Shown here one piece after another: positions 1 through 64,000 of a stretch of DNA of 64,000 nt. The stretch covers positions 1,188 to 65,187 of the forward strand of contig CAMDAO010000003.1 in assembly GCA_945888595.1 (NCBI GenBank), written 5' to 3'. This DNA comes from Chryseobacterium gleum (GTDB lineage: Bacteria > Bacteroidota > Bacteroidia > Flavobacteriales_D > Crocinitomicaceae). The notes beneath the pieces were generated by a model. That model was given only the letters and a program-made list of their open reading frames with translations. It was not told where the DNA came from and made no database searches. The position numbers and the translations under genes were made by a program. Position 1 is the first letter of the stretch. The number at the start of each line of letters is the position of its first letter.

Positions 1-222
1 GATGATTCGCATGTATATCAGTTATTGGTTGATAATCCAGTTTTGCGCGATGCTCCAATTTCAAGTGTTATGCAGGCTGCTTTTCCGGTGGTGAAAACAA
101 CTACATCCCTAGAAGAAGTTTCTAAATTAATTAATAAACAAACCCATGCAGTTTTAGTAGAAATGCCAAATGGTGGGCATCATATTATTACTCGTTATGA
201 TATTATTTCATCACTTTCTTAA
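1..222 (+). CDS. CBS-domain protein, C-terminal end (5' part lies upstream of the window)
   Basis: Frame 1 is open from base 1 to the TAA at 220-222. The tail ...VMQAAFPVVKTTTSLEEVSKLINKQTHAVLVEMPNGGHHIITRYDIISSLS looks like one CBS motif. Family call is by eye only. Confidence 0.45.
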   Translation, partial: DDSHVYQLLVDNPVLRDAPISSVMQAAFPVVKTTTSLEEVSKLINKQTHAVLVEMPNGGHHIITRYDIISSLS

Positions 223-230
223 TCGATTCG

Positions 231-1016
231 GTGAAAGAATTTGTTGATCAAATGAATAATACAATCCGCCTTTCGGGAATTCCGAGGCGGATTGTTTCAT
301 TGGTGCCATCTCAAACAGAATTGCTATTTTCCTTAGGCTTAGGAGATCGAGTGGTGGGAATCACTAAATTTTGTATTTATCCCAAAGAATGTTTTCGATC
401 AAAGACGAAAGTGGGAGGTACAAAAAATGTGGATTTTGAGAAGGTGAAAGCGTTGAATCCTGATTTAATAATAGGAAATAAGGAGGAAAACGATCGGTCA
501 AACATTGAGGAATTAGCTTCTATCGCACCTATTTGGATGAGTGACATTTCGAATTTAGCCGAAGCTCTAGAGATGATTCAAAAAGTGGGTGATTTGGTGG
601 GTGAATCTACTAATTCGATGCAATTAATAGCAGATATCCGTTTTCAATTCGATGAACTCCGTGAATCCGTGAAAGTAAAACCTCTTGATGGTAAAACACC
701 GTCCGTTCTCTATTTAATTTGGAAAAACCCTTATTTGTCTGCCGGGAAAAGTACGTTTATTGATGATATGATTTCAAAATGCGGGATGATCAATTATGTA
801 AATAACGACAGATATCCTGAGGTGGTATTTGATGAAAATAGAGCTCCTGATATTGTTTATTTAAGTTCAGAACCCTATCCTTTTAAAGAGAAAGATATAG
901 AAGAGATAAAGCAAATTTTCCCAAATGCTCAAGTGATTTTAGTCGATGGAGAGATGTTTTCTTGGTATGGATCAAGATTAATTCATTCACCAAAATATTT
1001 TATTGGATTGCTCTAA
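231..1016 (+). CDS. Periplasmic-binding-protein fold, BtuF/cobalamin-binding-like (helical-backbone metal receptor family)
   Basis: 261-aa ORF with RIVSLVPSQTELLFSLGLGDRVVGITKFC and NPDLIIGNKEEN, typical of BtuF/TroA-like binding proteins. The GTG at 231 or the ATG at 252 are both possible starts. Confidence 0.6.
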   Translation: MKEFVDQMNNTIRLSGIPRRIVSLVPSQTELLFSLGLGDRVVGITKFCIYPKECFRSKTKVGGTKNVDFEKVKALNPDLIIGNKEENDRSNIEELASIAPIWMSDISNLAEALEMIQKVGDLVGESTNSMQLIADIRFQFDELRESVKVKPLDGKTPSVLYLIWKNPYLSAGKSTFIDDMISKCGMINYVNNDRYPEVVFDENRAPDIVYLSSEPYPFKEKDIEEIKQIFPNAQVILVDGEMFSWYGSRLIHSPKYFIGLL

Positions 1017-2364
1017 CTCCAAACAAGAACTTTATCGCTTCGTTGATTGTTGAATGTCCTTTTTTTGTCACGATATTTCCTTTTAATTTTGCTTGATGGC
1101 GGCTTGTTTTACAAATGGAAATGTTAAATTTATCAAGTGCATTAAATAATTCAAACGACGAATGAAAAAGAGGAGTGATTTCTAAAAATGATACGATTAT
1201 TCCTCCTCCTTCAATTTTTAATAAGGAAGATAAATTTCCTTTTGAAGAAAAAAGTTCATTCGATTTATTCTTAACTAAACGAAGGTTTTTAGTTTTTCCA
1301 ATGGAAATTGTTGTCGCATTTATTTGCTTTATAAAATAGGTTTCTTGGGCTATTGTTAATTCATTATTTGTGTATATGGCACCTATTTTTTCAACGAATA
1401 CCGACGTTTTCAAAAAGGTCGCAATGGAGAATGGACTCTTAAATTCGAGTAATAAATCAATTTCTGGTAGAGGATGCATTCCAGCATCATCTTTTTTGAT
1501 TGTCATTCCTTGATAATTAAAAGCAATGGATTTTATTTTGGGCAATGAACAGTCGATATATTTTAGCAGGTTTGCTATACTATCTTGAAATTCTTCTGGG
1601 ATTATCGAAGTGGAGAAGTGGAAATCTTTTTTGGAAGAATTTAAAAGTAGTTGAGATGGTGTAAAATTAGCTACTTGCTTGGTTGAAATTGAGAATACAC
1701 CATCCAGTTCAATTCCTGATTTTAGCAGGTTTATTTCCAGATCTGATGTTGAAAAATAAGATGATTTACCAAAAACAGCGCCAGTCGTTTGTATTTGAAA
1801 TACCGAATTTTTATTGACTACCAAGATGCTCTTCTTTTTGATTGAATTATTAAAAAATGAGATTAGTTCAGATCTTGATACCTCCGTATTTGAGTCATTT
1901 AAATAGCTTAGAATAAATCCAACATTATCGATTGTCTTTATGGCCTGATTTTCACCAAGCAGAGGTGTCATGTTTTCTTCAAAATGATTCCCATCTTGCA
2001 GATTGAATGAAATACCAATCATTTTCCCTTTTTTATAGGGAGTTGAAAAAATAAGAATATCTGAAAATAAATTTAAATCACTTCTCTTTATATCTCCTCC
2101 CTTCGTTTTTTTTTGTTGAAGAAATGCTTTGATTTTTTGAATGGTCTTCTCATCTTTCGCTTCAAATAAAACGGAGAATAAAGAACTCTTTATCAATTCA
2201 TTACTATTTATTCTGAGAGCTACTTCAGCATCAGATGGAATGTAATTTAGGTTATTATTTTTTTCTTGTTCAAATGTGAATTTGGAAATAAAAAATAGGA
2301 TCCACAAAAAAGATAACAATACTATTGAAGTTAGAACTTGTTTCAATTTGCTTTTATTTTTCAT
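1000..2364 (-). CDS. Hypothetical N-terminally membrane-anchored protein
   Basis: Long ORF. I place the start at the internal ATG (2362-2364), giving MKNKSKLKQVLTSIVLLSFLWILFF (a TM anchor). The 38 upstream codons overlap the divergent gene. No family motif recognised. Confidence 0.55.
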   Translation of the reverse strand: MKNKSKLKQVLTSIVLLSFLWILFFISKFTFEQEKNNNLNYIPSDAEVALRINSNELIKSSLFSVLFEAKDEKTIQKIKAFLQQKKTKGGDIKRSDLNLFSDILIFSTPYKKGKMIGISFNLQDGNHFEENMTPLLGENQAIKTIDNVGFILSYLNDSNTEVSRSELISFFNNSIKKKSILVVNKNSVFQIQTTGAVFGKSSYFSTSDLEINLLKSGIELDGVFSISTKQVANFTPSQLLLNSSKKDFHFSTSIIPEEFQDSIANLLKYIDCSLPKIKSIAFNYQGMTIKKDDAGMHPLPEIDLLLEFKSPFSIATFLKTSVFVEKIGAIYTNNELTIAQETYFIKQINATTISIGKTKNLRLVKNKSNELFSSKGNLSSLLKIEGGGIIVSFLEITPLFHSSFELFNALDKFNISICKTSRHQAKLKGNIVTKKGHSTINEAIKFLFGVRAIQ

Positions 2365-2407
2365 ACTATAAAAGTAACTTTTTATCTTAAATATGTACAT
2401 TTGCACT

Positions 2408-2950
2408 ATGAGAAAATTTTTAAAATTTTTACTGAAATTGGCTGGTTGGAAGATAGATGAATATGTTCCTGCTGGCATTGAGAAATGTGTTGTGGTTATG
2501 GGGCCACATACTTCTAATTGGGATTTTATTATTGGACGTATAACGTTTGCTAATTATGGTGTAAATGCTAAGTTTTTAATAAAAAAGGAACTTTTCTTTT
2601 TCCCATTAGGAATCATCTTTAAAAAATTAGGTGGAATCCCTGTTGATAGAAAGACAAACAATAATATTACTGATTTTGCAGTGAAATTGTTTGAAGAGAA
2701 TGAAAGTCTATATCTTGTTTTTACGCCTGAAGGAACTCGAAAATACAATGATCGCTGGAAAAAAGGGTTTTACTATATCGCTCAAAAAGCACAAGTCCCA
2801 ATTTATATCGCTTATATAGATTATTCTACAAAAAGAGGAGGATTTGAAAGGATATTTGAGCCAACGGGTGATGTAGAAGCAGATATACTAGAAATAAAGA
2901 AAGTTCTATCCAAATACAAAGGGAGATTTCCTGAGCAAGGAATTAGGTAA
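2408..2950 (+). CDS. 1-acyl-sn-glycerol-3-phosphate acyltransferase-like (PlsC family)
   Basis: HX4D acyltransferase motif HTSNWDF and TPEGTR block. Start taken at MRKFLKF; the ORF track starts 5 codons earlier. Confidence 0.7.
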   Translation: MRKFLKFLLKLAGWKIDEYVPAGIEKCVVVMGPHTSNWDFIIGRITFANYGVNAKFLIKKELFFFPLGIIFKKLGGIPVDRKTNNNITDFAVKLFEENESLYLVFTPEGTRKYNDRWKKGFYYIAQKAQVPIYIAYIDYSTKRGGFERIFEPTGDVEADILEIKKVLSKYKGRFPEQGIR

Positions 2951-2984
2951 AATGATAGCTAAGTATATTTATTTTTCTGCGTTT

Positions 2985-3164
2985 TTATTTGATATGGTTT
3001 TTTTTGTCAAATCCATAAGGACAATGTTTACATCCATTTTTACAGCAAAAACCTCGTTTCAATAAATATTTTTCAGTGAAAATTATATACCCTTCAGGAC
3101 TAAGATAATATTCATCTTTTTCTAGTTTATCTTTTTTTGAAAAGCCTGACATGTCGTCGCTCAT
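2985..3164 (-). CDS. Small Cys-rich protein (59 aa), DUF5522-like
   Basis: ATG 3162-3164 to TAA 2985-2987, translated by hand: MSDDMSGFSKKDKLEKDEYYLSPEGYIIFTEKYLLKRGFCCKNGCKHCPYGFDKKNHIK. It falls just under the 60-aa ORF cutoff. The CCxxGCxxC tail matches a small conserved Bacteroidota family from memory. Confidence 0.55.
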   Translation of the reverse strand: MSDDMSGFSKKDKLEKDEYYLSPEGYIIFTEKYLLKRGFCCKNGCKHCPYGFDKKNHIK

Positions 3165-3210
3165 TGTCTTAGAATTGATAAAATTTCAAATTACTGACTG
3201 TAAATTTACT

Positions 3211-3218
3211 TATTTTTG
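3211..3218 (+). promoter_or_regulatory. Bacteroidota sigma-A -7 box (TATTTTTG)
   Basis: Matches the TAnnTTTG consensus, 43 nt upstream of the ATG at 3261. Confidence 0.4.
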
Positions 3219-3260
3219 CAGTCAATCGTCAAAAAAACATAAAGGAAACAATATTTCGCA

Positions 3261-4202
3261 ATGCTATATTCAACTGAAAAATCAATTCTTCAAAAAATAG
3301 AAGGTGAATGTTTTGAAAAACGTAATATACGTCTTTATATCAAGCGGGATGATTTAATTGATAGCGAAGTTTCGGGTAATAAATGGCGAAAATTAAAGTT
3401 TAATATTGAACAAGTGAAAGCGCTAAAGAAAGAAGGTGTTCTTACTTTTGGTGGAGCTTTTTCAAATCATTTAATTGCTACCGCGTCCGCTTGTCATAAG
3501 GCAGGTATTCAATCTGTTGGTATTGTTCGAGGGAATGAATTAAATGAAAATTCGAATGAAACGCTGAGAAATTGCTCACAATTGGGAATGAAACTCAAAT
3601 TTGTCACACGTGAAGAATACAGATTAAGATACGACAAAATGTATCAAAATGAATTATGTGTTGAATTTGAAAACCATTATGTCGTTCCAGAAGGAGGGGC
3701 AAATTTCTACGGAATGATTGGTTGTCAGGAAATTATAAAAGAAATTGACATTGATTATGATGTGCTTTTGGTTGCTCAGGGCACAAGCACTACAAGTTGC
3801 GGATTGTTATTAGGCTTGCCCGATGGAGTAAAATTGCACGTTGTTCCAGCGCTAAAAAGCTATAATTCGATTGAGTCTATGCGAGAATTGTTAAACTATT
3901 CCATTTTCGATGAAGAATTTACGGAAGAATTACTTCAAAAAGTAGTTGTACATGCTGATTATCATTTTGGTGGGTATGGAAATTATTCGATGGAATTACT
4001 TCATTTTATTCAAAAGTTTTACCGACAATTTCAGGTTCCTTTAGATCAAGTATACACTGGGAAAGCAATGTTTGCTTTATTTTCTGAAATGGAAAAAGGA
4101 AATTTAGATAATAAAACGATTGTATTTATTCATACAGGAGGAATTCAAGGAACAAAATTTATAGAATCAAAAGAAGGATTACGTTTATTTGAATTGAATT
4201 AA
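3261..4202 (+). CDS. PLP-dependent ACC deaminase / D-cysteine desulfhydrase family protein
   Basis: SGNKWRKLKFNI (PLP-lysine block of the ACC-deaminase family), FGGAFSNH and a C-terminal HTGG block. Confidence 0.7.
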   Translation: MLYSTEKSILQKIEGECFEKRNIRLYIKRDDLIDSEVSGNKWRKLKFNIEQVKALKKEGVLTFGGAFSNHLIATASACHKAGIQSVGIVRGNELNENSNETLRNCSQLGMKLKFVTREEYRLRYDKMYQNELCVEFENHYVVPEGGANFYGMIGCQEIIKEIDIDYDVLLVAQGTSTTSCGLLLGLPDGVKLHVVPALKSYNSIESMRELLNYSIFDEEFTEELLQKVVVHADYHFGGYGNYSMELLHFIQKFYRQFQVPLDQVYTGKAMFALFSEMEKGNLDNKTIVFIHTGGIQGTKFIESKEGLRLFELN

Positions 4203-4339
4203 AAGTATTTTTTGCTGAGGTGTCAAATAAAGGTTGAATGTGCAACAAATAGTTGACCCTAAAATTCACCATTAAATTTCTTGTTGACGAAACAAAAGAT
4301 ACTTGTATATTTACGAATGTTTTTGAAAAAAATTATCGT

Positions 4340-5455
4340 ATGTTAAAATCATATCTTTCTATCGTTTTTGTTTTCATAGGAATTTCGCTGTTTTCTCAGA
4401 TCGTAAACACGGGAATGACAACTAATTATGATTCCTTGGAAACTGGAAAAATATCGATTGGTGGGTATGTGGATACGTATTATGGATTTGATTTTAGTCA
4501 ACCGGAAAATTCCGAGAGGACCTATAGTGTTTCGTCTGCGCGGCATAATGAAATAAATGTAAATATTGCTTACATCGATATCAAATACTCAAATGATAAG
4601 ATCAGAGGAAAAATAGTTCCTGGTTTTGGTACGTATATGAATACAAATTACATGGCAGAAAAAGGCTCTTTGAAAAATCTAATTGAGGCGAATGGGGGAG
4701 TTTGCTTATCTAAGAAAAGAAATGTTTGGGTTGATGCTGGGGTTATAGGGTCACCGTATACAAATGAAACGATGATATCAAAGGATCATCTGATGTATAC
4801 AAGGAGTTTTGGTGTGGAATATTCTCCTTATTATTTGTCTGGGGCGAAGTTGTCCTATCCAATCAATAAAAAAATAAATTCATTCCTTTATATTATCAAT
4901 GGCTGGCAAGAAATTTTTAACGTAAATAAATCGTTAGCATTTGGTTCTCAAATTGAATATCGTCCGAATAACAAAGTGCTAATAAATTGGGATACGTATA
5001 TAGGAAATGAAAAATCTATTTCGTCGCCTAGTTTCAGAAATCGATATTTTTCGGATGTATATGTGATTTATAATAATGGAAAAAAAATATCATTTACAAC
5101 TTGTGCCTATGTTGGTGTGCAAAATGTGCAAGATCCTCTGGGTCCTAAATCTACTAATTTGTGGTGGCAAGCAAATTTTACGGGCAGTTATGAATTGAAA
5201 AAAGACATCTCAATCTCAAGCAGAATAGAATATGTAAGTGATCCTAATTCAGTTCTTTTTCATCCTGTGACGTCAGCTATTGGTTTTTCCTCTTTCAGCG
5301 GAGGAGTTTGTTTGAATGTGAAAATTTCAAATCATGCCATGTTTCGTCTTGAAGACAGACTTTATTATTCAGAACAAAAGGTGTATTTAGACAAAAATAT
5401 GAACGAATCAAACGCGAATAATTTGTTGATTGGAAGTTTAACGGTCTGGTTTTAA
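4340..5455 (+). CDS. Outer-membrane beta-barrel porin (OmpL/BBP2-like)
   Basis: Start moved to MLKSYLSIVFVFIGISLFSQ (signal peptide). Has GGYVDTYYGFDF near the N-terminus, alternating beta-strand pattern and a C-terminal ...LTVWF. Confidence 0.55.
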   Translation: MLKSYLSIVFVFIGISLFSQIVNTGMTTNYDSLETGKISIGGYVDTYYGFDFSQPENSERTYSVSSARHNEINVNIAYIDIKYSNDKIRGKIVPGFGTYMNTNYMAEKGSLKNLIEANGGVCLSKKRNVWVDAGVIGSPYTNETMISKDHLMYTRSFGVEYSPYYLSGAKLSYPINKKINSFLYIINGWQEIFNVNKSLAFGSQIEYRPNNKVLINWDTYIGNEKSISSPSFRNRYFSDVYVIYNNGKKISFTTCAYVGVQNVQDPLGPKSTNLWWQANFTGSYELKKDISISSRIEYVSDPNSVLFHPVTSAIGFSSFSGGVCLNVKISNHAMFRLEDRLYYSEQKVYLDKNMNESNANNLLIGSLTVWF

Positions 5456-5472
5456 TTGTTTACCTATGATTT

Positions 5473-6330
5473 TTAAAAAGTAAGTAATTTGATAATTTCT
5501 TTTGCTTCTTTCACGTCATGTACGCGTAAAATAGAAGCTCCATTTTGAAGTGCAATTGTGTTTAAAACAGTCGTCCCGTTGATGGCATCTTCAGGTTCAA
5601 TTTCTAGCTTTTTATAGATCATCGCTTTTCGTGAAATACCTACTAACAATGGTTTTCCAAGAAGTTGAAATTGATCTAAGTGCAGAAGAAGCTCATAATT
5701 TTGTTCTATTGTTTTTCCAAAACCAAAACCTGGATCTAACACAATATCATAAATTCCATTTTCATGAAGAATCTTTATTTTTTTCGAAAAAAAAGCGGTT
5801 ATCGTTTTAAATAAATTTTCGTAATGGGTGTTTTTTTGCATCGTTTGCGGTGTTCCCTGCATGTGCATCAAAATATAGGGACATTTGTAATGCGTAATTA
5901 CATTCAGTAGCAAGGGGTCTATTTCCCAAGCACTTATATCGTTGATCATGTCAATTCCATTTTCTAAACCAATTCTTGCAACTTCAGAACGGAAGGTATC
6001 GAGTGACAAAGGGATGTTTCCAAATTCAGTTTTAATAGATTGAAGAGGAGCTAGAATGCGATGTATTTCTTCATCAACTGATATTTCAGAAGCTCCCGGT
6101 CTGCTCGAATAACCTCCTAAATCGATAATATCAACTCCTTCGAGTAAGAATTTTTCTACTTTTGTTAAAATAGATTTTTCGCTTGTTAGCCTACTTCCCG
6201 CAAAGAAAGAATCTGGAGTACTGTTTACTATACCCATTACTTTAGGTTTAGAAAGGTCAAATAAATTATCCTTCAAACGAAGGTGTTTATTTGCGGGAAA
6301 ATATGTATCTTCAACCCTTAATTTGTGCAT
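5473..6330 (-). CDS. folP: Dihydropteroate synthase
   Basis: GIVNSTPDSFF, DLGGYSSRPG, LSLDTF and PGFGFGK motifs of the pterin-binding DHPS family. Confidence 0.9.
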   Translation of the reverse strand: MHKLRVEDTYFPANKHLRLKDNLFDLSKPKVMGIVNSTPDSFFAGSRLTSEKSILTKVEKFLLEGVDIIDLGGYSSRPGASEISVDEEIHRILAPLQSIKTEFGNIPLSLDTFRSEVARIGLENGIDMINDISAWEIDPLLLNVITHYKCPYILMHMQGTPQTMQKNTHYENLFKTITAFFSKKIKILHENGIYDIVLDPGFGFGKTIEQNYELLLHLDQFQLLGKPLLVGISRKAMIYKKLEIEPEDAINGTTVLNTIALQNGASILRVHDVKEAKEIIKLLTF

Positions 6331-6340
6331 ACTTAAATAA

Positions 6341-6877
6341 ATGAGTCAAACTTCTTTAGAATATACAAATATAATCAATGTTTGTCGAGAAATTTTCTCC
6401 AATAAAACAAAAGATTATGGAACGGCTTGGCGTATCCTGCGTCCAAGTTCTTTGACCGATCAAATTTTCATCAAAGCCCAGCGTATACGTACGATTCAGG
6501 AGACAGGAGTGAATAGGGTGGGTGAAAGTATTGATACTGAATTTATCGCAATTGTTAATTATTGCCTCATGGCAATTATTCAAGTTCGTGAAAAAGATCT
6601 GGATGAAGTAGAAATTAATCCGGATTTAGCTATTTCGTTATATGATACATATTCTACAGAAGCTTTTGATTTGATGATGAAAAAAAATCACGATTATGGA
6701 GAGGCATGGAGAGATATGCGTGTTAGTTCATTGACAGATTTAATCTTGATGAAGATTTTACGAGTGAAACAAATTGAAGATAATAACGGTTTAACTTTAA
6801 TTAGTGAAGGAATTGATGCAAATTACTTTGATATGCTTAATTATTCCGTTTTTGCATTGATCCATTTAAAAAATTAA
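6341..6877 (+). CDS. DUF1599-family protein (two internal repeats)
   Basis: Two copies of a ...K..DYG.AWR..R.SSLTD.I..K..R... module. Divergent from folP, as commonly seen in Bacteroidota. Confidence 0.6.
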   Translation: MSQTSLEYTNIINVCREIFSNKTKDYGTAWRILRPSSLTDQIFIKAQRIRTIQETGVNRVGESIDTEFIAIVNYCLMAIIQVREKDLDEVEINPDLAISLYDTYSTEAFDLMMKKNHDYGEAWRDMRVSSLTDLILMKILRVKQIEDNNGLTLISEGIDANYFDMLNYSVFALIHLKN

Positions 6878-6881
6878 ACGT

Positions 6882-8759
6882 ATGAGTCAACCAATTACTT
6901 TTGAAGGTCGTTCATTTTTTTTTAATTTACTATTTGTAGTAGTTAACTTAATGGGATTATCGCTTGTTGTAATGGGCTTCCATGATAATTTTGAGGATTA
7001 TAAAATAGTATTGATTTGTTCAGGTGCGGCTGTTATTTTGATAACTTCATTTTTACTTCTGATTTTTCAAGGACGTCTTTTGATGGCAGGTTTTTCAAGG
7101 ATTATTGTAGGTAGTTTATGTATTGTTTCAGGTTTAGTAAAAGCGAATGATCCAATCGGATTTTCCTACAAATTAGAAGAATATTTTGAGGACGGGGCAC
7201 TTGCTTATAGAATCAAAGAGATGTTTGGAATGCCAGCTTTTTCTCTAGAGTTTTTGATAGATTTTGCTCTTGTTTTAAGTGTGATTATTTGTGTCATTGA
7301 GATTGTTTTAGGTGTTCTTTTAATCATCGGTGGTAAGATTAAAATAGTGACTTATTTTACTCTGTTCATGATGCTGTTCTTTACTTTTTTGACGTGGCAT
7401 ACAGCTAATTGTGATGCGGGTAAAAAGTTTGTCGACAGAGATACGTATTCCATGTCAGATCCAATGGCTATTTTGAAAATTGAGGAGCTGAAAGTAAATA
7501 AAGAAGTAACCATTCATTCTAAAACAGCCGACTATTTGGTTGTTGATGAGTTAAAGTCACCACAATGCGTTTCTGATTGTGGTTGCTTTGGTGACGCGTT
7601 AAAAGGTTCAGTTGGTCGATCGTTAACACCGAAAGAATCGCTGTGGAAGGATCTTATTTTGTTGTATCTCGTTATTTGGATTTTTGTCACCCAATGGATT
7701 ATTTTACCCAATACCCGCAAGCAAAATTTAATTTCAGTAATTTCAGCACTTGTAATAATTTCTTTTTTCTCTTGGGTTTTTGGATGGTTCTTTCCTGTCT
7801 TTTTTGGTATTTTGGTTTTGTTAGGAGCTTTGTGGATTGTCAGGGCAGGAGGAAAATTATTTGGTAATTATTTTGGGTCGGTTATAATTGTTACGATCAT
7901 TAGCTGCTGTTTTATAACTTATGTTTTATTGAATGAACCAGTAAAAGATTACCGACCATTTGCTGTTGGAAGTAATTTGTATACTAATATGCACAATGGT
8001 AAAGTGGGAATATTTGAAAGTATTCTTGTGTATAAAAATAAAAAGTCGGGTAAAATTGTAGAATTTTCAACTGATTCTAAAGAATTTAAAGGGATAAAGG
8101 ATTGGGATAATTGGAAGTTTATTCGAATATCCACAAAGATAATTCGGGATACTCAACTTCCTTCTATTAATGATTTTGATCCGATTATTGGTCTTTCTGA
8201 AATAGGAAAAGAAGAATTGAAGATGAAATTTATCCAAAATGAACTAAAAAATACAACAATACGTAGCCTGAAAATGATGGATATTGCAAATCAATCCACA
8301 TTTGATATCTCTATTGAAGAATACGATCTGACCGATTATCCGTTAGAAAATTATAGCATTCAAGATACGGTTGAAATAGAAAATTCTGCTGTTTCAGATA
8401 TTAGTATAAAGGATTTTATTATTAAAAGTCCACAGATTATGATTGTTTTTTCTAAAAGTTTAAAAACAGCAAATTTTAATGAAATTGCGAAATTTAAATC
8501 GATTCAGATGAATTGTGAGAAAAAAGGTATTCCTTTTATAATCGTTTGCTCTGCCATTAGAAGTGATATTAATGAATTCAGGACTAAATATTCATTCAAT
8601 GTGCCTGTTTTTGTGAATGATGAAAAAACAATAAAGGCGGTTTCGAGATCCAATCCTTCTTTATTAGTGCTCAAGCATGGAGTGGTAAAAGGTAAGTATC
8701 CTCATAGATCTTTACCAAGTTTTAGTTGGTTGAATGAAAATATTTTATTAAAAAAATGA
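6882..8759 (+). CDS. MauE/DoxX-type polytopic membrane protein with C-terminal thioredoxin-fold-like domain
   Basis: Multiple TM segments, a CGCFGDALKG motif typical of MauE/DoxX redox membrane proteins, and a soluble C-terminal ~200 aa. The stop overlaps the tpiA start (ATGA). Confidence 0.55.
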   Translation: MSQPITFEGRSFFFNLLFVVVNLMGLSLVVMGFHDNFEDYKIVLICSGAAVILITSFLLLIFQGRLLMAGFSRIIVGSLCIVSGLVKANDPIGFSYKLEEYFEDGALAYRIKEMFGMPAFSLEFLIDFALVLSVIICVIEIVLGVLLIIGGKIKIVTYFTLFMMLFFTFLTWHTANCDAGKKFVDRDTYSMSDPMAILKIEELKVNKEVTIHSKTADYLVVDELKSPQCVSDCGCFGDALKGSVGRSLTPKESLWKDLILLYLVIWIFVTQWIILPNTRKQNLISVISALVIISFFSWVFGWFFPVFFGILVLLGALWIVRAGGKLFGNYFGSVIIVTIISCCFITYVLLNEPVKDYRPFAVGSNLYTNMHNGKVGIFESILVYKNKKSGKIVEFSTDSKEFKGIKDWDNWKFIRISTKIIRDTQLPSINDFDPIIGLSEIGKEELKMKFIQNELKNTTIRSLKMMDIANQSTFDISIEEYDLTDYPLENYSIQDTVEIENSAVSDISIKDFIIKSPQIMIVFSKSLKTANFNEIAKFKSIQMNCEKKGIPFIIVCSAIRSDINEFRTKYSFNVPVFVNDEKTIKAVSRSNPSLLVLKHGVVKGKYPHRSLPSFSWLNENILLKK

Positions 8760-9505
8760 GAAAAAAAATAGTTGCCGGTAATTGGAAAATGAATCTATTA
8801 TGTGAGGAAGTGAATGTTCTTTTTGATAAAATTTCCGATCAATTATCAGGTTCTGAAGAACCACTAGTACTGGTTTTTCCTCCGTCTATTTTTTTACGTG
8901 AATTATCAAAAAAATCGAGTAAAACTGTTGCAATTGGAGCTCAAAATTTTTATCCGAAAGAAAAAGGTGCTTTTACAGGTGAAATATCCGTTACTCAAGT
9001 GCAAGATTGCGGTGCAACTCATGTTTTGATTGGCCATTCTGAAAGACGTGCGTATTTTCAAGAAACGGATAGTTTTTTAAAGGAAAAAGTAGGAAGTGCA
9101 CTTGCCTATAAGTTGGGTATTGTATTTTGTTGTGGAGAGCCGTTGGAGATTCGTGAAAAAAATCAGGAAATGGAGTATGTGAAAAAGCAATTAGAAAATA
9201 GCCTTTTTCATTTAAGCGTTGCAGATATATCAAAATGTGTTATTGCTTACGAACCTGTTTGGGCTATTGGAACTGGTAAAACAGCCTCAATTGAGCAAGC
9301 AGAGGAGATGCATTTCGCTATTCGATCATGGCTAAGTGAAAAATATGGTCATCAGGTAGCGGATTCAATTTCAATATTATACGGAGGAAGTTGCACAGCT
9401 ACGAATGCAAAAGAACTTTTTTCTTGCCCAAATGTAGATGGTGGTTTAATCGGAGGTGCTGCTTTAGATTCGGATGCATTTCTACAAATTATACATTCAT
9501 ATTAA
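8756..9505 (+). CDS. tpiA: Triosephosphate isomerase
   Basis: AGNWKMN, IGHSERR, AYEPVWAIGTG and GGASL-like GGAAL blocks. Confidence 0.95.
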   Translation: MRKKIVAGNWKMNLLCEEVNVLFDKISDQLSGSEEPLVLVFPPSIFLRELSKKSSKTVAIGAQNFYPKEKGAFTGEISVTQVQDCGATHVLIGHSERRAYFQETDSFLKEKVGSALAYKLGIVFCCGEPLEIREKNQEMEYVKKQLENSLFHLSVADISKCVIAYEPVWAIGTGKTASIEQAEEMHFAIRSWLSEKYGHQVADSISILYGGSCTATNAKELFSCPNVDGGLIGGAALDSDAFLQIIHSY

Positions 9506-10350
9506 TGGATTATTTAGAATTAACGATATCAATTATGCCCCGAAATCCTTGGGCTGAAATCTTAACAGCTGAATTGGCGGACTTGGGGTTTGAAAGTTTT
9601 GTAGATACGGAAGATGGAATTCAAGCATATGGATTATTGAAAAATATTGAATTAGATACTGTTGTTAAAAATTCTATTCTTTCTTATGAAAATGAAGGTG
9701 TGCATTTTGAATTTACGCAAAAAGTAATACCGCATCAGAATTGGAATGCAGTATGGGAATCTGATTTTCATCCTGTTGAAGTGGAGAAGTATTTAACAAT
9801 TATTGCCCCTTTTCATTCAAAAGAAAATTTAAAAGGTATGATTGTTGAGATTCAGCCTCAAATGTCTTTTGGAACAGGTCATCATCAAACTACTTGGTTA
9901 ATGTCTAAAGCTTTGTTCGAATTAGACAGAATGCCTGAATCTGTGTTAGACATGGGTACAGGAACGGGTGTTTTAGCAATAATTGCTGAAAAATTAGGAG
10001 CGAAGGCTTTAGTTGGAATTGATATTGAAGATTGGACGGTTATTAATGCAAGAGAAAATATAGAAAGAAATGCATGTAAATCGATCGAAATTATGTGTGG
10101 TGATGTCGATTTAATTGAGGGTAGAAAATTTGGACTTATCATTGCTAATATTAATAAAAATGTATTAAAATCTCATATTGAATCATATAGCAGAGCCCTG
10201 GAATTTGGAGGAATACTTCTTCTGAGTGGTTTTTTTGATTCGGATGTTGATGAACTTATTACTTTTTCAAATGCGCACGATTTAAAAATGAATAAGATTT
10301 ATTCGAAAGAAAGTTGGGCGGGGATACAACTTATTAAAGAAGAAAATTAA
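9505..10350 (+). CDS. prmA: Ribosomal protein L11 methyltransferase
   Basis: FGTGHHQTT and the SAM-binding DMGTGTGVLAI motif. Start set at MDYLELT (TAATG overlap with the tpiA stop). The 38-codon upstream extension in the ORF track overlaps tpiA. Confidence 0.85.
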   Translation: MDYLELTISIMPRNPWAEILTAELADLGFESFVDTEDGIQAYGLLKNIELDTVVKNSILSYENEGVHFEFTQKVIPHQNWNAVWESDFHPVEVEKYLTIIAPFHSKENLKGMIVEIQPQMSFGTGHHQTTWLMSKALFELDRMPESVLDMGTGTGVLAIIAEKLGAKALVGIDIEDWTVINARENIERNACKSIEIMCGDVDLIEGRKFGLIIANINKNVLKSHIESYSRALEFGGILLLSGFFDSDVDELITFSNAHDLKMNKIYSKESWAGIQLIKEEN

Positions 10351-10366
10351 TTTAACACCAACAGCT

Positions 10367-13300
10367 ATGTTAAAAAAGATACTTTTAATTTTTGGGTTTA
10401 TTTTAACCAGTTATTTTTCTATTAGTCAGTCATATACTGAAGATAAAGGTGATTTCGTTAAGGCTTTTCACAAGGCGCTAAATGAATATGGTAAAGGAGA
10501 ATTCTCTGATTTTGCTAAAAAAGATTTACCTGCAATGCTTCTTGAGACAACGCAATTTCCCGCCAATTATTTTAAAAAAATGGTGGAGACATGCAATTTA
10601 ATGGAGTCTAAAAGAATGTCGCCTTACCCAGAAATTTATAACTATGTTTTTTCAGTGTATTCTTTTGTCAAAGGAAAGCAAAGTTCTGCTAGTTATGATA
10701 TTTGGCATGCTGCTGTAGATAAAATGCTGGCATCTAAAAGCAATCAGAAATTTGAGGAATTTGTCGGCTTCTCATCTTTGTTCTTTTCAAAACAGATAAT
10801 AAGTGATAATGCAAACTTTGATTGGTATTATGTAGGTGGTACATTTTCTTTTGAATATACTGATAAACCCTTATTTAAGTGTGTCAATGGAACGCTAGCT
10901 TGCCGTGTCATTAACAATGACCAGGAAACAATGAAAAAATTTAAATTTGTGGATAGTTTGGTGATTTCAAATACTTCTGGTAGCTATGATCCGATGGCAA
11001 AAAAATGGATTGGGAGCGGTGGATCATTAGATTGGGAAAAAGTAGGGCTTTCTAAAAAACAAACATCAGCGATTCTGACTAAATATGAAATTTCAACTAG
11101 GGTTTCAAATTTTTCATGTGATTCGGTTACTCTCACAACTCCGTATTTTACGAAACCAATCAAAGGTAGGATAGCCGATCGTGCTTTTAAAATAAATAGA
11201 GAAGAGGATAAAATATACCCTCAATTTACGTCATACGAAAGAAGACTTTCTATCAAAAAAATAAAAGCGGATATTGATTACGAGGGTGGTTTCTCTCTTC
11301 AAGGAGCTAATTTTGTGGGTGTTGGATATCCAAAGGAACCAGCGAAAATGATTGTCAATAGGGGAGGAAAGGCCTTTTTAACCGCTACGTCGCAAGAATT
11401 TATCATCAGTCGAGTAGCAATACATGGCTTTAATACGGCCATTAAATTGATGCTGAACGATAATCATGATTCAATTATTCATCCTGGTCTCGATTTTAAA
11501 TACATAATGGAGAAAAAGATGGTCGAAATGGCTAGAACAAAGTCGGGTAATGGTCAAGCTCCTTTTCATAATACGTATCACAAGGTGGATATGTATATGC
11601 CAAAATTAGCTTGGCAGACGGAATCCACAGACCTAGTAATCACCTACGAAATTGGTACGAGTCAAGAGCAAAAAATTGCCACTTTTGAATCTGAGAATTT
11701 CTTCGATGGACGTTTATTTGATAAACTACAAGGTATGGAACCAATTCATCCCTTGGTGGCAATTTCAAATTACTGTTATAAAAATGACGAATATATTTTA
11801 TCAGATGGTAAAGTCGCTACCGCTTTAAGTAAGACGCTTGAACAGGTAAAACCCTTGTTATTAGAACTTGCTAATTATGGTTTTATCACCTACGATACAG
11901 ATTCTAAAATGATTACCATCAATAGTAAACTGACCAATTTTGTGCAAGCTAAATCAGGTAAAAAAGATTTTGATAATTTAATTTTCATATGTGATTTACG
12001 TCCGAAAGAATTAACGGAAACGCCCGAACAAATTGCGAAAGATGAAAATCTGCGCTTTGTGCAACTTGAATACAAAAAAAATAATGAGGTGAGGCGGAAT
12101 ATGCCCGAATTTGGAAAACTAAGTTTAAGTTCACTGGAACTAAATATCAAAGCGATCGACTTCATTAATATTTCTAGTGCTCAAAATACTTTTGTTGTTC
12201 CGACCGACAAAGAAGTTATTTTGAAAAAAGACAGAAACTTTGATTTTATCGGATGGATAAGTGCTGGGAAAATGGAATTAAATGTCTTGGCTTCTTCATT
12301 TAATTATAAGGAATTTAAATTTACGATTCAAAAAACACATAAATCACTGTTTAGAGTTAAACCTCTGAGACCGGAAGATGGTAATAGGCCTATTGCTATG
12401 ATGAGCAGTTTGAATGGAATTACCGGAGAGTTGTTTATTGACAATCCGACCAATCGATCTGGAATTAATCCTAAAATTACAGATTATCCGCAGTTAAAAG
12501 TTTCAAAACCTTCTTATGTATATTATAATTCTCTTGCAATTTACAATGGGACCTATGATAGTAGCCGATTTTACTATACGGTAGATCCATTTTTTATTGA
12601 TAGTTTGGATAACTTTGAAGAGAAATCATTTCGAGTGATTGGAGAATTTACTTCTGCCGGAATTTTCCCAAAATTTAGAGAAAACTTAACGATTATGCCT
12701 GATTATTCTTTCGGGTTTTCAGCGAAAGCACCAGCGGGTGGGCATGATTTTTATGGAACAAGTTCTAAATATGAAAATAAAATCATTTTATCGAATAATG
12801 GTTTAGAAGGAGCAGGAACAATTAATTATGTGCATTCAAGTTCTGTTTCTAAAGGTTTTACATTTTTTCCAGATTCAACAATCGGTCTAGCTGTTTTTAC
12901 AAATAAACCTATAGAAGTTGGTGTTCAATTTCCGGACGTTACGTGCGAAAATGCCAACATTACGTACGTCCCAAAAAAGAATTTATTGAAAGCTGCTTCG
13001 ACAAATAAATTTGATTTATTATTTTTCAATAAAGAAGCGAAACTGAGGGGTACTGCCATCGTAAGAGCAGAAGGAATGAGAGGTTTTGGTTTAATGAATG
13101 TCAAAAATGCAACCATGCTATCGGATGATTATGAATTTAAAAGATGGGATATTGATGCAGATACAACAGGCTTTACTTTAAAAAATCAATATTTAGTAGA
13201 AGGCGAGGAACCAATTGCGTTAAAGACAGATAATGTTCAAGGACATGTGTCATTTTTAGATAGAAAAGGGGAATTTAAGTCAAATAACGGGGAGGCTCGA

Positions 13301-14986
13301 CTCGACTTTCCAATTAATCAATATTTCTGTACCATGGATAAATTCACCTGGTTTATGGATTTAGAATCGATTGAAGTTGAAGCGAAAGGAGGCGAAGATG
13401 CAGTGGCAAACGCAGATCTAGATTTACTTGGACCTAACTTTTTCTCCGCTCACCCGGATCAAGATTCTTTGCAATTTAGGGCTCCAAAAGCGGCGTTCAA
13501 CTTAAAAGAAAAAGCAATTTATTGTTCTAAGGTGTTTTATTTAGATGTTGCTGATGCACGTATTTATCCAGATAGTGCGAAAGTTGTTATACGGAAAAAA
13601 GCAAAAATGGATCCTTTCCTAGATGCGAAAGTTGTTGCCAATTATATAACTAAATATCATAAGTTCTTGCACTGTGAAATTCAAGTGTCTGCGCGAAGAA
13701 AATATGCGGGAAAAGGAGTCTATCCTTATTATGATAAAGATAGTTTGAAAACGGACTTTATAATGAATAGAATATTTCTCGATTCAACGGGGCAAACAGT
13801 TGCAGAAGGGAAAATTGGAAAGGATGCCAATTTCTATTTGAGCAAGCAATTTGATTATTATGGGGATGTTTCCGTAATTGCTTCTTTACCTACTATTATT
13901 TTTAAAGGTTCTACAAGAATGAATCATAATTGTGCCAAATTCCCGCGATCTTGGATTGCTTTGAGTGCTAATATTGATCCAGCAAATATTCAAATACCAA
14001 TAGATGCGGGGATGAAAAACATTGAAGGGAAAAGTGTAATGGCTGGTTTAGCTTGGAGAGATTCAAAAGTTTTAGATAGTATTCGCTTGTATCCAGCATT
14101 TCTGTCTCCTTTGCAAAATGATCTAGACCCAGTGGTCATGAAAGCTACGGGTTTACTTCAATACAATGTGGATGCGAAAGAATTTCAAATTGGTTCAGTG
14201 GATAAATTACTTAATAGAGGCGAGAAAGGAAATTTTATTTCTTTGCACACGGAATCTTGCATAATGGATGGTAATGGTATGATTAATTTGGGAATGAATT
14301 ATGGTGATGTAAATGTAAATTCTGTTGGTATTGTCAATTATGACCCTAAAAAAGGAGAAACTACGATGAATCTTACCGCTAAATTTAATATGCCAATGGA
14401 TAAAGGTTTGATGCAAGATTTAGCAGTAAAAATGGCAGCTGTTGAGGATTTAAAACCATTGGATTTTAATTCAAGTACTCTGGAGCAAGCTGTTTTAGAA
14501 TGGTCGGGTAGGGAAGAAGCAGATAAGATGAAAGCGGACTATACAATTAATGGAGAGCTTAAATATCCTAAGGGGCTGGAGTCTGCGTTAACAATTACAG
14601 GATTAAAAATTAAATCATTCGATATTAAAACAATGCAAGAAAGAGGATTTATTACAACTTCAGAAACGGCTTCCATTGTCTGTATGTATGGTAAACCTGT
14701 ATTTAAAACGGTTCCGTTTAAAGCATTCTTTTTACAATCCTACTCATTGTCTGAAACAGCAGGTGATAAATTCGGACTGCAGATTAATATTCCTACGTTG
14801 GATTACTATTTTGATTATTCAATGGAAGCGAAAGATGGAACGATGCGAATTATTTCAGGTGATCCTGATTTTGTGACAGCAGTGAATGCAATAAAAGAAG
14901 AGAAGAGAAAGATTAAGAATTTTAAATACGCAATAGAGACAGGAAGTATTTATTTAAGTAAGTTTTTACGTTATTTTGGACTTTAA
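10367..14986 (+). CDS. Very large (1539 aa) secreted protein of unknown function
   Basis: Uninterrupted 4.6-kb ORF with signal peptide MLKKILLIFGFILTSYFSISQ. No family motif recognised by eye. The stop overlaps the plsY start. Confidence 0.8.
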   Translation: MLKKILLIFGFILTSYFSISQSYTEDKGDFVKAFHKALNEYGKGEFSDFAKKDLPAMLLETTQFPANYFKKMVETCNLMESKRMSPYPEIYNYVFSVYSFVKGKQSSASYDIWHAAVDKMLASKSNQKFEEFVGFSSLFFSKQIISDNANFDWYYVGGTFSFEYTDKPLFKCVNGTLACRVINNDQETMKKFKFVDSLVISNTSGSYDPMAKKWIGSGGSLDWEKVGLSKKQTSAILTKYEISTRVSNFSCDSVTLTTPYFTKPIKGRIADRAFKINREEDKIYPQFTSYERRLSIKKIKADIDYEGGFSLQGANFVGVGYPKEPAKMIVNRGGKAFLTATSQEFIISRVAIHGFNTAIKLMLNDNHDSIIHPGLDFKYIMEKKMVEMARTKSGNGQAPFHNTYHKVDMYMPKLAWQTESTDLVITYEIGTSQEQKIATFESENFFDGRLFDKLQGMEPIHPLVAISNYCYKNDEYILSDGKVATALSKTLEQVKPLLLELANYGFITYDTDSKMITINSKLTNFVQAKSGKKDFDNLIFICDLRPKELTETPEQIAKDENLRFVQLEYKKNNEVRRNMPEFGKLSLSSLELNIKAIDFINISSAQNTFVVPTDKEVILKKDRNFDFIGWISAGKMELNVLASSFNYKEFKFTIQKTHKSLFRVKPLRPEDGNRPIAMMSSLNGITGELFIDNPTNRSGINPKITDYPQLKVSKPSYVYYNSLAIYNGTYDSSRFYYTVDPFFIDSLDNFEEKSFRVIGEFTSAGIFPKFRENLTIMPDYSFGFSAKAPAGGHDFYGTSSKYENKIILSNNGLEGAGTINYVHSSSVSKGFTFFPDSTIGLAVFTNKPIEVGVQFPDVTCENANITYVPKKNLLKAASTNKFDLLFFNKEAKLRGTAIVRAEGMRGFGLMNVKNATMLSDDYEFKRWDIDADTTGFTLKNQYLVEGEEPIALKTDNVQGHVSFLDRKGEFKSNNGEARLDFPINQYFCTMDKFTWFMDLESIEVEAKGGEDAVANADLDLLGPNFFSAHPDQDSLQFRAPKAAFNLKEKAIYCSKVFYLDVADARIYPDSAKVVIRKKAKMDPFLDAKVVANYITKYHKFLHCEIQVSARRKYAGKGVYPYYDKDSLKTDFIMNRIFLDSTGQTVAEGKIGKDANFYLSKQFDYYGDVSVIASLPTIIFKGSTRMNHNCAKFPRSWIALSANIDPANIQIPIDAGMKNIEGKSVMAGLAWRDSKVLDSIRLYPAFLSPLQNDLDPVVMKATGLLQYNVDAKEFQIGSVDKLLNRGEKGNFISLHTESCIMDGNGMINLGMNYGDVNVNSVGIVNYDPKKGETTMNLTAKFNMPMDKGLMQDLAVKMAAVEDLKPLDFNSSTLEQAVLEWSGREEADKMKADYTINGELKYPKGLESALTITGLKIKSFDIKTMQERGFITTSETASIVCMYGKPVFKTVPFKAFFLQSYSLSETAGDKFGLQINIPTLDYYFDYSMEAKDGTMRIISGDPDFVTAVNAIKEEKRKIKNFKYAIETGSIYLSKFLRYFGL

Positions 14987-15618
14987 TGTATATGAATTTA
15001 ATAATATTTGGTAGTATAGCTTACTTATTAGGATCAATTCCTTCTGCTGTGTGGATAGGGAAAACATGGTATGGTATCGATGTGCGAGAGCATGGGAGTA
15101 ATAATTCAGGTGCAACGAATACTTTTCGCGTACTTGGTAAAAATGCAGGAATTACAGTGTTAATTATTGATATATTTAAAGGCTTTTTGGCAGTATACCT
15201 TCCAGTTCTTATTTATTTTGGATCTGAAACTAGTATGGAAGAGGAACTAATTCATATTCAGATTATTGCAGCGATTACAGCAGTGCTAGGACATGTTTTC
15301 CCTATTTTGGCAGGTTTTAAAGGGGGTAAAGGAGTAGCTACATCATTAGGCATAATTATAGGAATTCACCCGCCTACTGCTTTCGTTTGTTTAACCTTAT
15401 TTTTAATTGTATTTTTGACCACGAAATTTGTCTCTTTTGGAGCCATTTGTTCTTCAATCGCTTTCCCAATAGTATTGGTTTTTATTTTTAAGACGACCGA
15501 TTTATATTTAATTTTATTTAGTATTTTTCTTTCATTTGCAGTTATTTTTGCCCATCGCAAGAATATTACTAGATTGATAAAGGGGAAGGAAAATAAAATG
15601 AATTTATTTAACAAATGA
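14986..15618 (+). CDS. plsY: Glycerol-3-phosphate acyltransferase PlsY
   Basis: GSIPSAVWIGK, HGSNNSGATNTFRVLG and FKGGKGVAT motifs; polytopic membrane protein. Confidence 0.9.
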   Translation: MYMNLIIFGSIAYLLGSIPSAVWIGKTWYGIDVREHGSNNSGATNTFRVLGKNAGITVLIIDIFKGFLAVYLPVLIYFGSETSMEEELIHIQIIAAITAVLGHVFPILAGFKGGKGVATSLGIIIGIHPPTAFVCLTLFLIVFLTTKFVSFGAICSSIAFPIVLVFIFKTTDLYLILFSIFLSFAVIFAHRKNITRLIKGKENKMNLFNK

Positions 15619-15641
15619 TATTTTTTTACACAAAATTATAA

Positions 15642-18600
15642 ATGATTTTAAAATCTATATATCTGCTGGTATTAGTTGTTTTTTCAACTACGTTTTCTTT
15701 CTCACAAGAAACGATTGAAGAAGTGAAATCAACTGCTGATAAACTGTTTGAAGATGAGAAATATTTGGAGGCAACTCCCTATTATTTAAGACTTCTAGCC
15801 ATTGAACCAAGAAATCATAATTATAATTTTCGATATGGAACATGCTTGCTGTACAATACGAGCAAAGGGCAGGATGTTTTCAAATATTTGAATTATGCAG
15901 TTACAAATGAGGCTGTTGAAGTTGAAGCATACTACTTTTTGGCGAAGGCATTTCATTTGAATTATCAATTCAATGATGCTATCAAATATTACAAAATATA
16001 TCAAACCAAGGCGGCCGAGAATGCAAAGCAAGTATTGGACGTAAAGCGTCAAATTGAAATGTGTGAAAATGGTAAACGATTAATTACCACTATCACAGAA
16101 ATGGTTGTCATCGATAAAAAGGAAATTGAAGTTGAAAAATTTTTTCGAATCTATGATTTAAGTAATATTGGGGGTAATTTATTGGTTACTGCAGAATTTC
16201 AAACGAAAATTGATGAGAAAAAAGCACATATTCCTTTGATTCATTTCCCGGAAAATCCAACTGTTATTTATTATTCAAGTTATGGTGATAATGGAAAAAC
16301 GGGCAAAGATATTTATGTCAGGAGAAGATTGCCAACTGGAGGTTGGGGCGTTCCTCAGGCAATACAAGGGGGGGTTAATACAAATTTTGATGAGGATTAT
16401 CCATATATGCATCCAGATGGTAATTATTTGTATTTCAGTTCAAAAGGGCATAATTCTATGGGTGGATTTGATGTTTTTCGGTGTAAGTACGATGCGGAAA
16501 CAGATGTTTTTGGGATGGCTGAAAATATAGATTATGCCGTTTCCTCGCCAGATGACGATTTATTTTATGTCGTTGATTCTTTAAATAAAAATGCCTACTT
16601 CGCTTCAGGACGTCAAAGTGAGGAAGGGAAATTATTTGTATATAAAGTAAGGGTTGACCGTGTGCCATTAAACATGTCTGTTGTCAAAGGTCAATTTTCT
16701 TCTACGATTAATGCAGCACAAAAGAATGTGTTTGTCGATGTAAAAGATTACGCCACAGGTGAGTTTATTGGTAATTTCAATTCAAATGACAAAGGAGTGT
16801 ACCTTATTACATTTCCAAAAGGTGGAAAATATGAGTTTACTATAAAGGTCGGGGATAGTCCTCAGGAATATAAATATATAGCTTCCATTCCCTTTTTGAA
16901 AGAATTTAAACCTTTAAAACAAAAGATTATTCATGCCATGGATGGTGATCGTGAAAATGTGAAAGTCATTGATTTATTTGATGAACAAATGGAAGATCCG
17001 CAAGCAGTTTTTGCTCAGGTTTTAAAATTAAAAGCAGTTTTAGCTCCTAATATCAGTCAGGAAGAAATAGCGTTATTGGATAAAGATTTAAAGTCGAAGC
17101 AAGTCTTGGAAGAGCTTGGGATTGGGAAATTGTCGCTTGTTGAGGTAGGATATTTATTAGATGAAGAAGTGAAAGATGCTGAAAAAGCACAAGGCGGAAC
17201 AGCAGAAATTGAAAACAAAGTAAATACGCAGATAATAGGCAATAGTAAAGAGATAAATCGCTTGGATTTAGTGATTAAAAGTAAATTGGATAAAGCGAAT
17301 GTTGCTGATAGTGATAAGAAAAAATATAAACTACTGAAGGAAGCTGATAGAGCTTTAAAGTTACAAGAAGATCTGAAATTATTAAATGAAGTTAGTCTGA
17401 AATATGCAGATTCGATCTCAAAAATTCCTGTTACTGGTTCAGAGGCTAAAACAGCTGAAGTAAAAAAGTTTGCGCAGCATTTTAATGAACTTCTAAAGGA
17501 TAATAAACAAAAAGAAGCATACGCCTATTTATATGACAACAAAATAGCTATTAAGAATATTATAGAGGTGAAGGCACCTGATCCGCTGCAAGATATGATT
17601 GATCGTGGACTAATTTTAGATAATGAAATCAATCGTTTGCAGCCTAAGGATGATCAATATGCTCGCGACATTAAAAAAATAGAACTAGACATAGCAACAC
17701 TTGAGCAATCAAAAGTTACGGCGAAAAACAAGGATTTATCTGATATTCAAGCAGCTATAAAGTCCAAAATGAATGAAAAAAACATGATTACCGAAGAAAG
17801 AAATTTCAATGGTGTTGGTTTAAATGACAAAATAACGGAAAGAAGTTCTTTAAGAAAACGAATCGATATTTTGGCAGAAATTTATGATATCAAAGCAGAT
17901 AAAATAATTTCTAAAGAGGAACTTACGAGTGCTCTAGCTTCTTCTAAAGCGACTAATTCAGCTGCGATTAGAAAAGAACTTGGCGAAGAAATTACTTCTT
18001 TACTTTTAAAAAGTCCTGATATTAAAGAAATTGATTATTCAGAAATGGAAGGCGAATTAGGTTCCGTGGTTACAAAATCTAGAACTCAGTCAGACAAAAT
18101 AAAAACAGATCCAAGTTTAACTGCAGAACAAAAGGCTACAAAATTAAATGCCGTTAACGCAGAACTTTTAACAACGATCAATAAGGAAGTGAGCATTGCT
18201 AAAAGAGCGGTTGAAAAAAATCCAACGGATCCCAATTTGAAAGCAAAATTAGATGCTTTGCAATTCTCAAAATCATTGGTTGCTGCATCACTTGATATTC
18301 CTTCGGATGAAGTGGATGCGGAAGTTGTGACTTCAACTGTATCAAATGGTTCCTCGACAAACCCAACTTCGACATCTGTCGCTGTAAATTCTGAAAAACC
18401 AACAAATGGCACCACAAGTTCTGAAGGAAGCTTGAAGCCACCTATCGTAACAGATTCTCCAAAAACAGAAGTCACTAAAAACACAGAAGTATCTGCAACA
18501 GTGCCTTCAACAGAAAGTAAGTCTGGATCAACATCTGCCGCAACTGTTCCAAAAGTAAGTGCAAAAGGAGGAGAAGTCGCGAGTTCACAATCTGCTTCAA

Positions 18601-21600
18601 CCACGAAATCATCTGCCTCTGATGTAAATAAAAACAATGAAGATCTGAAAGCGTCACAAGCAGAAACCAATTCGGCGTCTCGCGAAAATGAAACTGCCAA
18701 AGCAACAAATTCAAGTCCATTGACAGTAAAAGAAAAGGAATTACTAGTAGAGACTGTAAATCCATCGTATAATGAGAAAGTCGAAAAAATAAGCTCGAAT
18801 TTATCACTATCTGCTGTTGAAAAATTAAAACAATTACAGGATGCGGATAATGAATTATTATCTGGAATAGAAGTGTCTATTAGTAAAACTGAATCTGAAC
18901 TAAAGAAAGCACCTTCAGATAGTGCTTTAAAAGACAAATTGACTGATTTTAAAGCTGTTCAATCCGACTTAACTGCCGCTATTTCCAAACGAGAAAAAGA
19001 AATAGGAACGAATGGTATTTCAAACTCTACAAATCCAATCTCAGCAAAAGAAAAAGAAACACTGGTTGAATCTGTAAACTCTTCATATAACGAACAAGTT
19101 ACGGTAATTAATACGAGTGGATCACTGTCAGAAACGGATAAATTAAATCAACTGCAGGCATTAGATAAGGGATTATTAACAGCTGTGACAAGTCAATTAA
19201 CAAATACAGAATTGGCAGTGAAAAATAGTCCTACGGATCCCGTTTTAGCTAAAAAAGCAGCAGATTTAAAAACAGTACAATCGGATCTTAAATCTGCAAT
19301 TTCAGCTCGTGATCGCGTTATTTCAACGGTAGGTCAACCGTATACTCAAAAAGCAAAAACGGAGATAATTGATGGCTTATCACCCATGTATATTGTTAAA
19401 GTGGCTGATATTAATAAAAATACAACTATTTCAGAACCTGAAAAATTAGCACAATTACAAAAAGCGGACAAAGAATTACTTATTTCTGTGAATAAGGAGA
19501 TTTCTGCACTTGAAAATAATGTTAAAAATAATGCAGATCCACAATTAATAAAGGAATTAGGGGATTATAAATCTTTGAAAAACGAATTGGAATCTGCCAT
19601 TTCAACAAGAGAAAACACCATTGTAGCTGCAACTGGTCAGCCTGGGAAAGGTGAGGAACTAACATCTCAAAATAGAGTTCAGAACACGACCGGTACTTCA
19701 ACAGAACCTGCTAATACTAGTGCTAATAAAGCGCCAGTTAAGAATGATGAAAAAATCAATACTGTAACACAGAATGATCCAGCAGTGAATCAGAAAGAAA
19801 GTAATTTAACATCTCAAAATTCAGTTAAGCAAACGACAAGTACTTCAGCAGAATCGCCTAATAATACTAGTAATAAAGCGCCAATTAAAAATGATGAAAA
19901 ATCAAATTTAATTGAATCTGTTAATTCCAGTTATAATGAAGAAGTAGCGAAGGTAAATGCAAATAATTCACTCACTAGTAATGAAAAATTAAATCAAATT
20001 CAATTATTAGATCGCTCTTTAATTGAGTCTATTACCAAAGAATTAAAAACGACGTCAGATACTAAAAAGAAAGAAAATTTAGCCTCTTTAAAAAAGGAAT
20101 TGGAAGGAAATATTACAGCGCGAGAATTGGTAATTGCTGCTAATTTTAAACCAGTCGACAAAGCTGTGAAGGCAAATGTAATTAAGTCAATTGATTCCAA
20201 ATACGATAAAAAAGTAGAAGCAATTAATACGAATGCGGACTTATCTATTTCAGAAAAACTTACGCAATTACATGAATTAGACTTTGAAGTTATTTCAAAG
20301 ATTAAGCAAGAAATATCAGAAGTTACGGCAGATTTGGCTAAAAAACCCACGGATGCACTTTTAATAAAAAAGATAGAAGATTTGAAAGCTGTTCAAGCTG
20401 ATTTGGAGCATGAATTAGCCAATCGAGAATCTGTAATTGCTGCTACTACTACTATTGTTGATGAGAAAGCAAAGGCCGAGTTAATTGAATCAGTCAGTTC
20501 TCAATACAATGAAAAAGTTCAAGTATTAAAAAATAATGAATATTTGTTGGATTCTGAAAAACAAGCAGAATATCAAAAAATAGATCAACAGCTTCTTCAG
20601 TCCATTGAAAAGGAAATTGTTTCTCTGGAAGGAGAGATGACTTCGAACCCTTCAAATTCTCAATCAAAAAGAAAACTGGAAGGGTTGAAAATAGTAAAAT
20701 CCGACTTGCAGAAATCAATATCGGTTAGAGAAAAGAGTTTAGCTCCTGAGTCAGCATTAAGTAATCCACTTGCTGCAAACGCGGGGCTAATTGAAACGAT
20801 TAGTAAAGGATATACTGAGAAATTAACGCTTATTAATGAAGATGCTTTTATTTCTCACACCGATAAACTTATTCAATTTGAAAAATTAGACAAAGAACTC
20901 CAATTAGTATTAAACAAAGAAGTTACTAAAAGTATTTCTGCCGCTAAAAAGAAACCGAATGATCCAGAGCTACAAAAAAGGAAAAATGATTTAATAGCCC
21001 TCAAAAAGATTCTAGATGAGGTAGTTAATGAAGCGCCGCAACAGATTTTAAATTCGCTCGCCGCTTCTGTTACGGATCAGCAAAAAAACACGTTGATTTC
21101 AGATGTGAAACCAGGGCATGAAGGCAAAACACAAGGAATCAAGAATTCTTCAAAAGAGCCAATTAAAATTATTGAAGAATTAATTATTGAGGAGAAAGCT
21201 TTAATTTCTAAACTAGAAGCGGAAGAAAAAATAAATCAAGTTAATCTAAAGAAAGAGCCAAAGAACGAGGATTTAAAAAGAAAGTCTACTGTTATTACAG
21301 TTGCAATAGAGGAAAGCGAACTTAGAATCAGCGCGTTAAATAGTGGTGCTGTTACTTTAACGATAAGTGATATTAATCAAAAAGCACTCGTATCCAAAGT
21401 TGACCCAACTTTTGAATCGGATGTGAAAACACTTTTTGAATCTAACTCTCCTACGAAATCAAATGATTTAGCAAGTAGAGAAGATAAATTACAGGAAAAA
21501 ATTCTAAGTCAAATATCCGCAAATAATGAAGAAATCGCTAACAATTATACAGTAGAATTAGCGGCTGAAAATCAGATTTTAAATCAAAAATTGATTGAAA

Positions 21601-24314
21601 GTAAAGCAAGAAAAGAAAAATACAAAACGGGAGGAACAGATGTGTCTGTAAATAAGTCAGGTTCTGTTGCTACTGAAAAAGTGAATGAAGTAAGAAATGA
21701 TCTTTTGGTTGACGATGCTGCGGAAGTAAGTAAGAATTATACTAAAATTGATGAATTACACGCTCAAGAAGAGATTTTAACAGGGTACAAAGATACATTA
21801 AAATCGCGCTTGGACAAAGTGAATCAATCGTTGCTCATTGAAAAAAATGAGCCAACCTTAGTAGAACAAAAAGAATCTTATACATCAGAATTGACCATCG
21901 TTGATTCTAAATTGAAACAAGTTACAAAAGCAATCTCAAGTATTGAAGAGTCAGCTCCTGTAGTGATGAATCCTGAATTGAAAAAACTAATAGATCATGA
22001 AGGAGAGATTAAAGAACAATTGGCAAAAACAGATTTATCTAAAAAAGAGCGCGCCTCGTTCGAAAAGGAATTGATCAAAGTCCAAAAAGAAAAGAGTGTA
22101 GTTGAAAATAAACTAATTACAGAAAATATTACTACGCGTAAAGTTGATAATCAAGCTCAGAGTGCCCAGTTAACAAATCTAGCAGCAACATCAGATGCGG
22201 CGAAATTAAATGCTGATTTAGCAACTTCTCAAAATAAGCGTCTGACGGCAGAAACAGACGTCTTAATTGCTCAAGCTGAAAAAACAAAAGATCCCTTAGA
22301 AAAAAATAAATTATTGAATCAAGCAATTGTTAAACAAGTAAAAGCAGATAATGCTGTTCAGAATGCGCTGAAAGAAAATGCAACCTTACTTGCTATAAAA
22401 TCAAAAGTTGAAACATTAGATTCGAAGGAACAATTAGAACAAAAGAAAGTTGGCTTAGAGCAAGAACTAACTGATTTAACAGCAGAAGAGAATCAATTGA
22501 ACGTAGATATTTCAGCAGTTAAACCCGCTAAAGCTGCCGACTTGCAAAAAAAGAAAGAGGGGTTAGTCTATGAAAAAACGTTAATCACAAAAGAACTAGA
22601 ATTGGTTACGAAACAGATTGACAACACCGTTCCAGTCCCAACAACTATTAGTTCAACTGCTATAGAACAGATTATTTCAACAAATGAAGAAAAAAGCCTA
22701 ATTGCCTCTAAAGAATATTTAGAATATGCTATAAATGCAAAAGCGGCTATTCGAGTTGAGGGAGAAATTAAGGAATCTGAGGCAACGTTGACAGAAAAAA
22801 GACAAATTGCAAAGGACTTAATAGGTAAGTCATTAGATAAAAAGAATGCTGTTTTACCTACCGATATTGCTCAAGCCGTAGAAAATGTCAAAATAGTTGA
22901 AGATGAAATCTCTACGTTGAAACAAGAATTGGCTGAAAAACAAAAAAATGCAAGTACTGTGTTTGGGGGTATCCCTGATAAAAAGGGCAAACTGGAAAAT
23001 CTTTTGAAAAGGGAAATCGAACCTAGCTACAATAAAGATTTAGCGGAAGCAGAGGCGAAAAGAATGGAAGCAGAAGGGTTGACGATCGAAGCTAAAAAGG
23101 CAGAAGGTATTGAGATTGTTCCTGTTTTGACACCAATTAATATTTATTCCTCCACAAATCCAATTCCAGTGGATGTAAAGAATGGTTCAGGTCTGCTTTA
23201 TAGAATTCAGGTGGGAGCATTTTCTAAACCGATCGCACAAGATATGTACAAATCATTTACTCCAGTGTCTGGGGAAAAACTGAGTAGCGGAGTGACACGA
23301 TATATGGCGGGTTATTTTAATAAAAATGTAATTGCAGAAGAAGCACATACACAAGTGAAAGCGTTAGGCTATATGGATGCATTTATTGTAGCGTATTGCG
23401 ATGATAAACGAATTCCGCTCGCTGAAGCAAAAAGTTTAGAAGCATCAGGCGAATGTATTTCAACAAAAAGTGAGTTATTTGTGATTGCGACTTCTAAAAT
23501 GCCTTCGGCTACCTCCATGTCTAAAGAACCGAATACAACTGATTTGAGCTATAATATTGCACCGGGAGCAGCAAAAGCAACGCCTGTTGAATCTCATTTA
23601 GGTTTATTCTACACAGTTCAAGTTGGTGTATATAACAAGCCAGCAACTGCTAAACAATTAAAAAACATAGATCCTTTGGTTACAAAACGTTTACCGAATG
23701 GTCAGATTCGATATTCATCAGGGATGTTTAATTCGATTGAAGCCGCAAAACCTAAAAAAGCCGATGCTAGGGCAAAAGGTGTGAAAGATGCATTTATTAG
23801 CGCTTATTATAAAGGAGAAAGAATAACCTTATCGCAAGCAAGTCTTTTACTGAAAAAGAATGGAGAAGGAATTTTGGAGAAACTCGACAACGAATTGGTT
23901 TCTTCAGTTCAGCCAGCTGAAAAAATATCTACCGTTATTCCTACTGAAAACAGTAAGGCAACAACTAATTACAATGTGGGACCAGGAGCTGTTAAAGCAA
24001 CAGCGGTGGAGACAAAGTTAGGCTTATTCTTTACGGTTCAAATTGGTGTATATAGCAAACCAGCTACTAAAAAACAGTTGAATAATGTAACAGATTTAAT
24101 CACGAAGAAATTGCCAAATGGGCAACTACGTTATTCATGTGGTATGTATACCTCAATTGAAGCGGCTGAACCTAAACGTCAGGAGGCATTATCAAAAGGT
24201 GTGAATCATGCTTATATTACGGCGTATTATCAGGGTGAACGAATTACCATTTCTGAAGCAAAAGAATTGCTGCGTATCAATGGCGATTCAATTTTAGAAA
24301 AAATAGAAAAATAA
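15642..24314 (+). CDS. Giant (2890 aa) envelope protein: signal peptide, TPR, TolB-like PD40 repeats, CarboxypepD_reg-like domain, ~2000-aa repetitive coiled coil, three C-terminal SPOR domains
   Basis: Single uninterrupted 8.7-kb ORF with signal peptide MILKSIYLLVLVVFSTTFSFSQ and TPR-like AYYFLAKAFHLNYQFNDAIKYYKIY. PD40-like DGNYLYFSSKGHNSMGGFDVF and AYFASGRQSEEGKLFVYKV. An E/K/L/Q-rich middle region. SPOR-like YRIQVGAFSKP, FYTVQVGVYNKPATAKQL and FFTVQIGVYSKPATKKQL. Confidence 0.85.
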   Translation: MILKSIYLLVLVVFSTTFSFSQETIEEVKSTADKLFEDEKYLEATPYYLRLLAIEPRNHNYNFRYGTCLLYNTSKGQDVFKYLNYAVTNEAVEVEAYYFLAKAFHLNYQFNDAIKYYKIYQTKAAENAKQVLDVKRQIEMCENGKRLITTITEMVVIDKKEIEVEKFFRIYDLSNIGGNLLVTAEFQTKIDEKKAHIPLIHFPENPTVIYYSSYGDNGKTGKDIYVRRRLPTGGWGVPQAIQGGVNTNFDEDYPYMHPDGNYLYFSSKGHNSMGGFDVFRCKYDAETDVFGMAENIDYAVSSPDDDLFYVVDSLNKNAYFASGRQSEEGKLFVYKVRVDRVPLNMSVVKGQFSSTINAAQKNVFVDVKDYATGEFIGNFNSNDKGVYLITFPKGGKYEFTIKVGDSPQEYKYIASIPFLKEFKPLKQKIIHAMDGDRENVKVIDLFDEQMEDPQAVFAQVLKLKAVLAPNISQEEIALLDKDLKSKQVLEELGIGKLSLVEVGYLLDEEVKDAEKAQGGTAEIENKVNTQIIGNSKEINRLDLVIKSKLDKANVADSDKKKYKLLKEADRALKLQEDLKLLNEVSLKYADSISKIPVTGSEAKTAEVKKFAQHFNELLKDNKQKEAYAYLYDNKIAIKNIIEVKAPDPLQDMIDRGLILDNEINRLQPKDDQYARDIKKIELDIATLEQSKVTAKNKDLSDIQAAIKSKMNEKNMITEERNFNGVGLNDKITERSSLRKRIDILAEIYDIKADKIISKEELTSALASSKATNSAAIRKELGEEITSLLLKSPDIKEIDYSEMEGELGSVVTKSRTQSDKIKTDPSLTAEQKATKLNAVNAELLTTINKEVSIAKRAVEKNPTDPNLKAKLDALQFSKSLVAASLDIPSDEVDAEVVTSTVSNGSSTNPTSTSVAVNSEKPTNGTTSSEGSLKPPIVTDSPKTEVTKNTEVSATVPSTESKSGSTSAATVPKVSAKGGEVASSQSASTTKSSASDVNKNNEDLKASQAETNSASRENETAKATNSSPLTVKEKELLVETVNPSYNEKVEKISSNLSLSAVEKLKQLQDADNELLSGIEVSISKTESELKKAPSDSALKDKLTDFKAVQSDLTAAISKREKEIGTNGISNSTNPISAKEKETLVESVNSSYNEQVTVINTSGSLSETDKLNQLQALDKGLLTAVTSQLTNTELAVKNSPTDPVLAKKAADLKTVQSDLKSAISARDRVISTVGQPYTQKAKTEIIDGLSPMYIVKVADINKNTTISEPEKLAQLQKADKELLISVNKEISALENNVKNNADPQLIKELGDYKSLKNELESAISTRENTIVAATGQPGKGEELTSQNRVQNTTGTSTEPANTSANKAPVKNDEKINTVTQNDPAVNQKESNLTSQNSVKQTTSTSAESPNNTSNKAPIKNDEKSNLIESVNSSYNEEVAKVNANNSLTSNEKLNQIQLLDRSLIESITKELKTTSDTKKKENLASLKKELEGNITARELVIAANFKPVDKAVKANVIKSIDSKYDKKVEAINTNADLSISEKLTQLHELDFEVISKIKQEISEVTADLAKKPTDALLIKKIEDLKAVQADLEHELANRESVIAATTTIVDEKAKAELIESVSSQYNEKVQVLKNNEYLLDSEKQAEYQKIDQQLLQSIEKEIVSLEGEMTSNPSNSQSKRKLEGLKIVKSDLQKSISVREKSLAPESALSNPLAANAGLIETISKGYTEKLTLINEDAFISHTDKLIQFEKLDKELQLVLNKEVTKSISAAKKKPNDPELQKRKNDLIALKKILDEVVNEAPQQILNSLAASVTDQQKNTLISDVKPGHEGKTQGIKNSSKEPIKIIEELIIEEKALISKLEAEEKINQVNLKKEPKNEDLKRKSTVITVAIEESELRISALNSGAVTLTISDINQKALVSKVDPTFESDVKTLFESNSPTKSNDLASREDKLQEKILSQISANNEEIANNYTVELAAENQILNQKLIESKARKEKYKTGGTDVSVNKSGSVATEKVNEVRNDLLVDDAAEVSKNYTKIDELHAQEEILTGYKDTLKSRLDKVNQSLLIEKNEPTLVEQKESYTSELTIVDSKLKQVTKAISSIEESAPVVMNPELKKLIDHEGEIKEQLAKTDLSKKERASFEKELIKVQKEKSVVENKLITENITTRKVDNQAQSAQLTNLAATSDAAKLNADLATSQNKRLTAETDVLIAQAEKTKDPLEKNKLLNQAIVKQVKADNAVQNALKENATLLAIKSKVETLDSKEQLEQKKVGLEQELTDLTAEENQLNVDISAVKPAKAADLQKKKEGLVYEKTLITKELELVTKQIDNTVPVPTTISSTAIEQIISTNEEKSLIASKEYLEYAINAKAAIRVEGEIKESEATLTEKRQIAKDLIGKSLDKKNAVLPTDIAQAVENVKIVEDEISTLKQELAEKQKNASTVFGGIPDKKGKLENLLKREIEPSYNKDLAEAEAKRMEAEGLTIEAKKAEGIEIVPVLTPINIYSSTNPIPVDVKNGSGLLYRIQVGAFSKPIAQDMYKSFTPVSGEKLSSGVTRYMAGYFNKNVIAEEAHTQVKALGYMDAFIVAYCDDKRIPLAEAKSLEASGECISTKSELFVIATSKMPSATSMSKEPNTTDLSYNIAPGAAKATPVESHLGLFYTVQVGVYNKPATAKQLKNIDPLVTKRLPNGQIRYSSGMFNSIEAAKPKKADARAKGVKDAFISAYYKGERITLSQASLLLKKNGEGILEKLDNELVSSVQPAEKISTVIPTENSKATTNYNVGPGAVKATAVETKLGLFFTVQIGVYSKPATKKQLNNVTDLITKKLPNGQLRYSCGMYTSIEAAEPKRQEALSKGVNHAYITAYYQGERITISEAKELLRINGDSILEKIEK
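18093..21630 (+). repeat. About 10 divergent ~100-aa (about 300-nt) tandem protein modules inside the giant ORF
   Basis: Recurring pattern K.K..LIESVN.SYNEKV..IN....LS..EKL.QLQ.LD..LL..I..E.......KK.P.D..L..K..DLK.VQ.DL...IS.RE..I. Units start near 18093, 18712, 19034, 19341, 19908, 20156, 20461, 20765, 21072 and 21361. Confidence 0.75.
23194..24311 (+). other. Three SPOR (peptidoglycan-binding) domains at the C-terminus of the giant ORF
   Basis: Approximate domains at 23194-23445, 23603-23880 and 24023-24311. The last two, with their ~25-aa leaders (NIAPGAAKATPVESHLG / NVGPGAVKATAVETKLG), are an obvious duplication. Confidence 0.7.
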
Positions 24315-24339
24315 TTTTTTTTGAGAGCAAGTTTTAGCT

Positions 24340-24347
24340 TATTTTTG
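24340..24347 (+). promoter_or_regulatory. Bacteroidota -7 box (TATTTTTG) upstream of clpS
   Basis: TAnnTTTG match 21 nt upstream of the ATG at 24368. Confidence 0.4.
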
Positions 24348-24367
24348 TAAAATATAACTGATAGAAA

Positions 24368-24640
24368 ATGCAAAAGACAGAATATTATTCAGAGGAGTTA
24401 GTTTTAGATGAGTTAGTAGATCAGAAGGATTTAATCGTATTTAACGACGATGTAAACTCTTTTGATCATGTTATTGCATCTTTAATAAAGATTTGCAAGC
24501 ATACAGACGTTCAAGCAGAGCAATGCACAATGATCATTCATTATAACGGAAAATGTCAGGTTAAACGAGGAGAATACGAAAAGTTAGAACCTATGTGTAC
24601 CGCACTTTTAGAAAAGGGAATAACCGCAGAAATTCAATAA
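24368..24640 (+). CDS. clpS: ATP-dependent Clp protease adaptor ClpS
   Basis: 90 aa. FNDDVNSFDHVI...QAEQCTMIIHYNGKCQVKRGEYEKLEP is the canonical ClpS core. Confidence 0.85.
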   Translation: MQKTEYYSEELVLDELVDQKDLIVFNDDVNSFDHVIASLIKICKHTDVQAEQCTMIIHYNGKCQVKRGEYEKLEPMCTALLEKGITAEIQ

Positions 24641-24676
24641 ATTTGAGAGAAAAGTTGTCATTTAGAAAAAACTGAC

Positions 24677-24684
24677 TATCTTTG
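24677..24684 (+). promoter_or_regulatory. Bacteroidota -7 box (TATCTTTG) for tRNA-Arg
   Basis: TAnnTTTG match 12 nt upstream of the tRNA 5' end. Confidence 0.5.
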
Positions 24685-24696
24685 TTCACACAAAAT

Positions 24697-24770
24697 GGCT
24701 TTGTAGCTCAACTGAATAGAGCACTACATTACGGCTGTAGAGGTTTTAGGTTTGAATCCTAACAAGGTCA
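24697..24770 (+). tRNA. tRNA-Arg (anticodon ACG)
   Basis: Hand-folded cloverleaf: acceptor GGCTTTG/CAAGGTC (two G-U pairs), anticodon stem CTACA/TGTAG with loop TTACGGC, T arm TTAGG-TTTGAAT-CCTAA. CCA is not encoded. Confidence 0.85.
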
Positions 24771-24781
24771 CAATTAAGAAA

Positions 24782-24816
24782 GTTAGATAGTTGTATATCA
24801 ATTATCTAGCTTTTTT
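24782..24816 (+). terminator. Rho-independent terminator after tRNA-Arg(ACG)
   Basis: Stem TAGATAGTTG / CAATTATCTA (one G-U), loop TATAT, followed by TTTTTT. Confidence 0.6.
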
Positions 24817-25263
24817 GTTTCCCCACATATTCCCCACAACTAATTAAACGCATAAAAAAACGCCCAACTGTTAAGATGAACGTTAATATTAAATGAATTA
24901 ATTGTGGCGTCATAATTTTATTTTAACACCTATACCTTGTGCATTCATTATAAAACCAGCTCTACCGATATTAATATTACTTTCTATCATAAATATAGTA
25001 ACAATTAATGCTATCGCACCTCCACTATACATGTACAAGTTTTTTTCAAAATCCGTTTGAACAACAAAACTTCATGAAGAAGCTGCTATTCCAGAACCTA
25101 AAATAATTAATCCATTAGTGTAATGTTTTGAAGCTAATTGCAATTCATCGCCTGCTGAATTTAATTGCCATTGTGGTACATTAAGATTTGAACTTAAGTT
25201 ATAAAATTAATTGTAAAATTTAATCTGACCCCCCTATCTCATTAAACAAATAGTTCAAAAAGT

Positions 25264-25297
25264 CAAAAAGCCCTGCAAATTTGATACTTGCAGAGCT
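25264..25297 (-). terminator. Rho-independent terminator ending the minus-strand tRNA run
   Basis: On the minus strand: GCTCTGCAA-loop-TTGCAGGGC followed by TTTTT, about 30 nt downstream of tRNA-Asp. Confidence 0.6.
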
Positions 25298-25327
25298 TTT
25301 CTGATTCCCGCAGCCATACGAGACTTG

Positions 25328-25401
25328 CGGTCCGGACGGGACTCGAACCCGCGACCTCCGCCGTGACAGGGCGGCATTCTAACCAACTGAACTACCGAAC
25401 C
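25328..25401 (-). tRNA. tRNA-Asp (anticodon GTC)
   Basis: Reverse complement GGTTCGGTAGTTCAGTTGGTTAGAATGCCGCCCTGTCACGGCGGAGGTCGCGGGTTCGAGTCCCGTCCGGACCG. Anticodon loop CTGTCAC. Confidence 0.9.
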
Positions 25402-25603
25402 AATATTTTGTAAGTCAAAAATTGACTTTTCGAAAACAATCGAACTTTTCGTGTCATCTTTAGATGACTTAAAAAGTGAAATACTGTGTATGCTTTACGT
25501 TTAAAGCGCTGCAAAGGTAAGCATTAATTATTGATTTACAAGCTACTTTTGTAAAAATAATATTTAAAAAAGTGAAAGCTTCATTAACCGATACTTACAT
25601 TAG

Positions 25604-25677
25604 TGATCCCGTTTGGATTCGAACCAAAGACCTGCTCATTAGAAGTGAGCTGCTCTATCCAGCTGAGCTACGGAACC
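25604..25677 (-). tRNA. tRNA-Arg (anticodon TCT)
   Basis: Reverse complement GGTTCCGTAGCTCAGCTGGATAGAGCAGCTCACTTCTAATGAGCAGGTCTTTGGTTCGAATCCAAACGGGATCA. Anticodon stem GCTCA/TGAGC, loop CTTCTAA. Confidence 0.9.
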
Positions 25678-25701
25678 TGTTATGATGTCAATTTTAAAAT
25701 G

Positions 25702-25726
25702 AAAAAGGGAATGATTTCTCATTCCC
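25702..25726 (-). terminator. Hairpin plus T-run between tRNA-Pro and tRNA-Arg(TCT)
   Basis: Perfect 8-bp stem GGGAATGA/TCATTCCC with a 4-nt loop, followed on the minus strand by TTTTT. Confidence 0.5.
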
Positions 25727-25730
25727 TCAG

Positions 25731-25805
25731 TCGGGGTGGCAGGATTCGAACCTGCGACCTCCTGGTCCCAAACCAGGCGCGATAACCGAGCTACGCTACA
25801 CCCCG
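25731..25805 (-). tRNA. tRNA-Pro (anticodon TGG)
   Basis: Reverse complement CGGGGTGTAGCGTAGCTCGGTTATCGCGCCTGGTTTGGGACCAGGAGGTCGCAGGTTCGAATCCTGCCACCCCGA. Anticodon stem CCTGG/CCAGG, loop TTTGGGA. Confidence 0.9.
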
Positions 25806-25866
25806 AATTTAATTTCGGTTTTCATTTCAATTACTTTTCTCTAAGACGTTTCTTAGAAAACGAGTG

Positions 25867-25874
25867 CAAAGATA
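25867..25874 (-). promoter_or_regulatory. Bacteroidota -7 box (TATCTTTG, minus strand) upstream of tRNA-Pro
   Basis: The minus strand reads GGTATCTTTGCACTCG. The same TTTGCACT context occurs upstream of tRNA-Ser. Confidence 0.4.
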
Positions 25875-25912
25875 CCTTTTTTTTCTTAGTATACAAGCAT
25901 TTTTGAAAATAA

Positions 25913-26002
25913 TGGCGGAGAGAGCGGGATTCGAACCCGCGGTACAGTTACCCGTACGTCAGTTTAGCAAACTGGTGGTTTCAGCCACTCACCCATCCCT
26001 CC
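25913..26002 (-). tRNA. tRNA-Ser (anticodon GCT), long variable arm, CCA encoded
   Basis: Reverse complement GGAGGGATGGGTGAGTGGCTGAAACCACCAGTTTGCTAAACTGACGTACGGGTAACTGTACCGCGGGTTCGAATCCCGCTCTCTCCGCCA. Anticodon loop TTGCTAA. It is the only one of the five tRNAs with a genomic CCA. Confidence 0.85.
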
Positions 26003-26025
26003 GGACGTCTTAAAAGAACGAAGTG

Positions 26026-26033
26026 CAAAAGTA
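26026..26033 (-). promoter_or_regulatory. Bacteroidota -7 box (TACTTTTG, minus strand) upstream of tRNA-Ser
   Basis: The minus strand reads TTACTTTTGCACTTCG, 23 nt upstream of the tRNA 5' end. Confidence 0.45.
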
Positions 26034-26101
26034 ATAAAAGCATCCGTTTTTCAACGCTTTTTTGTAATTAATATTAAAATAAAATAAAATTACAGCTAAC
26101 T

Positions 26102-26665
26102 TTAAGACAAACTAGCTAAAGACCAAACTTTTGTACTTTCTAAAATAAACAACAAAACCCACAGATAAAGGCTAGGGGAGTGCTTTACATGAAAAATTGA
26201 GTAGATGAATAATAAAACGATACTCGAATATTCAAGCAAAGGTTGATTGAATAGCAGACCTGCTAGTAGCAAACAAATAGGTATAATGGCTATAACTCTG
26301 ATCGTAGTCGATTTATTTTCTGCTGCTGTTACTATAATCCAAAGCACTAAACCTAAGTGATACGCTATTTTAAAAAGATCTGTTATCACTCCTTCTGATA
26401 ATTTTGTCATTTCTGCAGAGTTCAAAAATAGCTGCCAATAAAATTCATTGGAAAAAATAGCTAATACCCCGACGATTATTACGAGGACAGAAGTGTACGG
26501 TTTGACTTTGAAATGTATCGGACAGAATGAAATCGCAACTATTAAAAATATGATTTCATTCAATGGAAATGGAAAGATAACTGTATGATATTGGAATATT
26601 CCTGTCAATGCATACATGGAAATAGTTAATCCAGCTAATGTGACCGTTTTTCCTTCTCTTGTCAT
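26102..26665 (-). CDS. Hypothetical polytopic membrane protein
   Basis: 187-aa ORF with about 6 hydrophobic segments. Its start overlaps the map stop by 4 nt, suggesting co-transcription. Confidence 0.6.
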   Translation of the reverse strand: MTREGKTVTLAGLTISMYALTGIFQYHTVIFPFPLNEIIFLIVAISFCPIHFKVKPYTSVLVIIVGVLAIFSNEFYWQLFLNSAEMTKLSEGVITDLFKIAYHLGLVLWIIVTAAENKSTTIRVIAIIPICLLLAGLLFNQPLLEYSSIVLLFIYSIFHVKHSPSLYLWVLLFILESTKVWSLASLS

Positions 26666-27465
26666 TTTTGTTTTTTAGCCAATGCGTCTTCCACATATTT
26701 AAAGGTAGAAAGTACTTCAGGTTTCCCATTAACTACTGCTACATCATGCTCGAAATGAGCACTCGGTTTTCCATCTGCTGTTACGATGGTCCATTCGTCA
26801 GAAAGCGTTATTACTTTTTCCGTACCTAAATTGATCATAGGTTCAATAGCGATTGTCAACCCTTCTTGAATTTTTTTTCCTCGACCTCGTCTTCCGTAAT
26901 TGGCAACTTGCGGATCTTCATGCATAGCTCGTCCTAAGCCATGTCCAACTAAATCACGAACCACTCCGTAACCGTTTTTTTCAGCATGAGTTTGAATAGC
27001 CCAGCCAATATCTTCTATCCTATTTCCTACTTTTGTTTGCTCAATTCCTAAATCCAAACATTCCTTGGTCACTTGTAGCAATTTTTTTATTTCTGGAGTT
27101 ACTTCTCCTACTTCGAACGTATAGGCGTGATCTCCATAGAAACCTTCGAATAGTGATCCACAATCTACTGAAATGATATCTCCTTCGTTGAGTATTCTTT
27201 TGGAAGGAATCCCATGAACTACTTGCTCATTAATACTAATACAAAGTGAATTTGGAAAGCCATATAAACCTAAAAATCCGGGCACTGCATTTTGAGAACG
27301 AATGTATTCTTCAGCTATTTTATCTAGAAAAAGTGGTGTTATTCCTGGTTTTACTTCCGCGGCGATAATTCCTAATGTGCGACTTACAATTTGAGCTGCC
27401 TCACGCATTACTTCAATTTCTGCTGGTGTTTTATATATAATCATATTTCGATTGAAGAAAGTCAT
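26662..27465 (-). CDS. map: Type I methionine aminopeptidase
   Basis: VVHGIP, metal ligands in ISVDCGSLFEGFYGDHAYTF, GHGLGRAMHEDP and AIEPM. An alternative start is at MIIYKT (27444). Confidence 0.9.
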   Translation of the reverse strand: MTFFNRNMIIYKTPAEIEVMREAAQIVSRTLGIIAAEVKPGITPLFLDKIAEEYIRSQNAVPGFLGLYGFPNSLCISINEQVVHGIPSKRILNEGDIISVDCGSLFEGFYGDHAYTFEVGEVTPEIKKLLQVTKECLDLGIEQTKVGNRIEDIGWAIQTHAEKNGYGVVRDLVGHGLGRAMHEDPQVANYGRRGRGKKIQEGLTIAIEPMINLGTEKVITLSDEWTIVTADGKPSAHFEHDVAVVNGKPEVLSTFKYVEDALAKKQK

Positions 27466-27911
27466 TCGTTTTTTTTACTGCAAAGGTAATTAAATAAGTT
27501 AATTGATTTTTCCGAATGTACCTGATTCGATAGGAACGTTACTCATTCTTTGTGAAAGGGCAAATTCATTAGCAGACCTAGACTTAAATTGAAAGGAGAG
27601 GAATCAAAATATGCTTGATGAAATCGTGTAATTGGCAGCGTTACGTGAATCTGTCCATTGATTTGCGCTTACCTCCAGCACTACCGATCTTTTCACTACC
27701 GTTCAGTCTTCACAAATAGTATTTGTTCTTCTTCGAAAATTACATTTTCTCTTCATCAAGGCAAAGTAAGATCATAATAACAGAAGTAGATTTGAGGGTT
27801 AGATTTAAAATATATTGTTTTAGCTCCGCAGAAATACGCTCTGATTCTTTTTAGTAAGAAGTTATACTTTATCTATAAGCATTACTATGAGTTTCATCAG
27901 TTAATACAAAC

Positions 27912-28316
27912 TTATTTAGCAGCTTTAATATACTCTTTCATTGGTTTCCAGTAATACTTCTCCCACCCATCAAATAAGGTTTTGGCTTTGTGTTCTGGAA
28001 TACCTGATTGCTCGAAATATAGTTTCGTTTTGTTGTTTTCTAACTCAAAATAAAAGGTACATATCGAAAAGTGATCTTCCGGCCATCCATCTTCTGCAAA
28101 ATGCCATGCTTGAACAATTTTTTCACCTTCGATTAGTTCGATTGTATATCCATGACAATAGCCGTCAAATACAGAAAATGCATCATTAATTTCTGGATTA
28201 ATTTCAACTTTCGTTTTCGCAAATTGTGAATATTTCTCAGCATTGGTCAGCATTTCATATACTTTGATGGGAGTCGTGTTGAAAGATATGGCTTGTTTAA
28301 TTGTTTTTGTCTTCAT
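27912..28316 (-). CDS. SRPBCC / AHSA1-like domain protein
   Basis: 134 aa. ISFNTTPIKVYEMLTNAEKYSQF... with a C-terminal GWEKYYWKPMKEY is typical of Aha1/SRPBCC-fold proteins. Confidence 0.55.
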   Translation of the reverse strand: MKTKTIKQAISFNTTPIKVYEMLTNAEKYSQFAKTKVEINPEINDAFSVFDGYCHGYTIELIEGEKIVQAWHFAEDGWPEDHFSICTFYFELENNKTKLYFEQSGIPEHKAKTLFDGWEKYYWKPMKEYIKAAK

Positions 28317-28361
28317 TTTTTTGTTTTTTATTCTTGTGTGAAAATCAGTTTATTTTGCATT

Positions 28362-28862
28362 TTACAAAGTCTTTTCATATAAATTATTGAGCGACAGTGG
28401 CATCTGTTTTTCTCCCACTTTTTTAAAACCTAAATCAATGTAATATTGACACAATCTATCATTTGAAGCATCACAATCAAGTCGCAGTATGGGAATGTGT
28501 TCAATGCGCATTTCTTGTTCTATCTTTTTAATAATTGTACCACCGATATTCATCCCCGAAAATTCTTTCAAAACGACTAAAGAGTGAATATAACGCGCTT
28601 TTATTTCTTGTTTTCCCCAGTAAAGAAGATCTTCGTGCATTAAGCGATACATACCAACGAGTGTCGAATCGTCAGTGTAAATGAAATAAAATTCATTATT
28701 TTTAAATCCATCTTGTACCCATGTTATTTTTTCAATAGGAGGATTTAACCAATATTGCCACTGTTCTACTTTTTTTTCAGCTAAATTTTCAGCCGCTTTT
28801 CCAAACATCATAAAGGCAGTTTCAATTTCTGCAGGCGAAGCTCTTTTGTACGTTAATTTCAT
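28362..28862 (-). CDS. GNAT-family N-acetyltransferase
   Basis: 166 aa. IHSLVVLKEFSGMNIGGTIIKKIE (acetyl-CoA-binding motif A pattern) and a LGF.K tail. Confidence 0.65.
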   Translation of the reverse strand: MKLTYKRASPAEIETAFMMFGKAAENLAEKKVEQWQYWLNPPIEKITWVQDGFKNNEFYFIYTDDSTLVGMYRLMHEDLLYWGKQEIKARYIHSLVVLKEFSGMNIGGTIIKKIEQEMRIEHIPILRLDCDASNDRLCQYYIDLGFKKVGEKQMPLSLNNLYEKTL

Positions 28863-28890
28863 TTTAGGGCAGTATTAATAACATCAAATT

Positions 28891-29124
28891 TTAATCGGAT
28901 AATAGATTTATAGTTTGTTTATCTTCAAGTGTTTGCGTTAAAATGGAGCCAATTAAAAACCCACTTAACACAAAAAACAAATCTACTCCATCTGGCAGCA
29001 GAAGATGAGGTAAATTTGGGAATACGTTTGCTAATAAAGTGCTTGAATGATTTCTAACAACAATTATGATAGCAAAACACCGTATTAAATCCAGCCCAAA
29101 TATTCTGTGTGTTGTTTCTTTCAT
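28891..29124 (-). pseudogene. Truncated acyltransferase-3 family gene (N-terminal 77 codons only)
   Basis: FGLDLIRCFAIIIVVRNH...GVDLFFVLSGFLIG is the N-terminal signature of ~350-aa membrane O-acyltransferases. The ORF stops after 77 aa and the GNAT gene starts 28 nt later. Confidence 0.6.
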
Positions 29125-29250
29125 CCTGATGCGATTTGCCGCTTTCGATTTTCAACAAATTTAAAAAATAATTACGTGATGCAGATAGGCGAATGTCGTT
29201 AATAAATCTATTTTATGGTTATATTTCTTTCGTTTCAAATAACTGAGAAC

Positions 29251-29281
29251 AAAAAAAATGCTCTCCATAGTGAAGAGCATT
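29251..29281 (-). terminator. Rho-independent terminator downstream of sucC (A-run/T-run on both sides)
   Basis: Stem AATGCTCT/AGAGCATT flanked by A8 (T8 on the minus strand) and T4. Confidence 0.65.
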
Positions 29282-29304
29282 TTTAAATATATAAAGACCT
29301 ATTA

Positions 29305-30516
29305 TTACGCCAATACTTTCTTAACTAAATCTGCTGCTTCTTGCAAAAGAACTGCCGAATGAACGTCTAAACCTGAAGCGTCAATCAACTGTTTTGCTTC
29401 AACAGCGTTTGTTCCTTGTAAACGAATAATCAATGGAACAGGAATAGAACCCATGTTTTTATAAGCGTCAACAATACCTTGAGCAACTCGATCACATCTT
29501 ACGATACCACCAAAAATATTAATCAAAATAGCTTTTACGTTTTTATCTTGTAAGATAATATGGAATGCTTTTTCAACACGTTCAGCATTAGCTGTTCCAC
29601 CTACGTCCAAGAAGTTAGCAGGATTACCACCTGATAATTTGATAATATCCATGGTTGCCATCGCTAAACCAGCACCATTTACCATACAACCAACGTTTCC
29701 GTCTAATTTCACAAAATTTAATCCTGCAGCATCCGCTTCAACTTCCGTTGGATCTTCTTCTGTCGTATCACGCATTGCTAAATAATCTGGGTGACGGAAC
29801 AAAGAGTTACCATCTAACGTTACTTTCGCATCAACAGCAATCACCAAGTCATCTGAAGTTTTAAATACAGGGTTAATTTCAAACATAGAAGCATCACAAC
29901 CTTCAAATGCAGCATAAAGATTTGCGATAAATTTCGTCATTTCTTTAAACGCTTTTCCAGATAAACCTAAGTTGAAAGCAATTTTTCGTGTTTGAAAAGC
30001 TTGAATTCCAACACATGGGTCAATAACTTCCCTAAAGATTAAATGTGGAGTATGCTCAGCAACGTGCTCAATATCCATTCCACCTTCTGTAGAATAAACA
30101 ATCACATTGCGTCCCAATTCACGATCTAATAAAACGGACATATAGAATTCAGAAATTTCTGACTCTCCTGGATAATAAACATCTTGTGCAATTAACACTT
30201 TGTTTACTTTTTTACCTACACCATTTGTTTGTGCAGTTTCCAAGTGACCTCCAAGAATACCTTTAACAGTTTCTTCTAATTTGTCTATACCTTTTGCAAG
30301 AACAACACCATGAGAACCTGTTTCAGCAACAACACCTTTCCCTCTTCCTCCAGCATGAATCTGTGCTTTTACCACATACCAGCTCGTTCCTGTGAGTTCA
30401 GTTAATTTTTTAGCAGCTTCAACAGCATCTTCAACTCGGTCAACTACAACTCCTTCTTGGATTGTAACACCGTAGGCTTTCAATATAGATTTTCCTTGAT
30501 ATTCTTGTAAGTTCAT
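29305..30516 (-). CDS. sucC: Succinate--CoA ligase (ADP-forming) beta subunit
   Basis: MNLQEYQGKSILKAYGV, VVKAQIHAGGRGKG and the C-terminal INIFGGIVRCD block. Confidence 0.9.
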   Translation of the reverse strand: MNLQEYQGKSILKAYGVTIQEGVVVDRVEDAVEAAKKLTELTGTSWYVVKAQIHAGGRGKGVVAETGSHGVVLAKGIDKLEETVKGILGGHLETAQTNGVGKKVNKVLIAQDVYYPGESEISEFYMSVLLDRELGRNVIVYSTEGGMDIEHVAEHTPHLIFREVIDPCVGIQAFQTRKIAFNLGLSGKAFKEMTKFIANLYAAFEGCDASMFEINPVFKTSDDLVIAVDAKVTLDGNSLFRHPDYLAMRDTTEEDPTEVEADAAGLNFVKLDGNVGCMVNGAGLAMATMDIIKLSGGNPANFLDVGGTANAERVEKAFHIILQDKNVKAILINIFGGIVRCDRVAQGIVDAYKNMGSIPVPLIIRLQGTNAVEAKQLIDASGLDVHSAVLLQEAADLVKKVLA

Positions 30517-30666
30517 CTTCTGAATTTTAGTGCCGTAAAGATAGATGTAATTCTTTTAATTATGGAATGTTTTAGGAGTTTTTTTGAAAATACATAGTAG
30601 ACTATTAGACATTAGATTTTTAGACAGTAGACTTATTTTTTTTCCAAACTCATACTCATCAGTCTT

Positions 30667-30712
30667 TGAGCGCAGCGGTCTAATGTCTATGAGCGCAGCG
30701 GTCTTGTATCTA
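30667..30712. repeat. 23-bp direct repeat x2 (TGAGCGCAGCGGTCTAATGTCTA / TGAGCGCAGCGGTCTTGTATCTA)
   Basis: Read directly. It is GC-rich relative to its surroundings and ends 5 nt before the stop codon of the ORF at 30718-31026. Confidence 0.85.
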
Positions 30713-30717
30713 TATAT

Positions 30718-31026
30718 CTATTGTCTCAATAAAAATCCGTCAAAAACTTCTTCAACCGTCCAAGCTTCTGGTTTTTCGGCAAACCAAGGTTTGATTTTTG
30801 GCCAAATTTCTCCAAATGTTTCCGAAAGACGGTAGTTTTCTAATGCTTGTTCGTTGTTCCAATGACTATAGGTCATGACAATTTCAGGTGTATTTTTATC
30901 ACGTAATAATTTCATTCCTTGACAACCTTCAAATGTATTGACGTTGTGTTTGATTGTTTCGAAAAAGCCCAAGAAATGAGCTATTTTATCTTTTTGAAAA
31001 TGAAGTTTTACAATTCGCGTGATCAT
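30718..31026 (-). CDS. Antibiotic-biosynthesis-monooxygenase (ABM/Dabb-fold) domain protein
   Basis: 102 aa. The pattern F...I....GC.GM.LL.D...P....TYSHW.NEQALENY is typical of ABM domains. Confidence 0.5.
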   Translation of the reverse strand: MITRIVKLHFQKDKIAHFLGFFETIKHNVNTFEGCQGMKLLRDKNTPEIVMTYSHWNNEQALENYRLSETFGEIWPKIKPWFAEKPEAWTVEEVFDGFLLRQ

Positions 31027-31883
31027 CAGAATAAAGATTCTATCGTTGTTTTTGAACCTCTTGGTGTAAATTCAATTCGAATTACATCACCTAAGTGTAC
31101 ACCAAATAATTTTTCAGCCCCACCGCCACTTCCATTTGCTCCTCGGTTAATCGCAATTTCTAATAAATTATTCTCATTAAAAATGGCTACTTTTTCTCCG
31201 ACCGAAACTTGATTGTAGGTGGTTGAAATCTGATCTATATAATAATCACGTCTTCTAAAATAAATGGTAAAAGGAGCATCCTTCCCAACTCGTTCGAATA
31301 ATTCTTTTGAAATGTTAACAATTAGATTTCCATAATAATCAATGTGAATAACATTTCCCTTTATTAAATTCACTTCAATAACTGCGGTGATTGCAAAAGC
31401 GGTTTTGAAACTTTCTGATGGAGAAGCAAAAGTCGATACTTCATTTCCTTTCATGATTTGACAAGCAGCAGGAATCAACATGCTTTTTGCCGGGAAAAGA
31501 AATAGGCGCGGGTTGGATAAAACATCATCAATTCGCCAAAATCCATCTGGTTTATTTTCCTGCAGAAATGCCCCGAAAAACCCATTGTCATTGGCAATAA
31601 AATAATGCCCTTCAAAAAGTAAAATGGAAGGAAACGATCCGTCTGTTCCTCCAAAATTAACGATGGGTTCACTATCTACACCAATCACGTGAACAGTTCC
31701 TTTTGGGAAGTTTTTAAAGCAAGAAAAAACGTAATAGGCAGCTTCTGAAATATTAAACGGCTTAACGGAGTGAGAAATATCCACGATTCTTGCTTCTGGG
31801 GTCAACGTAAGAATCGTTCCTTTCAGCGCGGCCACATAGTGGTCCTGAAGTCCCATATCAGTTGTTAACGTTATTATTTGCAT
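31026..31883 (-). CDS. SAM hydrolase / SAM hydroxide adenosyltransferase family (DUF62)
   Basis: N-terminal ITLTTDMGLQDHYVAALKG and VHVIGVDSE blocks characteristic of the family. Confidence 0.65.
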   Translation of the reverse strand: MQIITLTTDMGLQDHYVAALKGTILTLTPEARIVDISHSVKPFNISEAAYYVFSCFKNFPKGTVHVIGVDSEPIVNFGGTDGSFPSILLFEGHYFIANDNGFFGAFLQENKPDGFWRIDDVLSNPRLFLFPAKSMLIPAACQIMKGNEVSTFASPSESFKTAFAITAVIEVNLIKGNVIHIDYYGNLIVNISKELFERVGKDAPFTIYFRRRDYYIDQISTTYNQVSVGEKVAIFNENNLLEIAINRGANGSGGGAEKLFGVHLGDVIRIEFTPRGSKTTIESLF

Positions 31884-31985
31884 GTGTATAAATTTCTCAC
31901 TCGATTTGACGAATTATTTCTAATTTTGTTCAAAAATAAGTTTATTCGAAGGAATTTACATTAAATCGAAAACAAATATTTTAAT

Positions 31986-32927
31986 TTGCAAGAAATAAGC
32001 ATTGAAATAAAGGGAGTTAATCCAGTAGAATTGTTTGGAGTGAACAATTCAAAATTGAAGCATATTAAGAGTTTTTACCCTAAGCTTAAGGTAGTTGCGC
32101 GTGGAAATGTGTTAACGGTTAGTGGTGATTCTGAAGAAGTTCATGATTTTGAGAAGAAATTTCACTTAATTATTGATTTTTTCATCAAATACAACAGTCT
32201 TTCCGATAATGAAATAACGGCTTTAATGGGCGAAGATGGTGCTCTGATGGTTTCAAATGCGGTCAATGATGTTCTCGTGCATGGAAATGGAGGCGCGAAA
32301 ATTAGGGCAAGAACTCAGAATCAAAGGAAATTAGTGGACGCTGTTAATGAAAATGACATGGTTTTTGCTGTCGGTCCTGCAGGTACTGGTAAAACCTACA
32401 CAGCTGTTGCTTTAGCTGTGAGAGCTTTGAAATCTAAAGAAGTTAAGCGAATTGTTTTGACACGTCCTGCCGTGGAAGCGGGCGAGAATTTAGGGTTTCT
32501 ACCTGGAGATTTGAAAGAAAAATTAGATCCGTATATGATGCCTCTTTATGATGCTTTACGAGATATGATTCCAGGTGAAAAATTAGCTGAAATGCTTGAA
32601 TATGGAGTTATTGAAATTGCTCCTTTAGCATTTATGAGAGGTAGAACGCTCGACAAGGCTTTTGTGATATTGGACGAAGCGCAAAATGCAACAACTATGC
32701 AAATGAAAATGTTCTTGACTCGAATGGGGATGACAGCAAAATTTGTAATTACCGGAGATATGTCGCAAATTGATCTACCTCGACAACAAAAATCAGGTTT
32801 GGCATATGCTTTGGATGCATTGGATGGGGTGGAAGGAATTGGCGTTGTCCGTTTAAATCAAAACGATGTTTTGAGGCACAGTTTAGTAAAAAAAATAATT
32901 GAGGCATTTGAAAATGCCGACGGATAG
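31986..32927 (+). CDS. phoH: PhoH-family ATPase
   Basis: Walker A GPAGTGKTYTAVALAV, Walker B ILDEAQN and ITGDMSQIDLP. The start codon is TTG in the ORF track. Confidence 0.85.
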   Translation: MQEISIEIKGVNPVELFGVNNSKLKHIKSFYPKLKVVARGNVLTVSGDSEEVHDFEKKFHLIIDFFIKYNSLSDNEITALMGEDGALMVSNAVNDVLVHGNGGAKIRARTQNQRKLVDAVNENDMVFAVGPAGTGKTYTAVALAVRALKSKEVKRIVLTRPAVEAGENLGFLPGDLKEKLDPYMMPLYDALRDMIPGEKLAEMLEYGVIEIAPLAFMRGRTLDKAFVILDEAQNATTMQMKMFLTRMGMTAKFVITGDMSQIDLPRQQKSGLAYALDALDGVEGIGVVRLNQNDVLRHSLVKKIIEAFENADG

Positions 32928-32964
32928 AGAAGTTGCATTGCAACGTCTCCCCCAATATTTAATT

Positions 32965-33076
32965 TTCGATTTGTCGAAACCAACAATGTTCAATTTGTCG
33001 AAACCAAGAATTTTCGATTTATCGAAACCAAGAATGTTCGATTTGTCGAAACCAAGAATGTTCGATTTATCGAAAC
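32965..33076. repeat. 24-bp tandem repeat, about 4.7 copies (TTCGATTTGTCGAAACCAAGAATG)
   Basis: Units begin at 32965, 32989, 33013, 33037 and 33061. Each contains the inverted repeat TTCGA-N4-TCGAA. Intergenic between phoH and purC. Confidence 0.9.
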
Positions 33077-33116
33077 ACATTAATTTCACAAGTAATGGTG
33101 ATTAAAAAACAAAAAA

Positions 33117-34064
33117 ATGAGCAATTCAATTACAGAAACAGATTTTAATTTCCCAGGTCAAAAAGCAGTATATCATGGAAAAGTTCGGGATGTGTATACG
33201 TTAGAAAATGACATTGTAGTCATGATTGCCTCTGATCGTATTTCAGCTTTTGACCATATTTTACCAAAAGGTATTCCGCACAAAGGTCAGGTGTTAAATC
33301 AAGTGGCAACCATGTTTTTGGACGCGACAAAAGACATCGTTCCAAATTGGTTAATTGGTACTCCAGACCCGAGTGTTGCTGTTGGCCATTCGTGCGAACC
33401 CGTCAGAGTAGAAATGGTTATCCGTGGCTATTTAGCAGGACATTCGGCAAGGCAATATGCACTAGGTATTCGAGAATTGTGTGGGATAACAATGCCGGAA
33501 GGAATGAAAGAAAACGATAAATTCCCTAGTCCTATTATTACCCCTGCTATAAAAGCTGAAGAAGGTCATGATGTGGATGCATCGCGAGAAGAAATAATCG
33601 AGCAACAAATCGTACCAGAAAATATTTATATTCAAATGGAGAAGTATACGAGAGCTTTATTTCAACGAGGAACAGAAATGGCAGAGAAAATGGGTTTGAT
33701 TTTAGTAGATACGAAATATGAATTCGGCATAAAGAATGGAGAAGTGATGTTGATTGATGAAATTCATACGCCTGATTCTTCCCGCTACTTTATCTTAGAT
33801 GGTTATTCAGATTTACAAGCAAAAGCCTTGCCTCAAAAGCAATTATCGAAGGAGTTCGTTCGTCAGTGGTTAATTGAAAACAATTTTCAAGGATTAGATG
33901 GACAAACGATGCCTGTTATGCCAGATGAATTCGTTGGAGTTGTAACAGATCGTTACATTGAATTATACGAAAAAATAACAGGGAAGAATTTTGAAAAAGC
34001 AGATACCACAAATATTTCAGCAAGAATCGAAAAAAATGTTTTGAACTTTTTAAAACATTTTTGA
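33117..34064 (+). CDS. purC: Phosphoribosylaminoimidazole-succinocarboxamide synthase
   Basis: [25 protein letters not shown] and [12 protein letters not shown] motifs (long-form SAICAR synthetase). Confidence 0.9.
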
Positions 34065-34088
34065 TTACAATTGAAATTAAATTTTTCA

Positions 34089-34249
34089 ATCTGCAATCTA
34101 TAATCTGCAATCTATAATCTGCAATTTGTAATTTGTAATCTTCAATCTATAATCTGCAATCTATAATCTGCAATTTGTAATCTTCAATTTGTAATCTTCA
34201 ATCTATAATCTGCAATTTGCAATCTATCATCTATAATCTGCAATTTGTA
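34089..34249. repeat. Heptanucleotide tandem array, 23 units in perfect 7-nt register (ATCTGCA / ATCTATA / ATTTGTA / ATCTTCA variants)
   Basis: Counted unit by unit. Consensus ATYTRYA. A 14-nt super-unit ATCTATAATCTGCA recurs. The array ends 24 nt upstream of the -7 box of ccsBA. Confidence 0.9.
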
Positions 34250-34272
34250 ATCCATTATTCAATTTCAATGAG

Positions 34273-34280
34273 TATTTTTG
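34273..34280 (+). promoter_or_regulatory. Bacteroidota -7 box (TATTTTTG) upstream of ccsBA
   Basis: TAnnTTTG match 24 nt upstream of the ATG at 34304. Confidence 0.45.
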
Positions 34281-34303
34281 TATCCAAGATTTAAACAGGT
34301 AAA

Positions 34304-37300
34304 ATGGACAAATTTTTCAAGATATTTTTCTCAATGCGCATGATGACTGTAGGATTGTTTCTATTCCTTGCAAGCATTGCTACTGCTACATTTTTAGAGT
34401 CTATGCACGACACTCAAACGGCGAGAATTATTATTTATAATGCTTGGTGGTTTGAGGTGCTTTTAACGTACTTAGCAATCAATTTAATTGCTAATATTTT
34501 TGAACATAGGATGTTTCGAAAAGAGAAAATCTCTGTCTTAGCATTTCATCTTTCTTTCATCGTTATTCTAATTGGTTCTTGGACAACTAGATATATTAGT
34601 TATGATGGAATGATGATGATTAGAGAAGGAGAAAGATCTAATTTTATTTATTCTTCAGATCCGTACATTTGGTTTAAAATAAATGATGGTGTAAAGCAGT
34701 ATACGGACAGTCGTAAACTATTAATGTCCGAAATTACAAATAACAATTTTAATATTGATGTCGAATTCCCCAAACATAAAACACCTATTTCTATCGAATA
34801 TGTTGATTATCAAAAGAATTTGGTCGATTCGTTAATCGTGAATGATTCCATTAAAGAAACGTCTTTAGAGATCGTGTCTGGCGGAATGAAGTCGAATTAC
34901 TTAACGGAAAAAAGTTTTTTGATGGTTGGACAAATGCCCTTATCTTTTGATAAGAAAGATGCCATGCCAGGAATTTTAGTTTCGAAGGTAGCTGGTAAAA
35001 TAATGATTTCTTCAAAAATTCCATTTAAGTATTTACCAATGGCGCAAATGCGTAAATATCGTCAATCTGGACAGCCAATTCCTGAAGAAATGTATGTTCA
35101 TATTCCAAAAGATTCAGTGGTCCCTTTTTTGACTACGACCTTGTATAGTGTTGGACAAGAAGAGTTTGTTTTTAAGAGTGAAATCAAGCACTCGAAAATA
35201 ATTAAAATTAGTTCAGGTAAAAAGGATGTGGGATCTACTTATTTAATTGCGAAGGTGACCGACGGAAGTCATTCCAAAATTATAGAATTAGAAGGTGGAG
35301 CTGGTTCGCTACCCACACATGAGAAATTCTATTTTAATGGTTTGACGTATGAAATAGAGTTTGGACCAAAGAAAATTGAAATACCTTTCGCCATTGAATG
35401 TCGTGATTTTAAATTAGATAAATATCCAGGTTCTGAGATGCCGTCTTCTTTTGCAAGTGAGATAACGTTGCATGATGACGTCAATAATTACAAACACGAA
35501 CAACGAATTTTCATGAACAATGTGATGGATTATCACGGCTATAGATTTTTTCAATCAGCGTATGATTTAGATGATCCAAAAACACCTGAAAATGAAGAAG
35601 GAACAAGATTAAGTGTGAATCACGATTGGTGGGGAACCACTATTACCTATTTCGGTTATTTATTGATGGCGCTTGGAATGATTTTATCTTTCTTTTCAGC
35701 AAATAGCCGTTTTAAAGAATTGAATAATAAGTTGAAAGCTACAAAACAAAGAAGAGAATCGTTAAAGACTTTTTTAGTGTTGATTGCCTTGTCACTTGGA
35801 AGTATGACAGTTTCTGCTCAACAAGGAGATGAACACAAACATTCTTCACATGAAAAGGTAAAACATGAGGTCGTTTTTAAGGTAATGTCGAAAGAGCATT
35901 CTGAAAAATTGGAAGCATTATTGGTTCAGGATTTTTCCGGAAGAATTGTCCCTTTGCACACCTGTTTTGATGAACTTTTACGTAAAATTTACAAAAAAAA
36001 TACATTTAAAAAATGGAATGCTGTTCAGACGGTCATGAGCATGCATATGTATCCTGAATATTGGATGAGTCAAAAAACCGTTTCAATAGAAGCGGGGATG
36101 CAGAAAAGATTGAAATTGGGTAGATATGCTTCTTTTAGAGAGTTGTCTGGAGAGGACGGCCAATTTAAATGGATAAAAGAGCACAATGATTCTCATAATA
36201 AAGCAGATTCTAAAAGAAATGAATTTGATAAAAAAATCATCAAATTAGGAGAAAGATTTGAAGTGCTTCGTTTCATTTTTTCATGGGATTACATGAAGAT
36301 TATTCCTGTAAAATCAGACGGAAATAATAAATGGTTTGTACCGATGAATATGGATTTGATGAAAGCAGATTCAATGTCTTCTATGTTTGCGCTTCAGTAT
36401 TTATCAAGTTTGAATAATGCTTGTGATCAAAATAAGTATCAAGATGCAGACAAATTTTTGACGAAATTGAAAGAATTCCAAAGATTGGAAGGACAAAAAG
36501 TTGTGCCTTCAGAATCTAAGGTCAAGATTGAGATAATGTATAATAAGTTAAATATTTTCAATAAGTCATTATATGGGTATTTGACAATTGGCTTTATTTT
36601 ATTGATCATTTTCTTCATTCGAATCTTAGCAAAAGTTACTCCTTCGTCTGAAAAAATAGTTAAATTTAGTGGAGTCGTTTTATCGCTTGCATTATTTGCA
36701 GCGTTTCTATTTCATGGACTTGGATTAGGTTTTAGATGGTATATTCTAGATGCACCACCTTGGACCAATGGCTACGGAGCTTTTATCTTTATTGCATGGG
36801 TGCTCATGATTATGGGTTTTTCTTTTGCTAGAAAGAATCCAATCATTCTGTCAGGTGCAGCTATTTTAGCCGCCTTGATATTGATTGTTTCTGAAATGAG
36901 TTTGATGGATCCAGCAATCACACCTGTCGTACCGGTTTTAAAATCATTTTGGTTAAAAATTCACGTATCGATCATTACTGGTAGTTATGCTCCGCTGGGC
37001 TTAGGCTGTATTTTGGCTCTGATGAATTTAATTTTATACATCATCAGAAATGAAAAAAATGGAAAGGCAATAACACTTCACATTTCTGAAATTAGTTTTG
37101 TGTCAGAAATGATTATTACAATTGGAGTTTTCATGTTAACCATCGGAACATTTCTGGGAGGAGTTTGGGCAAATGAATCGTGGGGAAGATACTGGGCTTG
37201 GGATCCAAAAGAAGTGTGGGCATTGGTTTCTGTCCTTGTATATGCCATTATTCTGCACCTCAGATACATTCCAGGAGCATCCGGTAAATTTACATTCAAT

Positions 37301-37510
37301 GTCGTTACGTTTTGGGCATACACATCTATCTTGTTTACGTATTTTGGAGTTAATTTTTACCTCAAAGGTTTACATTCCTATGCGCAAGGGGATGGGCTGG
37401 GAACAGTGCCGAATGACATTAAAATAACAATTGCTATTTTTGCACTATTGACAGTTATTGCGTTTCTGCGTAATCGTCAGTATATGAAGAAAACGAAAGT
37501 AAATTCCTAG
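34304..37510 (+). CDS. ccsBA: Cytochrome c biogenesis (System II) fused ResB/CcsB-CcsA protein
   Basis: 1068 aa. N-terminal ResB-like TM plus a large loop, then a C-terminal polytopic CcsA part with the WWD motif WGRYWAWDPKEVW. Confidence 0.8.
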   Translation: MDKFFKIFFSMRMMTVGLFLFLASIATATFLESMHDTQTARIIIYNAWWFEVLLTYLAINLIANIFEHRMFRKEKISVLAFHLSFIVILIGSWTTRYISYDGMMMIREGERSNFIYSSDPYIWFKINDGVKQYTDSRKLLMSEITNNNFNIDVEFPKHKTPISIEYVDYQKNLVDSLIVNDSIKETSLEIVSGGMKSNYLTEKSFLMVGQMPLSFDKKDAMPGILVSKVAGKIMISSKIPFKYLPMAQMRKYRQSGQPIPEEMYVHIPKDSVVPFLTTTLYSVGQEEFVFKSEIKHSKIIKISSGKKDVGSTYLIAKVTDGSHSKIIELEGGAGSLPTHEKFYFNGLTYEIEFGPKKIEIPFAIECRDFKLDKYPGSEMPSSFASEITLHDDVNNYKHEQRIFMNNVMDYHGYRFFQSAYDLDDPKTPENEEGTRLSVNHDWWGTTITYFGYLLMALGMILSFFSANSRFKELNNKLKATKQRRESLKTFLVLIALSLGSMTVSAQQGDEHKHSSHEKVKHEVVFKVMSKEHSEKLEALLVQDFSGRIVPLHTCFDELLRKIYKKNTFKKWNAVQTVMSMHMYPEYWMSQKTVSIEAGMQKRLKLGRYASFRELSGEDGQFKWIKEHNDSHNKADSKRNEFDKKIIKLGERFEVLRFIFSWDYMKIIPVKSDGNNKWFVPMNMDLMKADSMSSMFALQYLSSLNNACDQNKYQDADKFLTKLKEFQRLEGQKVVPSESKVKIEIMYNKLNIFNKSLYGYLTIGFILLIIFFIRILAKVTPSSEKIVKFSGVVLSLALFAAFLFHGLGLGFRWYILDAPPWTNGYGAFIFIAWVLMIMGFSFARKNPIILSGAAILAALILIVSEMSLMDPAITPVVPVLKSFWLKIHVSIITGSYAPLGLGCILALMNLILYIIRNEKNGKAITLHISEISFVSEMIITIGVFMLTIGTFLGGVWANESWGRYWAWDPKEVWALVSVLVYAIILHLRYIPGASGKFTFNVVTFWAYTSILFTYFGVNFYLKGLHSYAQGDGLGTVPNDIKITIAIFALLTVIAFLRNRQYMKKTKVNS

Positions 37511-37553
37511 ATTATTTTCGGTGCCGAGTTAAATTTTTAACTAATAAGAAACG

Positions 37554-38270
37554 ATGAAATTAGACATTCTTGCTTTTGCTGCCCATCCAGATGACATTGA
37601 ATTGTCTTGCTCAGGAACATTAATGAAGCACATTGATGAAGGGAGAAAAGTGGGAATCGTTGATTTAACCCAAGGTGAATTAGGATCAAGAGGATCGGTT
37701 GAAATTAGACTTTCTGAATCAACTGAATCGGGAAAAATTATGGGATTGACTGCTCGGGAAAATCTACAAATGGCGGATTGTTTCTTTGAAATTAATCAAG
37801 AAAATAAAATCAAAATTATTGAACAAATTAGACGATTTCGTCCAGAAATAGTTTTAGCTAATTCTGTTCAAGATCGGCATCCTGACCATGGAAAAGCGGC
37901 AAAACTAGTTTCAGAAGCTTGTTTTTTGTCTGGTTTATTAAAAATTGAAACTTTTTGGGAGGGTGAAAAACAAGAGTATTATAGACCTAAAGTAATCTAT
38001 CACTATATTCAAGATCGCTATATTAAGCCAGATTTTGTGGTGGATGTCTCTGATTATTTTGATCGAAAAATGAAATCGGTAATGGCTTTTAAATCTCAAT
38101 TTTATGATCCTCATTCGCGAGAACCAATCACTCCTATTTCAAGTGAAGAATTTTTGGATAACGTGAAAGGTAGAATGGGTGATTTAGGTAGAGATATTGG
38201 TGTAAAATATGGAGAAGGTTTTACCTCTGAACGATTTGTGGGAGTGAATGGGTTGTTTGATTTAATCTAA
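37554..38270 (+). CDS. bshB1: LmbE/PIG-L family deacetylase, BshB1-like
   Basis: AHPDDIELSCSGT and HPDHG zinc-deacetylase motifs. Size and layout match bacillithiol BshB1. Confidence 0.6.
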   Translation: MKLDILAFAAHPDDIELSCSGTLMKHIDEGRKVGIVDLTQGELGSRGSVEIRLSESTESGKIMGLTARENLQMADCFFEINQENKIKIIEQIRRFRPEIVLANSVQDRHPDHGKAAKLVSEACFLSGLLKIETFWEGEKQEYYRPKVIYHYIQDRYIKPDFVVDVSDYFDRKMKSVMAFKSQFYDPHSREPITPISSEEFLDNVKGRMGDLGRDIGVKYGEGFTSERFVGVNGLFDLI

Positions 38271-38315
38271 AGGTAGGCAAGTTGCGCAGTCAGTATGCTT
38301 TCGAATTATTCTCTT

Positions 38316-38762
38316 TTATGAAATTGAAAATATCGTGGTACTATTTCCATTGAAGTTGACACTTTCATTTTCAGTTTTTCCTGTAAGCAGTTTTCCAATC
38401 GGTGCCAAAGGGTTGATTGCGAATACAGATATTTCTCCCACTTGAAAAACACCCAATCCAACCGAAAAGTAATACCATCCATTATTTGTGTCCACTAAAC
38501 TTCCTAATTCAATTTTTGAGGATGATTTTTCTGGATTTATTTTAAACAAAGACTCTTGTAATGCTAAATAATCATTGATTTGATTTGTTAGTTTTTCTTG
38601 CTCCAATTGTGCCATTGAAATGGCAGTTTCATGCTTGTCACCAGCTGAACTTTTTGAATCATTTGCAGTGGCCTCGTATGTTTCTTTCAAGATTTCTGTT
38701 AATCCATCAATTCTTTTTTGCAAGTGTTGACATATCGCTTGGTGCACCTCTATTTTGTTCAT
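38316..38762 (-). CDS. Hypothetical protein, GreA/GreB C-terminal-domain-like
   Basis: 148 aa. A coiled-coil N-terminal half, then GSLV.T.....YFSVGLG....G...F.I...APIGKLLTGK, which resembles the Gre C-terminal fold. Call is weak. Confidence 0.4.
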   Translation of the reverse strand: MNKIEVHQAICQHLQKRIDGLTEILKETYEATANDSKSSAGDKHETAISMAQLEQEKLTNQINDYLALQESLFKINPEKSSSKIELGSLVDTNNGWYYFSVGLGVFQVGEISVFAINPLAPIGKLLTGKTENESVNFNGNSTTIFSIS

Positions 38763-39940
38763 TGTTTCACTAAATTAAAGAGAAGTTTTTCAAAAGTTAA
38801 CAGGATATTTTGTTCAGAATATTGTTGAGCGTACGCTGTAATTACATGTGGATAAAATGAAATTTCCTCCTGCATCACTTTTTGCATCGCTGCCGCTAAC
38901 TCATGCGTATTATTTTTTTCAATTTGTATTCCCAAAGAAGGTGAAATGTTATCACCAATTCCTACTGATGTGGTGATGGTTGGCACGCCGCATGCCCAAG
39001 ATTCTGCGAGTACAATGGAGAACGTTTCGTAGGATGAGAATAAGATAAACGCATCTGATCTCTGATAGTATTGCACTAGATCTGTCCATGCCAATGGTCC
39101 TAGAAATGTAATGTATTCCCCCAATTGATGATCTTTCGCGTAGTTTTCCCACTTTTGAAATGGTTCATCACTGATGACTGTTAAATGAAAATTAATTTCT
39201 CCATCTTGAAGAAGGGTTAAACAAGCATCGATTATTCCTTTTGGATTTTTCACTTGCTCATCTAATGTCGAAATATGAAGAAATTCCTTTTTTTTACTTT
39301 TTAATTTAATTTCTGGTTTAAAAGATTGAATTGCAACGTGATTTGGCAGAATTTGAATGTCAGTAGAAGGGAATTCTTCCTGTAAATCACGTTTTAAAAA
39401 TTCAGAAACACACGTTAATTGATCAATTTTATTACTACTATTTCTCAGGATTAATTTTTCTAAAAAGGTTCTTTTTTCTTTTACTTCTGGTCTAAAATAG
39501 GATCCATGTTCAGTAACCAATAAAGGGCAATTGAAATACTTTTTAGCGGAAATGAATTGAAAACCTTTCGGTAATAATACGTGGCCATGAATTAAATCGA
39601 CCTCCGTTACTAATTCTAAACCTTTTTTAAATGCTTTATTCTCCCGCAGAATTTTCTGTAAAATAGTTCTAGCTTTCGGGTAATACACTATTATTTCTCT
39701 TAAAAAACCGTTCTTTTTATCTGAAATTTCACGTTTTTTTAAGGCACTATCAGCTTTTGTAATGAGCACCGTGACTTGAAACTTTGTGGACAATAATTCT
39801 GCTTGTCTTTTTACGAAATTACCAAGGAATGGCTCGTTTAAGGTGGGATACCAAGAACTTAAAATTAAGATATGTTTTTTTTCTTTCGGCAATTTTGAAA
39901 AATGAGTATTGGAGTATTTGATTTTTTTATTTTGTAACAA
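38759..39940 (-). CDS. Glycosyltransferase family 4
   Basis: 393 aa, GT-B pattern with FILFSSYETFSIVLAESWACGVPTITTSVG. TTG start in the ORF track, with no early Met. The stop overlaps the downstream gene by 4 nt. Confidence 0.65.
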   Translation of the reverse strand: MLQNKKIKYSNTHFSKLPKEKKHILILSSWYPTLNEPFLGNFVKRQAELLSTKFQVTVLITKADSALKKREISDKKNGFLREIIVYYPKARTILQKILRENKAFKKGLELVTEVDLIHGHVLLPKGFQFISAKKYFNCPLLVTEHGSYFRPEVKEKRTFLEKLILRNSSNKIDQLTCVSEFLKRDLQEEFPSTDIQILPNHVAIQSFKPEIKLKSKKKEFLHISTLDEQVKNPKGIIDACLTLLQDGEINFHLTVISDEPFQKWENYAKDHQLGEYITFLGPLAWTDLVQYYQRSDAFILFSSYETFSIVLAESWACGVPTITTSVGIGDNISPSLGIQIEKNNTHELAAAMQKVMQEEISFYPHVITAYAQQYSEQNILLTFEKLLFNLVKQ

Positions 39941-39976
39941 AGCGAAAACCTAGATTCTCCCAAGGTTACTTGAAAT

Positions 39977-40276
39977 TTATTTACATTTTTCTAATTCATC
40001 AGTGTAGGCTTGGAAAAATTGTTCTTGTTCGCTATCCGCAAGATATTTACCTTGCATTTCTGAAAGTAGATTTTGTGCCTCAGTACTTATTTTTTGACTT
40101 TCCTCTACCAATTGCGGATATTCATCTGAATTGAAATCGGCATTTTTCGATTGCACGATTAATTTTTGAGACCGACACGTTAGTTTTGCTACTCGTTTAG
40201 CATCTTTTTCAATTTCAGGATTAGTACAAGACGAGTACACAAAAGTTAAAATTACAAGAGAGAGGAATTTTTTCAT
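39977..40276 (-). CDS. Small lipoprotein, unknown function
   Basis: Start set at MKKFLSLVILTFVYSSC (lipobox Cys). Otherwise a helical acidic protein. Confidence 0.5.
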   Translation of the reverse strand: MKKFLSLVILTFVYSSCTNPEIEKDAKRVAKLTCRSQKLIVQSKNADFNSDEYPQLVEESQKISTEAQNLLSEMQGKYLADSEQEQFFQAYTDELEKCK

Positions 40277-40379
40277 GGGGTAAGAGTTTATTTGCAAAAA
40301 TAGGAAATAATAAAAAATCTCGACGGTTTATAAAATATTTGATTACATTTATTTTCAAGTTAAACTTACAAAATTCAGA

Positions 40380-42182
40380 ATGAAAAACTTTAGAGATTGT
40401 ATTTTTCTTCTTCTTTTCATGTCTATTTGTATATTTTCAAATTCTCAAGATAGATTAAATGAATTACAATCTAAATTATCAAAATCGAAAGATGATACTT
40501 CAAAAGTTGAAATATTAAATGTCTTATCTGATTTGTTTTTAGATAAAGGCAACAATGAAAAAAGTTTAATTTTTGCAAATCAAGCGTTAGAACTTTCACA
40601 AAAATTAACGTATAAATTGGGTATTTCTCATGCAAATATGCAGATTGGTATTATATATGTAGAATTGGGGTCGTATGAAAAAGCTTTAAAATACTATCTT
40701 CAGTCGTTGAAAATCTGTGAGGAAATTCGCGATAAAAAAGGGGAGGCATATTTATATAATAACATAGCTAATATTCACCGAGAGCAAGGTGATCCGAAAA
40801 AAGCACTCGAAAACTATTTACTATCACTAAAGAAATGCGAGGCAATAAATGATCAGGAAGGAATTAGTAAAGCATCCTTTGGCGCAGGAATAGTATACCG
40901 CTCAAATGGAGACTACGATAAAGCTTTGGAGTATTATTTCAAATCCATGAAAATTGATGAAAGCAGAGGGAACTATACTGGAGTTGCACATACCTATACA
41001 AGTATCGGAATCGTTTATTCTATCAAAGGATCTTTTGATACGGCAATTAGTTACTATTCAAAATCTTTAAAAGTTGCTATGGAAAGTGGTGATAAAAAAG
41101 AGATTGCACTTTGTAAAATTAACATAGGTTGTACATACATTGATCTAAAGGATTTTGAAAAGGCAGAGGAAAATTTGAACGAAGCGTTACAGTTATTTAC
41201 AGAAATTGGTCACAAAAATGGGGTGAAAGAAGTGTATTCCTCCTTGTCAACTTTGTTTGAAAATAAAAAAGAGTTTAAAAAATCATTACAGTACCATAAA
41301 CTATATAGCGACATTAAAGATGAGCTAATCAGCGAAAGTAGTTCAAATCAAATGGTAGAAATGATTGCGAAGTATGATACGGAGAAAAAAATAATTGAAA
41401 ACAAAACACTCCAACAAAAGAATAAAATTCAAGCGCTGACCATCGCAAATGGCCGATATTTCATGATTGGAATTATTGGTTTTTTTATTCTAGTTGTGAT
41501 TTTAGGTTTTTTAATCTTTAGACAAAATAGATTGAGAGCGCAGCAGTTGGCGATGCAATTTGAACAAAAATTATTGCGCACTCAAATGAATCCACATTTT
41601 ATTTTTAATTCTTTGGCGAGTATCGAAAGTTTTATTTATGAGCACGAACCAAAAATAGCGGGGGTTTATTTGTCTAAATTTTCAAGGTTAATGCGTTTAA
41701 TATTAGAAAATTCTGCTTCTGAATTTATTTCTTTAGAAGAGGAAGTTGAAATATTAAATTATTATTTATCATTACAGAAAATGAGGTTAAATGACCAATT
41801 AGAATATCAAATTTACATTGATCCTGAACTTCATCCCGAACAAATGCAAATTCCACCGATGTTATTGCAACCATTTATAGAAAATGCAATAGAACATGGA
41901 TTTAGAGGTAATAAAAATATCGGAAAAGTAGATATTACTTTTGAATTAGTAGAGCATAATTTATGCGTGACAATACTCGATAATGGTATCGGTATTGACA
42001 AAGCAAAAGATGAATCTTCGACATTCAAAACGCATAAGTCCTTGGCGTTGAAAATTACTCAGGAGCGTTTAGAATTATTAAATAAAACGAAGAGAAAAAA
42101 ATTAACGTTTTCTATTTTAGATATTTCTTCTGCAGAAAATGAATTAACAGGAACAGAAGTGAAATTTTCAATTCCTACTTAA
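40380..42182 (+). CDS. Sensor histidine kinase: extracytoplasmic TPR array, one TM, LytS-type His_kinase plus HATPase
   Basis: Signal/anchor, about 7 TPR-like units (..YEKALKYYLQSLKI..), TM YFMIGIIGFFILVVILGFLIF, then RTQMNPHFIFNSL (PF06580-type H box) and an ATPase N/G region. Confidence 0.8.
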   Translation: MKNFRDCIFLLLFMSICIFSNSQDRLNELQSKLSKSKDDTSKVEILNVLSDLFLDKGNNEKSLIFANQALELSQKLTYKLGISHANMQIGIIYVELGSYEKALKYYLQSLKICEEIRDKKGEAYLYNNIANIHREQGDPKKALENYLLSLKKCEAINDQEGISKASFGAGIVYRSNGDYDKALEYYFKSMKIDESRGNYTGVAHTYTSIGIVYSIKGSFDTAISYYSKSLKVAMESGDKKEIALCKINIGCTYIDLKDFEKAEENLNEALQLFTEIGHKNGVKEVYSSLSTLFENKKEFKKSLQYHKLYSDIKDELISESSSNQMVEMIAKYDTEKKIIENKTLQQKNKIQALTIANGRYFMIGIIGFFILVVILGFLIFRQNRLRAQQLAMQFEQKLLRTQMNPHFIFNSLASIESFIYEHEPKIAGVYLSKFSRLMRLILENSASEFISLEEEVEILNYYLSLQKMRLNDQLEYQIYIDPELHPEQMQIPPMLLQPFIENAIEHGFRGNKNIGKVDITFELVEHNLCVTILDNGIGIDKAKDESSTFKTHKSLALKITQERLELLNKTKRKKLTFSILDISSAENELTGTEVKFSIPT

Positions 42183-42193
42183 TACCGCTAAAA

Positions 42194-42949
42194 ATGAAGC
42201 AGCTAAATATTATTCTTGTAGATGACGAGAAAAGAGTCAGAAATTCATTAAAAAGTGTTTTGGAAATATACTACCCTGCAGCAACTGTAATCGGTGAAGC
42301 AGAAGATATTTTGGAAGCAAAAGAGTTGATTTTAAGATTGAATCCTGATGTGGTTCTATTAGATATTAAAATGCCTGGGGGTACAGGATTTGATCTTTTG
42401 AAACAGTTAATGCCTTTCTCGTTTAAAGTTATTTTTATTACAGCTTTCGATCAATTTGCAATTCAAGCGTTTAAATACAGTGCAATCGATTATTTACTGA
42501 AGCCAATTATCCCAGATGATCTTGTTGCTGCATTAGATAAATCGGCTGAAATTCTACACGTGACGGATGAAACCTTGAAGTTTGATAATCTACTCGATAA
42601 TTTCAGTCAATTAACAAGAGATTTGAAAAAAATTGTACTCAATACGCAAGATAAGATTCATATTGTTGGGATAACTGAAATTGTGAGATGTGAATCAGAT
42701 GCAAATTATACCACTTTCACACTCTTAAATAAAAAACCAGTTGTGATGTCAAAACCTTTAAAAGAATATGACGAAATGTTAACTCCCTTTGGTTTTTTCA
42801 GATCTCATCATTCTCATCTAGTCAATCTTTCTATGATTGATCGAATAGATAAAAAGGATGGAGGCGTATTAATTATGAAGGATAACTCTGAAGCAATGGT
42901 TTCTTCCCGAAAATATGCCGAGCTTGTAAGTGCCATCGGAAATTTATAA
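42194..42949 (+). CDS. LytTR-family response regulator
   Basis: Receiver domain (ILVDDE ... PDVVLLDIKMPG ... FITAF) plus a C-terminal LytTR DNA-binding domain (FFRSHHSHLVNLSMI). Confidence 0.85.
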   Translation: MKQLNIILVDDEKRVRNSLKSVLEIYYPAATVIGEAEDILEAKELILRLNPDVVLLDIKMPGGTGFDLLKQLMPFSFKVIFITAFDQFAIQAFKYSAIDYLLKPIIPDDLVAALDKSAEILHVTDETLKFDNLLDNFSQLTRDLKKIVLNTQDKIHIVGITEIVRCESDANYTTFTLLNKKPVVMSKPLKEYDEMLTPFGFFRSHHSHLVNLSMIDRIDKKDGGVLIMKDNSEAMVSSRKYAELVSAIGNL

Positions 42950-43117
42950 TTCGTTACAAAAAAGATCAGTAACCTGAGATTAGTAGCTTTTTATAATTTA
43001 TAAATTCAAAATATCCCACGCCTATACAGTAAATGGCTACAGTTATGCATACTTCAATTTTCATGAGTTAAAGTGTTATACGTTTGATGAACTTTTAAAC
43101 GCTAAAAACAAATAAAC

Positions 43118-44950
43118 ATGAAAAAACTATTAATTACAAAACTCGCAACACTTTTACTTGTATTTGCTTGCTTTCATTCCAAAGCACAATTAACCGATGG
43201 TACAATAGCTCCCGATTTCACATTGATGGATATTAACGGAACTCCCCAACATCTTTATACCTACTTGAATGCGGGTAAAACGGTGGTTCTCGATTTTTCA
43301 GCCATTTGGTGTGGTCCATGTTACTCGTACCATACAGCTGGAACTTTAGAAGCTTTTTATGCACAGCATGGTCCGAGCGGCGACAACACTGCAATGGTGT
43401 TATTTATTGAAGCACAAGGAGGCACTTTGGCTCAGTTAAATGGAGGTGCTGGTTCTCAAGGAAATTGGGTGGCTGGAACACCTTATCCAATTATTCCTAC
43501 CTACGCTCCAAATGGAACAGGTGTGGTAACGGCTTATCAAATTGGGTATTTCCCAACGATGTATATGATTTGTGGGAGCGACAAAAAAACAAAAGTTGTC
43601 GATCAATTTACGTTGTCACAATTAAATGCTGCTCTTAGCGCTTGTCCAACGGTTAATAGTAATTTCTCTGCCACTCCAACAAGTGTCGTTACTGGCGGAT
43701 CAGTACATTTCACAGATCTATCTACTGGAAGTCCAAGTTCATGGTCATGGTCTTTCCCAGGAGGAACACCTTCCTCTTCAACGCTTCAAAACCCAACAAT
43801 CACCTATAATACAGTGGGTAATTATAACGCTACTTTAACAGCAACAAATGGTATTGGTAGCACAGATACAGAAGTGAAAACAGCATATATACATGTTATC
43901 TCGGCTACTTCTCTTCCCATTGCTGATTTTGTTGCTTCTTCCACATCCGTCGCTATTGCAAATTCCTGCACGTTTACCGATCAAACAGCAGGTAGTTCAA
44001 CAGCATGGTCTTGGAGTTTTCCAGGAGGAACGCCTTCCACTTCAACGGTTAAAAATCCTGTTGTCACCTACAGTGCATTAGGGACTTATTCTGTCACTTT
44101 AACAGCAACGAACGCGTATGGAAGTGACGTTGAAACTAAAACAAATTACATCACAATTACCAATCCCGTGTATTGTGACGCTTCATCAATAAATAATGCC
44201 TACGAAAGAATTACCAATGTTCAAATGGGATCTATTAATAACACATCTGTTTGGAGTAATTATACCGATTATACGGCGATATCAACGACTGTAACTGCAG
44301 GCACAGCTTCTCCAATAACAATAACAATCGGTAATTCGTATAGTGATGACCAAGTGCTCGCTTGGGTTGATTGGAATCATGATGGGGATTTTGCTGATTT
44401 TGATGAAAAAGTCTTTACATCACCACAAGGACTTGGGCCATTTTCGGGGACTATTATTCCACCTGTTACGGCATTGAATGGAATAACCCGCATGAGAATT
44501 AGGTTGCATGATGCTGGATATGGACCGAATGATACCCCATGTGGAACATCTGATTATGGCGAAGTCGAAGATTATAATTTAGTAATACAAGGAGGTGTAA
44601 CTGCCGGTGGTTCTGGTTCAGGAACAGGTGGAGGTGCTGGTGGCGGGGGCACGGGAACGGGATCAGGTGGCGGAAGTTCGGCCTCAATTTCTGAAAATGT
44701 CAAAAGTAATTTTATCGTTTTCCCTAATCCAGCGAGAGAGGTACTTCATGTCACACTGAATACAATTGATCAATCAAATTATTCTTTTTCACTCATTAAT
44801 TTAGTTGGACAGACGCAAGAAGTCGTTTCTGAATTGAACAATCAGTTCATTACATTTGAAATCGAAGCATTAGAAGCGGGAGTCTATTTTTTCAAAGCTG
44901 TAAATAATAGTAATCAATCTATTTCAATAGTGAAATTTATCAAAGAATAA
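43118..44950 (+). CDS. T9SS-secreted multidomain protein: thioredoxin-fold (WCGPC), 2 x PKD, GEVED domain, Gly-rich linker, T9SS C-terminal sorting domain
   Basis: Signal peptide, then FSAIWCGPCYSY. Two PKD repeats (...WSWSFPGGTPS.ST..NP...Y...G.Y..TLTATN). GEVEDYNL, then the GGSGSGTGGGAGGGGTGTGSGGG linker. The tail FIVFPNPAREVLHV...GVYFFKAV....SISIVKFIKE is a type A sorting domain. Confidence 0.8.
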   Translation: MKKLLITKLATLLLVFACFHSKAQLTDGTIAPDFTLMDINGTPQHLYTYLNAGKTVVLDFSAIWCGPCYSYHTAGTLEAFYAQHGPSGDNTAMVLFIEAQGGTLAQLNGGAGSQGNWVAGTPYPIIPTYAPNGTGVVTAYQIGYFPTMYMICGSDKKTKVVDQFTLSQLNAALSACPTVNSNFSATPTSVVTGGSVHFTDLSTGSPSSWSWSFPGGTPSSSTLQNPTITYNTVGNYNATLTATNGIGSTDTEVKTAYIHVISATSLPIADFVASSTSVAIANSCTFTDQTAGSSTAWSWSFPGGTPSTSTVKNPVVTYSALGTYSVTLTATNAYGSDVETKTNYITITNPVYCDASSINNAYERITNVQMGSINNTSVWSNYTDYTAISTTVTAGTASPITITIGNSYSDDQVLAWVDWNHDGDFADFDEKVFTSPQGLGPFSGTIIPPVTALNGITRMRIRLHDAGYGPNDTPCGTSDYGEVEDYNLVIQGGVTAGGSGSGTGGGAGGGGTGTGSGGGSSASISENVKSNFIVFPNPAREVLHVTLNTIDQSNYSFSLINLVGQTQEVVSELNNQFITFEIEALEAGVYFFKAVNNSNQSISIVKFIKE

Positions 44951-45003
44951 AACAAAACTTGTTTAAAAATCAAGTAAACTTTTCAAGGTTTGATTTTTAG
45001 CTA

Positions 45004-45050
45004 AAAGTCCGATTGTTAAAGAAGTATATCTTCAGCAGCAATCGGACTTT
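45004..45050. terminator. Bidirectional terminator hairpin between convergent genes
   Basis: 12-bp stem AAAGTCCGATTG / CAATCGGACTTT with an inner GAAG-TATAT-CTTC hairpin. A/T runs on both sides. Confidence 0.6.
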
Positions 45051-45068
45051 ATTATTATTTGAGAGAAA

Positions 45069-46211
45069 TTAATCTTTTTTAACTTCGAATACTTCCATCA
45101 GCATTTCCAAAGCATAATCCACTTCTTGCTGCGTCGTGTATCTTGAAAATGAAAAACGAATATTGGGACGATTAGAATCAGAATTAATACCTGCTAATAC
45201 GTGAGAACCTCCTAGAGCTCCGGAAGAGCAAGCGCTGCCTCCACTACAAGCAACACCTTTCAAATCCATTGTAAATAATAGCATTCCTGTTTTTTCTGTA
45301 TTCGGAAAACTAACATTTAGAACAGTATATAAACTTTTTGATACTTCTATTTCACCGTGAAAATAGACATCTGGGATTGATTTTTTTAATTGATCAATCA
45401 TATGATTTTTTAAGGATTGAACATGTACTTGATGTTCTGCAAGTCCTTCATAAGCCAAATCAAGTGCTGTCGCTAACCCAGCAATTCCGGATACATTTTC
45501 CGTTCCTCCGCGCAATCCTCTTTCTTGCGAGCCACCATGAATGAAAGAGGAACCATTTATTTTTTTATTTATATACAAGAATCCAATGCCTTTTGGACCA
45601 TGAAATTTATGCGCTGCCCCCGATAAATAATCAATATCAAGTTCTTGCAAATCAAAAGGGTAATGACCAATAGTTTGAACGGTGTCAGAATGAAATAAAG
45701 CGTCATATTTTTTACATAACTGACTTACTTTTTGAATCGGTAGTAGCGTTGCTATTTCATTATTTGCATGCATCAAGGAAACCAACGTTTTCTCTTCAGT
45801 TTGCAGTAATGTTTCCAAATTAGCCAAATCAACATTTCCTTTAGAATCAACCTGCACATAGCTAATTCTGGCAAGGCCTTCTTTTTCAATCGCTTCAGCG
45901 GTGTGAAGAATTGCGTGATGCTCAATTCGTGAAGTGATGATATGTTTCACCTCCATTTTATGAATGGAAGAATATAAAGCCATATTATCTGCTTCAGTTC
46001 CTCCAGAGGTGAATATTAACTCAGAGGAATGACAATTTAAATGCTTAGCAATTGTTTTTCTAGAAGTTTCTATAAATCCTTTGACATGTCTACCATACGA
46101 ATGTATAGAAGAAGGATTTCCGAAATCATTTGTTAAAATTGGAACCATTATGTCTATCACCTCAGGAGCAACAGGAGTTGTGGCAGCATTGTCTAAATAT
46201 ACACGCATCAA
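45069..46211 (-). CDS. Cysteine desulfurase (NifS/IscS class)
   Basis: YLDNAATTP, the PLP lysine in SGAAHKFHGPKGIG, and the active-site loop SGGSACSSG. Confidence 0.85.
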   Translation of the reverse strand: MMRVYLDNAATTPVAPEVIDIMVPILTNDFGNPSSIHSYGRHVKGFIETSRKTIAKHLNCHSSELIFTSGGTEADNMALYSSIHKMEVKHIITSRIEHHAILHTAEAIEKEGLARISYVQVDSKGNVDLANLETLLQTEEKTLVSLMHANNEIATLLPIQKVSQLCKKYDALFHSDTVQTIGHYPFDLQELDIDYLSGAAHKFHGPKGIGFLYINKKINGSSFIHGGSQERGLRGGTENVSGIAGLATALDLAYEGLAEHQVHVQSLKNHMIDQLKKSIPDVYFHGEIEVSKSLYTVLNVSFPNTEKTGMLLFTMDLKGVACSGGSACSSGALGGSHVLAGINSDSNRPNIRFSFSRYTTQQEVDYALEMLMEVFEVKKD

Positions 46212-46285
46212 AAATATTTTTTTTACAAAGATATGGAAAAGTCAGGAAATAAATGAAATCTGCAAAAGTATCGAGATTAAAATTC

Positions 46286-47293
46286 TTAAAGAAACATTTT
46301 CTTATCGAGACCGAGCCATTCGAGTGTTGAATTCGCAAAAACATCTTCGATAACCGCAGGATTTAAATCACTTTCTTCGATGAATTTACCGATTTCCATA
46401 TCGCCCAAAGGAAATGGATAATCACTACCCAAACAAACACGTTTACTTCCTTGCATGTTTAAAATGTACTTCAATAAATCGATGTCATGTGTGATACTAT
46501 CTACCCAAAATTTCCCTAAATATTCTCTTGGATTCACAGGATTATCGATAGCCACAAGATCTGGGCGACAATTAAATCCATGTTCGATCCTTCCTAATGT
46601 CGGTAAAAAAGAACCTCCTGCATGGGAAAAGCAAATACGTAATTTGGGTAATTTTTCTAAAATCCCAGAAAAAATCATTGAACAAGCAGCTCTTGATGTT
46701 TCGGCAGGCATACCAACTAACCAGGGAAGCCAGTATTTTTTCATGCTTTCGAAGCCCATCATTTGCCAGGGGTGAATCATAATTGCCATCCCTAAACGCT
46801 CACACGCTTCAAAAATAGAAAAGAATTTTTCTTCGCCTAAATTTTCATCATTTATATTTGATCCAATTTGAATCCCCACCAATCCAATCGATTTTGCTCT
46901 TTCCAATTCTCGTATCGCAGCATCTGCATCTTGCATAGGAATTGCAGCTAAGCCTATGTATTTTTTAGGGTATCGAACTACTAGATCAGCAATATGATCA
47001 TTCAAAAATTGAGACATTTCAACACAATCTTTTGTTTTGGCATTGTATGCAAACATCACTGGAATTGTGCAGACTACTTGAACTTGCGTATGAAAATTTT
47101 CATATTCAGTGATACGGATATTTTCATCCCAACAATTTTCTTCAATCCTTCTAAAAAATTGCCCACCCTGCATCATATCAGCAGTTTTATTATCGTTGTG
47201 ATTTAAGAAAATAAAGTCACCATACCCAAATTTTTTTGTCCAATCGGGCAAGTGTTTAGGTATAATGTGGGTATGCATATCAATTTTTAACAT
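46286..47293 (-). CDS. Amidohydrolase-2 family, ACMSD-like decarboxylase/hydrolase
   Basis: N-terminal IDMHTHIIP (HxH metal motif), MIHPW, FSHAGG and LGSDYPFPLG blocks typical of the ACMSD subfamily. Confidence 0.65.
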   Translation of the reverse strand: MLKIDMHTHIIPKHLPDWTKKFGYGDFIFLNHNDNKTADMMQGGQFFRRIEENCWDENIRITEYENFHTQVQVVCTIPVMFAYNAKTKDCVEMSQFLNDHIADLVVRYPKKYIGLAAIPMQDADAAIRELERAKSIGLVGIQIGSNINDENLGEEKFFSIFEACERLGMAIMIHPWQMMGFESMKKYWLPWLVGMPAETSRAACSMIFSGILEKLPKLRICFSHAGGSFLPTLGRIEHGFNCRPDLVAIDNPVNPREYLGKFWVDSITHDIDLLKYILNMQGSKRVCLGSDYPFPLGDMEIGKFIEESDLNPAVIEDVFANSTLEWLGLDKKMFL

Positions 47294-47579
47294 CCTGTTT
47301 TTTTTTCAAAAATACTGATTTTTTTAATTTTTTTGACACCAAAATAGAAAATAGGTGAAATTGAAACAATCGGATCGTTGAGAGAAATACTTCATGATTT
47401 TAAGCTTAAATGCATCAGAACGTTCATTTTTAAGGTTTGAGAACTCTTTACGCGTGTTATAATTTAAAAGTAAATAGTTAAGATTTATATTAACAAAACG
47501 TTGCAATTTAAATGGATTTGCGTAAATTTATATCGCGATAGCAATATTGCCTGTAAATTACTAATAAAAATAATTGCTT

Positions 47580-48512
47580 ATGAATAGTACGACACTTTCG
47601 AAAGAAGAATTACTTGTAGAGTTTGAGGCTAAAATAAATGCTGAACAAAAGATAGAACCGCTCGATTGGATGCCCGATGAATATCGGAATCATCTTATTC
47701 GTCAGATTTCACAACATGCACATTCTGAGATTATTGGAATGCAGCCAGAAGGAAATTGGATCACAAGAGCACCTTCTTTAAGAAGTAAAAAAATATTACT
47801 TGCTAAAATTCAAGATGAAGCTGGACACGGTTTGTATTTATATAGCGCGGCAGAAACATTAGGGGTTACTCGTGAGCAATACATTCAATGGCTGCATGAA
47901 GGAAAAGCAAAATATTCTTCTGTTTTTAATTCACCTGCTTTGAACTGGGCTGATATGGGCGCAATTGGATGGCTGGTAGATGGAGCTGCTATCACCAATC
48001 AAGTTTCTTTGCAAAAAACGTCCTATGGACCTTATGCAAGAGCAATGGTGAGAATTTGTAAAGAGGAGTCTTTCCACCAACGTCAAGGATATGAAATTAT
48101 GTGGAAAATGATGGAAGGCACGAAAGATCAACAAGAAATGGCGCAAGATGCTTTGAATCGCTGGTGGTGGCCTTCTCTGATGATGTTTGGACCGCATGAT
48201 TCTGATTCTCCAAGAACTGGGAATGCGATGAGATGGAAAATAAAAAGAGAAACAAATGATTATTTGCGTGAAAAATTTATCAATAAAACGATTCCTCAAG
48301 CTGAATTAATCGGTTTAAAAATTCCAGATAACAATTTGGTCCGATTAGAGGATGGCACGTATAAATCGGGTGATATTAATTGGGATGATTTCTGGAACAA
48401 TGTGAATGGAAACGGACCTTGCAATGAACAAAGATTGGCACATCATATCAAGGCACATAATGACGGCGCTTGGGTTAGAGAGAGTGCGGTTGTAAGTGGT
48501 TTTCAAAGATAG
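47580..48512 (+). CDS. paaA: 1,2-phenylacetyl-CoA epoxidase subunit A
   Basis: Ferritin-like diiron ligand blocks QDEAGHG and EESFHQRQG. The ATG at 47580 is preferred over the TTG at 47574. Confidence 0.8.
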
Positions 48513-48545
48513 TTCAACTCATATATAATAGCAAACGATAATAGA

Positions 48546-48839
48546 ATGGAAAATAAAGATACACAAGGTGAATTATGGGAAGTTTTTTTGCAAAGCAAGA
48601 CTGGACAATCGTTCAAACATGCTGGTTCAATTCATGCATATGACCGTGAAATGGCAATTGACAACGCAAGAGATACCTACACAAGAAGAGGCGAAGGAAC
48701 AGGATTATGGGTTGTGAAAAGTAAAGAAATTGTTGCTGTTTCTCCAAGTGAAGAAGGATATTTTTTCGACCCATCGAATGATAAGGTCTATCGTCACCCC
48801 ACTTTTTACGAAATGCCAGAAGGTCTTAAAAATATGTAA
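48546..48839 (+). CDS. paaB: 1,2-phenylacetyl-CoA epoxidase subunit B
   Basis: 97 aa. WEVFLQSKTGQSFKHAGSIHA...ARDTYTRR is the conserved PaaB core. It sits directly after paaA. Confidence 0.75.
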   Translation: MENKDTQGELWEVFLQSKTGQSFKHAGSIHAYDREMAIDNARDTYTRRGEGTGLWVVKSKEIVAVSPSEEGYFFDPSNDKVYRHPTFYEMPEGLKNM

Positions 48840-48848
48840 TCTCTTAGT

Positions 48849-49598
48849 ATGGAAGCGAAATTAAAATATTATTTACAAATTGCTGATAATGCATTAATTC
48901 TTAGTCATAGATTAAGTGAATATTGCAGTAAAGGACCGTTCTTAGAAGAGGATTTGGCGAATACCAACGTGGCGCTCGATTTGATTGGATTAGCAGAATC
49001 AATGTACATAGAAGTTGCTAGACAAGAAAATGAAGGCAGAACTGGTGATGATATTGTCTACAGAAGAAAAGAAACTGATTTCTTAAATGTGATTTTAGTA
49101 GAAATGCCAAATGATGATTTTGCGCACATTATGGTTCGACAATTTTTTACGGATGTTTTTCACCAACAATTCTTTTCAGAATTGCGGAATAGTAAAGATG
49201 AGTTTTTAATGGGAATAGCGCATAAATCCATTAAAGAAGTCTTATATCATTTGAAAAGAAGTTCAGAATGGATGTTTCGAATAGGTAAAGGAACGGTTGA
49301 GGCGCAAGAAAAAGCGCAGGTTGCAATTAATAAGTATTGGAAATATACACACGAATTCTTCTTAGAAAATGAGGCGGATATCGAGATGTTGAAAGCTGGA
49401 ATAGGAGTTGATTTATCGATGATTAAGAAAAATTGGTTAGCCAAAGTGGAAGAGATTTTTACGATGTCAAATCTTACAATTCCAACGAATGATTTCACAA
49501 TTGAAGGTGGTAAACAAGGGTATCATTCAGAAAATTTGGGGTACATTTTGACAGAAATGCAATTTTTACCAAGTAAATATCCTGATGCAATCTGGTAA
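48849..49598 (+). CDS. paaC: 1,2-phenylacetyl-CoA epoxidase subunit C
   Basis: 249-aa helical protein beginning YLQIADNALILSHRLSEYCSKGPFLEEDLANTNVALDLIG, in the expected paaABC order. Confidence 0.7.
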   Translation: MEAKLKYYLQIADNALILSHRLSEYCSKGPFLEEDLANTNVALDLIGLAESMYIEVARQENEGRTGDDIVYRRKETDFLNVILVEMPNDDFAHIMVRQFFTDVFHQQFFSELRNSKDEFLMGIAHKSIKEVLYHLKRSSEWMFRIGKGTVEAQEKAQVAINKYWKYTHEFFLENEADIEMLKAGIGVDLSMIKKNWLAKVEEIFTMSNLTIPTNDFTIEGGKQGYHSENLGYILTEMQFLPSKYPDAIW

Positions 49599-49611
49599 TA
49601 AATAAGTATCT

Positions 49612-49645
49612 AAAGGCTGTAAAAAAATCAATTTTACAGCCTTTT
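49612..49645 (+). terminator. Rho-independent terminator after paaC
   Basis: Stem AAAGGCTGTAAAA / TTTTACAGCCTTT followed by TTTT-rich sequence, 14 nt after the paaC stop. Confidence 0.7.
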
Positions 49646-49889
49646 AAAAAGGATTTGGCTGTTTTTATTCAATCCTGATTTCCTGTCTTTTTTCAATTAT
49701 TTACGAGATTTGACATATAGCTTTATTTCTTTTGGTTCAAAAAGAGAAGTATTTTCAGTACATCTAAAGCATTAAGGTGAAAAATGAAATTGGTTTGCAT
49801 TGACTCTGTTGTGAGTGGAATCAACCTAGCCAATGTTTCAAAATAAAATAATCCCAAATTGTAGAAAGCTCTATTCAACTTTTTAAAAC

Positions 49890-49897
49890 TATCTTTG
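49890..49897 (+). promoter_or_regulatory. Bacteroidota -7 box (TATCTTTG) upstream of hisS
   Basis: TAnnTTTG match 22 nt upstream of the ATG at 49919. Confidence 0.45.
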
Positions 49898-49918
49898 CAA
49901 TCAAATAATTGAATAATA

Positions 49919-51289
49919 ATGGCTCAAAAACCGTCCATTCCAAAAGGAACAAGAGATTTTTTACCTTTAGAAGTAGCGCGAAGAACGTATATCTTTGATA
50001 CAATTAAAGTGCTTTTTAAAAAGTATGGTTTTTCTCCAATTGAAACGCCTTCTTTTGAATTATCTCAAACATTATTAGGGAAATATGGCGAAGAGGGAGA
50101 TCGTTTGATTTTTAGAATTTTGAATTCTGGCGAAAAAATGAAAAAAGCTGATCTAGTTGCTTTAGAAACTGGAAATTTACCTCGTTTTGCTAATTCTTTG
50201 GCTGAAAAAGCATTACGCTATGATCTAACTGTTCCTTTTGCACGATTTGTTGTGCAGCACCAAAATGACATTTCATTTCCTTTTAAAAGATATCAAATTC
50301 AACCTGTCTGGAGAGCTGATAGACCGCAACATGGTCGTTATCAGGAATTTTTTCAGTGTGATGCTGATGTTGTCGGAAGTGATTCATTGGTCTATGAAAT
50401 TGATTTCATTTTGTTGTTCGATGAGGTGCTTACGGCGTTAAATATTCCTGATTTTAGTGTGAAAATCAATAACCGAAAAATATTATCAGGTATCGCAGAA
50501 GTAAGCGGGGAATCAGATAAAATAATTGATATTACCGTTGCGATTGACAAGTTGGATAAAATAGGGGAGGAAGGTGTGATGAAAGAATTAATTGAAAAGG
50601 GTGTTTCCATTTCTGCTATCGAAAAGATTACTCCTCTTTTTTCTATGATAGGTGATAATGCTGATTCATTAGCGAAAATGAAAGTCGTTTTAGCAAAAAG
50701 TGAAATTGGTTTGAAAGGAATTGAAGAACTTGAATTTGTTTTAAATCAAGTGACTGAATTAGGACCTTTGAAAGCGAAGATTGAATTTGATGTCACTCTG
50801 GCACGTGGTTTAAACTATTACACCGGGGCAATTTTTGAAGTGAAAGCGAATGGTGTAAACATGGGAAGTATTTGTGGGGGTGGGAGATATGACGATTTGA
50901 CGGGACTGTTCGGAATGTCAGGAATGTCAGGCGTTGGAATTTCTTTTGGTGCTGATAGAATTTATGATGTATTGACCGAATTAGATCTTTTCCCAAAAGA
51001 AACAGATTTAGGCTTAACGTTATTATTTGTAAATTTTGGTGAAATAGAACAAGCATATTGCATGAAATTAGTGCGTCAATGCAGAAATAAAGGTATTGAT
51101 TGCGAATTGTATCCTTCAAAAGCGAAAATGCAAAAACAGATGAAATATGCCAACGATCGCGGTGTTCAGTATGTTGCAATAGTAGGAGATGAAGAAATGG
51201 CGAAAGGTATTATTCAACTGAAAAATATGGAATCAGGAGATCAATTCGAATTATCTGTGGAAGAATTGATTGAAAAATTAAAAAATTAA
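49919..51289 (+). CDS. hisS: Histidine--tRNA ligase
   Basis: PKGTRDF, class II motif 2 [29 protein letters not shown], and GGGRYD. Confidence 0.95.
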
Positions 51290-51353
51290 ATAGCGTCCCA
51301 AAACAGACTATATAAATTTCCTTTTCTACTGAAAAGGAATAACTGTAAAACAA

Positions 51354-52835
51354 ATGAGTACAAGAAGTATTAATAATGAATGGATTTCATTAGCTGAAAT
51401 TGATGAAATCTTAAATGAAAATAATGTAATTGAATTGTCTGAAAGCGCAAAATCGGCTATCCAAAAATGCAGAACGTATTTAGATGAAAAAGTTGTTAGA
51501 AGTGGACGTTTGATGTATGGTGTCAATACAGGGTTTGGATCGCTATGCAATACGGCTATTTCTAATGAAGATTTAGAACAATTACAAAAGAATTTGGTTC
51601 TTTCTCATGCGTGCGGAACGGGTGAAGAAGTTCCTTCTGCTTTGGTAAAAAGAATGATATTATTGAAAATTATTGGTATTTCTCACGGTCATTCTGGGGT
51701 CCAAGTTGAGACTGTTGAACGATTGATTTTCTTCTTCAATAACAATATTCTTCCGCTTATATATCAACAAGGGAGTTTAGGTGCTTCCGGCGATTTAGCT
51801 CCTCTGGCGCATTTGTCATTACCACTAATCGGCGAAGGACAGGTATATGTAAATGGCGAAAAAATGTCCAGTAAAGCGATGAATGAAAGATTTAATCTGA
51901 AACCAATTGTTCTGCGATCAAAAGAAGGATTGGCCTTGTTAAATGGGACACAATTCATGAGCGCTTACGCATCGTATTGCGTTAGGCATACCGAAAAATT
52001 ATTCAATCAGTTCAATCAAATAGCTGCTATTTCTTTAGAAGGTTATGACGGAAGAATTGAACCCTTTGGCGTTTCTGTAAATGCAATTAGAAGGCAAAAT
52101 GGCCAGATAGCTGTTGCTAAAATTATGCGTGATTTATTAGCAGGTAGTGAAATCTCGAAGCAAGAAAAAGCGCATGTTCAAGATCCGTATTCTTTTAGAT
52201 GTATTCCCCAAGTTCATGGTGCTTCGCTGGATGCGATTTTACATTGCAAGGAAATAGTTGAACGTGAAGTGAATGCTGTGACGGATAACCCAACCATTTT
52301 TCCTGATGAAGACTTGGTGGTTTCTGCTGGCAATTTTCATGGTCAGCCTTTGGCTATTTCTATGGATTTCTTAGCTATTGCTTTAGCTGAATTAGGTAGT
52401 ATTTCTGAACGAAGAGTGTATAAATTAATCTCAGGGACTAGAAATTTACCTTCATTTTTGGTGGCTAATCCAGGATTAAACTCAGGATTTATGATTCCTC
52501 AATATACATGTGCTTCCATCGTTAGCCAAAATAAACAACTTTGTTCGCCGGCAAGTGTGGACACAATTGATTCTTCAAATGGTCAAGAAGATCATGTGAG
52601 TATGGGGGCAAATGCAGCGACGAAATTGCACAGAATTGTAGAGAATTGTTATACTATCCAAGCGATTGAGATTTTAAATGCAGCACAAGCATTCGAATTT
52701 AGAAGACCATTGAAATCTTCTCCTCAAATAGAATCTTTGGTTTCTAACTATCGCAAAGAGGTGTCATTTGTAGAAAAAGATCAATTCTTGCAACCTTTGA
52801 TTGCTAAAAGTCGAGAGTTTGTTGTGAATCTTTAG
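51354..52835 (+). CDS. hutH: Histidine ammonia-lyase
   Basis: MIO-forming GASGDLAPLAHL. The selectivity position reads LVLSHACG (Ser-His, HAL type rather than TAL/PAL). Confidence 0.85.
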   Translation: MSTRSINNEWISLAEIDEILNENNVIELSESAKSAIQKCRTYLDEKVVRSGRLMYGVNTGFGSLCNTAISNEDLEQLQKNLVLSHACGTGEEVPSALVKRMILLKIIGISHGHSGVQVETVERLIFFFNNNILPLIYQQGSLGASGDLAPLAHLSLPLIGEGQVYVNGEKMSSKAMNERFNLKPIVLRSKEGLALLNGTQFMSAYASYCVRHTEKLFNQFNQIAAISLEGYDGRIEPFGVSVNAIRRQNGQIAVAKIMRDLLAGSEISKQEKAHVQDPYSFRCIPQVHGASLDAILHCKEIVEREVNAVTDNPTIFPDEDLVVSAGNFHGQPLAISMDFLAIALAELGSISERRVYKLISGTRNLPSFLVANPGLNSGFMIPQYTCASIVSQNKQLCSPASVDTIDSSNGQEDHVSMGANAATKLHRIVENCYTIQAIEILNAAQAFEFRRPLKSSPQIESLVSNYRKEVSFVEKDQFLQPLIAKSREFVVNL

Positions 52836-52864
52836 TATTATTTATTGATTTCACTTCCGAATCC

Positions 52865-53917
52865 CTAGCAATAGTGATTTAATTTTTCGTGAATTTCAGT
52901 GCACTTTTTTAGTAAATCTTCATTAACGCCGTCACATTTTCTTTCTTTGGATGGAAATGATTTTAGTTCAAATTGTGTCTCGTGCAGTCCAATTTTAGTT
53001 GAAATTTCCTGGAGGTAATTCGTAGGTTCTTCACAAAATTTCTCATAGGAAAAAAGTACACATGAATCCATAAAGTGCTCGGATACATACGTGTAATAAT
53101 TTAACCAAGTCAATAACCAATAATTGATATCTTCTTTACTAGTCTCCAATAATTGATCGAATACAGAATCATTTCCCAAATAAAATGGTTTTTGATTTAA
53201 TCCAAATTCATAATGACCAATCCAATTCATATATTTCAATGTGAATGGATTTACTGTTTGAAGTTTACAAAAATGTTGATGCTGATTTAACAGTGAAAGT
53301 GCATGCTGTAAAGGGGTTCTAAAAGGAATAACAACGGTAGCTTTTGGGAAATTTTGTAAGATGGAAGATAAGCGCAAAATTGAATTATTGTTTTTTGATA
53401 GATATCTGTTTCCTGCTTTTTTACTGTGTTTTAAAATAATCAAATCAATATATTGGCTATAGCGAGTTTTGTTTTCGAGACCAATTTCATGAAGCACGAG
53501 GCGATCTTTTTGAATGTATGTATTATCTAAAAAAAATTTCCAGAACACTTCGTCCAACGCTTCGGGACTCTCATTATTTATTAAAATACCATCTTTATGT
53601 GATCGTTCCTTCTTTTTTAATTCTTCGCCTGTTCTTCTTTTAGAAAACTTTCCTCCAAAATTGGGAGCAAGTATAAAAGGTATATCTTCATAGGTTAATG
53701 ACGAAAATTGATTGGTTTCATGGAGAAGATTCAGGAAGGCTGTCGTACCACTTCTAGCTAAACCACTAATGAAAAGATGGTTTTCTTCTAAATTATGCTT
53801 CGTTTTTTTTAGATAAAGTACTTTTTCAATTTCAAAACTCATTTCAGAAACAGACTTCGAACCTAGACTGATTTTATGAAGGAATTTAGAAATAAAATTA
53901 TAGCTGTTTTCTTCCAT
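52865..53917 (-). CDS. Cytoplasmic P-loop (PAPS-type) sulfotransferase family protein
   Basis: 5'-phosphosulfate-binding loop ISGLARSGTTAF near the N-terminus. RTPLQHALSLL resembles the 3'-phosphate-binding block. No signal peptide. Confidence 0.6.
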   Translation of the reverse strand: MEENSYNFISKFLHKISLGSKSVSEMSFEIEKVLYLKKTKHNLEENHLFISGLARSGTTAFLNLLHETNQFSSLTYEDIPFILAPNFGGKFSKRRTGEELKKKERSHKDGILINNESPEALDEVFWKFFLDNTYIQKDRLVLHEIGLENKTRYSQYIDLIILKHSKKAGNRYLSKNNNSILRLSSILQNFPKATVVIPFRTPLQHALSLLNQHQHFCKLQTVNPFTLKYMNWIGHYEFGLNQKPFYLGNDSVFDQLLETSKEDINYWLLTWLNYYTYVSEHFMDSCVLFSYEKFCEEPTNYLQEISTKIGLHETQFELKSFPSKERKCDGVNEDLLKKCTEIHEKLNHYC

Positions 53918-54281
53918 ATTTCTTCTTAATAGAAAAGTAAATCAGAAATGAGAGGGAAGTAAGTAGTATCCCATCTATCGATATTAATAGTGCGTAAAAA
54001 TTATTGGTAGCAGTTATTATGTGACCAAACAAAGCAAGAAAAGTAAATGGACTGAAAACAAGTAGAAAGAAAAAAAGCAATTTAAAAGAAGTCAGAAAAA
54101 TCTTTGAAGTATAAGATAAAAGTGCTTTCTGCTTTTGATCATCTGTTAATGTTTTATCGGCAATAACCTTGAATGATTCTCTTTGTATCGTAAATAAGTA
54201 CTTACTCTCTTTGATAATCGATAAAAAATCAAACAAAAAAGCGGTAAAAAAACTGAAAATTAACACAAGAAGATACGCCAT
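53898..54281 (-). CDS. Small polytopic membrane protein (127 aa)
   Basis: Start set at MAYLLVLIFSFFTAFLF. About 4 hydrophobic segments. Its 3' end overlaps the sulfotransferase start by 20 nt. Confidence 0.55.
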   Translation of the reverse strand: MAYLLVLIFSFFTAFLFDFLSIIKESKYLFTIQRESFKVIADKTLTDDQKQKALLSYTSKIFLTSFKLLFFFLLVFSPFTFLALFGHIITATNNFYALLISIDGILLTSLSFLIYFSIKKKYGRKQL

Positions 54282-54283
54282 AT

Positions 54284-54463
54284 TTATTTCTTGAATTTGG
54301 ATTTCAAAAATCGAAATAGTCTTTTTAATGGATACCAAAAAATAGCGATTAAGGACAAGAAAAATGAAGTTAATATTCCTAAAATTGCAAGGATTGTTCC
54401 TGATCCAAGTCCTGGCCCAATATATAGGGGTACAGTTACTAATTTTATTAATAATACATCCAT
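54284..54463 (-). CDS. 59-aa membrane peptide (not in ORF track)
   Basis: ATG 54461-54463 to TAA 54284-54286, hand-translated codon by codon: MDVLLIKLVTVPLYIGPGLGSGTILAILGILTSFFLSLIAIFWYPLKRLFRFLKSKFKK. The stop is 2 nt before the next gene's ATG. Confidence 0.4.
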   Translation of the reverse strand: MDVLLIKLVTVPLYIGPGLGSGTILAILGILTSFFLSLIAIFWYPLKRLFRFLKSKFKK

Positions 54464-54618
54464 TACTGTTACTTTTTTATAAAAGTAAGATTTTAATTTC
54501 TTGTTGGGTAGGAATTAGTCTAGTAAATATGATTTATTGTGGATTTTTTTCATCTGATGTTTATCTCGCACAAGAACTACTCGTAGAATAAAGTACATAA
54601 AAATAATCTAGCTTGAAT

Positions 54619-55914
54619 TTACTTTTTCTTGATGAAATCAAGTGCTTTGAATTCACTTTCTGTGATATACGTAGACCAACATAAACGGCTAACTTTGTTT
54701 TTATCAATGCGATCAATATATGACCACATTTCGTGATTTTTGTCTCCAAAGACAATTCTGCCTTGATTTGTTTCTTCAACAAAAATAGTTTCATCCTTCA
54801 ATATTCTTGATAAACCTTCTGAAATCGTACCAATCTTAGAGGATTTAAATAATTGTTCGTAGGGCGTTGTAATTATATTCGTGGAGAAATCATACATGTA
54901 TTGATTATTATGTCCATCGATTAAAACTCCTGTTTTGTCTAAATTTTGGGCGTCAATTACATTATTACCAAAGATCCCAATTCGTGTAGAATCAAGAATG
55001 TCAATATCATGTTGACGCAACCAAGGCCCATTTTGTGACCAAATAATTTTGTTGGTAGAAGGACGATATAACATAACCATATTTTGATTCCGTAGACTTA
55101 AAAATAAATCTCCTTTTTTCCAGTACTTAGAATCTTTTAATACCGGTTGAATATCATTTAAATGGACATAATCCATTGATGCGGAAATCGGGCTTTCTTC
55201 AGCATTGATAAAAAAGTTACCTCTTCCATATCCATTCGCCATTAAAATCTCAAAAACTGATTTTTCAAATAAAATTTTTCCTGTTATTGCAGAAACTTCT
55301 TTAATGGCATCATCCAGAATTTGGTATTTTTTCGCATTCTTGGTGGAGCTATTAAAACTACAAAACCAATAATTATTTCCAAGGCCTTTTTCAATTGAAT
55401 GGTGACAATAAGCATCACTCCACCAAACAATTTTTGAGTTTTTATTCACTTTATAGAGAATCTCCGATCCAAAAAGCAGGGAACCATCAGATAATAAAGA
55501 CGGATGCATTAATTTAATTGAATTTCGTGAACGATGTGCGTGATTAATATGGTCGATATTAACCACCCATTTATGCATAATTACACCATCTCTAATTCGC
55601 ACTAATTTTACAATAGATTGTTCTAACAGGTGATCCCAACTTGAAACAAGGACATAATCGTTACTTTTTTTGTAGAAGTTAGAATAGTTAAATCCATTGT
55701 GTAATTTTAAAGAACTATTTATCTCTAATGGTTTTGTCAATTCAGCGTAATCATAAATATTTGATAAAAATGTAGATAGAAAAATGATTGCTTTCTTCGA
55801 ATATCCCTCCATCCGGGTGTTGTTCAGCAATACATATCTTGTAGCCCCCATAAAGAAGACCAAAATAAAAAAGAACACCCAGAAAAAAATTAGATATTTA
55901 ATAATTTTCTTCAT
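54619..55914 (-). CDS. Membrane-anchored aryl-sulfotransferase (ASST)-like beta-propeller protein, paralogue B
   Basis: N-terminal TM YLIFFWVFFFILVFFMG. His-centred blocks CHHSIE, YVHLNDIQP and PWLRQHDIDIL, which I associate with ASST-type enzymes. Family call is from memory. Confidence 0.5.
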   Translation of the reverse strand: MKKIIKYLIFFWVFFFILVFFMGATRYVLLNNTRMEGYSKKAIIFLSTFLSNIYDYAELTKPLEINSSLKLHNGFNYSNFYKKSNDYVLVSSWDHLLEQSIVKLVRIRDGVIMHKWVVNIDHINHAHRSRNSIKLMHPSLLSDGSLLFGSEILYKVNKNSKIVWWSDAYCHHSIEKGLGNNYWFCSFNSSTKNAKKYQILDDAIKEVSAITGKILFEKSVFEILMANGYGRGNFFINAEESPISASMDYVHLNDIQPVLKDSKYWKKGDLFLSLRNQNMVMLYRPSTNKIIWSQNGPWLRQHDIDILDSTRIGIFGNNVIDAQNLDKTGVLIDGHNNQYMYDFSTNIITTPYEQLFKSSKIGTISEGLSRILKDETIFVEETNQGRIVFGDKNHEMWSYIDRIDKNKVSRLCWSTYITESEFKALDFIKKK

Positions 55915-56226
55915 CTTAGTAGAATCATATTCTCAAAGTTACATAGAAACTGCGAAAGGTGAACAATTACCTTGACCTAAAATGTGTGAGGGAAAGAAAA
56001 GAAAAATTGTTTTTCCTCTTTGGGAATAGCATAATCAAAACGTAAAATCCGGAACTCCTGTTGTATACGTAACTTCTTTTTTGCAAGCCAAGTCTTCATC
56101 CGATAATTTTTTTCTGAACTACTAGCAAAGGAAAGTTGAGTAGAATCTTGTGCATTAAAGCTTGTGATGCCTGAAATGATTAAAATAAAAAGAATGCAGT
56201 TTTTTCACTGTACAAAATAGATTTTT

Positions 56227-57873
56227 TTATTCAGTGGTATATACTTTTTTTCCTATGATAAAAGTCATATAGGCATAGTTTTGCTTGAATTCTGAAGAGG
56301 ATGAAATCGGATAATCTAAAATTGTAAAAGTGGCGTCTTTTCCTTTTTCCAATGTTCCCAATTCATTTTCTTGAAAGGAGGCGAATGCAGCCCATTTAGT
56401 CATGCCATTAATACATTGATCTAAAGTAATTGCCTCATTAGAAAGAAATCCATTACTAGGTGAATTTTCTTCATTCATTCGCTGAACTGCCGCATGAATC
56501 GTTAAAAACGGATTAAAACTTTCAATAGGGAAATCGGTTCCAATTGCCAGCATTCCCGCTTGATTTAATAGTTTTTTATAAGCGTAAGCTCCTTTCAATC
56601 GTGTTTTTCCTAATCTAGTTTCGGCCCATCTCATATCGCTAACGGCATGCGTAGGTTGCACAGATGGAAACACTGCGTATTCACTAAACAATTTAAAATC
56701 AATAGGATCTAGGACTTGTGCATGTTCAATTCTCCACCGATGATCTTTGTTTACTTCATAAATCATCTTATATAGGTCTAATACAATTCGATTGGTAGAA
56801 TCTCCAATTGCATGTGTATTCATTTGGTAACCAATACTTTCACATATTAATGCAATCCGCTTCATTTCTGTGAATGAAGTTGTTAAGGATCCAAAATGCT
56901 GGTGTTCATCTGCGTATTCCTTTTTCAAATACGCCCCTCTTGAACCTAAAGAACCGTCGCCAAAAACTTTAAAACTACGAATGAGCAAATTTTTATAGGT
57001 GTAAATCCCATTTTTCTTAGCGAATTCAATGTTTTTTGTGGAAGGAAGAAGCATGGCATATATGTTCAATTGCAATTTTTTTTGGTCAATTAATTCTTTA
57101 AAATAGGCTATTTCTTCAAATTCAATTCCCGCTTCATGAACGCCTGTTATTCCATACTGAAATAATTCATTTTGTATTTCTAGTATTGTTTTCTGAATTT
57201 CATTCTTTGAATAACTTGGAAGAATTTTTGTAACAGCATTCATAGCATTATCAATGAGAATTCCAGTGCATTTTCCTTCCTTGACAAGTATTTCTCCTCC
57301 CTCGATTTCTGTCGTCGGACTTATATTTACTTTGCGCAAGAGGGCATCATTCACCAACATCGCATGACCATCAACGCGCGTTAGGCAAATTGGTGTTGTT
57401 GGGTACAATTTATTTAATTGTTCATTGGTAGGCATCTCATTGGTGTTCCACAGCGATTGATCCCATCCTCTTCCTATAATGAACGTTCGTTTATTTCGTG
57501 ATTGGTATTTCTCAATTCGAATCAAAACTTCATCAAATGAACGAACACCTGTTACATCAAGCCCTAATTTCTTTTTTACGAGCGACATAATGTGCCCGTG
57601 AGCATCTGTGAAACCAGGATATACATCTTTGCCTTCTGCATCTATCTCTTCACTTGAAGTGTAGCGATTAAGTATTTGTCTTTCCGCTCCAATTTCTACA
57701 ATTTTCCCATCTTTTATTGCGATGGCTTCAAAAATAGCGTCAGCATCATTGAGTGTGTGAATTCGCGCATTATGAATAATAAGGTCCACTTTTTTACCTT
57801 TAAAACAACCTGAAAGAAATGTTGTTGAAAAAGCGATTAGCAAGAAGTTCAGTATGTAAATAGATTGTTTCAT
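56227..57873 (-). CDS. Exported Amidohydro_3-type metal-dependent hydrolase (lipoprotein)
   Basis: Lipobox FLSGC. FTDAHGHI (HxH) and downstream His/Asp blocks (NTHAIGD, IGTDFP). Confidence 0.7.
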   Translation of the reverse strand: MKQSIYILNFLLIAFSTTFLSGCFKGKKVDLIIHNARIHTLNDADAIFEAIAIKDGKIVEIGAERQILNRYTSSEEIDAEGKDVYPGFTDAHGHIMSLVKKKLGLDVTGVRSFDEVLIRIEKYQSRNKRTFIIGRGWDQSLWNTNEMPTNEQLNKLYPTTPICLTRVDGHAMLVNDALLRKVNISPTTEIEGGEILVKEGKCTGILIDNAMNAVTKILPSYSKNEIQKTILEIQNELFQYGITGVHEAGIEFEEIAYFKELIDQKKLQLNIYAMLLPSTKNIEFAKKNGIYTYKNLLIRSFKVFGDGSLGSRGAYLKKEYADEHQHFGSLTTSFTEMKRIALICESIGYQMNTHAIGDSTNRIVLDLYKMIYEVNKDHRWRIEHAQVLDPIDFKLFSEYAVFPSVQPTHAVSDMRWAETRLGKTRLKGAYAYKKLLNQAGMLAIGTDFPIESFNPFLTIHAAVQRMNEENSPSNGFLSNEAITLDQCINGMTKWAAFASFQENELGTLEKGKDATFTILDYPISSSSEFKQNYAYMTFIIGKKVYTTE

Positions 57874-57969
57874 TTGACTTCATTTTTGAATACTTCAAAG
57901 ATAAGAATCTGCTTTGAATACCAATAATTAAAATAATTTCAGTGCTCTTTTTATAAATTAACTGGTGTT

Positions 57970-59289
57970 TTATTTTAAAAAAGTTAAATTTTTGAATTCC
58001 TTTTCAGTGATATATCTGCTCCAATTGAAAATGCTCAATTTAGTTTCATCGATGCGCTCAACGTAGGACCAAATCGCTGTTTTTTTGTTCCCAAAAAGAA
58101 TTCTACCATTGTTGGTTTCTTCAACAAAAATATTACCATTGTCAAGAACCCTAGCTAGACCTTCTGTGTAGGTTCCGATTTTTGAACTTTTAAAAAAAGA
58201 AGTGTAAGGAGTAGTGCAGGAATTTGTTTCAAAATTAATGACGTATAAATTATTGTGACCATCTACTAACGTTTGTTTTTTGTCGGTAAATTGGGCATCG
58301 ATTACGTTATTTCCAAAAACACTAATCGTGGTTGAATCCATAATATTAATATCATGCTGTCTCAACCAAGGTCCTTTCTTTGACCAAATGATCTTATTCG
58401 TAGAAGGTCGATATTGTACAATCAAATTTTGATTTCTTAAACTTAAAAATAAGTCATCTTTTTTCCAATATTTACCATCGAATAAGGCGGGTTGAATATC
58501 ATTTAAATGGCTGTAATCTAAATACATTATTTGGGAAGAAAAATCTGGATTTACGAAAAAATTGGCTCTTCCGTAACCGTTTTCCATTAATAGATCAAAG
58601 ACTGATTTTTCAAAAATAATCTGCCCAGTTTTTAATGATATTTTTTGAATAGCATCATCTTGAATGAGGTATTTTTTTTGATTTCTTGTCGAACGATTGT
58701 ATCCGCAAATCCAATAATCGCCTTCACTGGATGCTTCAATAGAGTGTGTGTTTTTGTTTTTGTTCGACCAAATTAGTTTTGAATTTTTATCTACTTTATA
58801 AGTACCCCCGGATCCAAAGACAAGGGAACCATCAGGCAGCAAAACTGGATGCTGCATGCTTGTTGTGTTTTTGGTTAAACGATGCTTTTCACCATTTGTC
58901 GATGAAGTATTGTAGATGTCATTTAACTCATCGATATTGACAACCCATTTATGCAGAATAGCCCCATCACTAATTCGCACCAATTTCACGATGGATTGCG
59001 CCAAAGAATCATTCCAAACAGAAACAAGAAGATAATCTTTACTAGGAGTATAGTTGCTAGATTTATTAAAGCCGCTTTTAAGCTTGAAATTGCTCTCAAC
59101 CACCATTTGTGTATTTATCTTTTTATACTCTTTGATGTTGGATAAAAATGATGATAGAAAAAGCACTATTTCTCGAGAAGTCCCTTTAATAGATCCATTT
59201 AACATTACGTTTCGCGTAATTCCCATAGAAAAAAGAATGGCAAAGAAAAAGATCCAAAAAGCAATAATGTATTTTATTCGTTTTTTCAT
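57970..59289 (-). CDS. Membrane-anchored aryl-sulfotransferase (ASST)-like beta-propeller protein, paralogue A
   Basis: Colinear with 54619-55914 over the full length. More than half of positions are identical in my by-eye alignment (SIVKLVRI.DG...HKWVVNID, YSHLNDIQP, LFLSLRNQN, YRPSTNKIIWS..GPWLRQHDI). Confidence 0.5.
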   Translation of the reverse strand: MKKRIKYIIAFWIFFFAILFSMGITRNVMLNGSIKGTSREIVLFLSSFLSNIKEYKKINTQMVVESNFKLKSGFNKSSNYTPSKDYLLVSVWNDSLAQSIVKLVRISDGAILHKWVVNIDELNDIYNTSSTNGEKHRLTKNTTSMQHPVLLPDGSLVFGSGGTYKVDKNSKLIWSNKNKNTHSIEASSEGDYWICGYNRSTRNQKKYLIQDDAIQKISLKTGQIIFEKSVFDLLMENGYGRANFFVNPDFSSQIMYLDYSHLNDIQPALFDGKYWKKDDLFLSLRNQNLIVQYRPSTNKIIWSKKGPWLRQHDINIMDSTTISVFGNNVIDAQFTDKKQTLVDGHNNLYVINFETNSCTTPYTSFFKSSKIGTYTEGLARVLDNGNIFVEETNNGRILFGNKKTAIWSYVERIDETKLSIFNWSRYITEKEFKNLTFLK

Positions 59290-59343
59290 TGGATAGATTC
59301 AACGTGCTATGCTAAAGTAGTTTTTTTTTTGATATGTTGAAGA

Positions 59344-59538
59344 TTACTTTTTCAATAGCTTATATACTCTAAACAGTCTGAATACGGCATAGGTTAGTAA
59401 AATAGCTATAAGAACTTTTCGCATAGTTTCGCTAAGTTTCCAATCTATTGAGTCTGTAAAAGCCAGATTATACGATAATGTTATGCAGGCGACAGAAATA
59501 AATAAAGCAAGTAGTATATTAATTATATTGTAGTTCAT
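59344..59538 (-). CDS. 64-aa two-TM membrane protein
   Basis: MNYNIINILLALFISVACITLSY...VLIAILLTYAVFRLFRVYKLLKK. It is the first ORF after the tonB terminator, 54 nt upstream of paralogue A. Confidence 0.45.
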   Translation of the reverse strand: MNYNIINILLALFISVACITLSYNLAFTDSIDWKLSETMRKVLIAILLTYAVFRLFRVYKLLKK

Positions 59539-59597
59539 TCTTTATACACTTAATTCTGGTTTAGAATAAATATGAATTATTTTTGAGATGACTAATT

Positions 59598-59634
59598 AAA
59601 AAAAATCCCCGAAAGCAAAAGTAGCTACGGGGAT
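59598..59634 (-). terminator. Rho-independent terminator of the exbB-exbD-exbD-tonB operon
   Basis: Stem ATCCCCG / CGGGGAT with a 16-nt loop, followed on the minus strand by T8. It lies 21 nt after the tonB stop. Confidence 0.65.
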
Positions 59635-59654
59635 TATACTGTATTTCAAATTAA

Positions 59655-60494
59655 TCAATTTGCTAATTGAAATTTTACAACTGCTTTACAATTCGATTTC
59701 GTTGTTCTTCCATTTAATTTTGCAGGAGTCCAGTTAGGCATCATCGCAATAACTCTTTTTGCCTCTTTGTCACATTCAGGACAACCAGGTACTCCTTTTA
59801 AAACAGTAATATTTGTGATGTTACCACTTTTATCAACGATAAAGTTCAAGTAGCATCTACCTTCTAACCCTTCTTCAATGGCTGTTTCAGGATATTTTAA
59901 ATGTTGACTTAAAAATGCAGCATAACCAGAAAAAGTAGCTTCTTCATCCACAAATGCAGGTATTTCTTCCACAGGTTCAACTATTTTAACAACTGCAGCT
60001 TCAACAGGATCTACCACAAAGGTTTCTTCAACATCATTTGTTACATTAGACACTTTCTGTTCAGGTTCAATCAAAATAATATCTTCAACGACTTCATCAT
60101 CAGTTACAACGGGAGCTGTAAAAGCAATTGTTTTTTCCATTGGTGGCGGCGGAATCTCCACGGGCGGTGGAATTTCTTTCTCCGGCGGTGCAGCGGGTAT
60201 ATCAAATTGAGACATGTCAATCGGTGGCGGTTCAACCACAACGTCAGGTATAGATTTGATGTATCTATACGTTCCATAAGACGTACCAATTAAAAGACAT
60301 AAACCAAGAATGATAAAAACAATTTTCTTGTCATAGTCTTTTCGTATTTCATACGCCCCATACTCTTTGTTTCTGGACTCAAAAACAATTTCATTTCTAG
60401 TAGATGAAGTAACTTGTTGCCAATTACGAGCTGAAAAATAGTCGTAAAGCGATACCAATACTATTAGAAAAATTACGCTTAGTGTAATTGCCAT
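59655..60494 (-). CDS. tonB: Energy transducer TonB
   Basis: N-terminal TM, a Pro-rich spacer PPPIDMSQFDIPAAPPEKEIPPPVEIPPPP, and a C-terminal TonB domain (..YPETAIEEGLEGRCYLNFIVDKSGNITNITVLKG). Confidence 0.85.
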   Translation of the reverse strand: MAITLSVIFLIVLVSLYDYFSARNWQQVTSSTRNEIVFESRNKEYGAYEIRKDYDKKIVFIILGLCLLIGTSYGTYRYIKSIPDVVVEPPPIDMSQFDIPAAPPEKEIPPPVEIPPPPMEKTIAFTAPVVTDDEVVEDIILIEPEQKVSNVTNDVEETFVVDPVEAAVVKIVEPVEEIPAFVDEEATFSGYAAFLSQHLKYPETAIEEGLEGRCYLNFIVDKSGNITNITVLKGVPGCPECDKEAKRVIAMMPNWTPAKLNGRTTKSNCKAVVKFQLAN

Positions 60495-60496
60495 AA

Positions 60497-61135
60497 TTAT
60501 TTAAGTTTAGCTTTTATCAATTCATCCTCACTGCGCATCAAATCCACAGGTGCCATCATTCCGACTTGAGCAATTCTCAATTCATCAATTACATCTATGA
60601 AATTCTTACAAAGAGCTTCATTATCTGTTTTTATCAGAACTTTTAATGCCTCTGTATTTTCTTTTGCTTTCTTAATTAAATCCGTATGCTCTTTATCAGT
60701 AATCATACCTTTAGCAAATTGAGCGTCGTATTTTTTTACATTCAGCAAAACGTAATTATTTTTATCGGTTAAAAGTTTTCTCAAACCAGTAGGACCGAAA
60801 TTTGTTTCTGATAATTGCGTTGCAGGTTTTCCTTTCGGATTTCCAGCTGCATAATATTCACCTTCGTAATAAAATAATCTATTTTCGCTCAATAGAAAAG
60901 TGATTGCATGATTAATCTTTGTTTCCTTGGGTGGAGGAACATCTTTGTCAATTTTAGCAGGGTAAATTAAACTCATCACCTTCGGTTTACTAAAAGTAGA
61001 CGTCATGACAAAGAATGTTAATAATAAAAAAGCTAAATCAACAAGAGGAGTCATATCAACTCTTGTAGAACCTTTCTTTGCACGTTTTTTCCCTTCTTTT
61101 TCATGGCCTCCGCCACCTTCTCCCATGTCTGCCAT
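60497..61135 (-). CDS. exbD: Biopolymer transporter ExbD (long form)
   Basis: VDMTPLVDLAFLLLTFFVM motif and a single TM. Confidence 0.8.
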   Translation of the reverse strand: MADMGEGGGGHEKEGKKRAKKGSTRVDMTPLVDLAFLLLTFFVMTSTFSKPKVMSLIYPAKIDKDVPPPKETKINHAITFLLSENRLFYYEGEYYAAGNPKGKPATQLSETNFGPTGLRKLLTDKNNYVLLNVKKYDAQFAKGMITDKEHTDLIKKAKENTEALKVLIKTDNEALCKNFIDVIDELRIAQVGMMAPVDLMRSEDELIKAKLK

Positions 61136-61139
61136 AGTA

Positions 61140-61811
61140 CTATTGTTTTTCTCCTTTGCCAGCTTCTAAAGAAGTGACAAAGTTTAAATTATTTAAATCT
61201 AAATCTCTAAATGTTTCAATTACTTTCTTGACATGACCATAAAGAGCTTTTCCATCCGCTTTCAAAATGAATTTTGGTTTAAATTCGTTCATTTCCACTT
61301 CTGGATCTTTGTCTGCAGCTTCTTCGTATTTCAACTTTCCAGCAGCAGTACCTTCTCTATTTCCAAAGTCAATCCAATCTTTCAATTGATTATTAATTGA
61401 ATCATTAGGAATTGAAAATCCTGTTTTTTTCCTTTCTTCAGCACTTAAATTTAGGTAGGCAGGTAATTGTTGAATAGAACATCCGAAACTTGGTAATGTG
61501 CTAAATTTCTTGTAATGTTCATCAGAAAATCCAACTTTGTATTTCGCAGACATACTCTTCAATACTCTTACTCTTGCATCTTCACCAGCTGTAAATCCGT
61601 AAAAAACCCGCCCTCCTTTATTTATGGTAATCAGTACCACATTTTTCGGTGTTTCTAAGTCAGCAATACTCGAAGGAGTATCAATAACGACCGGTTCTTC
61701 TGAACGGAAATTAGCTGTAAGCATAAAGAAAGTTACCAATAAGAAAGCTAAATCTACCATTGGTGTCATATCAATAGTAGGAGTTCCTTTAGGTCCTTTT
61801 ATTTGAGCCAT
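61140..61811 (-). CDS. exbD: Biopolymer transporter ExbD (long form)
   Basis: IDMTPMVDLAFLLVTFFML motif and a single TM. Confidence 0.8.
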   Translation of the reverse strand: MAQIKGPKGTPTIDMTPMVDLAFLLVTFFMLTANFRSEEPVVIDTPSSIADLETPKNVVLITINKGGRVFYGFTAGEDARVRVLKSMSAKYKVGFSDEHYKKFSTLPSFGCSIQQLPAYLNLSAEERKKTGFSIPNDSINNQLKDWIDFGNREGTAAGKLKYEEAADKDPEVEMNEFKPKFILKADGKALYGHVKKVIETFRDLDLNNLNFVTSLEAGKGEKQ

Positions 61812-61863
61812 TTCGTTCTTTTATATATTAATAAATACTAGCTTTTAAAACAAAAGCAATGTC

Positions 61864-62691
61864 TTATTTAGCAGAAGCTGTAAAATCTTGTACAATTGTA
61901 AAAGATGCTTCATCCATGCTATGTGTAATTTGATCAACTTTAGTAGAGAATAAGTTGAAGAAAATAATTGCAATTGTAGAAGCGAAGATACCTAAAGCTG
62001 TGTTAATAAGTGCTTCAGAAATACCTGTCGCTAATTGCGCTGTATCTGGAGTACCAGCTGACATCGCAGCAAATGATTTAATCATCCCTAACACTGTTCC
62101 AATCAAACCAATTAAGGTAGCAATCGAAGCACATGTAGAAAGAATTACTAAGTTTTTTGACAACATTGGTAATTCTAATGCAGTCGCTTCTTCTAGTTCC
62201 TTTTTAAGTGTTTCAATTTTTTGCTCTTTATTCATTTCTGTCTCAGCTTGCATGTGCTCGTATTTGGTCAAACCAGCCAATACTACATTCGCTAAAGACC
62301 CTCTTTGCACATCACACTCTTCTTTAGCAACTGAAATTTCTTTGCTGCCCATTAAGTTCTTGATTTTTACAACAAATTTGTTGATGTTTCCTTTTCCTTT
62401 TGCTTTTGCTAAACTGATGAAACGTTCAACCGTAAAAATAATTACGATAAAGTTAACAGCTAATAAAAAAGGAACAATAATACCTCCTTTATATACGATA
62501 GCTAAAAAATTACCTTCTAAAGGTTCTCCGGTGTTATCACTCATTCCTGGAAGCCCACTTCCTTTGACGAAATTATTAGCGTCTCCAAAAATGTATTTAT
62601 AAACGATAAAACCAATAACTAAAGCAATTGCAATAGCGATTGATGAAACTAATGATGAAAAACCTCCTGTTGTTTTTTGATTTGTACTCAT
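61864..62691 (-). CDS. exbB: MotA/TolQ/ExbB proton channel
   Basis: Three TM segments with the conserved C-terminal block ISEALINTALGIFASTIAIIFFNLF. Confidence 0.85.
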   Translation of the reverse strand: MSTNQKTTGGFSSLVSSIAIAIALVIGFIVYKYIFGDANNFVKGSGLPGMSDNTGEPLEGNFLAIVYKGGIIVPFLLAVNFIVIIFTVERFISLAKAKGKGNINKFVVKIKNLMGSKEISVAKEECDVQRGSLANVVLAGLTKYEHMQAETEMNKEQKIETLKKELEEATALELPMLSKNLVILSTCASIATLIGLIGTVLGMIKSFAAMSAGTPDTAQLATGISEALINTALGIFASTIAIIFFNLFSTKVDQITHSMDEASFTIVQDFTASAK

Positions 62692-62957
62692 AATTTGAAT
62701 TTTTATTTTTAAGTAAAATTTTATCCGACAAACATAATAAAAAGGTTTTAAATAACCTTAAAAAAAAATAATATTATCGGCATTATTGTCTAAACGGTCT
62801 TATTTTAAAATTATTTTATTTTTACTGTTAATTCCTCATCATTTTACTATTAATCACATATTAATTCTTTAATCAATACTCATTTTCATAGGCCGATATG
62901 AAATAAAACCAATCTTCCATTTCAGAACGATGCCATCCAAAAAAAAGCGGGAAGAAA

Positions 62958-64000
62958 TTAATTTCCTTTTATTTCAAATTCGGTTCTCCTGTTTTGCTGC
63001 CTTCCTTCATCAGATGAATTAGAGTTAACTGGTTTTGAAGCACCGTACCCTTTTGCTGTCAAACGAGTTGGCGCTATTCCTTTGTTTTTTAGATACGTTA
63101 CAACTGCTTCTGCTCTTTGCTGCGATAATGTCTCATTAATCGCTGCCGAGCCGGTGTTATCAGTATGACCAGATATCTCAATTTTCAACGTTGGAACATC
63201 TTTTAATAATTTTACAATTCGGTCGAGTTCGCCATTTGACTCCATTCGCAAGGTTGATTTCCCAGTATCAAAAAAGACGTTTCTTAATGCGATCTTGCTG
63301 CCTATAGCAATGTTTTTTAATTCAATTACTTTATTTACCAAATTATCTCCGCTTCCTGAAGGGATATCAAAGTTCTCTGAATGGAAAAGGTATCCTTTAG
63401 ATTTTACGGCGATTCCATAATTTTTGCCAGACACTAAGGTGATTATAAATTTACCTGTTGCGCTATTTGTAGTAAAAGTTTCGATTACTTTTCCTGTCAA
63501 ATTATCATTGATTTCAATTTCTGCTTCAATCGGTTTTTTTGTCAGAGCATCTATCGTGATTCCTTTAAAAACAGTAAAAGATTTTGTATGAACTACTACA
63601 GATGCTTCAATTTGATGATCTTTCATAGGCATGGCAATCGATGAAAGTAAAAAGTCTTCCATGTCTATAATTGGTTTTTTTTCTGGTCCCCAAAAAGTTA
63701 CTTTATAAATATCATAGCCTCCTTTCCCTCCAGCTCGATTCGATGAAATGTAGGCAAATTTCCCATTGGCCGTGGGTGAAAAAAAGAAATCATCGTAGGG
63801 TGTATTAATAGGGTATCCTAAATTTTGGGGCGTTGTCCAGATACCTCTTGATTTTCTTGAAACAAAAATATCATATCCACCAATAGATTCATTTCCTTCC
63901 GATGCAATGTACATCGTTTCTCCATCAATTGTTAAATAGATAGGTCCATCATTGAATTTAGAATTCATTTGAACCATTGTTACTCCAGCTTGGTAATCTT
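62958..64000 (-). CDS. OmpA-family protein with TolB-like PD40 repeats and CarboxypepD_reg-like domain (5' end outside window)
   Basis: The frame stays open from the listed Met (63977) to base 64000. PD40-like GGYDIFVSRKS and AYISSNRAGGKGGYDIYKV. OmpA C-terminal block ISGHTDNTGSAAINETLSQQRAEAV...NRRTEF. Confidence 0.8.
   Translation of the reverse strand, partial: DYQAGVTMVQMNSKFNDGPIYLTIDGETMYIASEGNESIGGYDIFVSRKSRGIWTTPQNLGYPINTPYDDFFFSPTANGKFAYISSNRAGGKGGYDIYKVTFWGPEKKPIIDMEDFLLSSIAMPMKDHQIEASVVVHTKSFTVFKGITIDALTKKPIEAEIEINDNLTGKVIETFTTNSATGKFIITLVSGKNYGIAVKSKGYLFHSENFDIPSGSGDNLVNKVIELKNIAIGSKIALRNVFFDTGKSTLRMESNGELDRIVKLLKDVPTLKIEISGHTDNTGSAAINETLSQQRAEAVVTYLKNKGIAPTRLTAKGYGASKPVNSNSSDEGRQQNRRTEFEIKGN

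Follow-up and report, generated by a model that had tools for sequence, protein, structure and literature searches.

Little is understood of how the outer membrane and surface machines of Bacteroidota are connected to the cell wall; to our knowledge these bacteria have no Lpp and depend on OmpA-type proteins, among them PorE. The window (the whole 64,000-nucleotide stretch of DNA that was analyzed) encodes a giant protein whose N-terminal head resembles that of such OmpA proteins and whose C terminus carries a different candidate wall anchor. The features to which the answer refers were as follows.

15642-24314, plus strand: whole giant gene, a single uninterrupted ORF of 2890 aa plus stop
15642-15704, plus strand: signal peptide (aa 1-21), with a predicted SPase I site between SFS and QE, read from the translation
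15714-16091, plus strand: predicted TPR domain (aa ~25-150) of about three TPR units (AF2 helices at 25-150; Foldseek)
16098-16661, plus strand: truncated PD40 (TolB-like) beta-propeller region (aa ~153-340) with three blade motifs
16677-16973, plus strand: CRD-like beta-sandwich (aa 346-444; AF2 strands, pLDDT 83-88)
16998-18320, plus strand: conserved helical region I (aa 453-893; AF2), family specific and including repeat copy 1
18060-18296, plus strand: repeat copy 1 (aa 807-885), within helical region I
18321-18716, plus strand: Ser/Thr/Asn/Pro-rich linker 1 (aa 894-1025; by composition)
18729-19643, plus strand: helical repeats 2-4 (aa 1030-1126, 1136-1233, and 1236-1334; self-BLAST, HMM 112-121 bits)
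19644-19886, plus strand: Ser/Thr/Asn-rich linker 2 (aa 1335-1415; by composition and sequence)
19893-21065, plus strand: helical repeats 5-8 (aa 1418-1504, 1508-1604, 1608-1705, and 1712-1808; HMM 79-115 bits)
21072-23051, plus strand: conserved helical region II (aa 1811-2470), K/E rich, low in Pro and Gly, colinear with distant relatives
23175-23477, plus strand: predicted SPOR-like domain 1 (aa 2512-2612; family HMM, AF2, Foldseek), with the Cys pair C2586/C2605
23586-23897, plus strand: predicted SPOR-like domain 2 (aa 2649-2752; Pfam SPOR 17.9 bits, E 0.004; AF2 pLDDT ~90)
24006-24311, plus strand: predicted SPOR-like domain 3 (aa 2789-2890; self-BLAST), a duplicate of domain 2 at 64% identity
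62958-64000, minus strand: partial OmpA-family paralogue (PorE/CHU_0125-like) with PD40 blades, CRD, and OmpA, its N terminus lying beyond the window

The giant ORF is a genuine gene. It runs from an ATG at 15642 to a stop ending at 24314, and its GC content matches that of its flanks. The initial annotation had itself raised the prospect that the ORF was an assembly artifact of collapsed or expanded repeats. Internal repeats are indeed present in the protein, but they are only 30-47% identical to one another (E values down to 1e-24 by self-BLAST), TRF detected no DNA tandem repeats in the gene, and an independent assembly encodes a protein (P0001) of the same length and 98% identity. Moreover, dozens of full-length family members (1979 to 3595 aa) are encoded by species-representative genomes, and another is carried by a complete record of ~4.55 Mb that is assigned to Ca. 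Fluviicola riflensis; the probability of an artifact or nonfunctional ORF is close to nil. As originally annotated, the protein begins with a signal peptide, MILKSIYLLVLVVFSTTFSFS, followed across the predicted cleavage site by QE, and Gln22, the +1 residue, was nearly invariant across the family. No lipobox Cys was present in the signal peptide, the first Cys of the protein being residue 68. The Bacteroidetes O-glycosylation motif was also considered as a marker of compartment and rejected, there being no enrichment (5 sites versus 9.6 expected).

Profile comparisons indicate that the head of the giant and the TPR-PD40-CRD head of OmpA-family paralogues are homologous and run colinearly, in agreement with the initial annotation. 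Between the giant and the partial paralogue in the window, identity was 23% over 191 aa (BLASTP, E 1e-13); a full-length relative, P0217, gave two colinear HSPs (E 2e-23 and 2e-11); and in a profile-profile alignment (hhalign), giant residues 74-448 matched columns 4-494 of 597 of the paralogue family at 100% probability (E 1.5e-50). The partial paralogue does carry an OmpA domain directly after its CRD-like region, as had been noted (Pfam: OmpA, 91.6 bits; PD40, 30.9 bits; CarboxypepD_reg, 19.6 bits), and scored 185.8 bits against the NCBIfam model CHU_0125_OmpA and 155 bits against PorE; its full-length relatives are 582-606 aa long. The homology ends at the first strand of the paralogues' OmpA domain, and no OmpA domain was matched by Pfam or NCBIfam anywhere in the 2890 aa of the giant.

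The three parts of the head had been named from the letters as TPR, PD40/TolB-like repeats, and a CarboxypepD_reg-like beta-sandwich. The TPR domain gave weak and uniformly sub-threshold Pfam matches, though its modeled fold was recognized by Foldseek in CHIP and designed consensus TPRs (TM 0.72-0.79, rmsd ~2.8 over ~120 aa), and its last TPR and the MCENGK motif aligned to the OmpA-family paralogues. PD40 was matched by Pfam at aa 246-279 when a 450-aa fragment was scanned (28.0 bits, cutoff 20.9; 20.4 in the whole-protein scan), but the predicted propeller is truncated: hhalign placed a gap of ~120 aa, equivalent to two PD40 blades, relative to the paralogues, and the three blade motifs of the giant, versus five in the paralogues, are too few for a closed propeller with at least five blades. 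AF2 confidence was low over this region, and no propeller was among the top Foldseek hits of the model of residues 1-1140, whose long-helix hits are meaningless. The sandwich had no direct Pfam match to CarboxypepD_reg, but it aligned with the CarboxypepD_reg region of the paralogues and was confidently modeled as a beta-sandwich, with a Foldseek match to the CnaB2 sandwich 8bdw (TM 0.64).

The ~2000 residues that follow, first read as coiled coil, appear to make up a stalk of helical segments, with novel repeats and probably flexible linkers, and not a demonstrated continuous coiled coil. The AF2 model, made from a mixed alignment, covered the stalk at 453-1123, including only the first two repeats; this part was all-alpha and segmented, with the helices of the monomer folded back on themselves. 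Helical region I was modeled as helices of 10-55 aa joined by short loops (pLDDT ~80-90) and repeat copy 2 as two short helices plus two of ~30 aa, while linker 1 was predicted to be disordered (pLDDT 23-50, with no structure at 894-967). A crude heptad a/d score exceeded that of shuffles only in patches (600-700, 2000-2100, 2200-2300, and 2400-2500). In all, eight ~100-residue helical repeats were identified over aa 807-1808. No Pfam or NCBIfam model matched helical regions I and II, the repeat array, or the tail domains of distant relatives, and the ~100-residue repeat appears to be previously undescribed, with no Pfam family. Giant residues 1615-2746 were colinear with residues 809-1956 of the distant relative P0106. 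The survey of homologue length and repeat number that the initial annotation had proposed gave, besides the range of lengths above, 1 to 14 copies of the repeat in relatives.

The three C-terminal domains had been annotated as SPOR domains; family profiles and structural models predict them to be divergent SPOR-like domains, a distinct subtype with a C-terminal extension. In the giant itself, Pfam SPOR (PF05036) scored 12.6 and 17.9 bits and left the third copy unmatched, all below the gathering score of 21. Across the family, however, 14 of the 38 domains reached E<=0.01, the best being 2.7e-6, and a precomputed PF05036 match exists for one short related protein. The best PDB sequence match of the family profile was the SPOR domain of CwlC (E 0.003), which was also the top Foldseek match of the AF2 model (1x60; domain pLDDT ~90, TM 0.66, rmsd 2.9, 74 columns, probability 1.0), with DedD (6ztg) at rank 5. 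The modeled domain has an RNP-like beta-alpha-beta-beta-alpha-beta fold with a four-stranded sheet, in which the canonical helix alpha1 is poorly formed and to which a beta-hairpin and a helix are added at the C terminus. Three residues (Gln15, Gly17, and Tyr46) were invariant among the 38 domains and Arg45 was nearly so, forming a Gln-x-Gly motif in strand 1 and Arg-Tyr in strand 3; in sequence, these residues aligned with the VQIGAF strands of CwlC. The strand 1 Gln may correspond to one of the glycan-binding residues on the sheet surface that are described for FtsN and DamX. The Cys pair in the extension of domain 1 was invariant. SPOR-like domains occurred in tandem, two to three per protein and up to seven in one relative; by HMM, three copies were present in 24 close homologues and 93 others had two, followed by an unrelated tail, so that domain 3 is limited to the closest relatives. 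A search of a 5.8-billion-protein set with profile A1 gave nothing beyond 31 short proteins or fragments, whose names were uninformative.

The giant belongs to a small, conserved family without a characterized member. About 60 clusters at 50% identity were recovered (E<=1e-10), from freshwater and marine Flavobacteriales (Crocinitomicaceae and relatives); an exhaustive search with aa 400-800 of the giant yielded only 74 cluster representatives, the match always lying at about residues 400-800 of the hit. Gene order (prmA, a 1539-aa secreted protein of unknown function, plsY, the giant, clpS) was fixed in about 20-31 loci, one distant marine member included. The neighborhood was rejected as a functional clue, as the giant's neighbors (tpiA, prmA, plsY, and clpS) are housekeeping genes. 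No relative was named or characterized, the source names all being "hypothetical protein" or a spurious label; no paper was found that combined SPOR with Flavobacterium, and papers on SPOR in which Bacteroides or Bacteroidetes occur together with TPR or coiled coil did not deal with this protein. The earlier remark that no characterized protein has this layout was thus upheld.

Whether one peptidoglycan anchor had been exchanged for another, with a long spacer inserted, is a separate matter. The architecture was fairly described in those terms (the coiled-coil nature of the spacer apart), but a recent in-genome domain swap was rejected: identity to the paralogues is 23-26%, and a 752-aa Bacteroidales protein already joins such a head, through a spacer of ~200 aa, to the SPOR subtype of the giant. 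The divergence is therefore ancient, and the Bacteroidales version implies that the pairing of head and anchor can function whether the spacer is short or long. An apparent 771-aa version at locus L015 was rejected as a short variant, the sequence being cut by a run of N.

Several known systems resemble the giant in part. With PorE (NF052230) it shares a homologous TPR/PD40 (WD40-like) propeller/CRD-like head in the same order, and both are exported, belong to the Bacteroidota envelope, and have as their last module one that binds peptidoglycan, by prediction in the case of the giant. Unlike PorE, the giant has no OmpA_C domain, no lipoprotein Cys, and three blades instead of five, and it has a ~2000-aa helical stalk and SPOR-like domains where PorE has OmpA. 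Its match to the PorE model was confined to positions 291-427 (E 1.9e-17), and at 62.8 bits versus a cutoff of 600, with OmpA_C and lipobox both missing, sequence criteria place it outside the PorE family. With SPOR proteins (FtsN, DamX, DedD, and RlpA of E. coli; CwlC of B. subtilis), the giant shares the SPOR-like fold and motif, C-terminal in an exported protein. Its domains differ in being tandem, in the extra beta-hairpin and helix, in the Cys pair of the first copy, and in scoring below the Pfam cutoff; in addition, known SPOR carriers are bitopic membrane proteins, lipoproteins, or amidases, whereas the giant is predicted to be soluble. The absence of a lipid anchor, unlike in PorE, was counted against the explanation that we prefer.

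Helical spacers offer further analogies. The rod-like, wall-associated Ebh of Staphylococcus aureus, with its helical repeats, and EzrA, with spectrin-like repeats, also have tandem all-helical repeats of ~100 aa in variable copy number and an elongated, envelope-associated stalk, but they differ from the giant in phylum, compartment, and terminal domains, and no sequence or profile relationship was found by Pfam scan. Lpp and TolA domain II likewise place a helical spacer between an outer-membrane-side interaction and one on the wall or inner side, as is proposed for the giant. In the giant the spacer exceeds theirs by one to two orders of magnitude, is broken into segments with hinges, and differs greatly in length from relative to relative, for which reason a flexible tether fits better than a ruler.

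The best explanation of these features, which we hold tentatively and at slightly under an even chance, is a periplasmic, wall-anchored tether or scaffold with docking of the head on a partner. The analysis shows the architecture, homologies, conservation, and gene order of the giant, whereas we infer its compartment, peptidoglycan binding, partner, and physiological role: the giant would be a Sec-exported, soluble periplasmic protein in three functional parts. In favor of export are the signal peptide with its conserved +1 Gln, the failure to detect a T9SS C-terminal domain, and the invariant Cys pair of SPOR-like domain 1. The head probably shares an ancestor with the heads of PorE/CHU_0125-type OmpA proteins and would most likely dock on an outer-membrane-associated partner, by analogy with PorE, whose propeller has been reported as likely to interact with the outer membrane protein PorP (PMC12773672). 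Such PorE-like binding is uncertain for the giant because only three blades are present and the propeller model is of low confidence. Also weighing against this explanation are the sub-threshold Pfam SPOR scores of the giant, the poorly formed helix alpha1, the housekeeping neighborhood, and the O-glycosylation motif count. The stalk would consist of all-alpha helical hairpins or bundles, an array of ~100-aa repeats that can expand, and a pair of flexible hinges rich in Ser/Thr, while two ancestral SPOR-like domains and one lineage-specific duplicate would bind peptidoglycan glycan strands as a wall anchor. The whole may thus be a long, flexible link between an envelope partner and the sacculus, probably lying along the wall and not across the periplasm. 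The strict envelope-spacing ruler suggested by the initial annotation is weakened, because the repeat number varies in relatives and the extended form would presumably far exceed the width of the periplasm.

The same SPOR-like C terminus could mark a division-site protein, recruited to denuded septal glycans in the manner of FtsN, DamX, DedD, and RlpA, whose stalk and head would scaffold or coordinate outer membrane constriction and septal wall remodeling; the PD40/TolB-like head is reminiscent of Tol-Pal, which acts at the septum. We consider this unlikely, since division genes are absent nearby, SPOR proteins are not all division specific (the best structural match, CwlC, is a sporulation mother-cell lytic amidase), and tandem SPOR-like domains with a family-specific extension might differ in specificity. 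A stalk presumably far longer than the periplasm is wide would also suit a periplasmic filament or track in the plane of the sacculus, contributing to shape or stiffness or guiding the gliding/T9SS machinery. Oligomerization could be mediated by the strong heptad patches, the half-propellers of three blades could in principle pair, the relatives of the head work with PorP-type T9SS proteins, and the family is confined to Crocinitomicaceae and their relatives. Yet the AF2 monomer folds the modeled helices back, no gliding or T9SS genes are adjacent, and the range of repeat numbers, together with the short Bacteroidales spacer, argues against a conserved lattice geometry; a filament is distinctly doubtful. 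A cell-surface or secreted, adhesin-like giant is scarcely credible: the linkers are Ser/Thr rich, and surface adhesins are common among the giant repeat proteins of Bacteroidota, but the NCBIfam scan detected no T9SS C-terminal domain, the C terminus being SPOR-like instead, adhesin-type beta repeats are absent, and the head is a homologue of PorE-type heads, which are periplasmic.

In the boldest reading, which we rate as very improbable, the family would be a new class of giant periplasmic "strap" proteins, in which the PorE-like head grips PorP/SprF-type outer-membrane complexes of the T9SS/gliding apparatus and the SPOR-like domains fix the sacculus end. Such a strap would serve the moving or distributed surface machinery of Crocinitomicaceae as a long, elastic anchorage in the wall or as part of a track, and we know of nothing like it described in the periplasm of any bacterium. 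If the giant is periplasmic, few known proteins of that compartment would match it in size, and it would be a natural system in which to study the role of a wall-anchored tether of at least 100 nm in a compartment of ~25 nm. The family couples a head module common with PorE to a different, SPOR-like and predicted glycan-directed, wall-binding chemistry. With it come a helical repeat of ~100 residues that is new and a distinct SPOR subtype that carries a C-terminal extension. Between the two ends, the spacer has been stretched by evolution from about 200 to >2500 residues.

The giant protein comprised a head, a helical middle (the stalk) and SPOR-like C-terminal domains, and its OmpA-family paralogue lay in the same window (nucleotide positions are those of the window, aa positions those of the giant):

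15642 (ATG) to 24314 (stop end), forward strand: giant gene, a single uninterrupted ORF of 2890 aa
aa 25-150: TPR-type helices (AF2)
aa 153-340: beta region (AF2, low confidence)
aa 346-444: beta-sandwich (AF2, confident)
aa ~894-1025 and ~1335-1415: Ser/Thr/Asn-rich stretches (sequence composition)
aa 2512-2612, 2649-2752 and 2789-2890: three ~100-aa C-terminal copies (self-comparison)
62958-64000, reverse strand: partial paralogue with PD40, weak CarboxypepD_reg and strong OmpA (91.6 bits) matches

An artefact of collapsed or expanded repeats, a possibility that the initial annotation had raised, was ruled out: an independent ENA assembly encoded a protein of exactly 2890 aa that was 98% identical, Tandem Repeats Finder detected no DNA tandem repeats within the gene, and its GC (0.32-0.38) was the same as in the flanks. 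Further relatives at 88% and 75% identity were 2948 and 2865 aa long, the mutual identity of the internal protein repeats was only 30-47%, and the nearest genome record was a freshwater Flavobacteriales MAG (96% identity across the first 453 aa).

Judged from sequence, the head of the giant is homologous to that of the paralogue, with the break point at the OmpA junction, because the profile alignment is colinear and stops at the first OmpA strand. Aligned directly by BLASTP, the giant and the partial paralogue matched at E 1e-13; with P0217, a full-length relative of the latter, the giant shared two HSPs in colinear order (E 2e-23 and 2e-11). A profile-profile alignment of the giant family (18 heads) and the paralogue family (12 proteins) had a probability of 100% (E 1.5e-50), placed giant residues 74-448 colinear with paralogue columns 4-494 of 597, with a ~120-aa gap corresponding to two of five PD40 blades, and ended with “VIDLFDE” of the giant opposite “LRNIFFD,” the first OmpA-domain strand of the paralogues. 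Identity was only 23-26%, and the split is therefore old. The colinear head, the TPR and the OmpA domain of the paralogue, all claimed in the initial annotation, were upheld, the TPR fold by Foldseek matches to CHIP and consensus TPRs (TM 0.72-0.79). The PD40 repeats were upheld in part: Pfam recognized one repeat (28 bits versus a cut-off of 20.9), but two of five blades were missing and no propeller was among the Foldseek matches of the model of residues 1-1140 (mean pLDDT 71), which included a CnaB2-type sandwich (TM 0.64). The partial paralogue, whose full-length relatives were 582-606 aa, also matched the CHU_0125_OmpA and PorE models. The giant itself matched positions 291-427 of the NCBIfam PorE model (E 1.9e-17), yet it is not a PorE/CHU_0125 member, because both the OmpA_C domain and the lipobox are missing and its score was 62.8 against a 600-bit cut-off. 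Its N terminus, MILKSIYLLVLVVFSTTFSFS/QE, read as a signal peptide cleavable before a Gln (+1), without a lipobox Cys, the first Cys being residue 68. C68 and C141 formed a nearly invariant pair in the TPR region, and C141 aligned with a Cys (“EC.NGK”) that is invariant among the OmpA paralogues. Proteins of 555-584 aa at three related loci (L037, L038 and L039), with TPR, five PD40 blades and a CarboxypepD_reg-like sandwich without OmpA or SPOR, are a third, anchor-less variant of this head module.

At the other end, the three SPOR domains of the initial annotation are SPOR-like by fold and family-level sequence, although the giant's own Pfam scores (12.6 and 17.9 bits, copy 3 unmatched) fell below the cut-off of 21. 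SPOR-like identity was supported by Pfam SPOR matches at E ≤ 0.01 in 14 of 38 homologous domains of family members (best, 2.7e-6), by CwlC SPOR (1x60) as the best PDB sequence for the family profile (E 0.003), and by the AF2 model of residues 2468-2890 (domain pLDDT ~90), for which Foldseek ranked CwlC SPOR top (TM 0.66, rmsd 2.9, probability 1.0) and DedD fifth. Compared with known SPOR proteins, these domains are atypical and in tandem: each was modeled as a SPOR core extended by a further beta-hairpin and helix, with helix alpha1 poorly formed. Gln-x-Gly in strand 1 and Arg-Tyr in strand 3 were invariant or nearly so, and copies 2 and 3 were 64% identical. An invariant Cys pair, C2586/C2605 (window 23397-23456), was confined to the C-terminal extension of domain 1 and fits an oxidizing compartment; it and C68/C141 are both probable disulfides. 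Three SPOR-like domains were found in the 24 closest relatives and seven in one other (P0036), whereas 93 others had two plus an unrelated ~170-200-aa tail that matched no Pfam family. This tail (“IQIVTKKxFDEFPxDVLNRYN...”) carries no annotation and replaced the third domain in most family members (relatives P0025-P0120, for example P0106, residues ~1960-2155; locus L040, 8001-14468).

The middle had been described as ~2000 aa of coiled coil. An all-alpha fold was borne out in the modeled residues 453-893 (pLDDT 80-90), and a crude heptad score exceeded its shuffle null in patches only; a continuous rod was not, as the helices spanned 10-55 residues between short loops and the region was broken by repeats and Ser/Thr/Asn-rich stretches, that at 894-1025 predicted to be disordered. 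An HMM built from self-matches found eight clear ~100-aa repeats (one at 807-885, seven between 1030 and 1808), none matching a Pfam family; the one canonical copy modeled had two short and two ~30-residue helices, suggesting hairpins or bundles strung together. Residues 1811-2470 were conserved and colinear with distant relatives.

A whole-protein search returned 1,685 matches at E ≤ 1e-5, of which the best 120 were 2128-3604 aa and carried no informative names. An exhaustive HMMER search with the family-specific residues 400-800 covered 1.84 billion cluster representatives and yielded only 74 matches (60 at E ≤ 1e-10), almost always at about residues 400-800 of the target, which marks the family as small and of fixed architecture. 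Genome matches were MAGs labeled Crocinitomicaceae, Fluviicola, Brumimicrobium, Vicingaceae, Salibacteraceae and unclassified Flavobacteriales; their ORFs measured 1979-3595 aa. Variation in length followed repeat number (1-14). A Bacteroidales MAG (OY762280.1; L035, ~9890-12150) encoded a 752-aa “mini” homologue adjoining clpS, with a TPR-PD40 head (32.6% identity to giant residues 37-339), no CarboxypepD_reg-like sandwich, a ~200-aa spacer that is acidic and helical, a SPOR-like domain of the giant's subtype (39% identity, 56 bits) and a degenerate second one, which suggests that the head-plus-SPOR layout is older than the stalk.

The giant has an export signal, and no T9SS C-terminal domain or lipid anchor was detected; it would be periplasmic, a location at the cell surface remaining as a rival. 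SPOR domains are known to bind glycans that lack stem peptides (Yahashiri 2015, cited in PMC12772221); the SPOR-like domains of the giant would bind glycan strands of the sacculus, and the head would dock onto an outer-membrane-associated partner. The stalk, with its segments and hinges, would then act as a long and flexible tether or scaffold. Some 2000 helical residues, even bundled, should extend many periplasm widths, and the giant therefore probably lies along the wall. This extent, the variation in repeat number and the short Bacteroidales spacer argue against a precise ruler, a ruler being one of the functions proposed initially. A division-site protein and a structural or track filament remain as rivals to the tether. 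We rate the giant as a proposed peptidoglycan-anchored envelope tether in kind, new in its helical repeat and SPOR subtype; as the initial annotation had anticipated, the databases and literature searched yielded no characterized protein of this layout.

Synteny was fixed in about 20-31 loci and a distant marine member (folP on the opposite strand, a 178-aa ORF, a BT_3928-family protein, tpiA, prmA, a 1539-aa secreted protein, plsY, giant, clpS), indicating vertical inheritance in a housekeeping neighborhood and not a functional operon. The 1539-aa protein (window 10367-14986, forward; signal peptide ...SIS/QS), directly upstream of plsY and the giant, matched no Pfam or NCBIfam model, stood beside them in about 30 related loci, distant marine members included, and is a possible functional partner. 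The 625-aa BT_3928-family protein (6882-8759, forward; 227 bits versus a cut-off of 250, four matched stretches) was conserved ahead of tpiA/prmA at every related locus, its distant-locus equivalent giving weak MauE/DoxX matches. Five tRNA genes just downstream of clpS (24697-24770, forward; 25328-26002, reverse) account for the ORF-poor stretch at 24640-26100. On the forward strand, the listed prmA ORF (9391-10350, TTG start) overlapped tpiA (8756-9505) by 115 nt; its NCBIfam match began at residue 38, so the true start probably lies downstream of 9391.

Follow-up and report, generated by a model that had tools for sequence, protein, structure and literature searches.

A widely conserved, undescribed four-gene cassette combining an ASST-like propeller with a predicted PAPS-type sulfotransferase

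The 64-kb stretch of DNA analysed here (the window) carries one copy of a four-gene cassette, asstB, sm59, mem127 and sult (52865-55914), which is widely conserved but undescribed. It encodes an ASST-like propeller, two small membrane proteins and a predicted cytoplasmic sulfotransferase, and such a two-enzyme cassette could account for sulfate placed by bacteria on molecules outside the cytoplasm. The initial annotation had grouped seven genes of this region into one sulfation unit. The region is best explained as one copy of a self-contained four-gene operon, joined by a lineage-specific sm64-asstA pair and by an unrelated amidohydrolase gene in between.

Results

Organisation of the locus

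All seven minus-strand ORFs named in the initial annotation are present in the ORF listing, with the features below.

59598-59634 (approx.), minus: intrinsic terminator that ends the exbB-exbD-exbD-tonB operon and bounds the locus upstream
59344-59538, minus: sm64, 64 aa, small membrane protein upstream of asstA
57970-59289, minus: asstA, 439 aa, second ASST-like paralogue
56227-57873, minus: amidohydrolase (Amidohydro_3 lipoprotein), 548 aa, between asstA and asstB
55934-55941, minus: Bacteroidetes-type -7 box (TAnnTTTG) lying 27 nt before the asstB start, candidate core-cassette promoter
54619-55914, minus: asstB, 431 aa, ASST-like six-bladed beta-propeller, gene 1 of the four-gene cassette
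54284-54463, minus: sm59, 59 aa, single-pass membrane protein
53898-54281, minus: mem127, 127 aa from ATG or 146 aa from an upstream TTG
52865-53917, minus: sult, 350 aa, predicted PAPS-type sulfotransferase, Sulfotransfer_3
51354-52835, plus: hutH, convergent with the cassette

The details of this layout were also correctly described at the outset, namely the 2-nt gap between sm59 and mem127, the 20-nt overlap of mem127 and sult, the convergent hutH gene, and the tonB-operon terminator, whose stem (ATCCCCG/CGGGGAT) and T8 run lie in a 116-nt spacer. The terminator was read directly from the sequence and folded, as it was not called by the automated terminator scan. Spacers of 96-312 nt occur in the locus, and pattern matching placed -7 boxes (TAnnTTTG, consensus match only) upstream of the amidohydrolase gene and upstream of asstB, the latter in the 312-nt spacer. 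Together, these boxes and spacers suggest that the locus comprises at least three transcription units.

Conservation of the core

Fewer than seven genes make up the functional unit. To be eligible for this comparison, metagenomic ASST-like genes had 31-56% identity and at least 2 kb of downstream DNA; in 36 of the 45 such loci all three partners follow in the same order. Taken singly, sm59 lies downstream in 42 loci, mem127 in 38 and sult in 37 (43 if anywhere in the locus is counted), and 18 of the 45 contain an APS kinase gene. Median intergenic distances within the core are -4, -1 and -8 nt. Conversely, an ASST-like gene lies immediately upstream of sult in all four sult homologues examined (L090-L093): the sm59 and mem127 genes are both called in between in L090 and L091, a mem127-sized gene alone in L093, and no gene in L092, where an unannotated gap is found. 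The cultured Novosphingobium capsulatum carries the same cassette at 67% GC, with all catalytic residues kept. This arrangement is far beyond chance because it recurs in dozens of unrelated contigs, and the cassette is a mobile module in Bacteroidota and at least one alphaproteobacterium. The co-conservation proposed for the whole locus thus proved very strong for asstB, sm59, mem127 and sult; it did not extend to the amidohydrolase, sm64 and asstA, which accompany them in close relatives only.

Among 144 neighbouring proteins (raw counts), nucleotide-sugar and glycan genes are the only recurrent theme, with 12 GDP-mannose dehydratases/epimerases, 5 GT2, 4 GT9, 4 GT1, 3 DegT and 3 Acyl_transf_3; the sulfate-assimilation genes cysH and cysIJ are not recurrent in this set. 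Loci L090, L091 and L005 contain Wzy_C, GT2 and Bac_transf genes. The glycan-gene enrichment is modest and stands as raw counts without a background comparison. The pattern does not extend to the 64-kb window itself, within which there is also no APS kinase or ATP sulfurylase gene.

The amidohydrolase gene

The assignment of this protein as an Amidohydro_3 lipoprotein was borne out by its Pfam match (PF07969, 3.1e-73) and by the lipobox LSGC at residues 20-23. Its closest solved proteins, 3igh and 3icj, are uncharacterised metal-dependent hydrolases. The gene adjoins the cassette only in the closest relatives of the window, and is absent from all 80 metagenomic loci; none of L005-L087 carries it. 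In L001, 8 kb of opposite-strand efflux and two-component genes lie between it and asstA, and it is 95.6% identical to that of the window, vs 85% for asstA. The gene does not belong to the conserved cassette.

The ASST-like propellers

Both paralogues match PF14269 in the Pfam scan (asstA, 4.9e-39; asstB, 3.8e-34), which supports their earlier description as ASST-like; PF05935, the other family put forward for the check, is reached by neither. They are 57.5% identical and are sisters in a neighbour-joining tree; asstA is a lineage-specific duplicate, and the propeller gene has been duplicated recurrently (window, L049, L056 and L081). The AlphaFold2 model of asstA (pLDDT 90, pTM 0.85) displays the expected six-bladed propeller. 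Its top Foldseek matches are Cpz4 structures (9kf4/9kf6, E 1.9e-12), with E. coli ASST (4p04) at rank 11, while no sequence similarity of the window proteins to Cpz4 is detectable.

The motifs HSIE, HLNDIQP and WLRQHDI, noticed at the outset, are present and their histidines are invariant. Indeed, H182, H261, N263 and H312 (asstA numbering) are found in 102/102 family sequences, and R285 is kept in 96/102, R294 in 101/102 and Q311 in 101/102. Five collinear motif matches connect the family to His252, His356, Asn358, Arg374 and His436 of E. coli ASST, which are the named active site of that enzyme (PMC13426309). Moreover, the PF05935 profile gives a collinear alignment of family members across the first three motifs (E 1e-6 to 2e-5). 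Direct comparisons with E. coli ASST, by hhalign (probability about 2%) and pairwise alignment (z = 1.7), are not significant alone. The putative catalytic mapping onto E. coli ASST rests on motifs, invariance and fold, with no three-dimensional superposition behind it.

A single transmembrane (TM) segment (residues 4-22) follows the basic start MKKIIK of asstB and is predicted to be a Sec-type signal anchor; exactly one such N-terminal segment is found in 93/102 family members. Export of the propeller is thus predicted from its N-terminus, with a weak charge bias around the segment (net flanking charge +1.7 vs +1.4).

The sulfotransferase

The sult protein scores as Sulfotransfer_3 (PF13469, 1.1e-10, 42.6 bits vs a cut-off of 27), in agreement with its first description as a sulfotransferase, and the PAPS-binding loop SGLARSGTTAF lies at residues 51-61. 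In this 5'-PSB loop, G52, L53, R55, S56, G57, T58 and T59 show no variation among 23 homologues. All top Foldseek matches of its AlphaFold2 model (pLDDT 79) are PAPS sulfotransferases (Mtb Stf1, TPST1/2 and NDST), and a sequence-profile search against the PDB returned TPST1 as best match (7e-4, three collinear segments). The protein is predicted to be a cytoplasmic, TPST-like PAPS-type sulfotransferase.

The small membrane proteins

Neither sm59 nor mem127 matches a Pfam or NCBIfam domain. The sm59 protein has a basic tail at its C-terminus and two conserved motifs, Y14-I-G-P-G-x-G-x-G and W-Y44-P-x-K-R (conservation measured in 74 sequences). Its family counts 639 representatives, nearly all of 47-125 aa. 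Among the best 150 of these, 145 contain the motif, usually directly behind a signal peptide that ends in AxA, and the first motif residue is Tyr in 144 of the 145.

The mem127 protein has three TM segments (5-23, 68-86 and 98-116), a loop and a C-terminus rich in K/R residues, and a predicted N-out, C-in orientation. In P0166, P0189 and P0220 (470-490 aa) and in L029 it is fused N-terminally to the sulfotransferase, and we infer that it is a membrane tether or adaptor of this enzyme.

Homologues of sm64 are found only in L001-L004 and L008. Its layout is loosely sm59-like (hydrophobic N-terminus, Tyr23, loop, TM segment and basic tail), with a weak C-terminal similarity to sm59 (E 0.055). Together, sm64 and asstA form an additional copy confined to this lineage.

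Discussion

Proposed mechanism

The central idea of the initial annotation, that a cytoplasmic PAPS-type sulfotransferase acts together with ASST-like enzymes outside the cytoplasm and with small membrane proteins, is supported by the co-conservation of the genes. We put at about even the chance that the cassette performs a two-step sulfation like that of Cpz8/Cpz4, split across the inner membrane, with a hypothetical carrier and acceptor. On the cytoplasmic face, mem127 would hold the sulfotransferase at the membrane, where it would use PAPS, often provided by an APS kinase linked to the cassette, to form an activated sulfate ester on a membrane-associated, probably aromatic carrier. With sm59 and mem127 assisting, this ester could then cross to the outer face. 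There, the exported, membrane-anchored propeller would take the sulfuryl group on its catalytic histidine (H312 in asstA) and hand it to an acceptor without access to PAPS, an envelope glycan or glycolipid being the likeliest candidate. The proposal builds on domain identities, fold, ASST-type active-site invariance, the mem127-sult fusions, and co-conservation and gene packing over distant lineages; from these we infer the membrane topology, the direction of flow and the identities of carrier and acceptor.

Alternative explanations

A rather unlikely reading dispenses with the carrier: sult would sulfate the final product or a lipid-linked precursor (e.g. an undecaprenyl-linked sugar or a membrane lipid) on the cytoplasmic face, and the ASST-like enzyme would edit it after export, moving sulfate between positions or molecules or removing it via a sulfohistidine intermediate. 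This fits the same co-conservation data and the recurring glycan-biosynthesis neighbours; ASSTs are known to shuffle sulfate among many acceptors (PMC13426309), and the recurrent propeller duplication would fit differing acceptor or position specificity. However, known ASST-type enzymes require an aryl sulfate donor with a good leaving group, alkyl or sugar sulfates being poor donors, and both the invariant Tyr and the obligatory presence of sm59 would be left unexplained. We hold it quite improbable that both steps take place on the cytoplasmic face, with the propeller N-out/C-in or peripheral and a membrane lipid being sulfated, as a membrane-bound version of Cpz8/Cpz4. Cpz4 is a soluble protein working beside a cytoplasmic PAPS-dependent enzyme, and this, with the weak charge bias noted above, speaks for such a topology. 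Against it stand the classic Sec layout of the N-terminus (basic residues, MKKRIK..., then a 17-19-residue hydrophobic stretch), its presence as a single segment in most of the family, the cleavable sm59 signal peptide, which in most lineages puts the invariant Tyr outside, and the periplasmic location of E. coli ASST (PMC13426309).

The flow could also run in reverse, the ASST-like enzyme harvesting environmental aryl sulfates and the cytoplasmic enzyme converting aryl sulfate and PAP into PAPS, which would spare ATP during sulfur assimilation. With aryl sulfates, PAPS sulfotransferases can run in both directions, and sample names place the loci in freshwater, marine and soil habitats, where organic sulfate esters are abundant; but the frequently linked, dedicated PAPS-making APS kinase points to PAPS consumption and cysH and cysIJ do not recur nearby, so that we judge this very unlikely. 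Least credible of all is a seven-gene pathway that would enlist the exported amidohydrolase and sm64 as well, and would make, export and edit a sulfated metabolite. In the window, as in the 92%-identical relatives L002-L004, its genes lie side by side on the same strand, but the amidohydrolase is missing from all other cassettes, is displaced in L001, evolves at a different rate from asstA, and is flanked by separate -7 boxes and long spacers; sm64 and asstA are lineage-specific, and several transcription units are suggested.

Comparison with known systems

Three-component periplasmic systems, such as GtrA/GtrB/Gtr-type O-antigen glucosylation and ArnC/ArnEF/ArnT lipid A modification, may resemble the proposed two-step route in logic only: one enzyme loads a membrane carrier on the cytoplasmic face, the carrier is brought across by small membrane proteins, and an envelope glycolipid is then modified by a transferase that faces the periplasm. 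The cassette has no homology to any of their components (sm59 and mem127 have no Pfam or NCBIfam hits), and would transfer sulfate from a putative carrier.

With TPST1/2 and RaxST, sult shares the Sulfotransfer_3 family and the RSGTT loop, TPST1 is its best PDB sequence match, and TPST1/2 are among its top fold matches; the resemblance is weak (E about 7e-4, TM about 0.37), and enzymes acting on lipids and sugars likewise belong to Sulfotransfer_3. As in RaxST/RaxX, a small gene-encoded Tyr-bearing peptide (sm59) adjoins the sulfotransferase. However, the Tyr of sm59 is not surrounded by acidic residues, the protein remains in the membrane, and no ABC exporter or peptidase adjoins it.

E. coli AssT (PF05935; 3ELQ, 4P04) is likewise a six-bladed propeller outside the cytoplasm, the location of the window proteins being predicted, and its motifs correspond to those of the window (THESIE to THSIE, AHVNS to SHLND, LSSRHQ to LSLRNQ, TQH to RQH, FDNG to FGNN). 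In contrast to AssT, the window proteins belong to PF14269, lack the N-terminal Ig-like domain (PF17425) and DsbL/DsbI neighbours, and keep a membrane anchor where AssT has its signal peptide cleaved; no PAPS enzyme is linked to AssT.

The closest parallel qualifies the initial view that no characterised pathway has this composition, which was too strong. In the caprazamycin pathway of Streptomyces sp. MK730-62F2, as outlined in PMC4257720 (citing Tang et al. 2013, Nat Chem Biol 9:610), the PAPS-dependent Cpz8 makes an aryl sulfate that the ASST-type Cpz4 uses as donor. Compared with the pathway outlined there, the cassette lacks a type III polyketide synthase or any other gene for the synthesis of a small aromatic carrier molecule (Cpz6 equivalent) and lies outside any antibiotic gene cluster; its propeller has a predicted Sec-type membrane anchor, its PAPS enzyme is tethered to, and sometimes fused with, a three-TM protein, and a small Tyr-bearing membrane protein is obligatory. 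Nevertheless, no PDB structure matches the asstA model better than Cpz4 and, as far as that outline of Cpz8/Cpz6/Cpz4 goes, both systems encode a PAPS-dependent and an ASST-type, PAPS-independent sulfotransferase together.

Results

Organization of the locus

All seven minus-strand ORFs described in the initial annotation were found in the ORF listing of the window. As had been proposed, sm59 and mem127 are 2 nt apart, mem127 overlaps sult by 20 nt, and the region is bordered by a convergent hutH gene and by the terminator of the tonB operon. The latter is an intrinsic hairpin downstream of tonB that the automated terminator scan missed; in Bacteroidota a sigma-70 promoter scan is not informative. 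Every domain that had been guessed was borne out by Pfam for asstA, asstB, the amidohydrolase and sult, while an NCBIfam search of the window proteins added nothing specific.

Features of the region, with Pfam matches of the encoded proteins
51354-52835, convergent to the genes below, hutH
52865-53917, minus strand, sult, PAPS-type sulfotransferase of 350 aa; Sulfotransfer_3 (PF13469), 42.6 bits (cut-off 27)
53898-54281, minus strand, mem127, small membrane protein
54284-54463, minus strand, sm59, small membrane protein
54619-55914, minus strand, asstB, ASST-like propeller; PF14269, E-value 3.8e-34, 118.9 bits (cut-off 27)
56227-57873, minus strand, amidohydrolase of 548 aa with lipobox LSGC; Amidohydro_3 (PF07969), E-value 3.1e-73, 248 bits
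57970-59289, minus strand, asstA, ASST-like propeller; PF14269, E-value 4.9e-39, 134.9 bits (cut-off 27)
59344-59538, minus strand, sm64, small membrane protein
About 59598-59634, minus strand, tonB intrinsic terminator; stem ATCCCCG/CGGGGAT with a T8 run

Bacteroidetes-type -7 boxes occur upstream of the amidohydrolase gene and of asstB, and together with spacers of 96-312 nt they suggest that the stretch from sm64 to sult comprises at least three transcription units. The 312-nt spacer between the amidohydrolase gene and asstB holds a 40-aa ORF (55977-56099, minus strand) that is probably spurious. The asstB-sm59 spacer (54464-54618, 155 nt) is the longest among 69 of the cassettes described below (median -4 nt), and is closed by an AT-rich hairpin (TTACTTTT/AAAAGTAA) just ahead of the sm59 start. 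Elsewhere in the window are two very large plus-strand ORFs, at 10367-14986 and 15642-24314 (1539 and 2890 aa).

Conservation of a four-gene cassette

A metagenome scan with a 22-sequence profile yielded 80 loci at 31-95% identity, in which ORFs were called and then searched with HMMs made from the window proteins. Of the ASST-like genes, 45 had 2 kb or more of DNA downstream and formed the eligible set. An sm59 homologue follows the ASST-like gene in 42 of these 45 loci, mem127 and sult lie downstream in 38 and 37, respectively, and all three are present in order in 36. Furthermore, sult is found anywhere in the locus in 43/45 and an APS kinase gene in 18/45. Median gaps between cassette genes are -4, -1 and -8 nt. 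In the reverse look-up, an ASST-like gene was directly upstream of the sult homologue in all four examples examined. Between the two, sm59 and mem127 genes were called in loci L090 and L091; L093 has a called gene of mem127 size only, and in L092 the interval is an unannotated gap.

The other genes of the region have a narrow range. The amidohydrolase HMM has matches in L001-L004 only, and none was found among the called ORFs of L005-L087; sm64 is matched in L001-L004 and L008 only. The same seven genes as in the window are present in L002-L004 (92% identity). In L001, from a Flavobacteriales MAG, asstA is 85% identical, the tonB-sm64-asstA order is kept and the amidohydrolase is 95.6% identical to that of the window, but asstA is split from the amidohydrolase gene by an opposite-strand block of 8 kb that holds MacAB/TolC-like efflux and two-component genes. 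This insert (L001 11330-19049) encodes MacB-like and ABC ATPase proteins, a membrane-fusion protein, a TolC-like protein, a response regulator with a cNMP-binding/Crp-type part and a PAS histidine kinase. More distant loci (L005-L007, 52-57% identity) contain a compact unit of an APS kinase gene (or fragment), an ASST-like gene, a 59-aa ORF, a 124-127-aa ORF and a Sulfotransfer_3 gene, with no amidohydrolase and in surroundings unrelated to the window. Directly upstream of the ASST-like gene in two of them (L005 9781-9960, L006 4225-4404) is another 59-aa ORF with a weak APS_kinase match, probably the remnant of a truncated cysC.

Co-conservation therefore defines asstB-sm59-mem127-sult (52865-55914) as the functional unit. 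The gene-neighbourhood conservation sought by the initial annotation holds for these four genes, and its view of all seven as a single unit is not supported. The asstA and asstB proteins are 57.5% identical and sisters in a tree, which makes asstA, together with sm64, an old lineage-specific duplicate; the amidohydrolase is a bystander.

One of the exceptions, L015, looks like a decaying cassette: the ASST-like gene and sm59 are intact, and the mem127/sult stretch (5769-6518) holds only a 119-aa ORF with scrambled sult-like strings, apparently frameshifted sult remnants, next to methyltransferase, GT1 and Wzy-like polymerase genes. In L093 (2704-3933), where sult is 77% identical to that of the window, the gene of a 409-aa Ice_binding/Por_Secre_tail (T9SS-sorted) protein is inserted between sult and the convergent hutH.

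Fold and active site of the ASST-like propeller

The AF2 model of asstA (pLDDT 90, pTM 0.85) displays helices at residues 2-29 and 37-59, followed after residue 60 by approximately six four-stranded blades, the propeller anticipated for the paralogues. Its best fold matches in the PDB (Foldseek) are the Cpz4 structures 9kf4 and 9kf6 (E-values 1.9e-12 and 1.1e-10, TM 0.54); E. coli ASST (4p04) ranks 11th (E-value 1.8e-8, TMq 0.55), and generic propellers have lower TM. Only this fold comparison tied asstA to Cpz4 and ASST; asstA alone and its 22-sequence profile retrieved nothing useful from the PDB by sequence. Against E. coli ASST, as a single sequence or a 20-sequence profile, hhalign of the family profile gave a blade-shifted 28-column match of 1-2% probability, Smith-Waterman scores were not significant (z = 1.7 for asstA, 0.6 for asstB), and an HMM of the E. 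coli ASST family yielded no more than weak local matches.

As reference we used assT of E. coli CFT073 (L089 8857-10653), whose RefSeq translation has one X at codon 172 due to an ambiguous base in the record. Residues 252, 356, 358, 374 and 436 of this protein, in mature numbering, are H, H, N, R and H, exactly the ASST active site listed in a 2026 review (PMC13426309), in which His436 is the sulfated residue. Four motif pairs are collinear between the two proteins.

Motifs of E. coli ASST and asstA, with the asstA residues concerned
E. coli ATHESIE; asstA NTHSIE; H182
E. coli WAHVNSI; asstA YSHLNDI; H261, N263
E. coli DDSIILSSRHQ; asstA KDDLFLSLRNQ; R285
E. coli YTQH...LTIFDNG; asstA LRQH...ISVFGNN; H312

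H182, H261, N263 and H312 are invariant in 102/102 family sequences (23-95% identity to asstA), R285 is kept in 96, and R294 and Q311 in 101 each. The catalytic histidine expected in the paralogues is matched at motif level by H312 of asstA, in the motif that corresponds to that of E. coli His436. Neither asstA nor asstB reaches the PF05935 cut-off (24.2), which the homologues P0025, P0039, P0062, P0078, P0120 and P0052 do at 25-28.6 bits; this profile aligns several family members collinearly over positions 89-212, corresponding to the first three motifs (E-values 1e-6 to 2e-5). On the basis of motifs, invariance and fold, we regard the ASST-type catalytic set as conserved in the window family, the mapping being at motif level. 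A single N-terminal hydrophobic stretch after basic residues, the classic Sec layout, is found in 93 of the 102 propeller sequences, and the charge bias across this segment is weak.

The sulfotransferase and its membrane partner

The sult loop G-L-x-R-S-G-T-T, of which G52, L53, R55, S56, G57, T58 and T59 do not vary across 23 sequences, aligns with FIGGVPRSGTT of TPST1. In the sult model (pLDDT 79), residues 83-113 are disordered (pLDDT <50) and carry the conserved motif KERAHKDG. The best 50 Foldseek matches are all PAPS-dependent sulfotransferases, at TM values of only 0.36-0.46, with M. tuberculosis Stf1, an Alicyclobacillus enzyme and human TPST1/2 at the top. By sequence, TPST1 is also the best PDB match of the family profile (E-value ~7e-4), over three collinear segments including the RSGTT loop. 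The invariant Y172-L-S-K-N-N-N and R182 align, at segment level, with the 3'-PB region of TPST1, and R171 is nearly invariant (≥90%). PAPS as the donor receives indirect support from the APS kinase genes of the 18 loci.

Several sult homologues reach 470-490 aa through N-terminal fusion to a mem127-like three-TM domain, and the same fusion occurs in L029. As mem127 is predicted to be N-out and C-in, sult would be placed at the cytoplasmic face of the membrane, tethered by mem127.

The small protein sm59

The sm59 pattern comprises Y-I-G-P-G-x-G-x-G, one TM helix, W-Y-P-x-K-R and a basic tail. A full-library search returned 639 cluster representatives, nearly all of 47-125 aa. Among the best 150 of these, 145 carry the motif; 144 of the 145 have Tyr in its first position, and 143 keep the juxtamembrane Tyr. 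Most have a typical signal peptide ahead of the motif, with Ala at residue -1 (126 of 143) and Ala or Val at -3 (114 of 143), whereas the window's subfamily has a 12-13-residue N-tail in its place. With a signal peptide ending in AxA and Tyr directly after it, most mature sm59 proteins would start with Tyr at the outer face, in which they resemble M13 procoat. Such an outer-face N-terminus supports an outside location for the partner propeller. No informative fusion of sm59 to a larger protein was found, the single long match (P0391) being repetitive.

Distribution and neighbourhood

The cassette was found in Bacteroidota of freshwater, marine and soil samples, the source names being Bacteroidia, Bacteroidetes, Flavobacteriales and Daejeonella, and in a cultured Novosphingobium. 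The GC content of the loci lies between 26 and 46%, apart from a single locus at 69%. Among plasmids, tblastn revealed a complete cassette on a 611-kb plasmid or chromid (67% GC) of Novosphingobium capsulatum HAMBI_0103 (L094 8743-11741, i.e. NZ_CP140001.1 318647-321645); all four HMMs match, all catalytic residues are kept, and the genes are annotated as arylsulfotransferase family protein, hypothetical, hypothetical and sulfotransferase. Nearby are TonB-dependent receptor, alcohol and aldehyde dehydrogenase and MHYT-domain protein genes. The strain, which is in culture, may serve as a host for experiments. A further cassette, on a 477-kb contig with 68.6% GC (L072 9935-12897, CABFVK010000001.1), suggests a second lineage outside Bacteroidota.

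Flanking genes differ between loci, so the cassette is self-contained. Across the 144 neighbouring proteins of 46 loci, one theme alone recurs, nucleotide-sugar and glycan synthesis: GDP-mannose dehydratase/epimerase (12), GT2 (5), GT9 (4), GT1 (4), DegT (3) and Acyl_transf_3 (3), with Wzy_C, Bac_transf, Poly_export and MBOAT genes at individual loci. The window itself has no glycan-type neighbours of the cassette and no APS kinase gene. No PKS is encoded in the cassette or recurs among the 144 proteins.

Two loci have particular surroundings. In a Daejeonella MAG (L090 11820-21065) the cassette and an APS kinase gene are directly followed by genes for a 2165-aa PKS and an NRPS of at least 1468 aa, and preceded by genes for a Wzy_C/TPR protein, two GT2 and an Acyl_transf_3 protein; a sulfated lipopeptide or polyketide is a possible product. 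Downstream of the cassette in L007 (12824-19675) are genes for a GNAT protein, an OleD-like 2-alkyl-3-oxoalkanoate reductase, a lactonase-like metallo-beta-lactamase, an F390-synthetase-related protein (TIGR02304, 462 bits), a FabH-type KAS III and an ABC-2 transporter, which together resemble a gene set for lipid-type biosynthesis. A dialkylresorcinol (phenolic lipid) synthase as carrier maker was considered for this locus and rejected: the genes are not DarA/DarB, the KAS III being FabH-like (37.8 bits vs a DarB cut-off of 550), and they occur at one locus only.

Discussion

PAPS is confined to the cytoplasm. In this study, two-step sulfation emerges as the best-supported reading of the cassette, in view of the enzyme families, the propeller fold, the conserved ASST-type active site, the mem127-sult fusion, the co-inheritance of the genes and their linkage to APS kinase. 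One of the two enzymes appears to lie on each face of the inner membrane, with a dedicated pair of small membrane proteins joining them; sulfuryl groups would flow outwards by way of a carrier, and an envelope glycan may be the acceptor.

That this carrier is the Tyr of sm59, a gene-encoded sulfuryl shuttle replacing PAPS outside the cytoplasm, is a tentative possibility. The TPST-like, membrane-tethered sult would sulfate the Tyr, the short loop would then be inserted across the membrane, and the exported propeller would take the sulfotyrosine, a protein-bound aryl sulfate, as donor for envelope acceptors. In the mature protein the N-terminal Tyr would sit on a flexible Gly-rich tether at the outer face, with the Tyr of W-Y-P-x-K-R at the inner face. 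Such a role would explain why the cassette has no carrier-synthesis gene. Editing of an exported product that is already sulfated seems to us unlikely. Confinement of all steps to the cytoplasmic face, to be set against the outer-face N-terminus of sm59 and what it implies for the propeller, is quite improbable, and reverse flow, in which the cassette would serve scavenging, is very improbable. A single sulfation pathway made of all seven genes is scarcely credible, given a co-conserved core of four.

Within the literature searched, no paper on the cassette was found, and searches by Pfam name gave nothing relevant; PF14269 is mentioned there in five papers whose titles point to plants, algae and a fungal pathogen. 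Neither the enzyme families nor the two-step principle is new; what is new is the arrangement across the membrane, the pair of small proteins and the breadth of the distribution. According to a statement in the 2026 review (PMC13426309), the natural substrates and physiological roles of bacterial ASSTs, Cpz4 excepted, are not known. In the cassette, an enzyme of the ASST family has a nearly obligatory genetic link with a PAPS enzyme and with two dedicated membrane proteins, and APS kinase is linked too. Thus the role of ASSTs, and the way in which Gram-negative bacteria could sulfate molecules that have reached the envelope while PAPS stays inside, become directly testable in culturable cassette hosts. 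If the two-step relay is true, sulfation outside the cytoplasm would have a general route, and the job of a large uncharacterised branch of the ASST superfamily would be explained.

The system differs from E. coli-type AssT, in which a PF17425 Ig-like domain absent from asstA and asstB is present (P0241, E. coli), and whose gene in CFT073 is flanked by dsbL and dsbI, neither of which is near the window genes. The precedent is caprazamycin biosynthesis, where Cpz8, which depends on PAPS, sulfates a polyketide pyrone, and the resulting aryl sulfate is the donor for the ASST-type Cpz4 (PMC4257720, quoting Tang et al. 2013). Although the Cpz-type system has a dedicated aromatic-carrier enzyme (the type III PKS Cpz6) with no equivalent accompanying the cassette, in both cases a PAPS-dependent and an ASST-type enzyme are encoded together and co-inherited.
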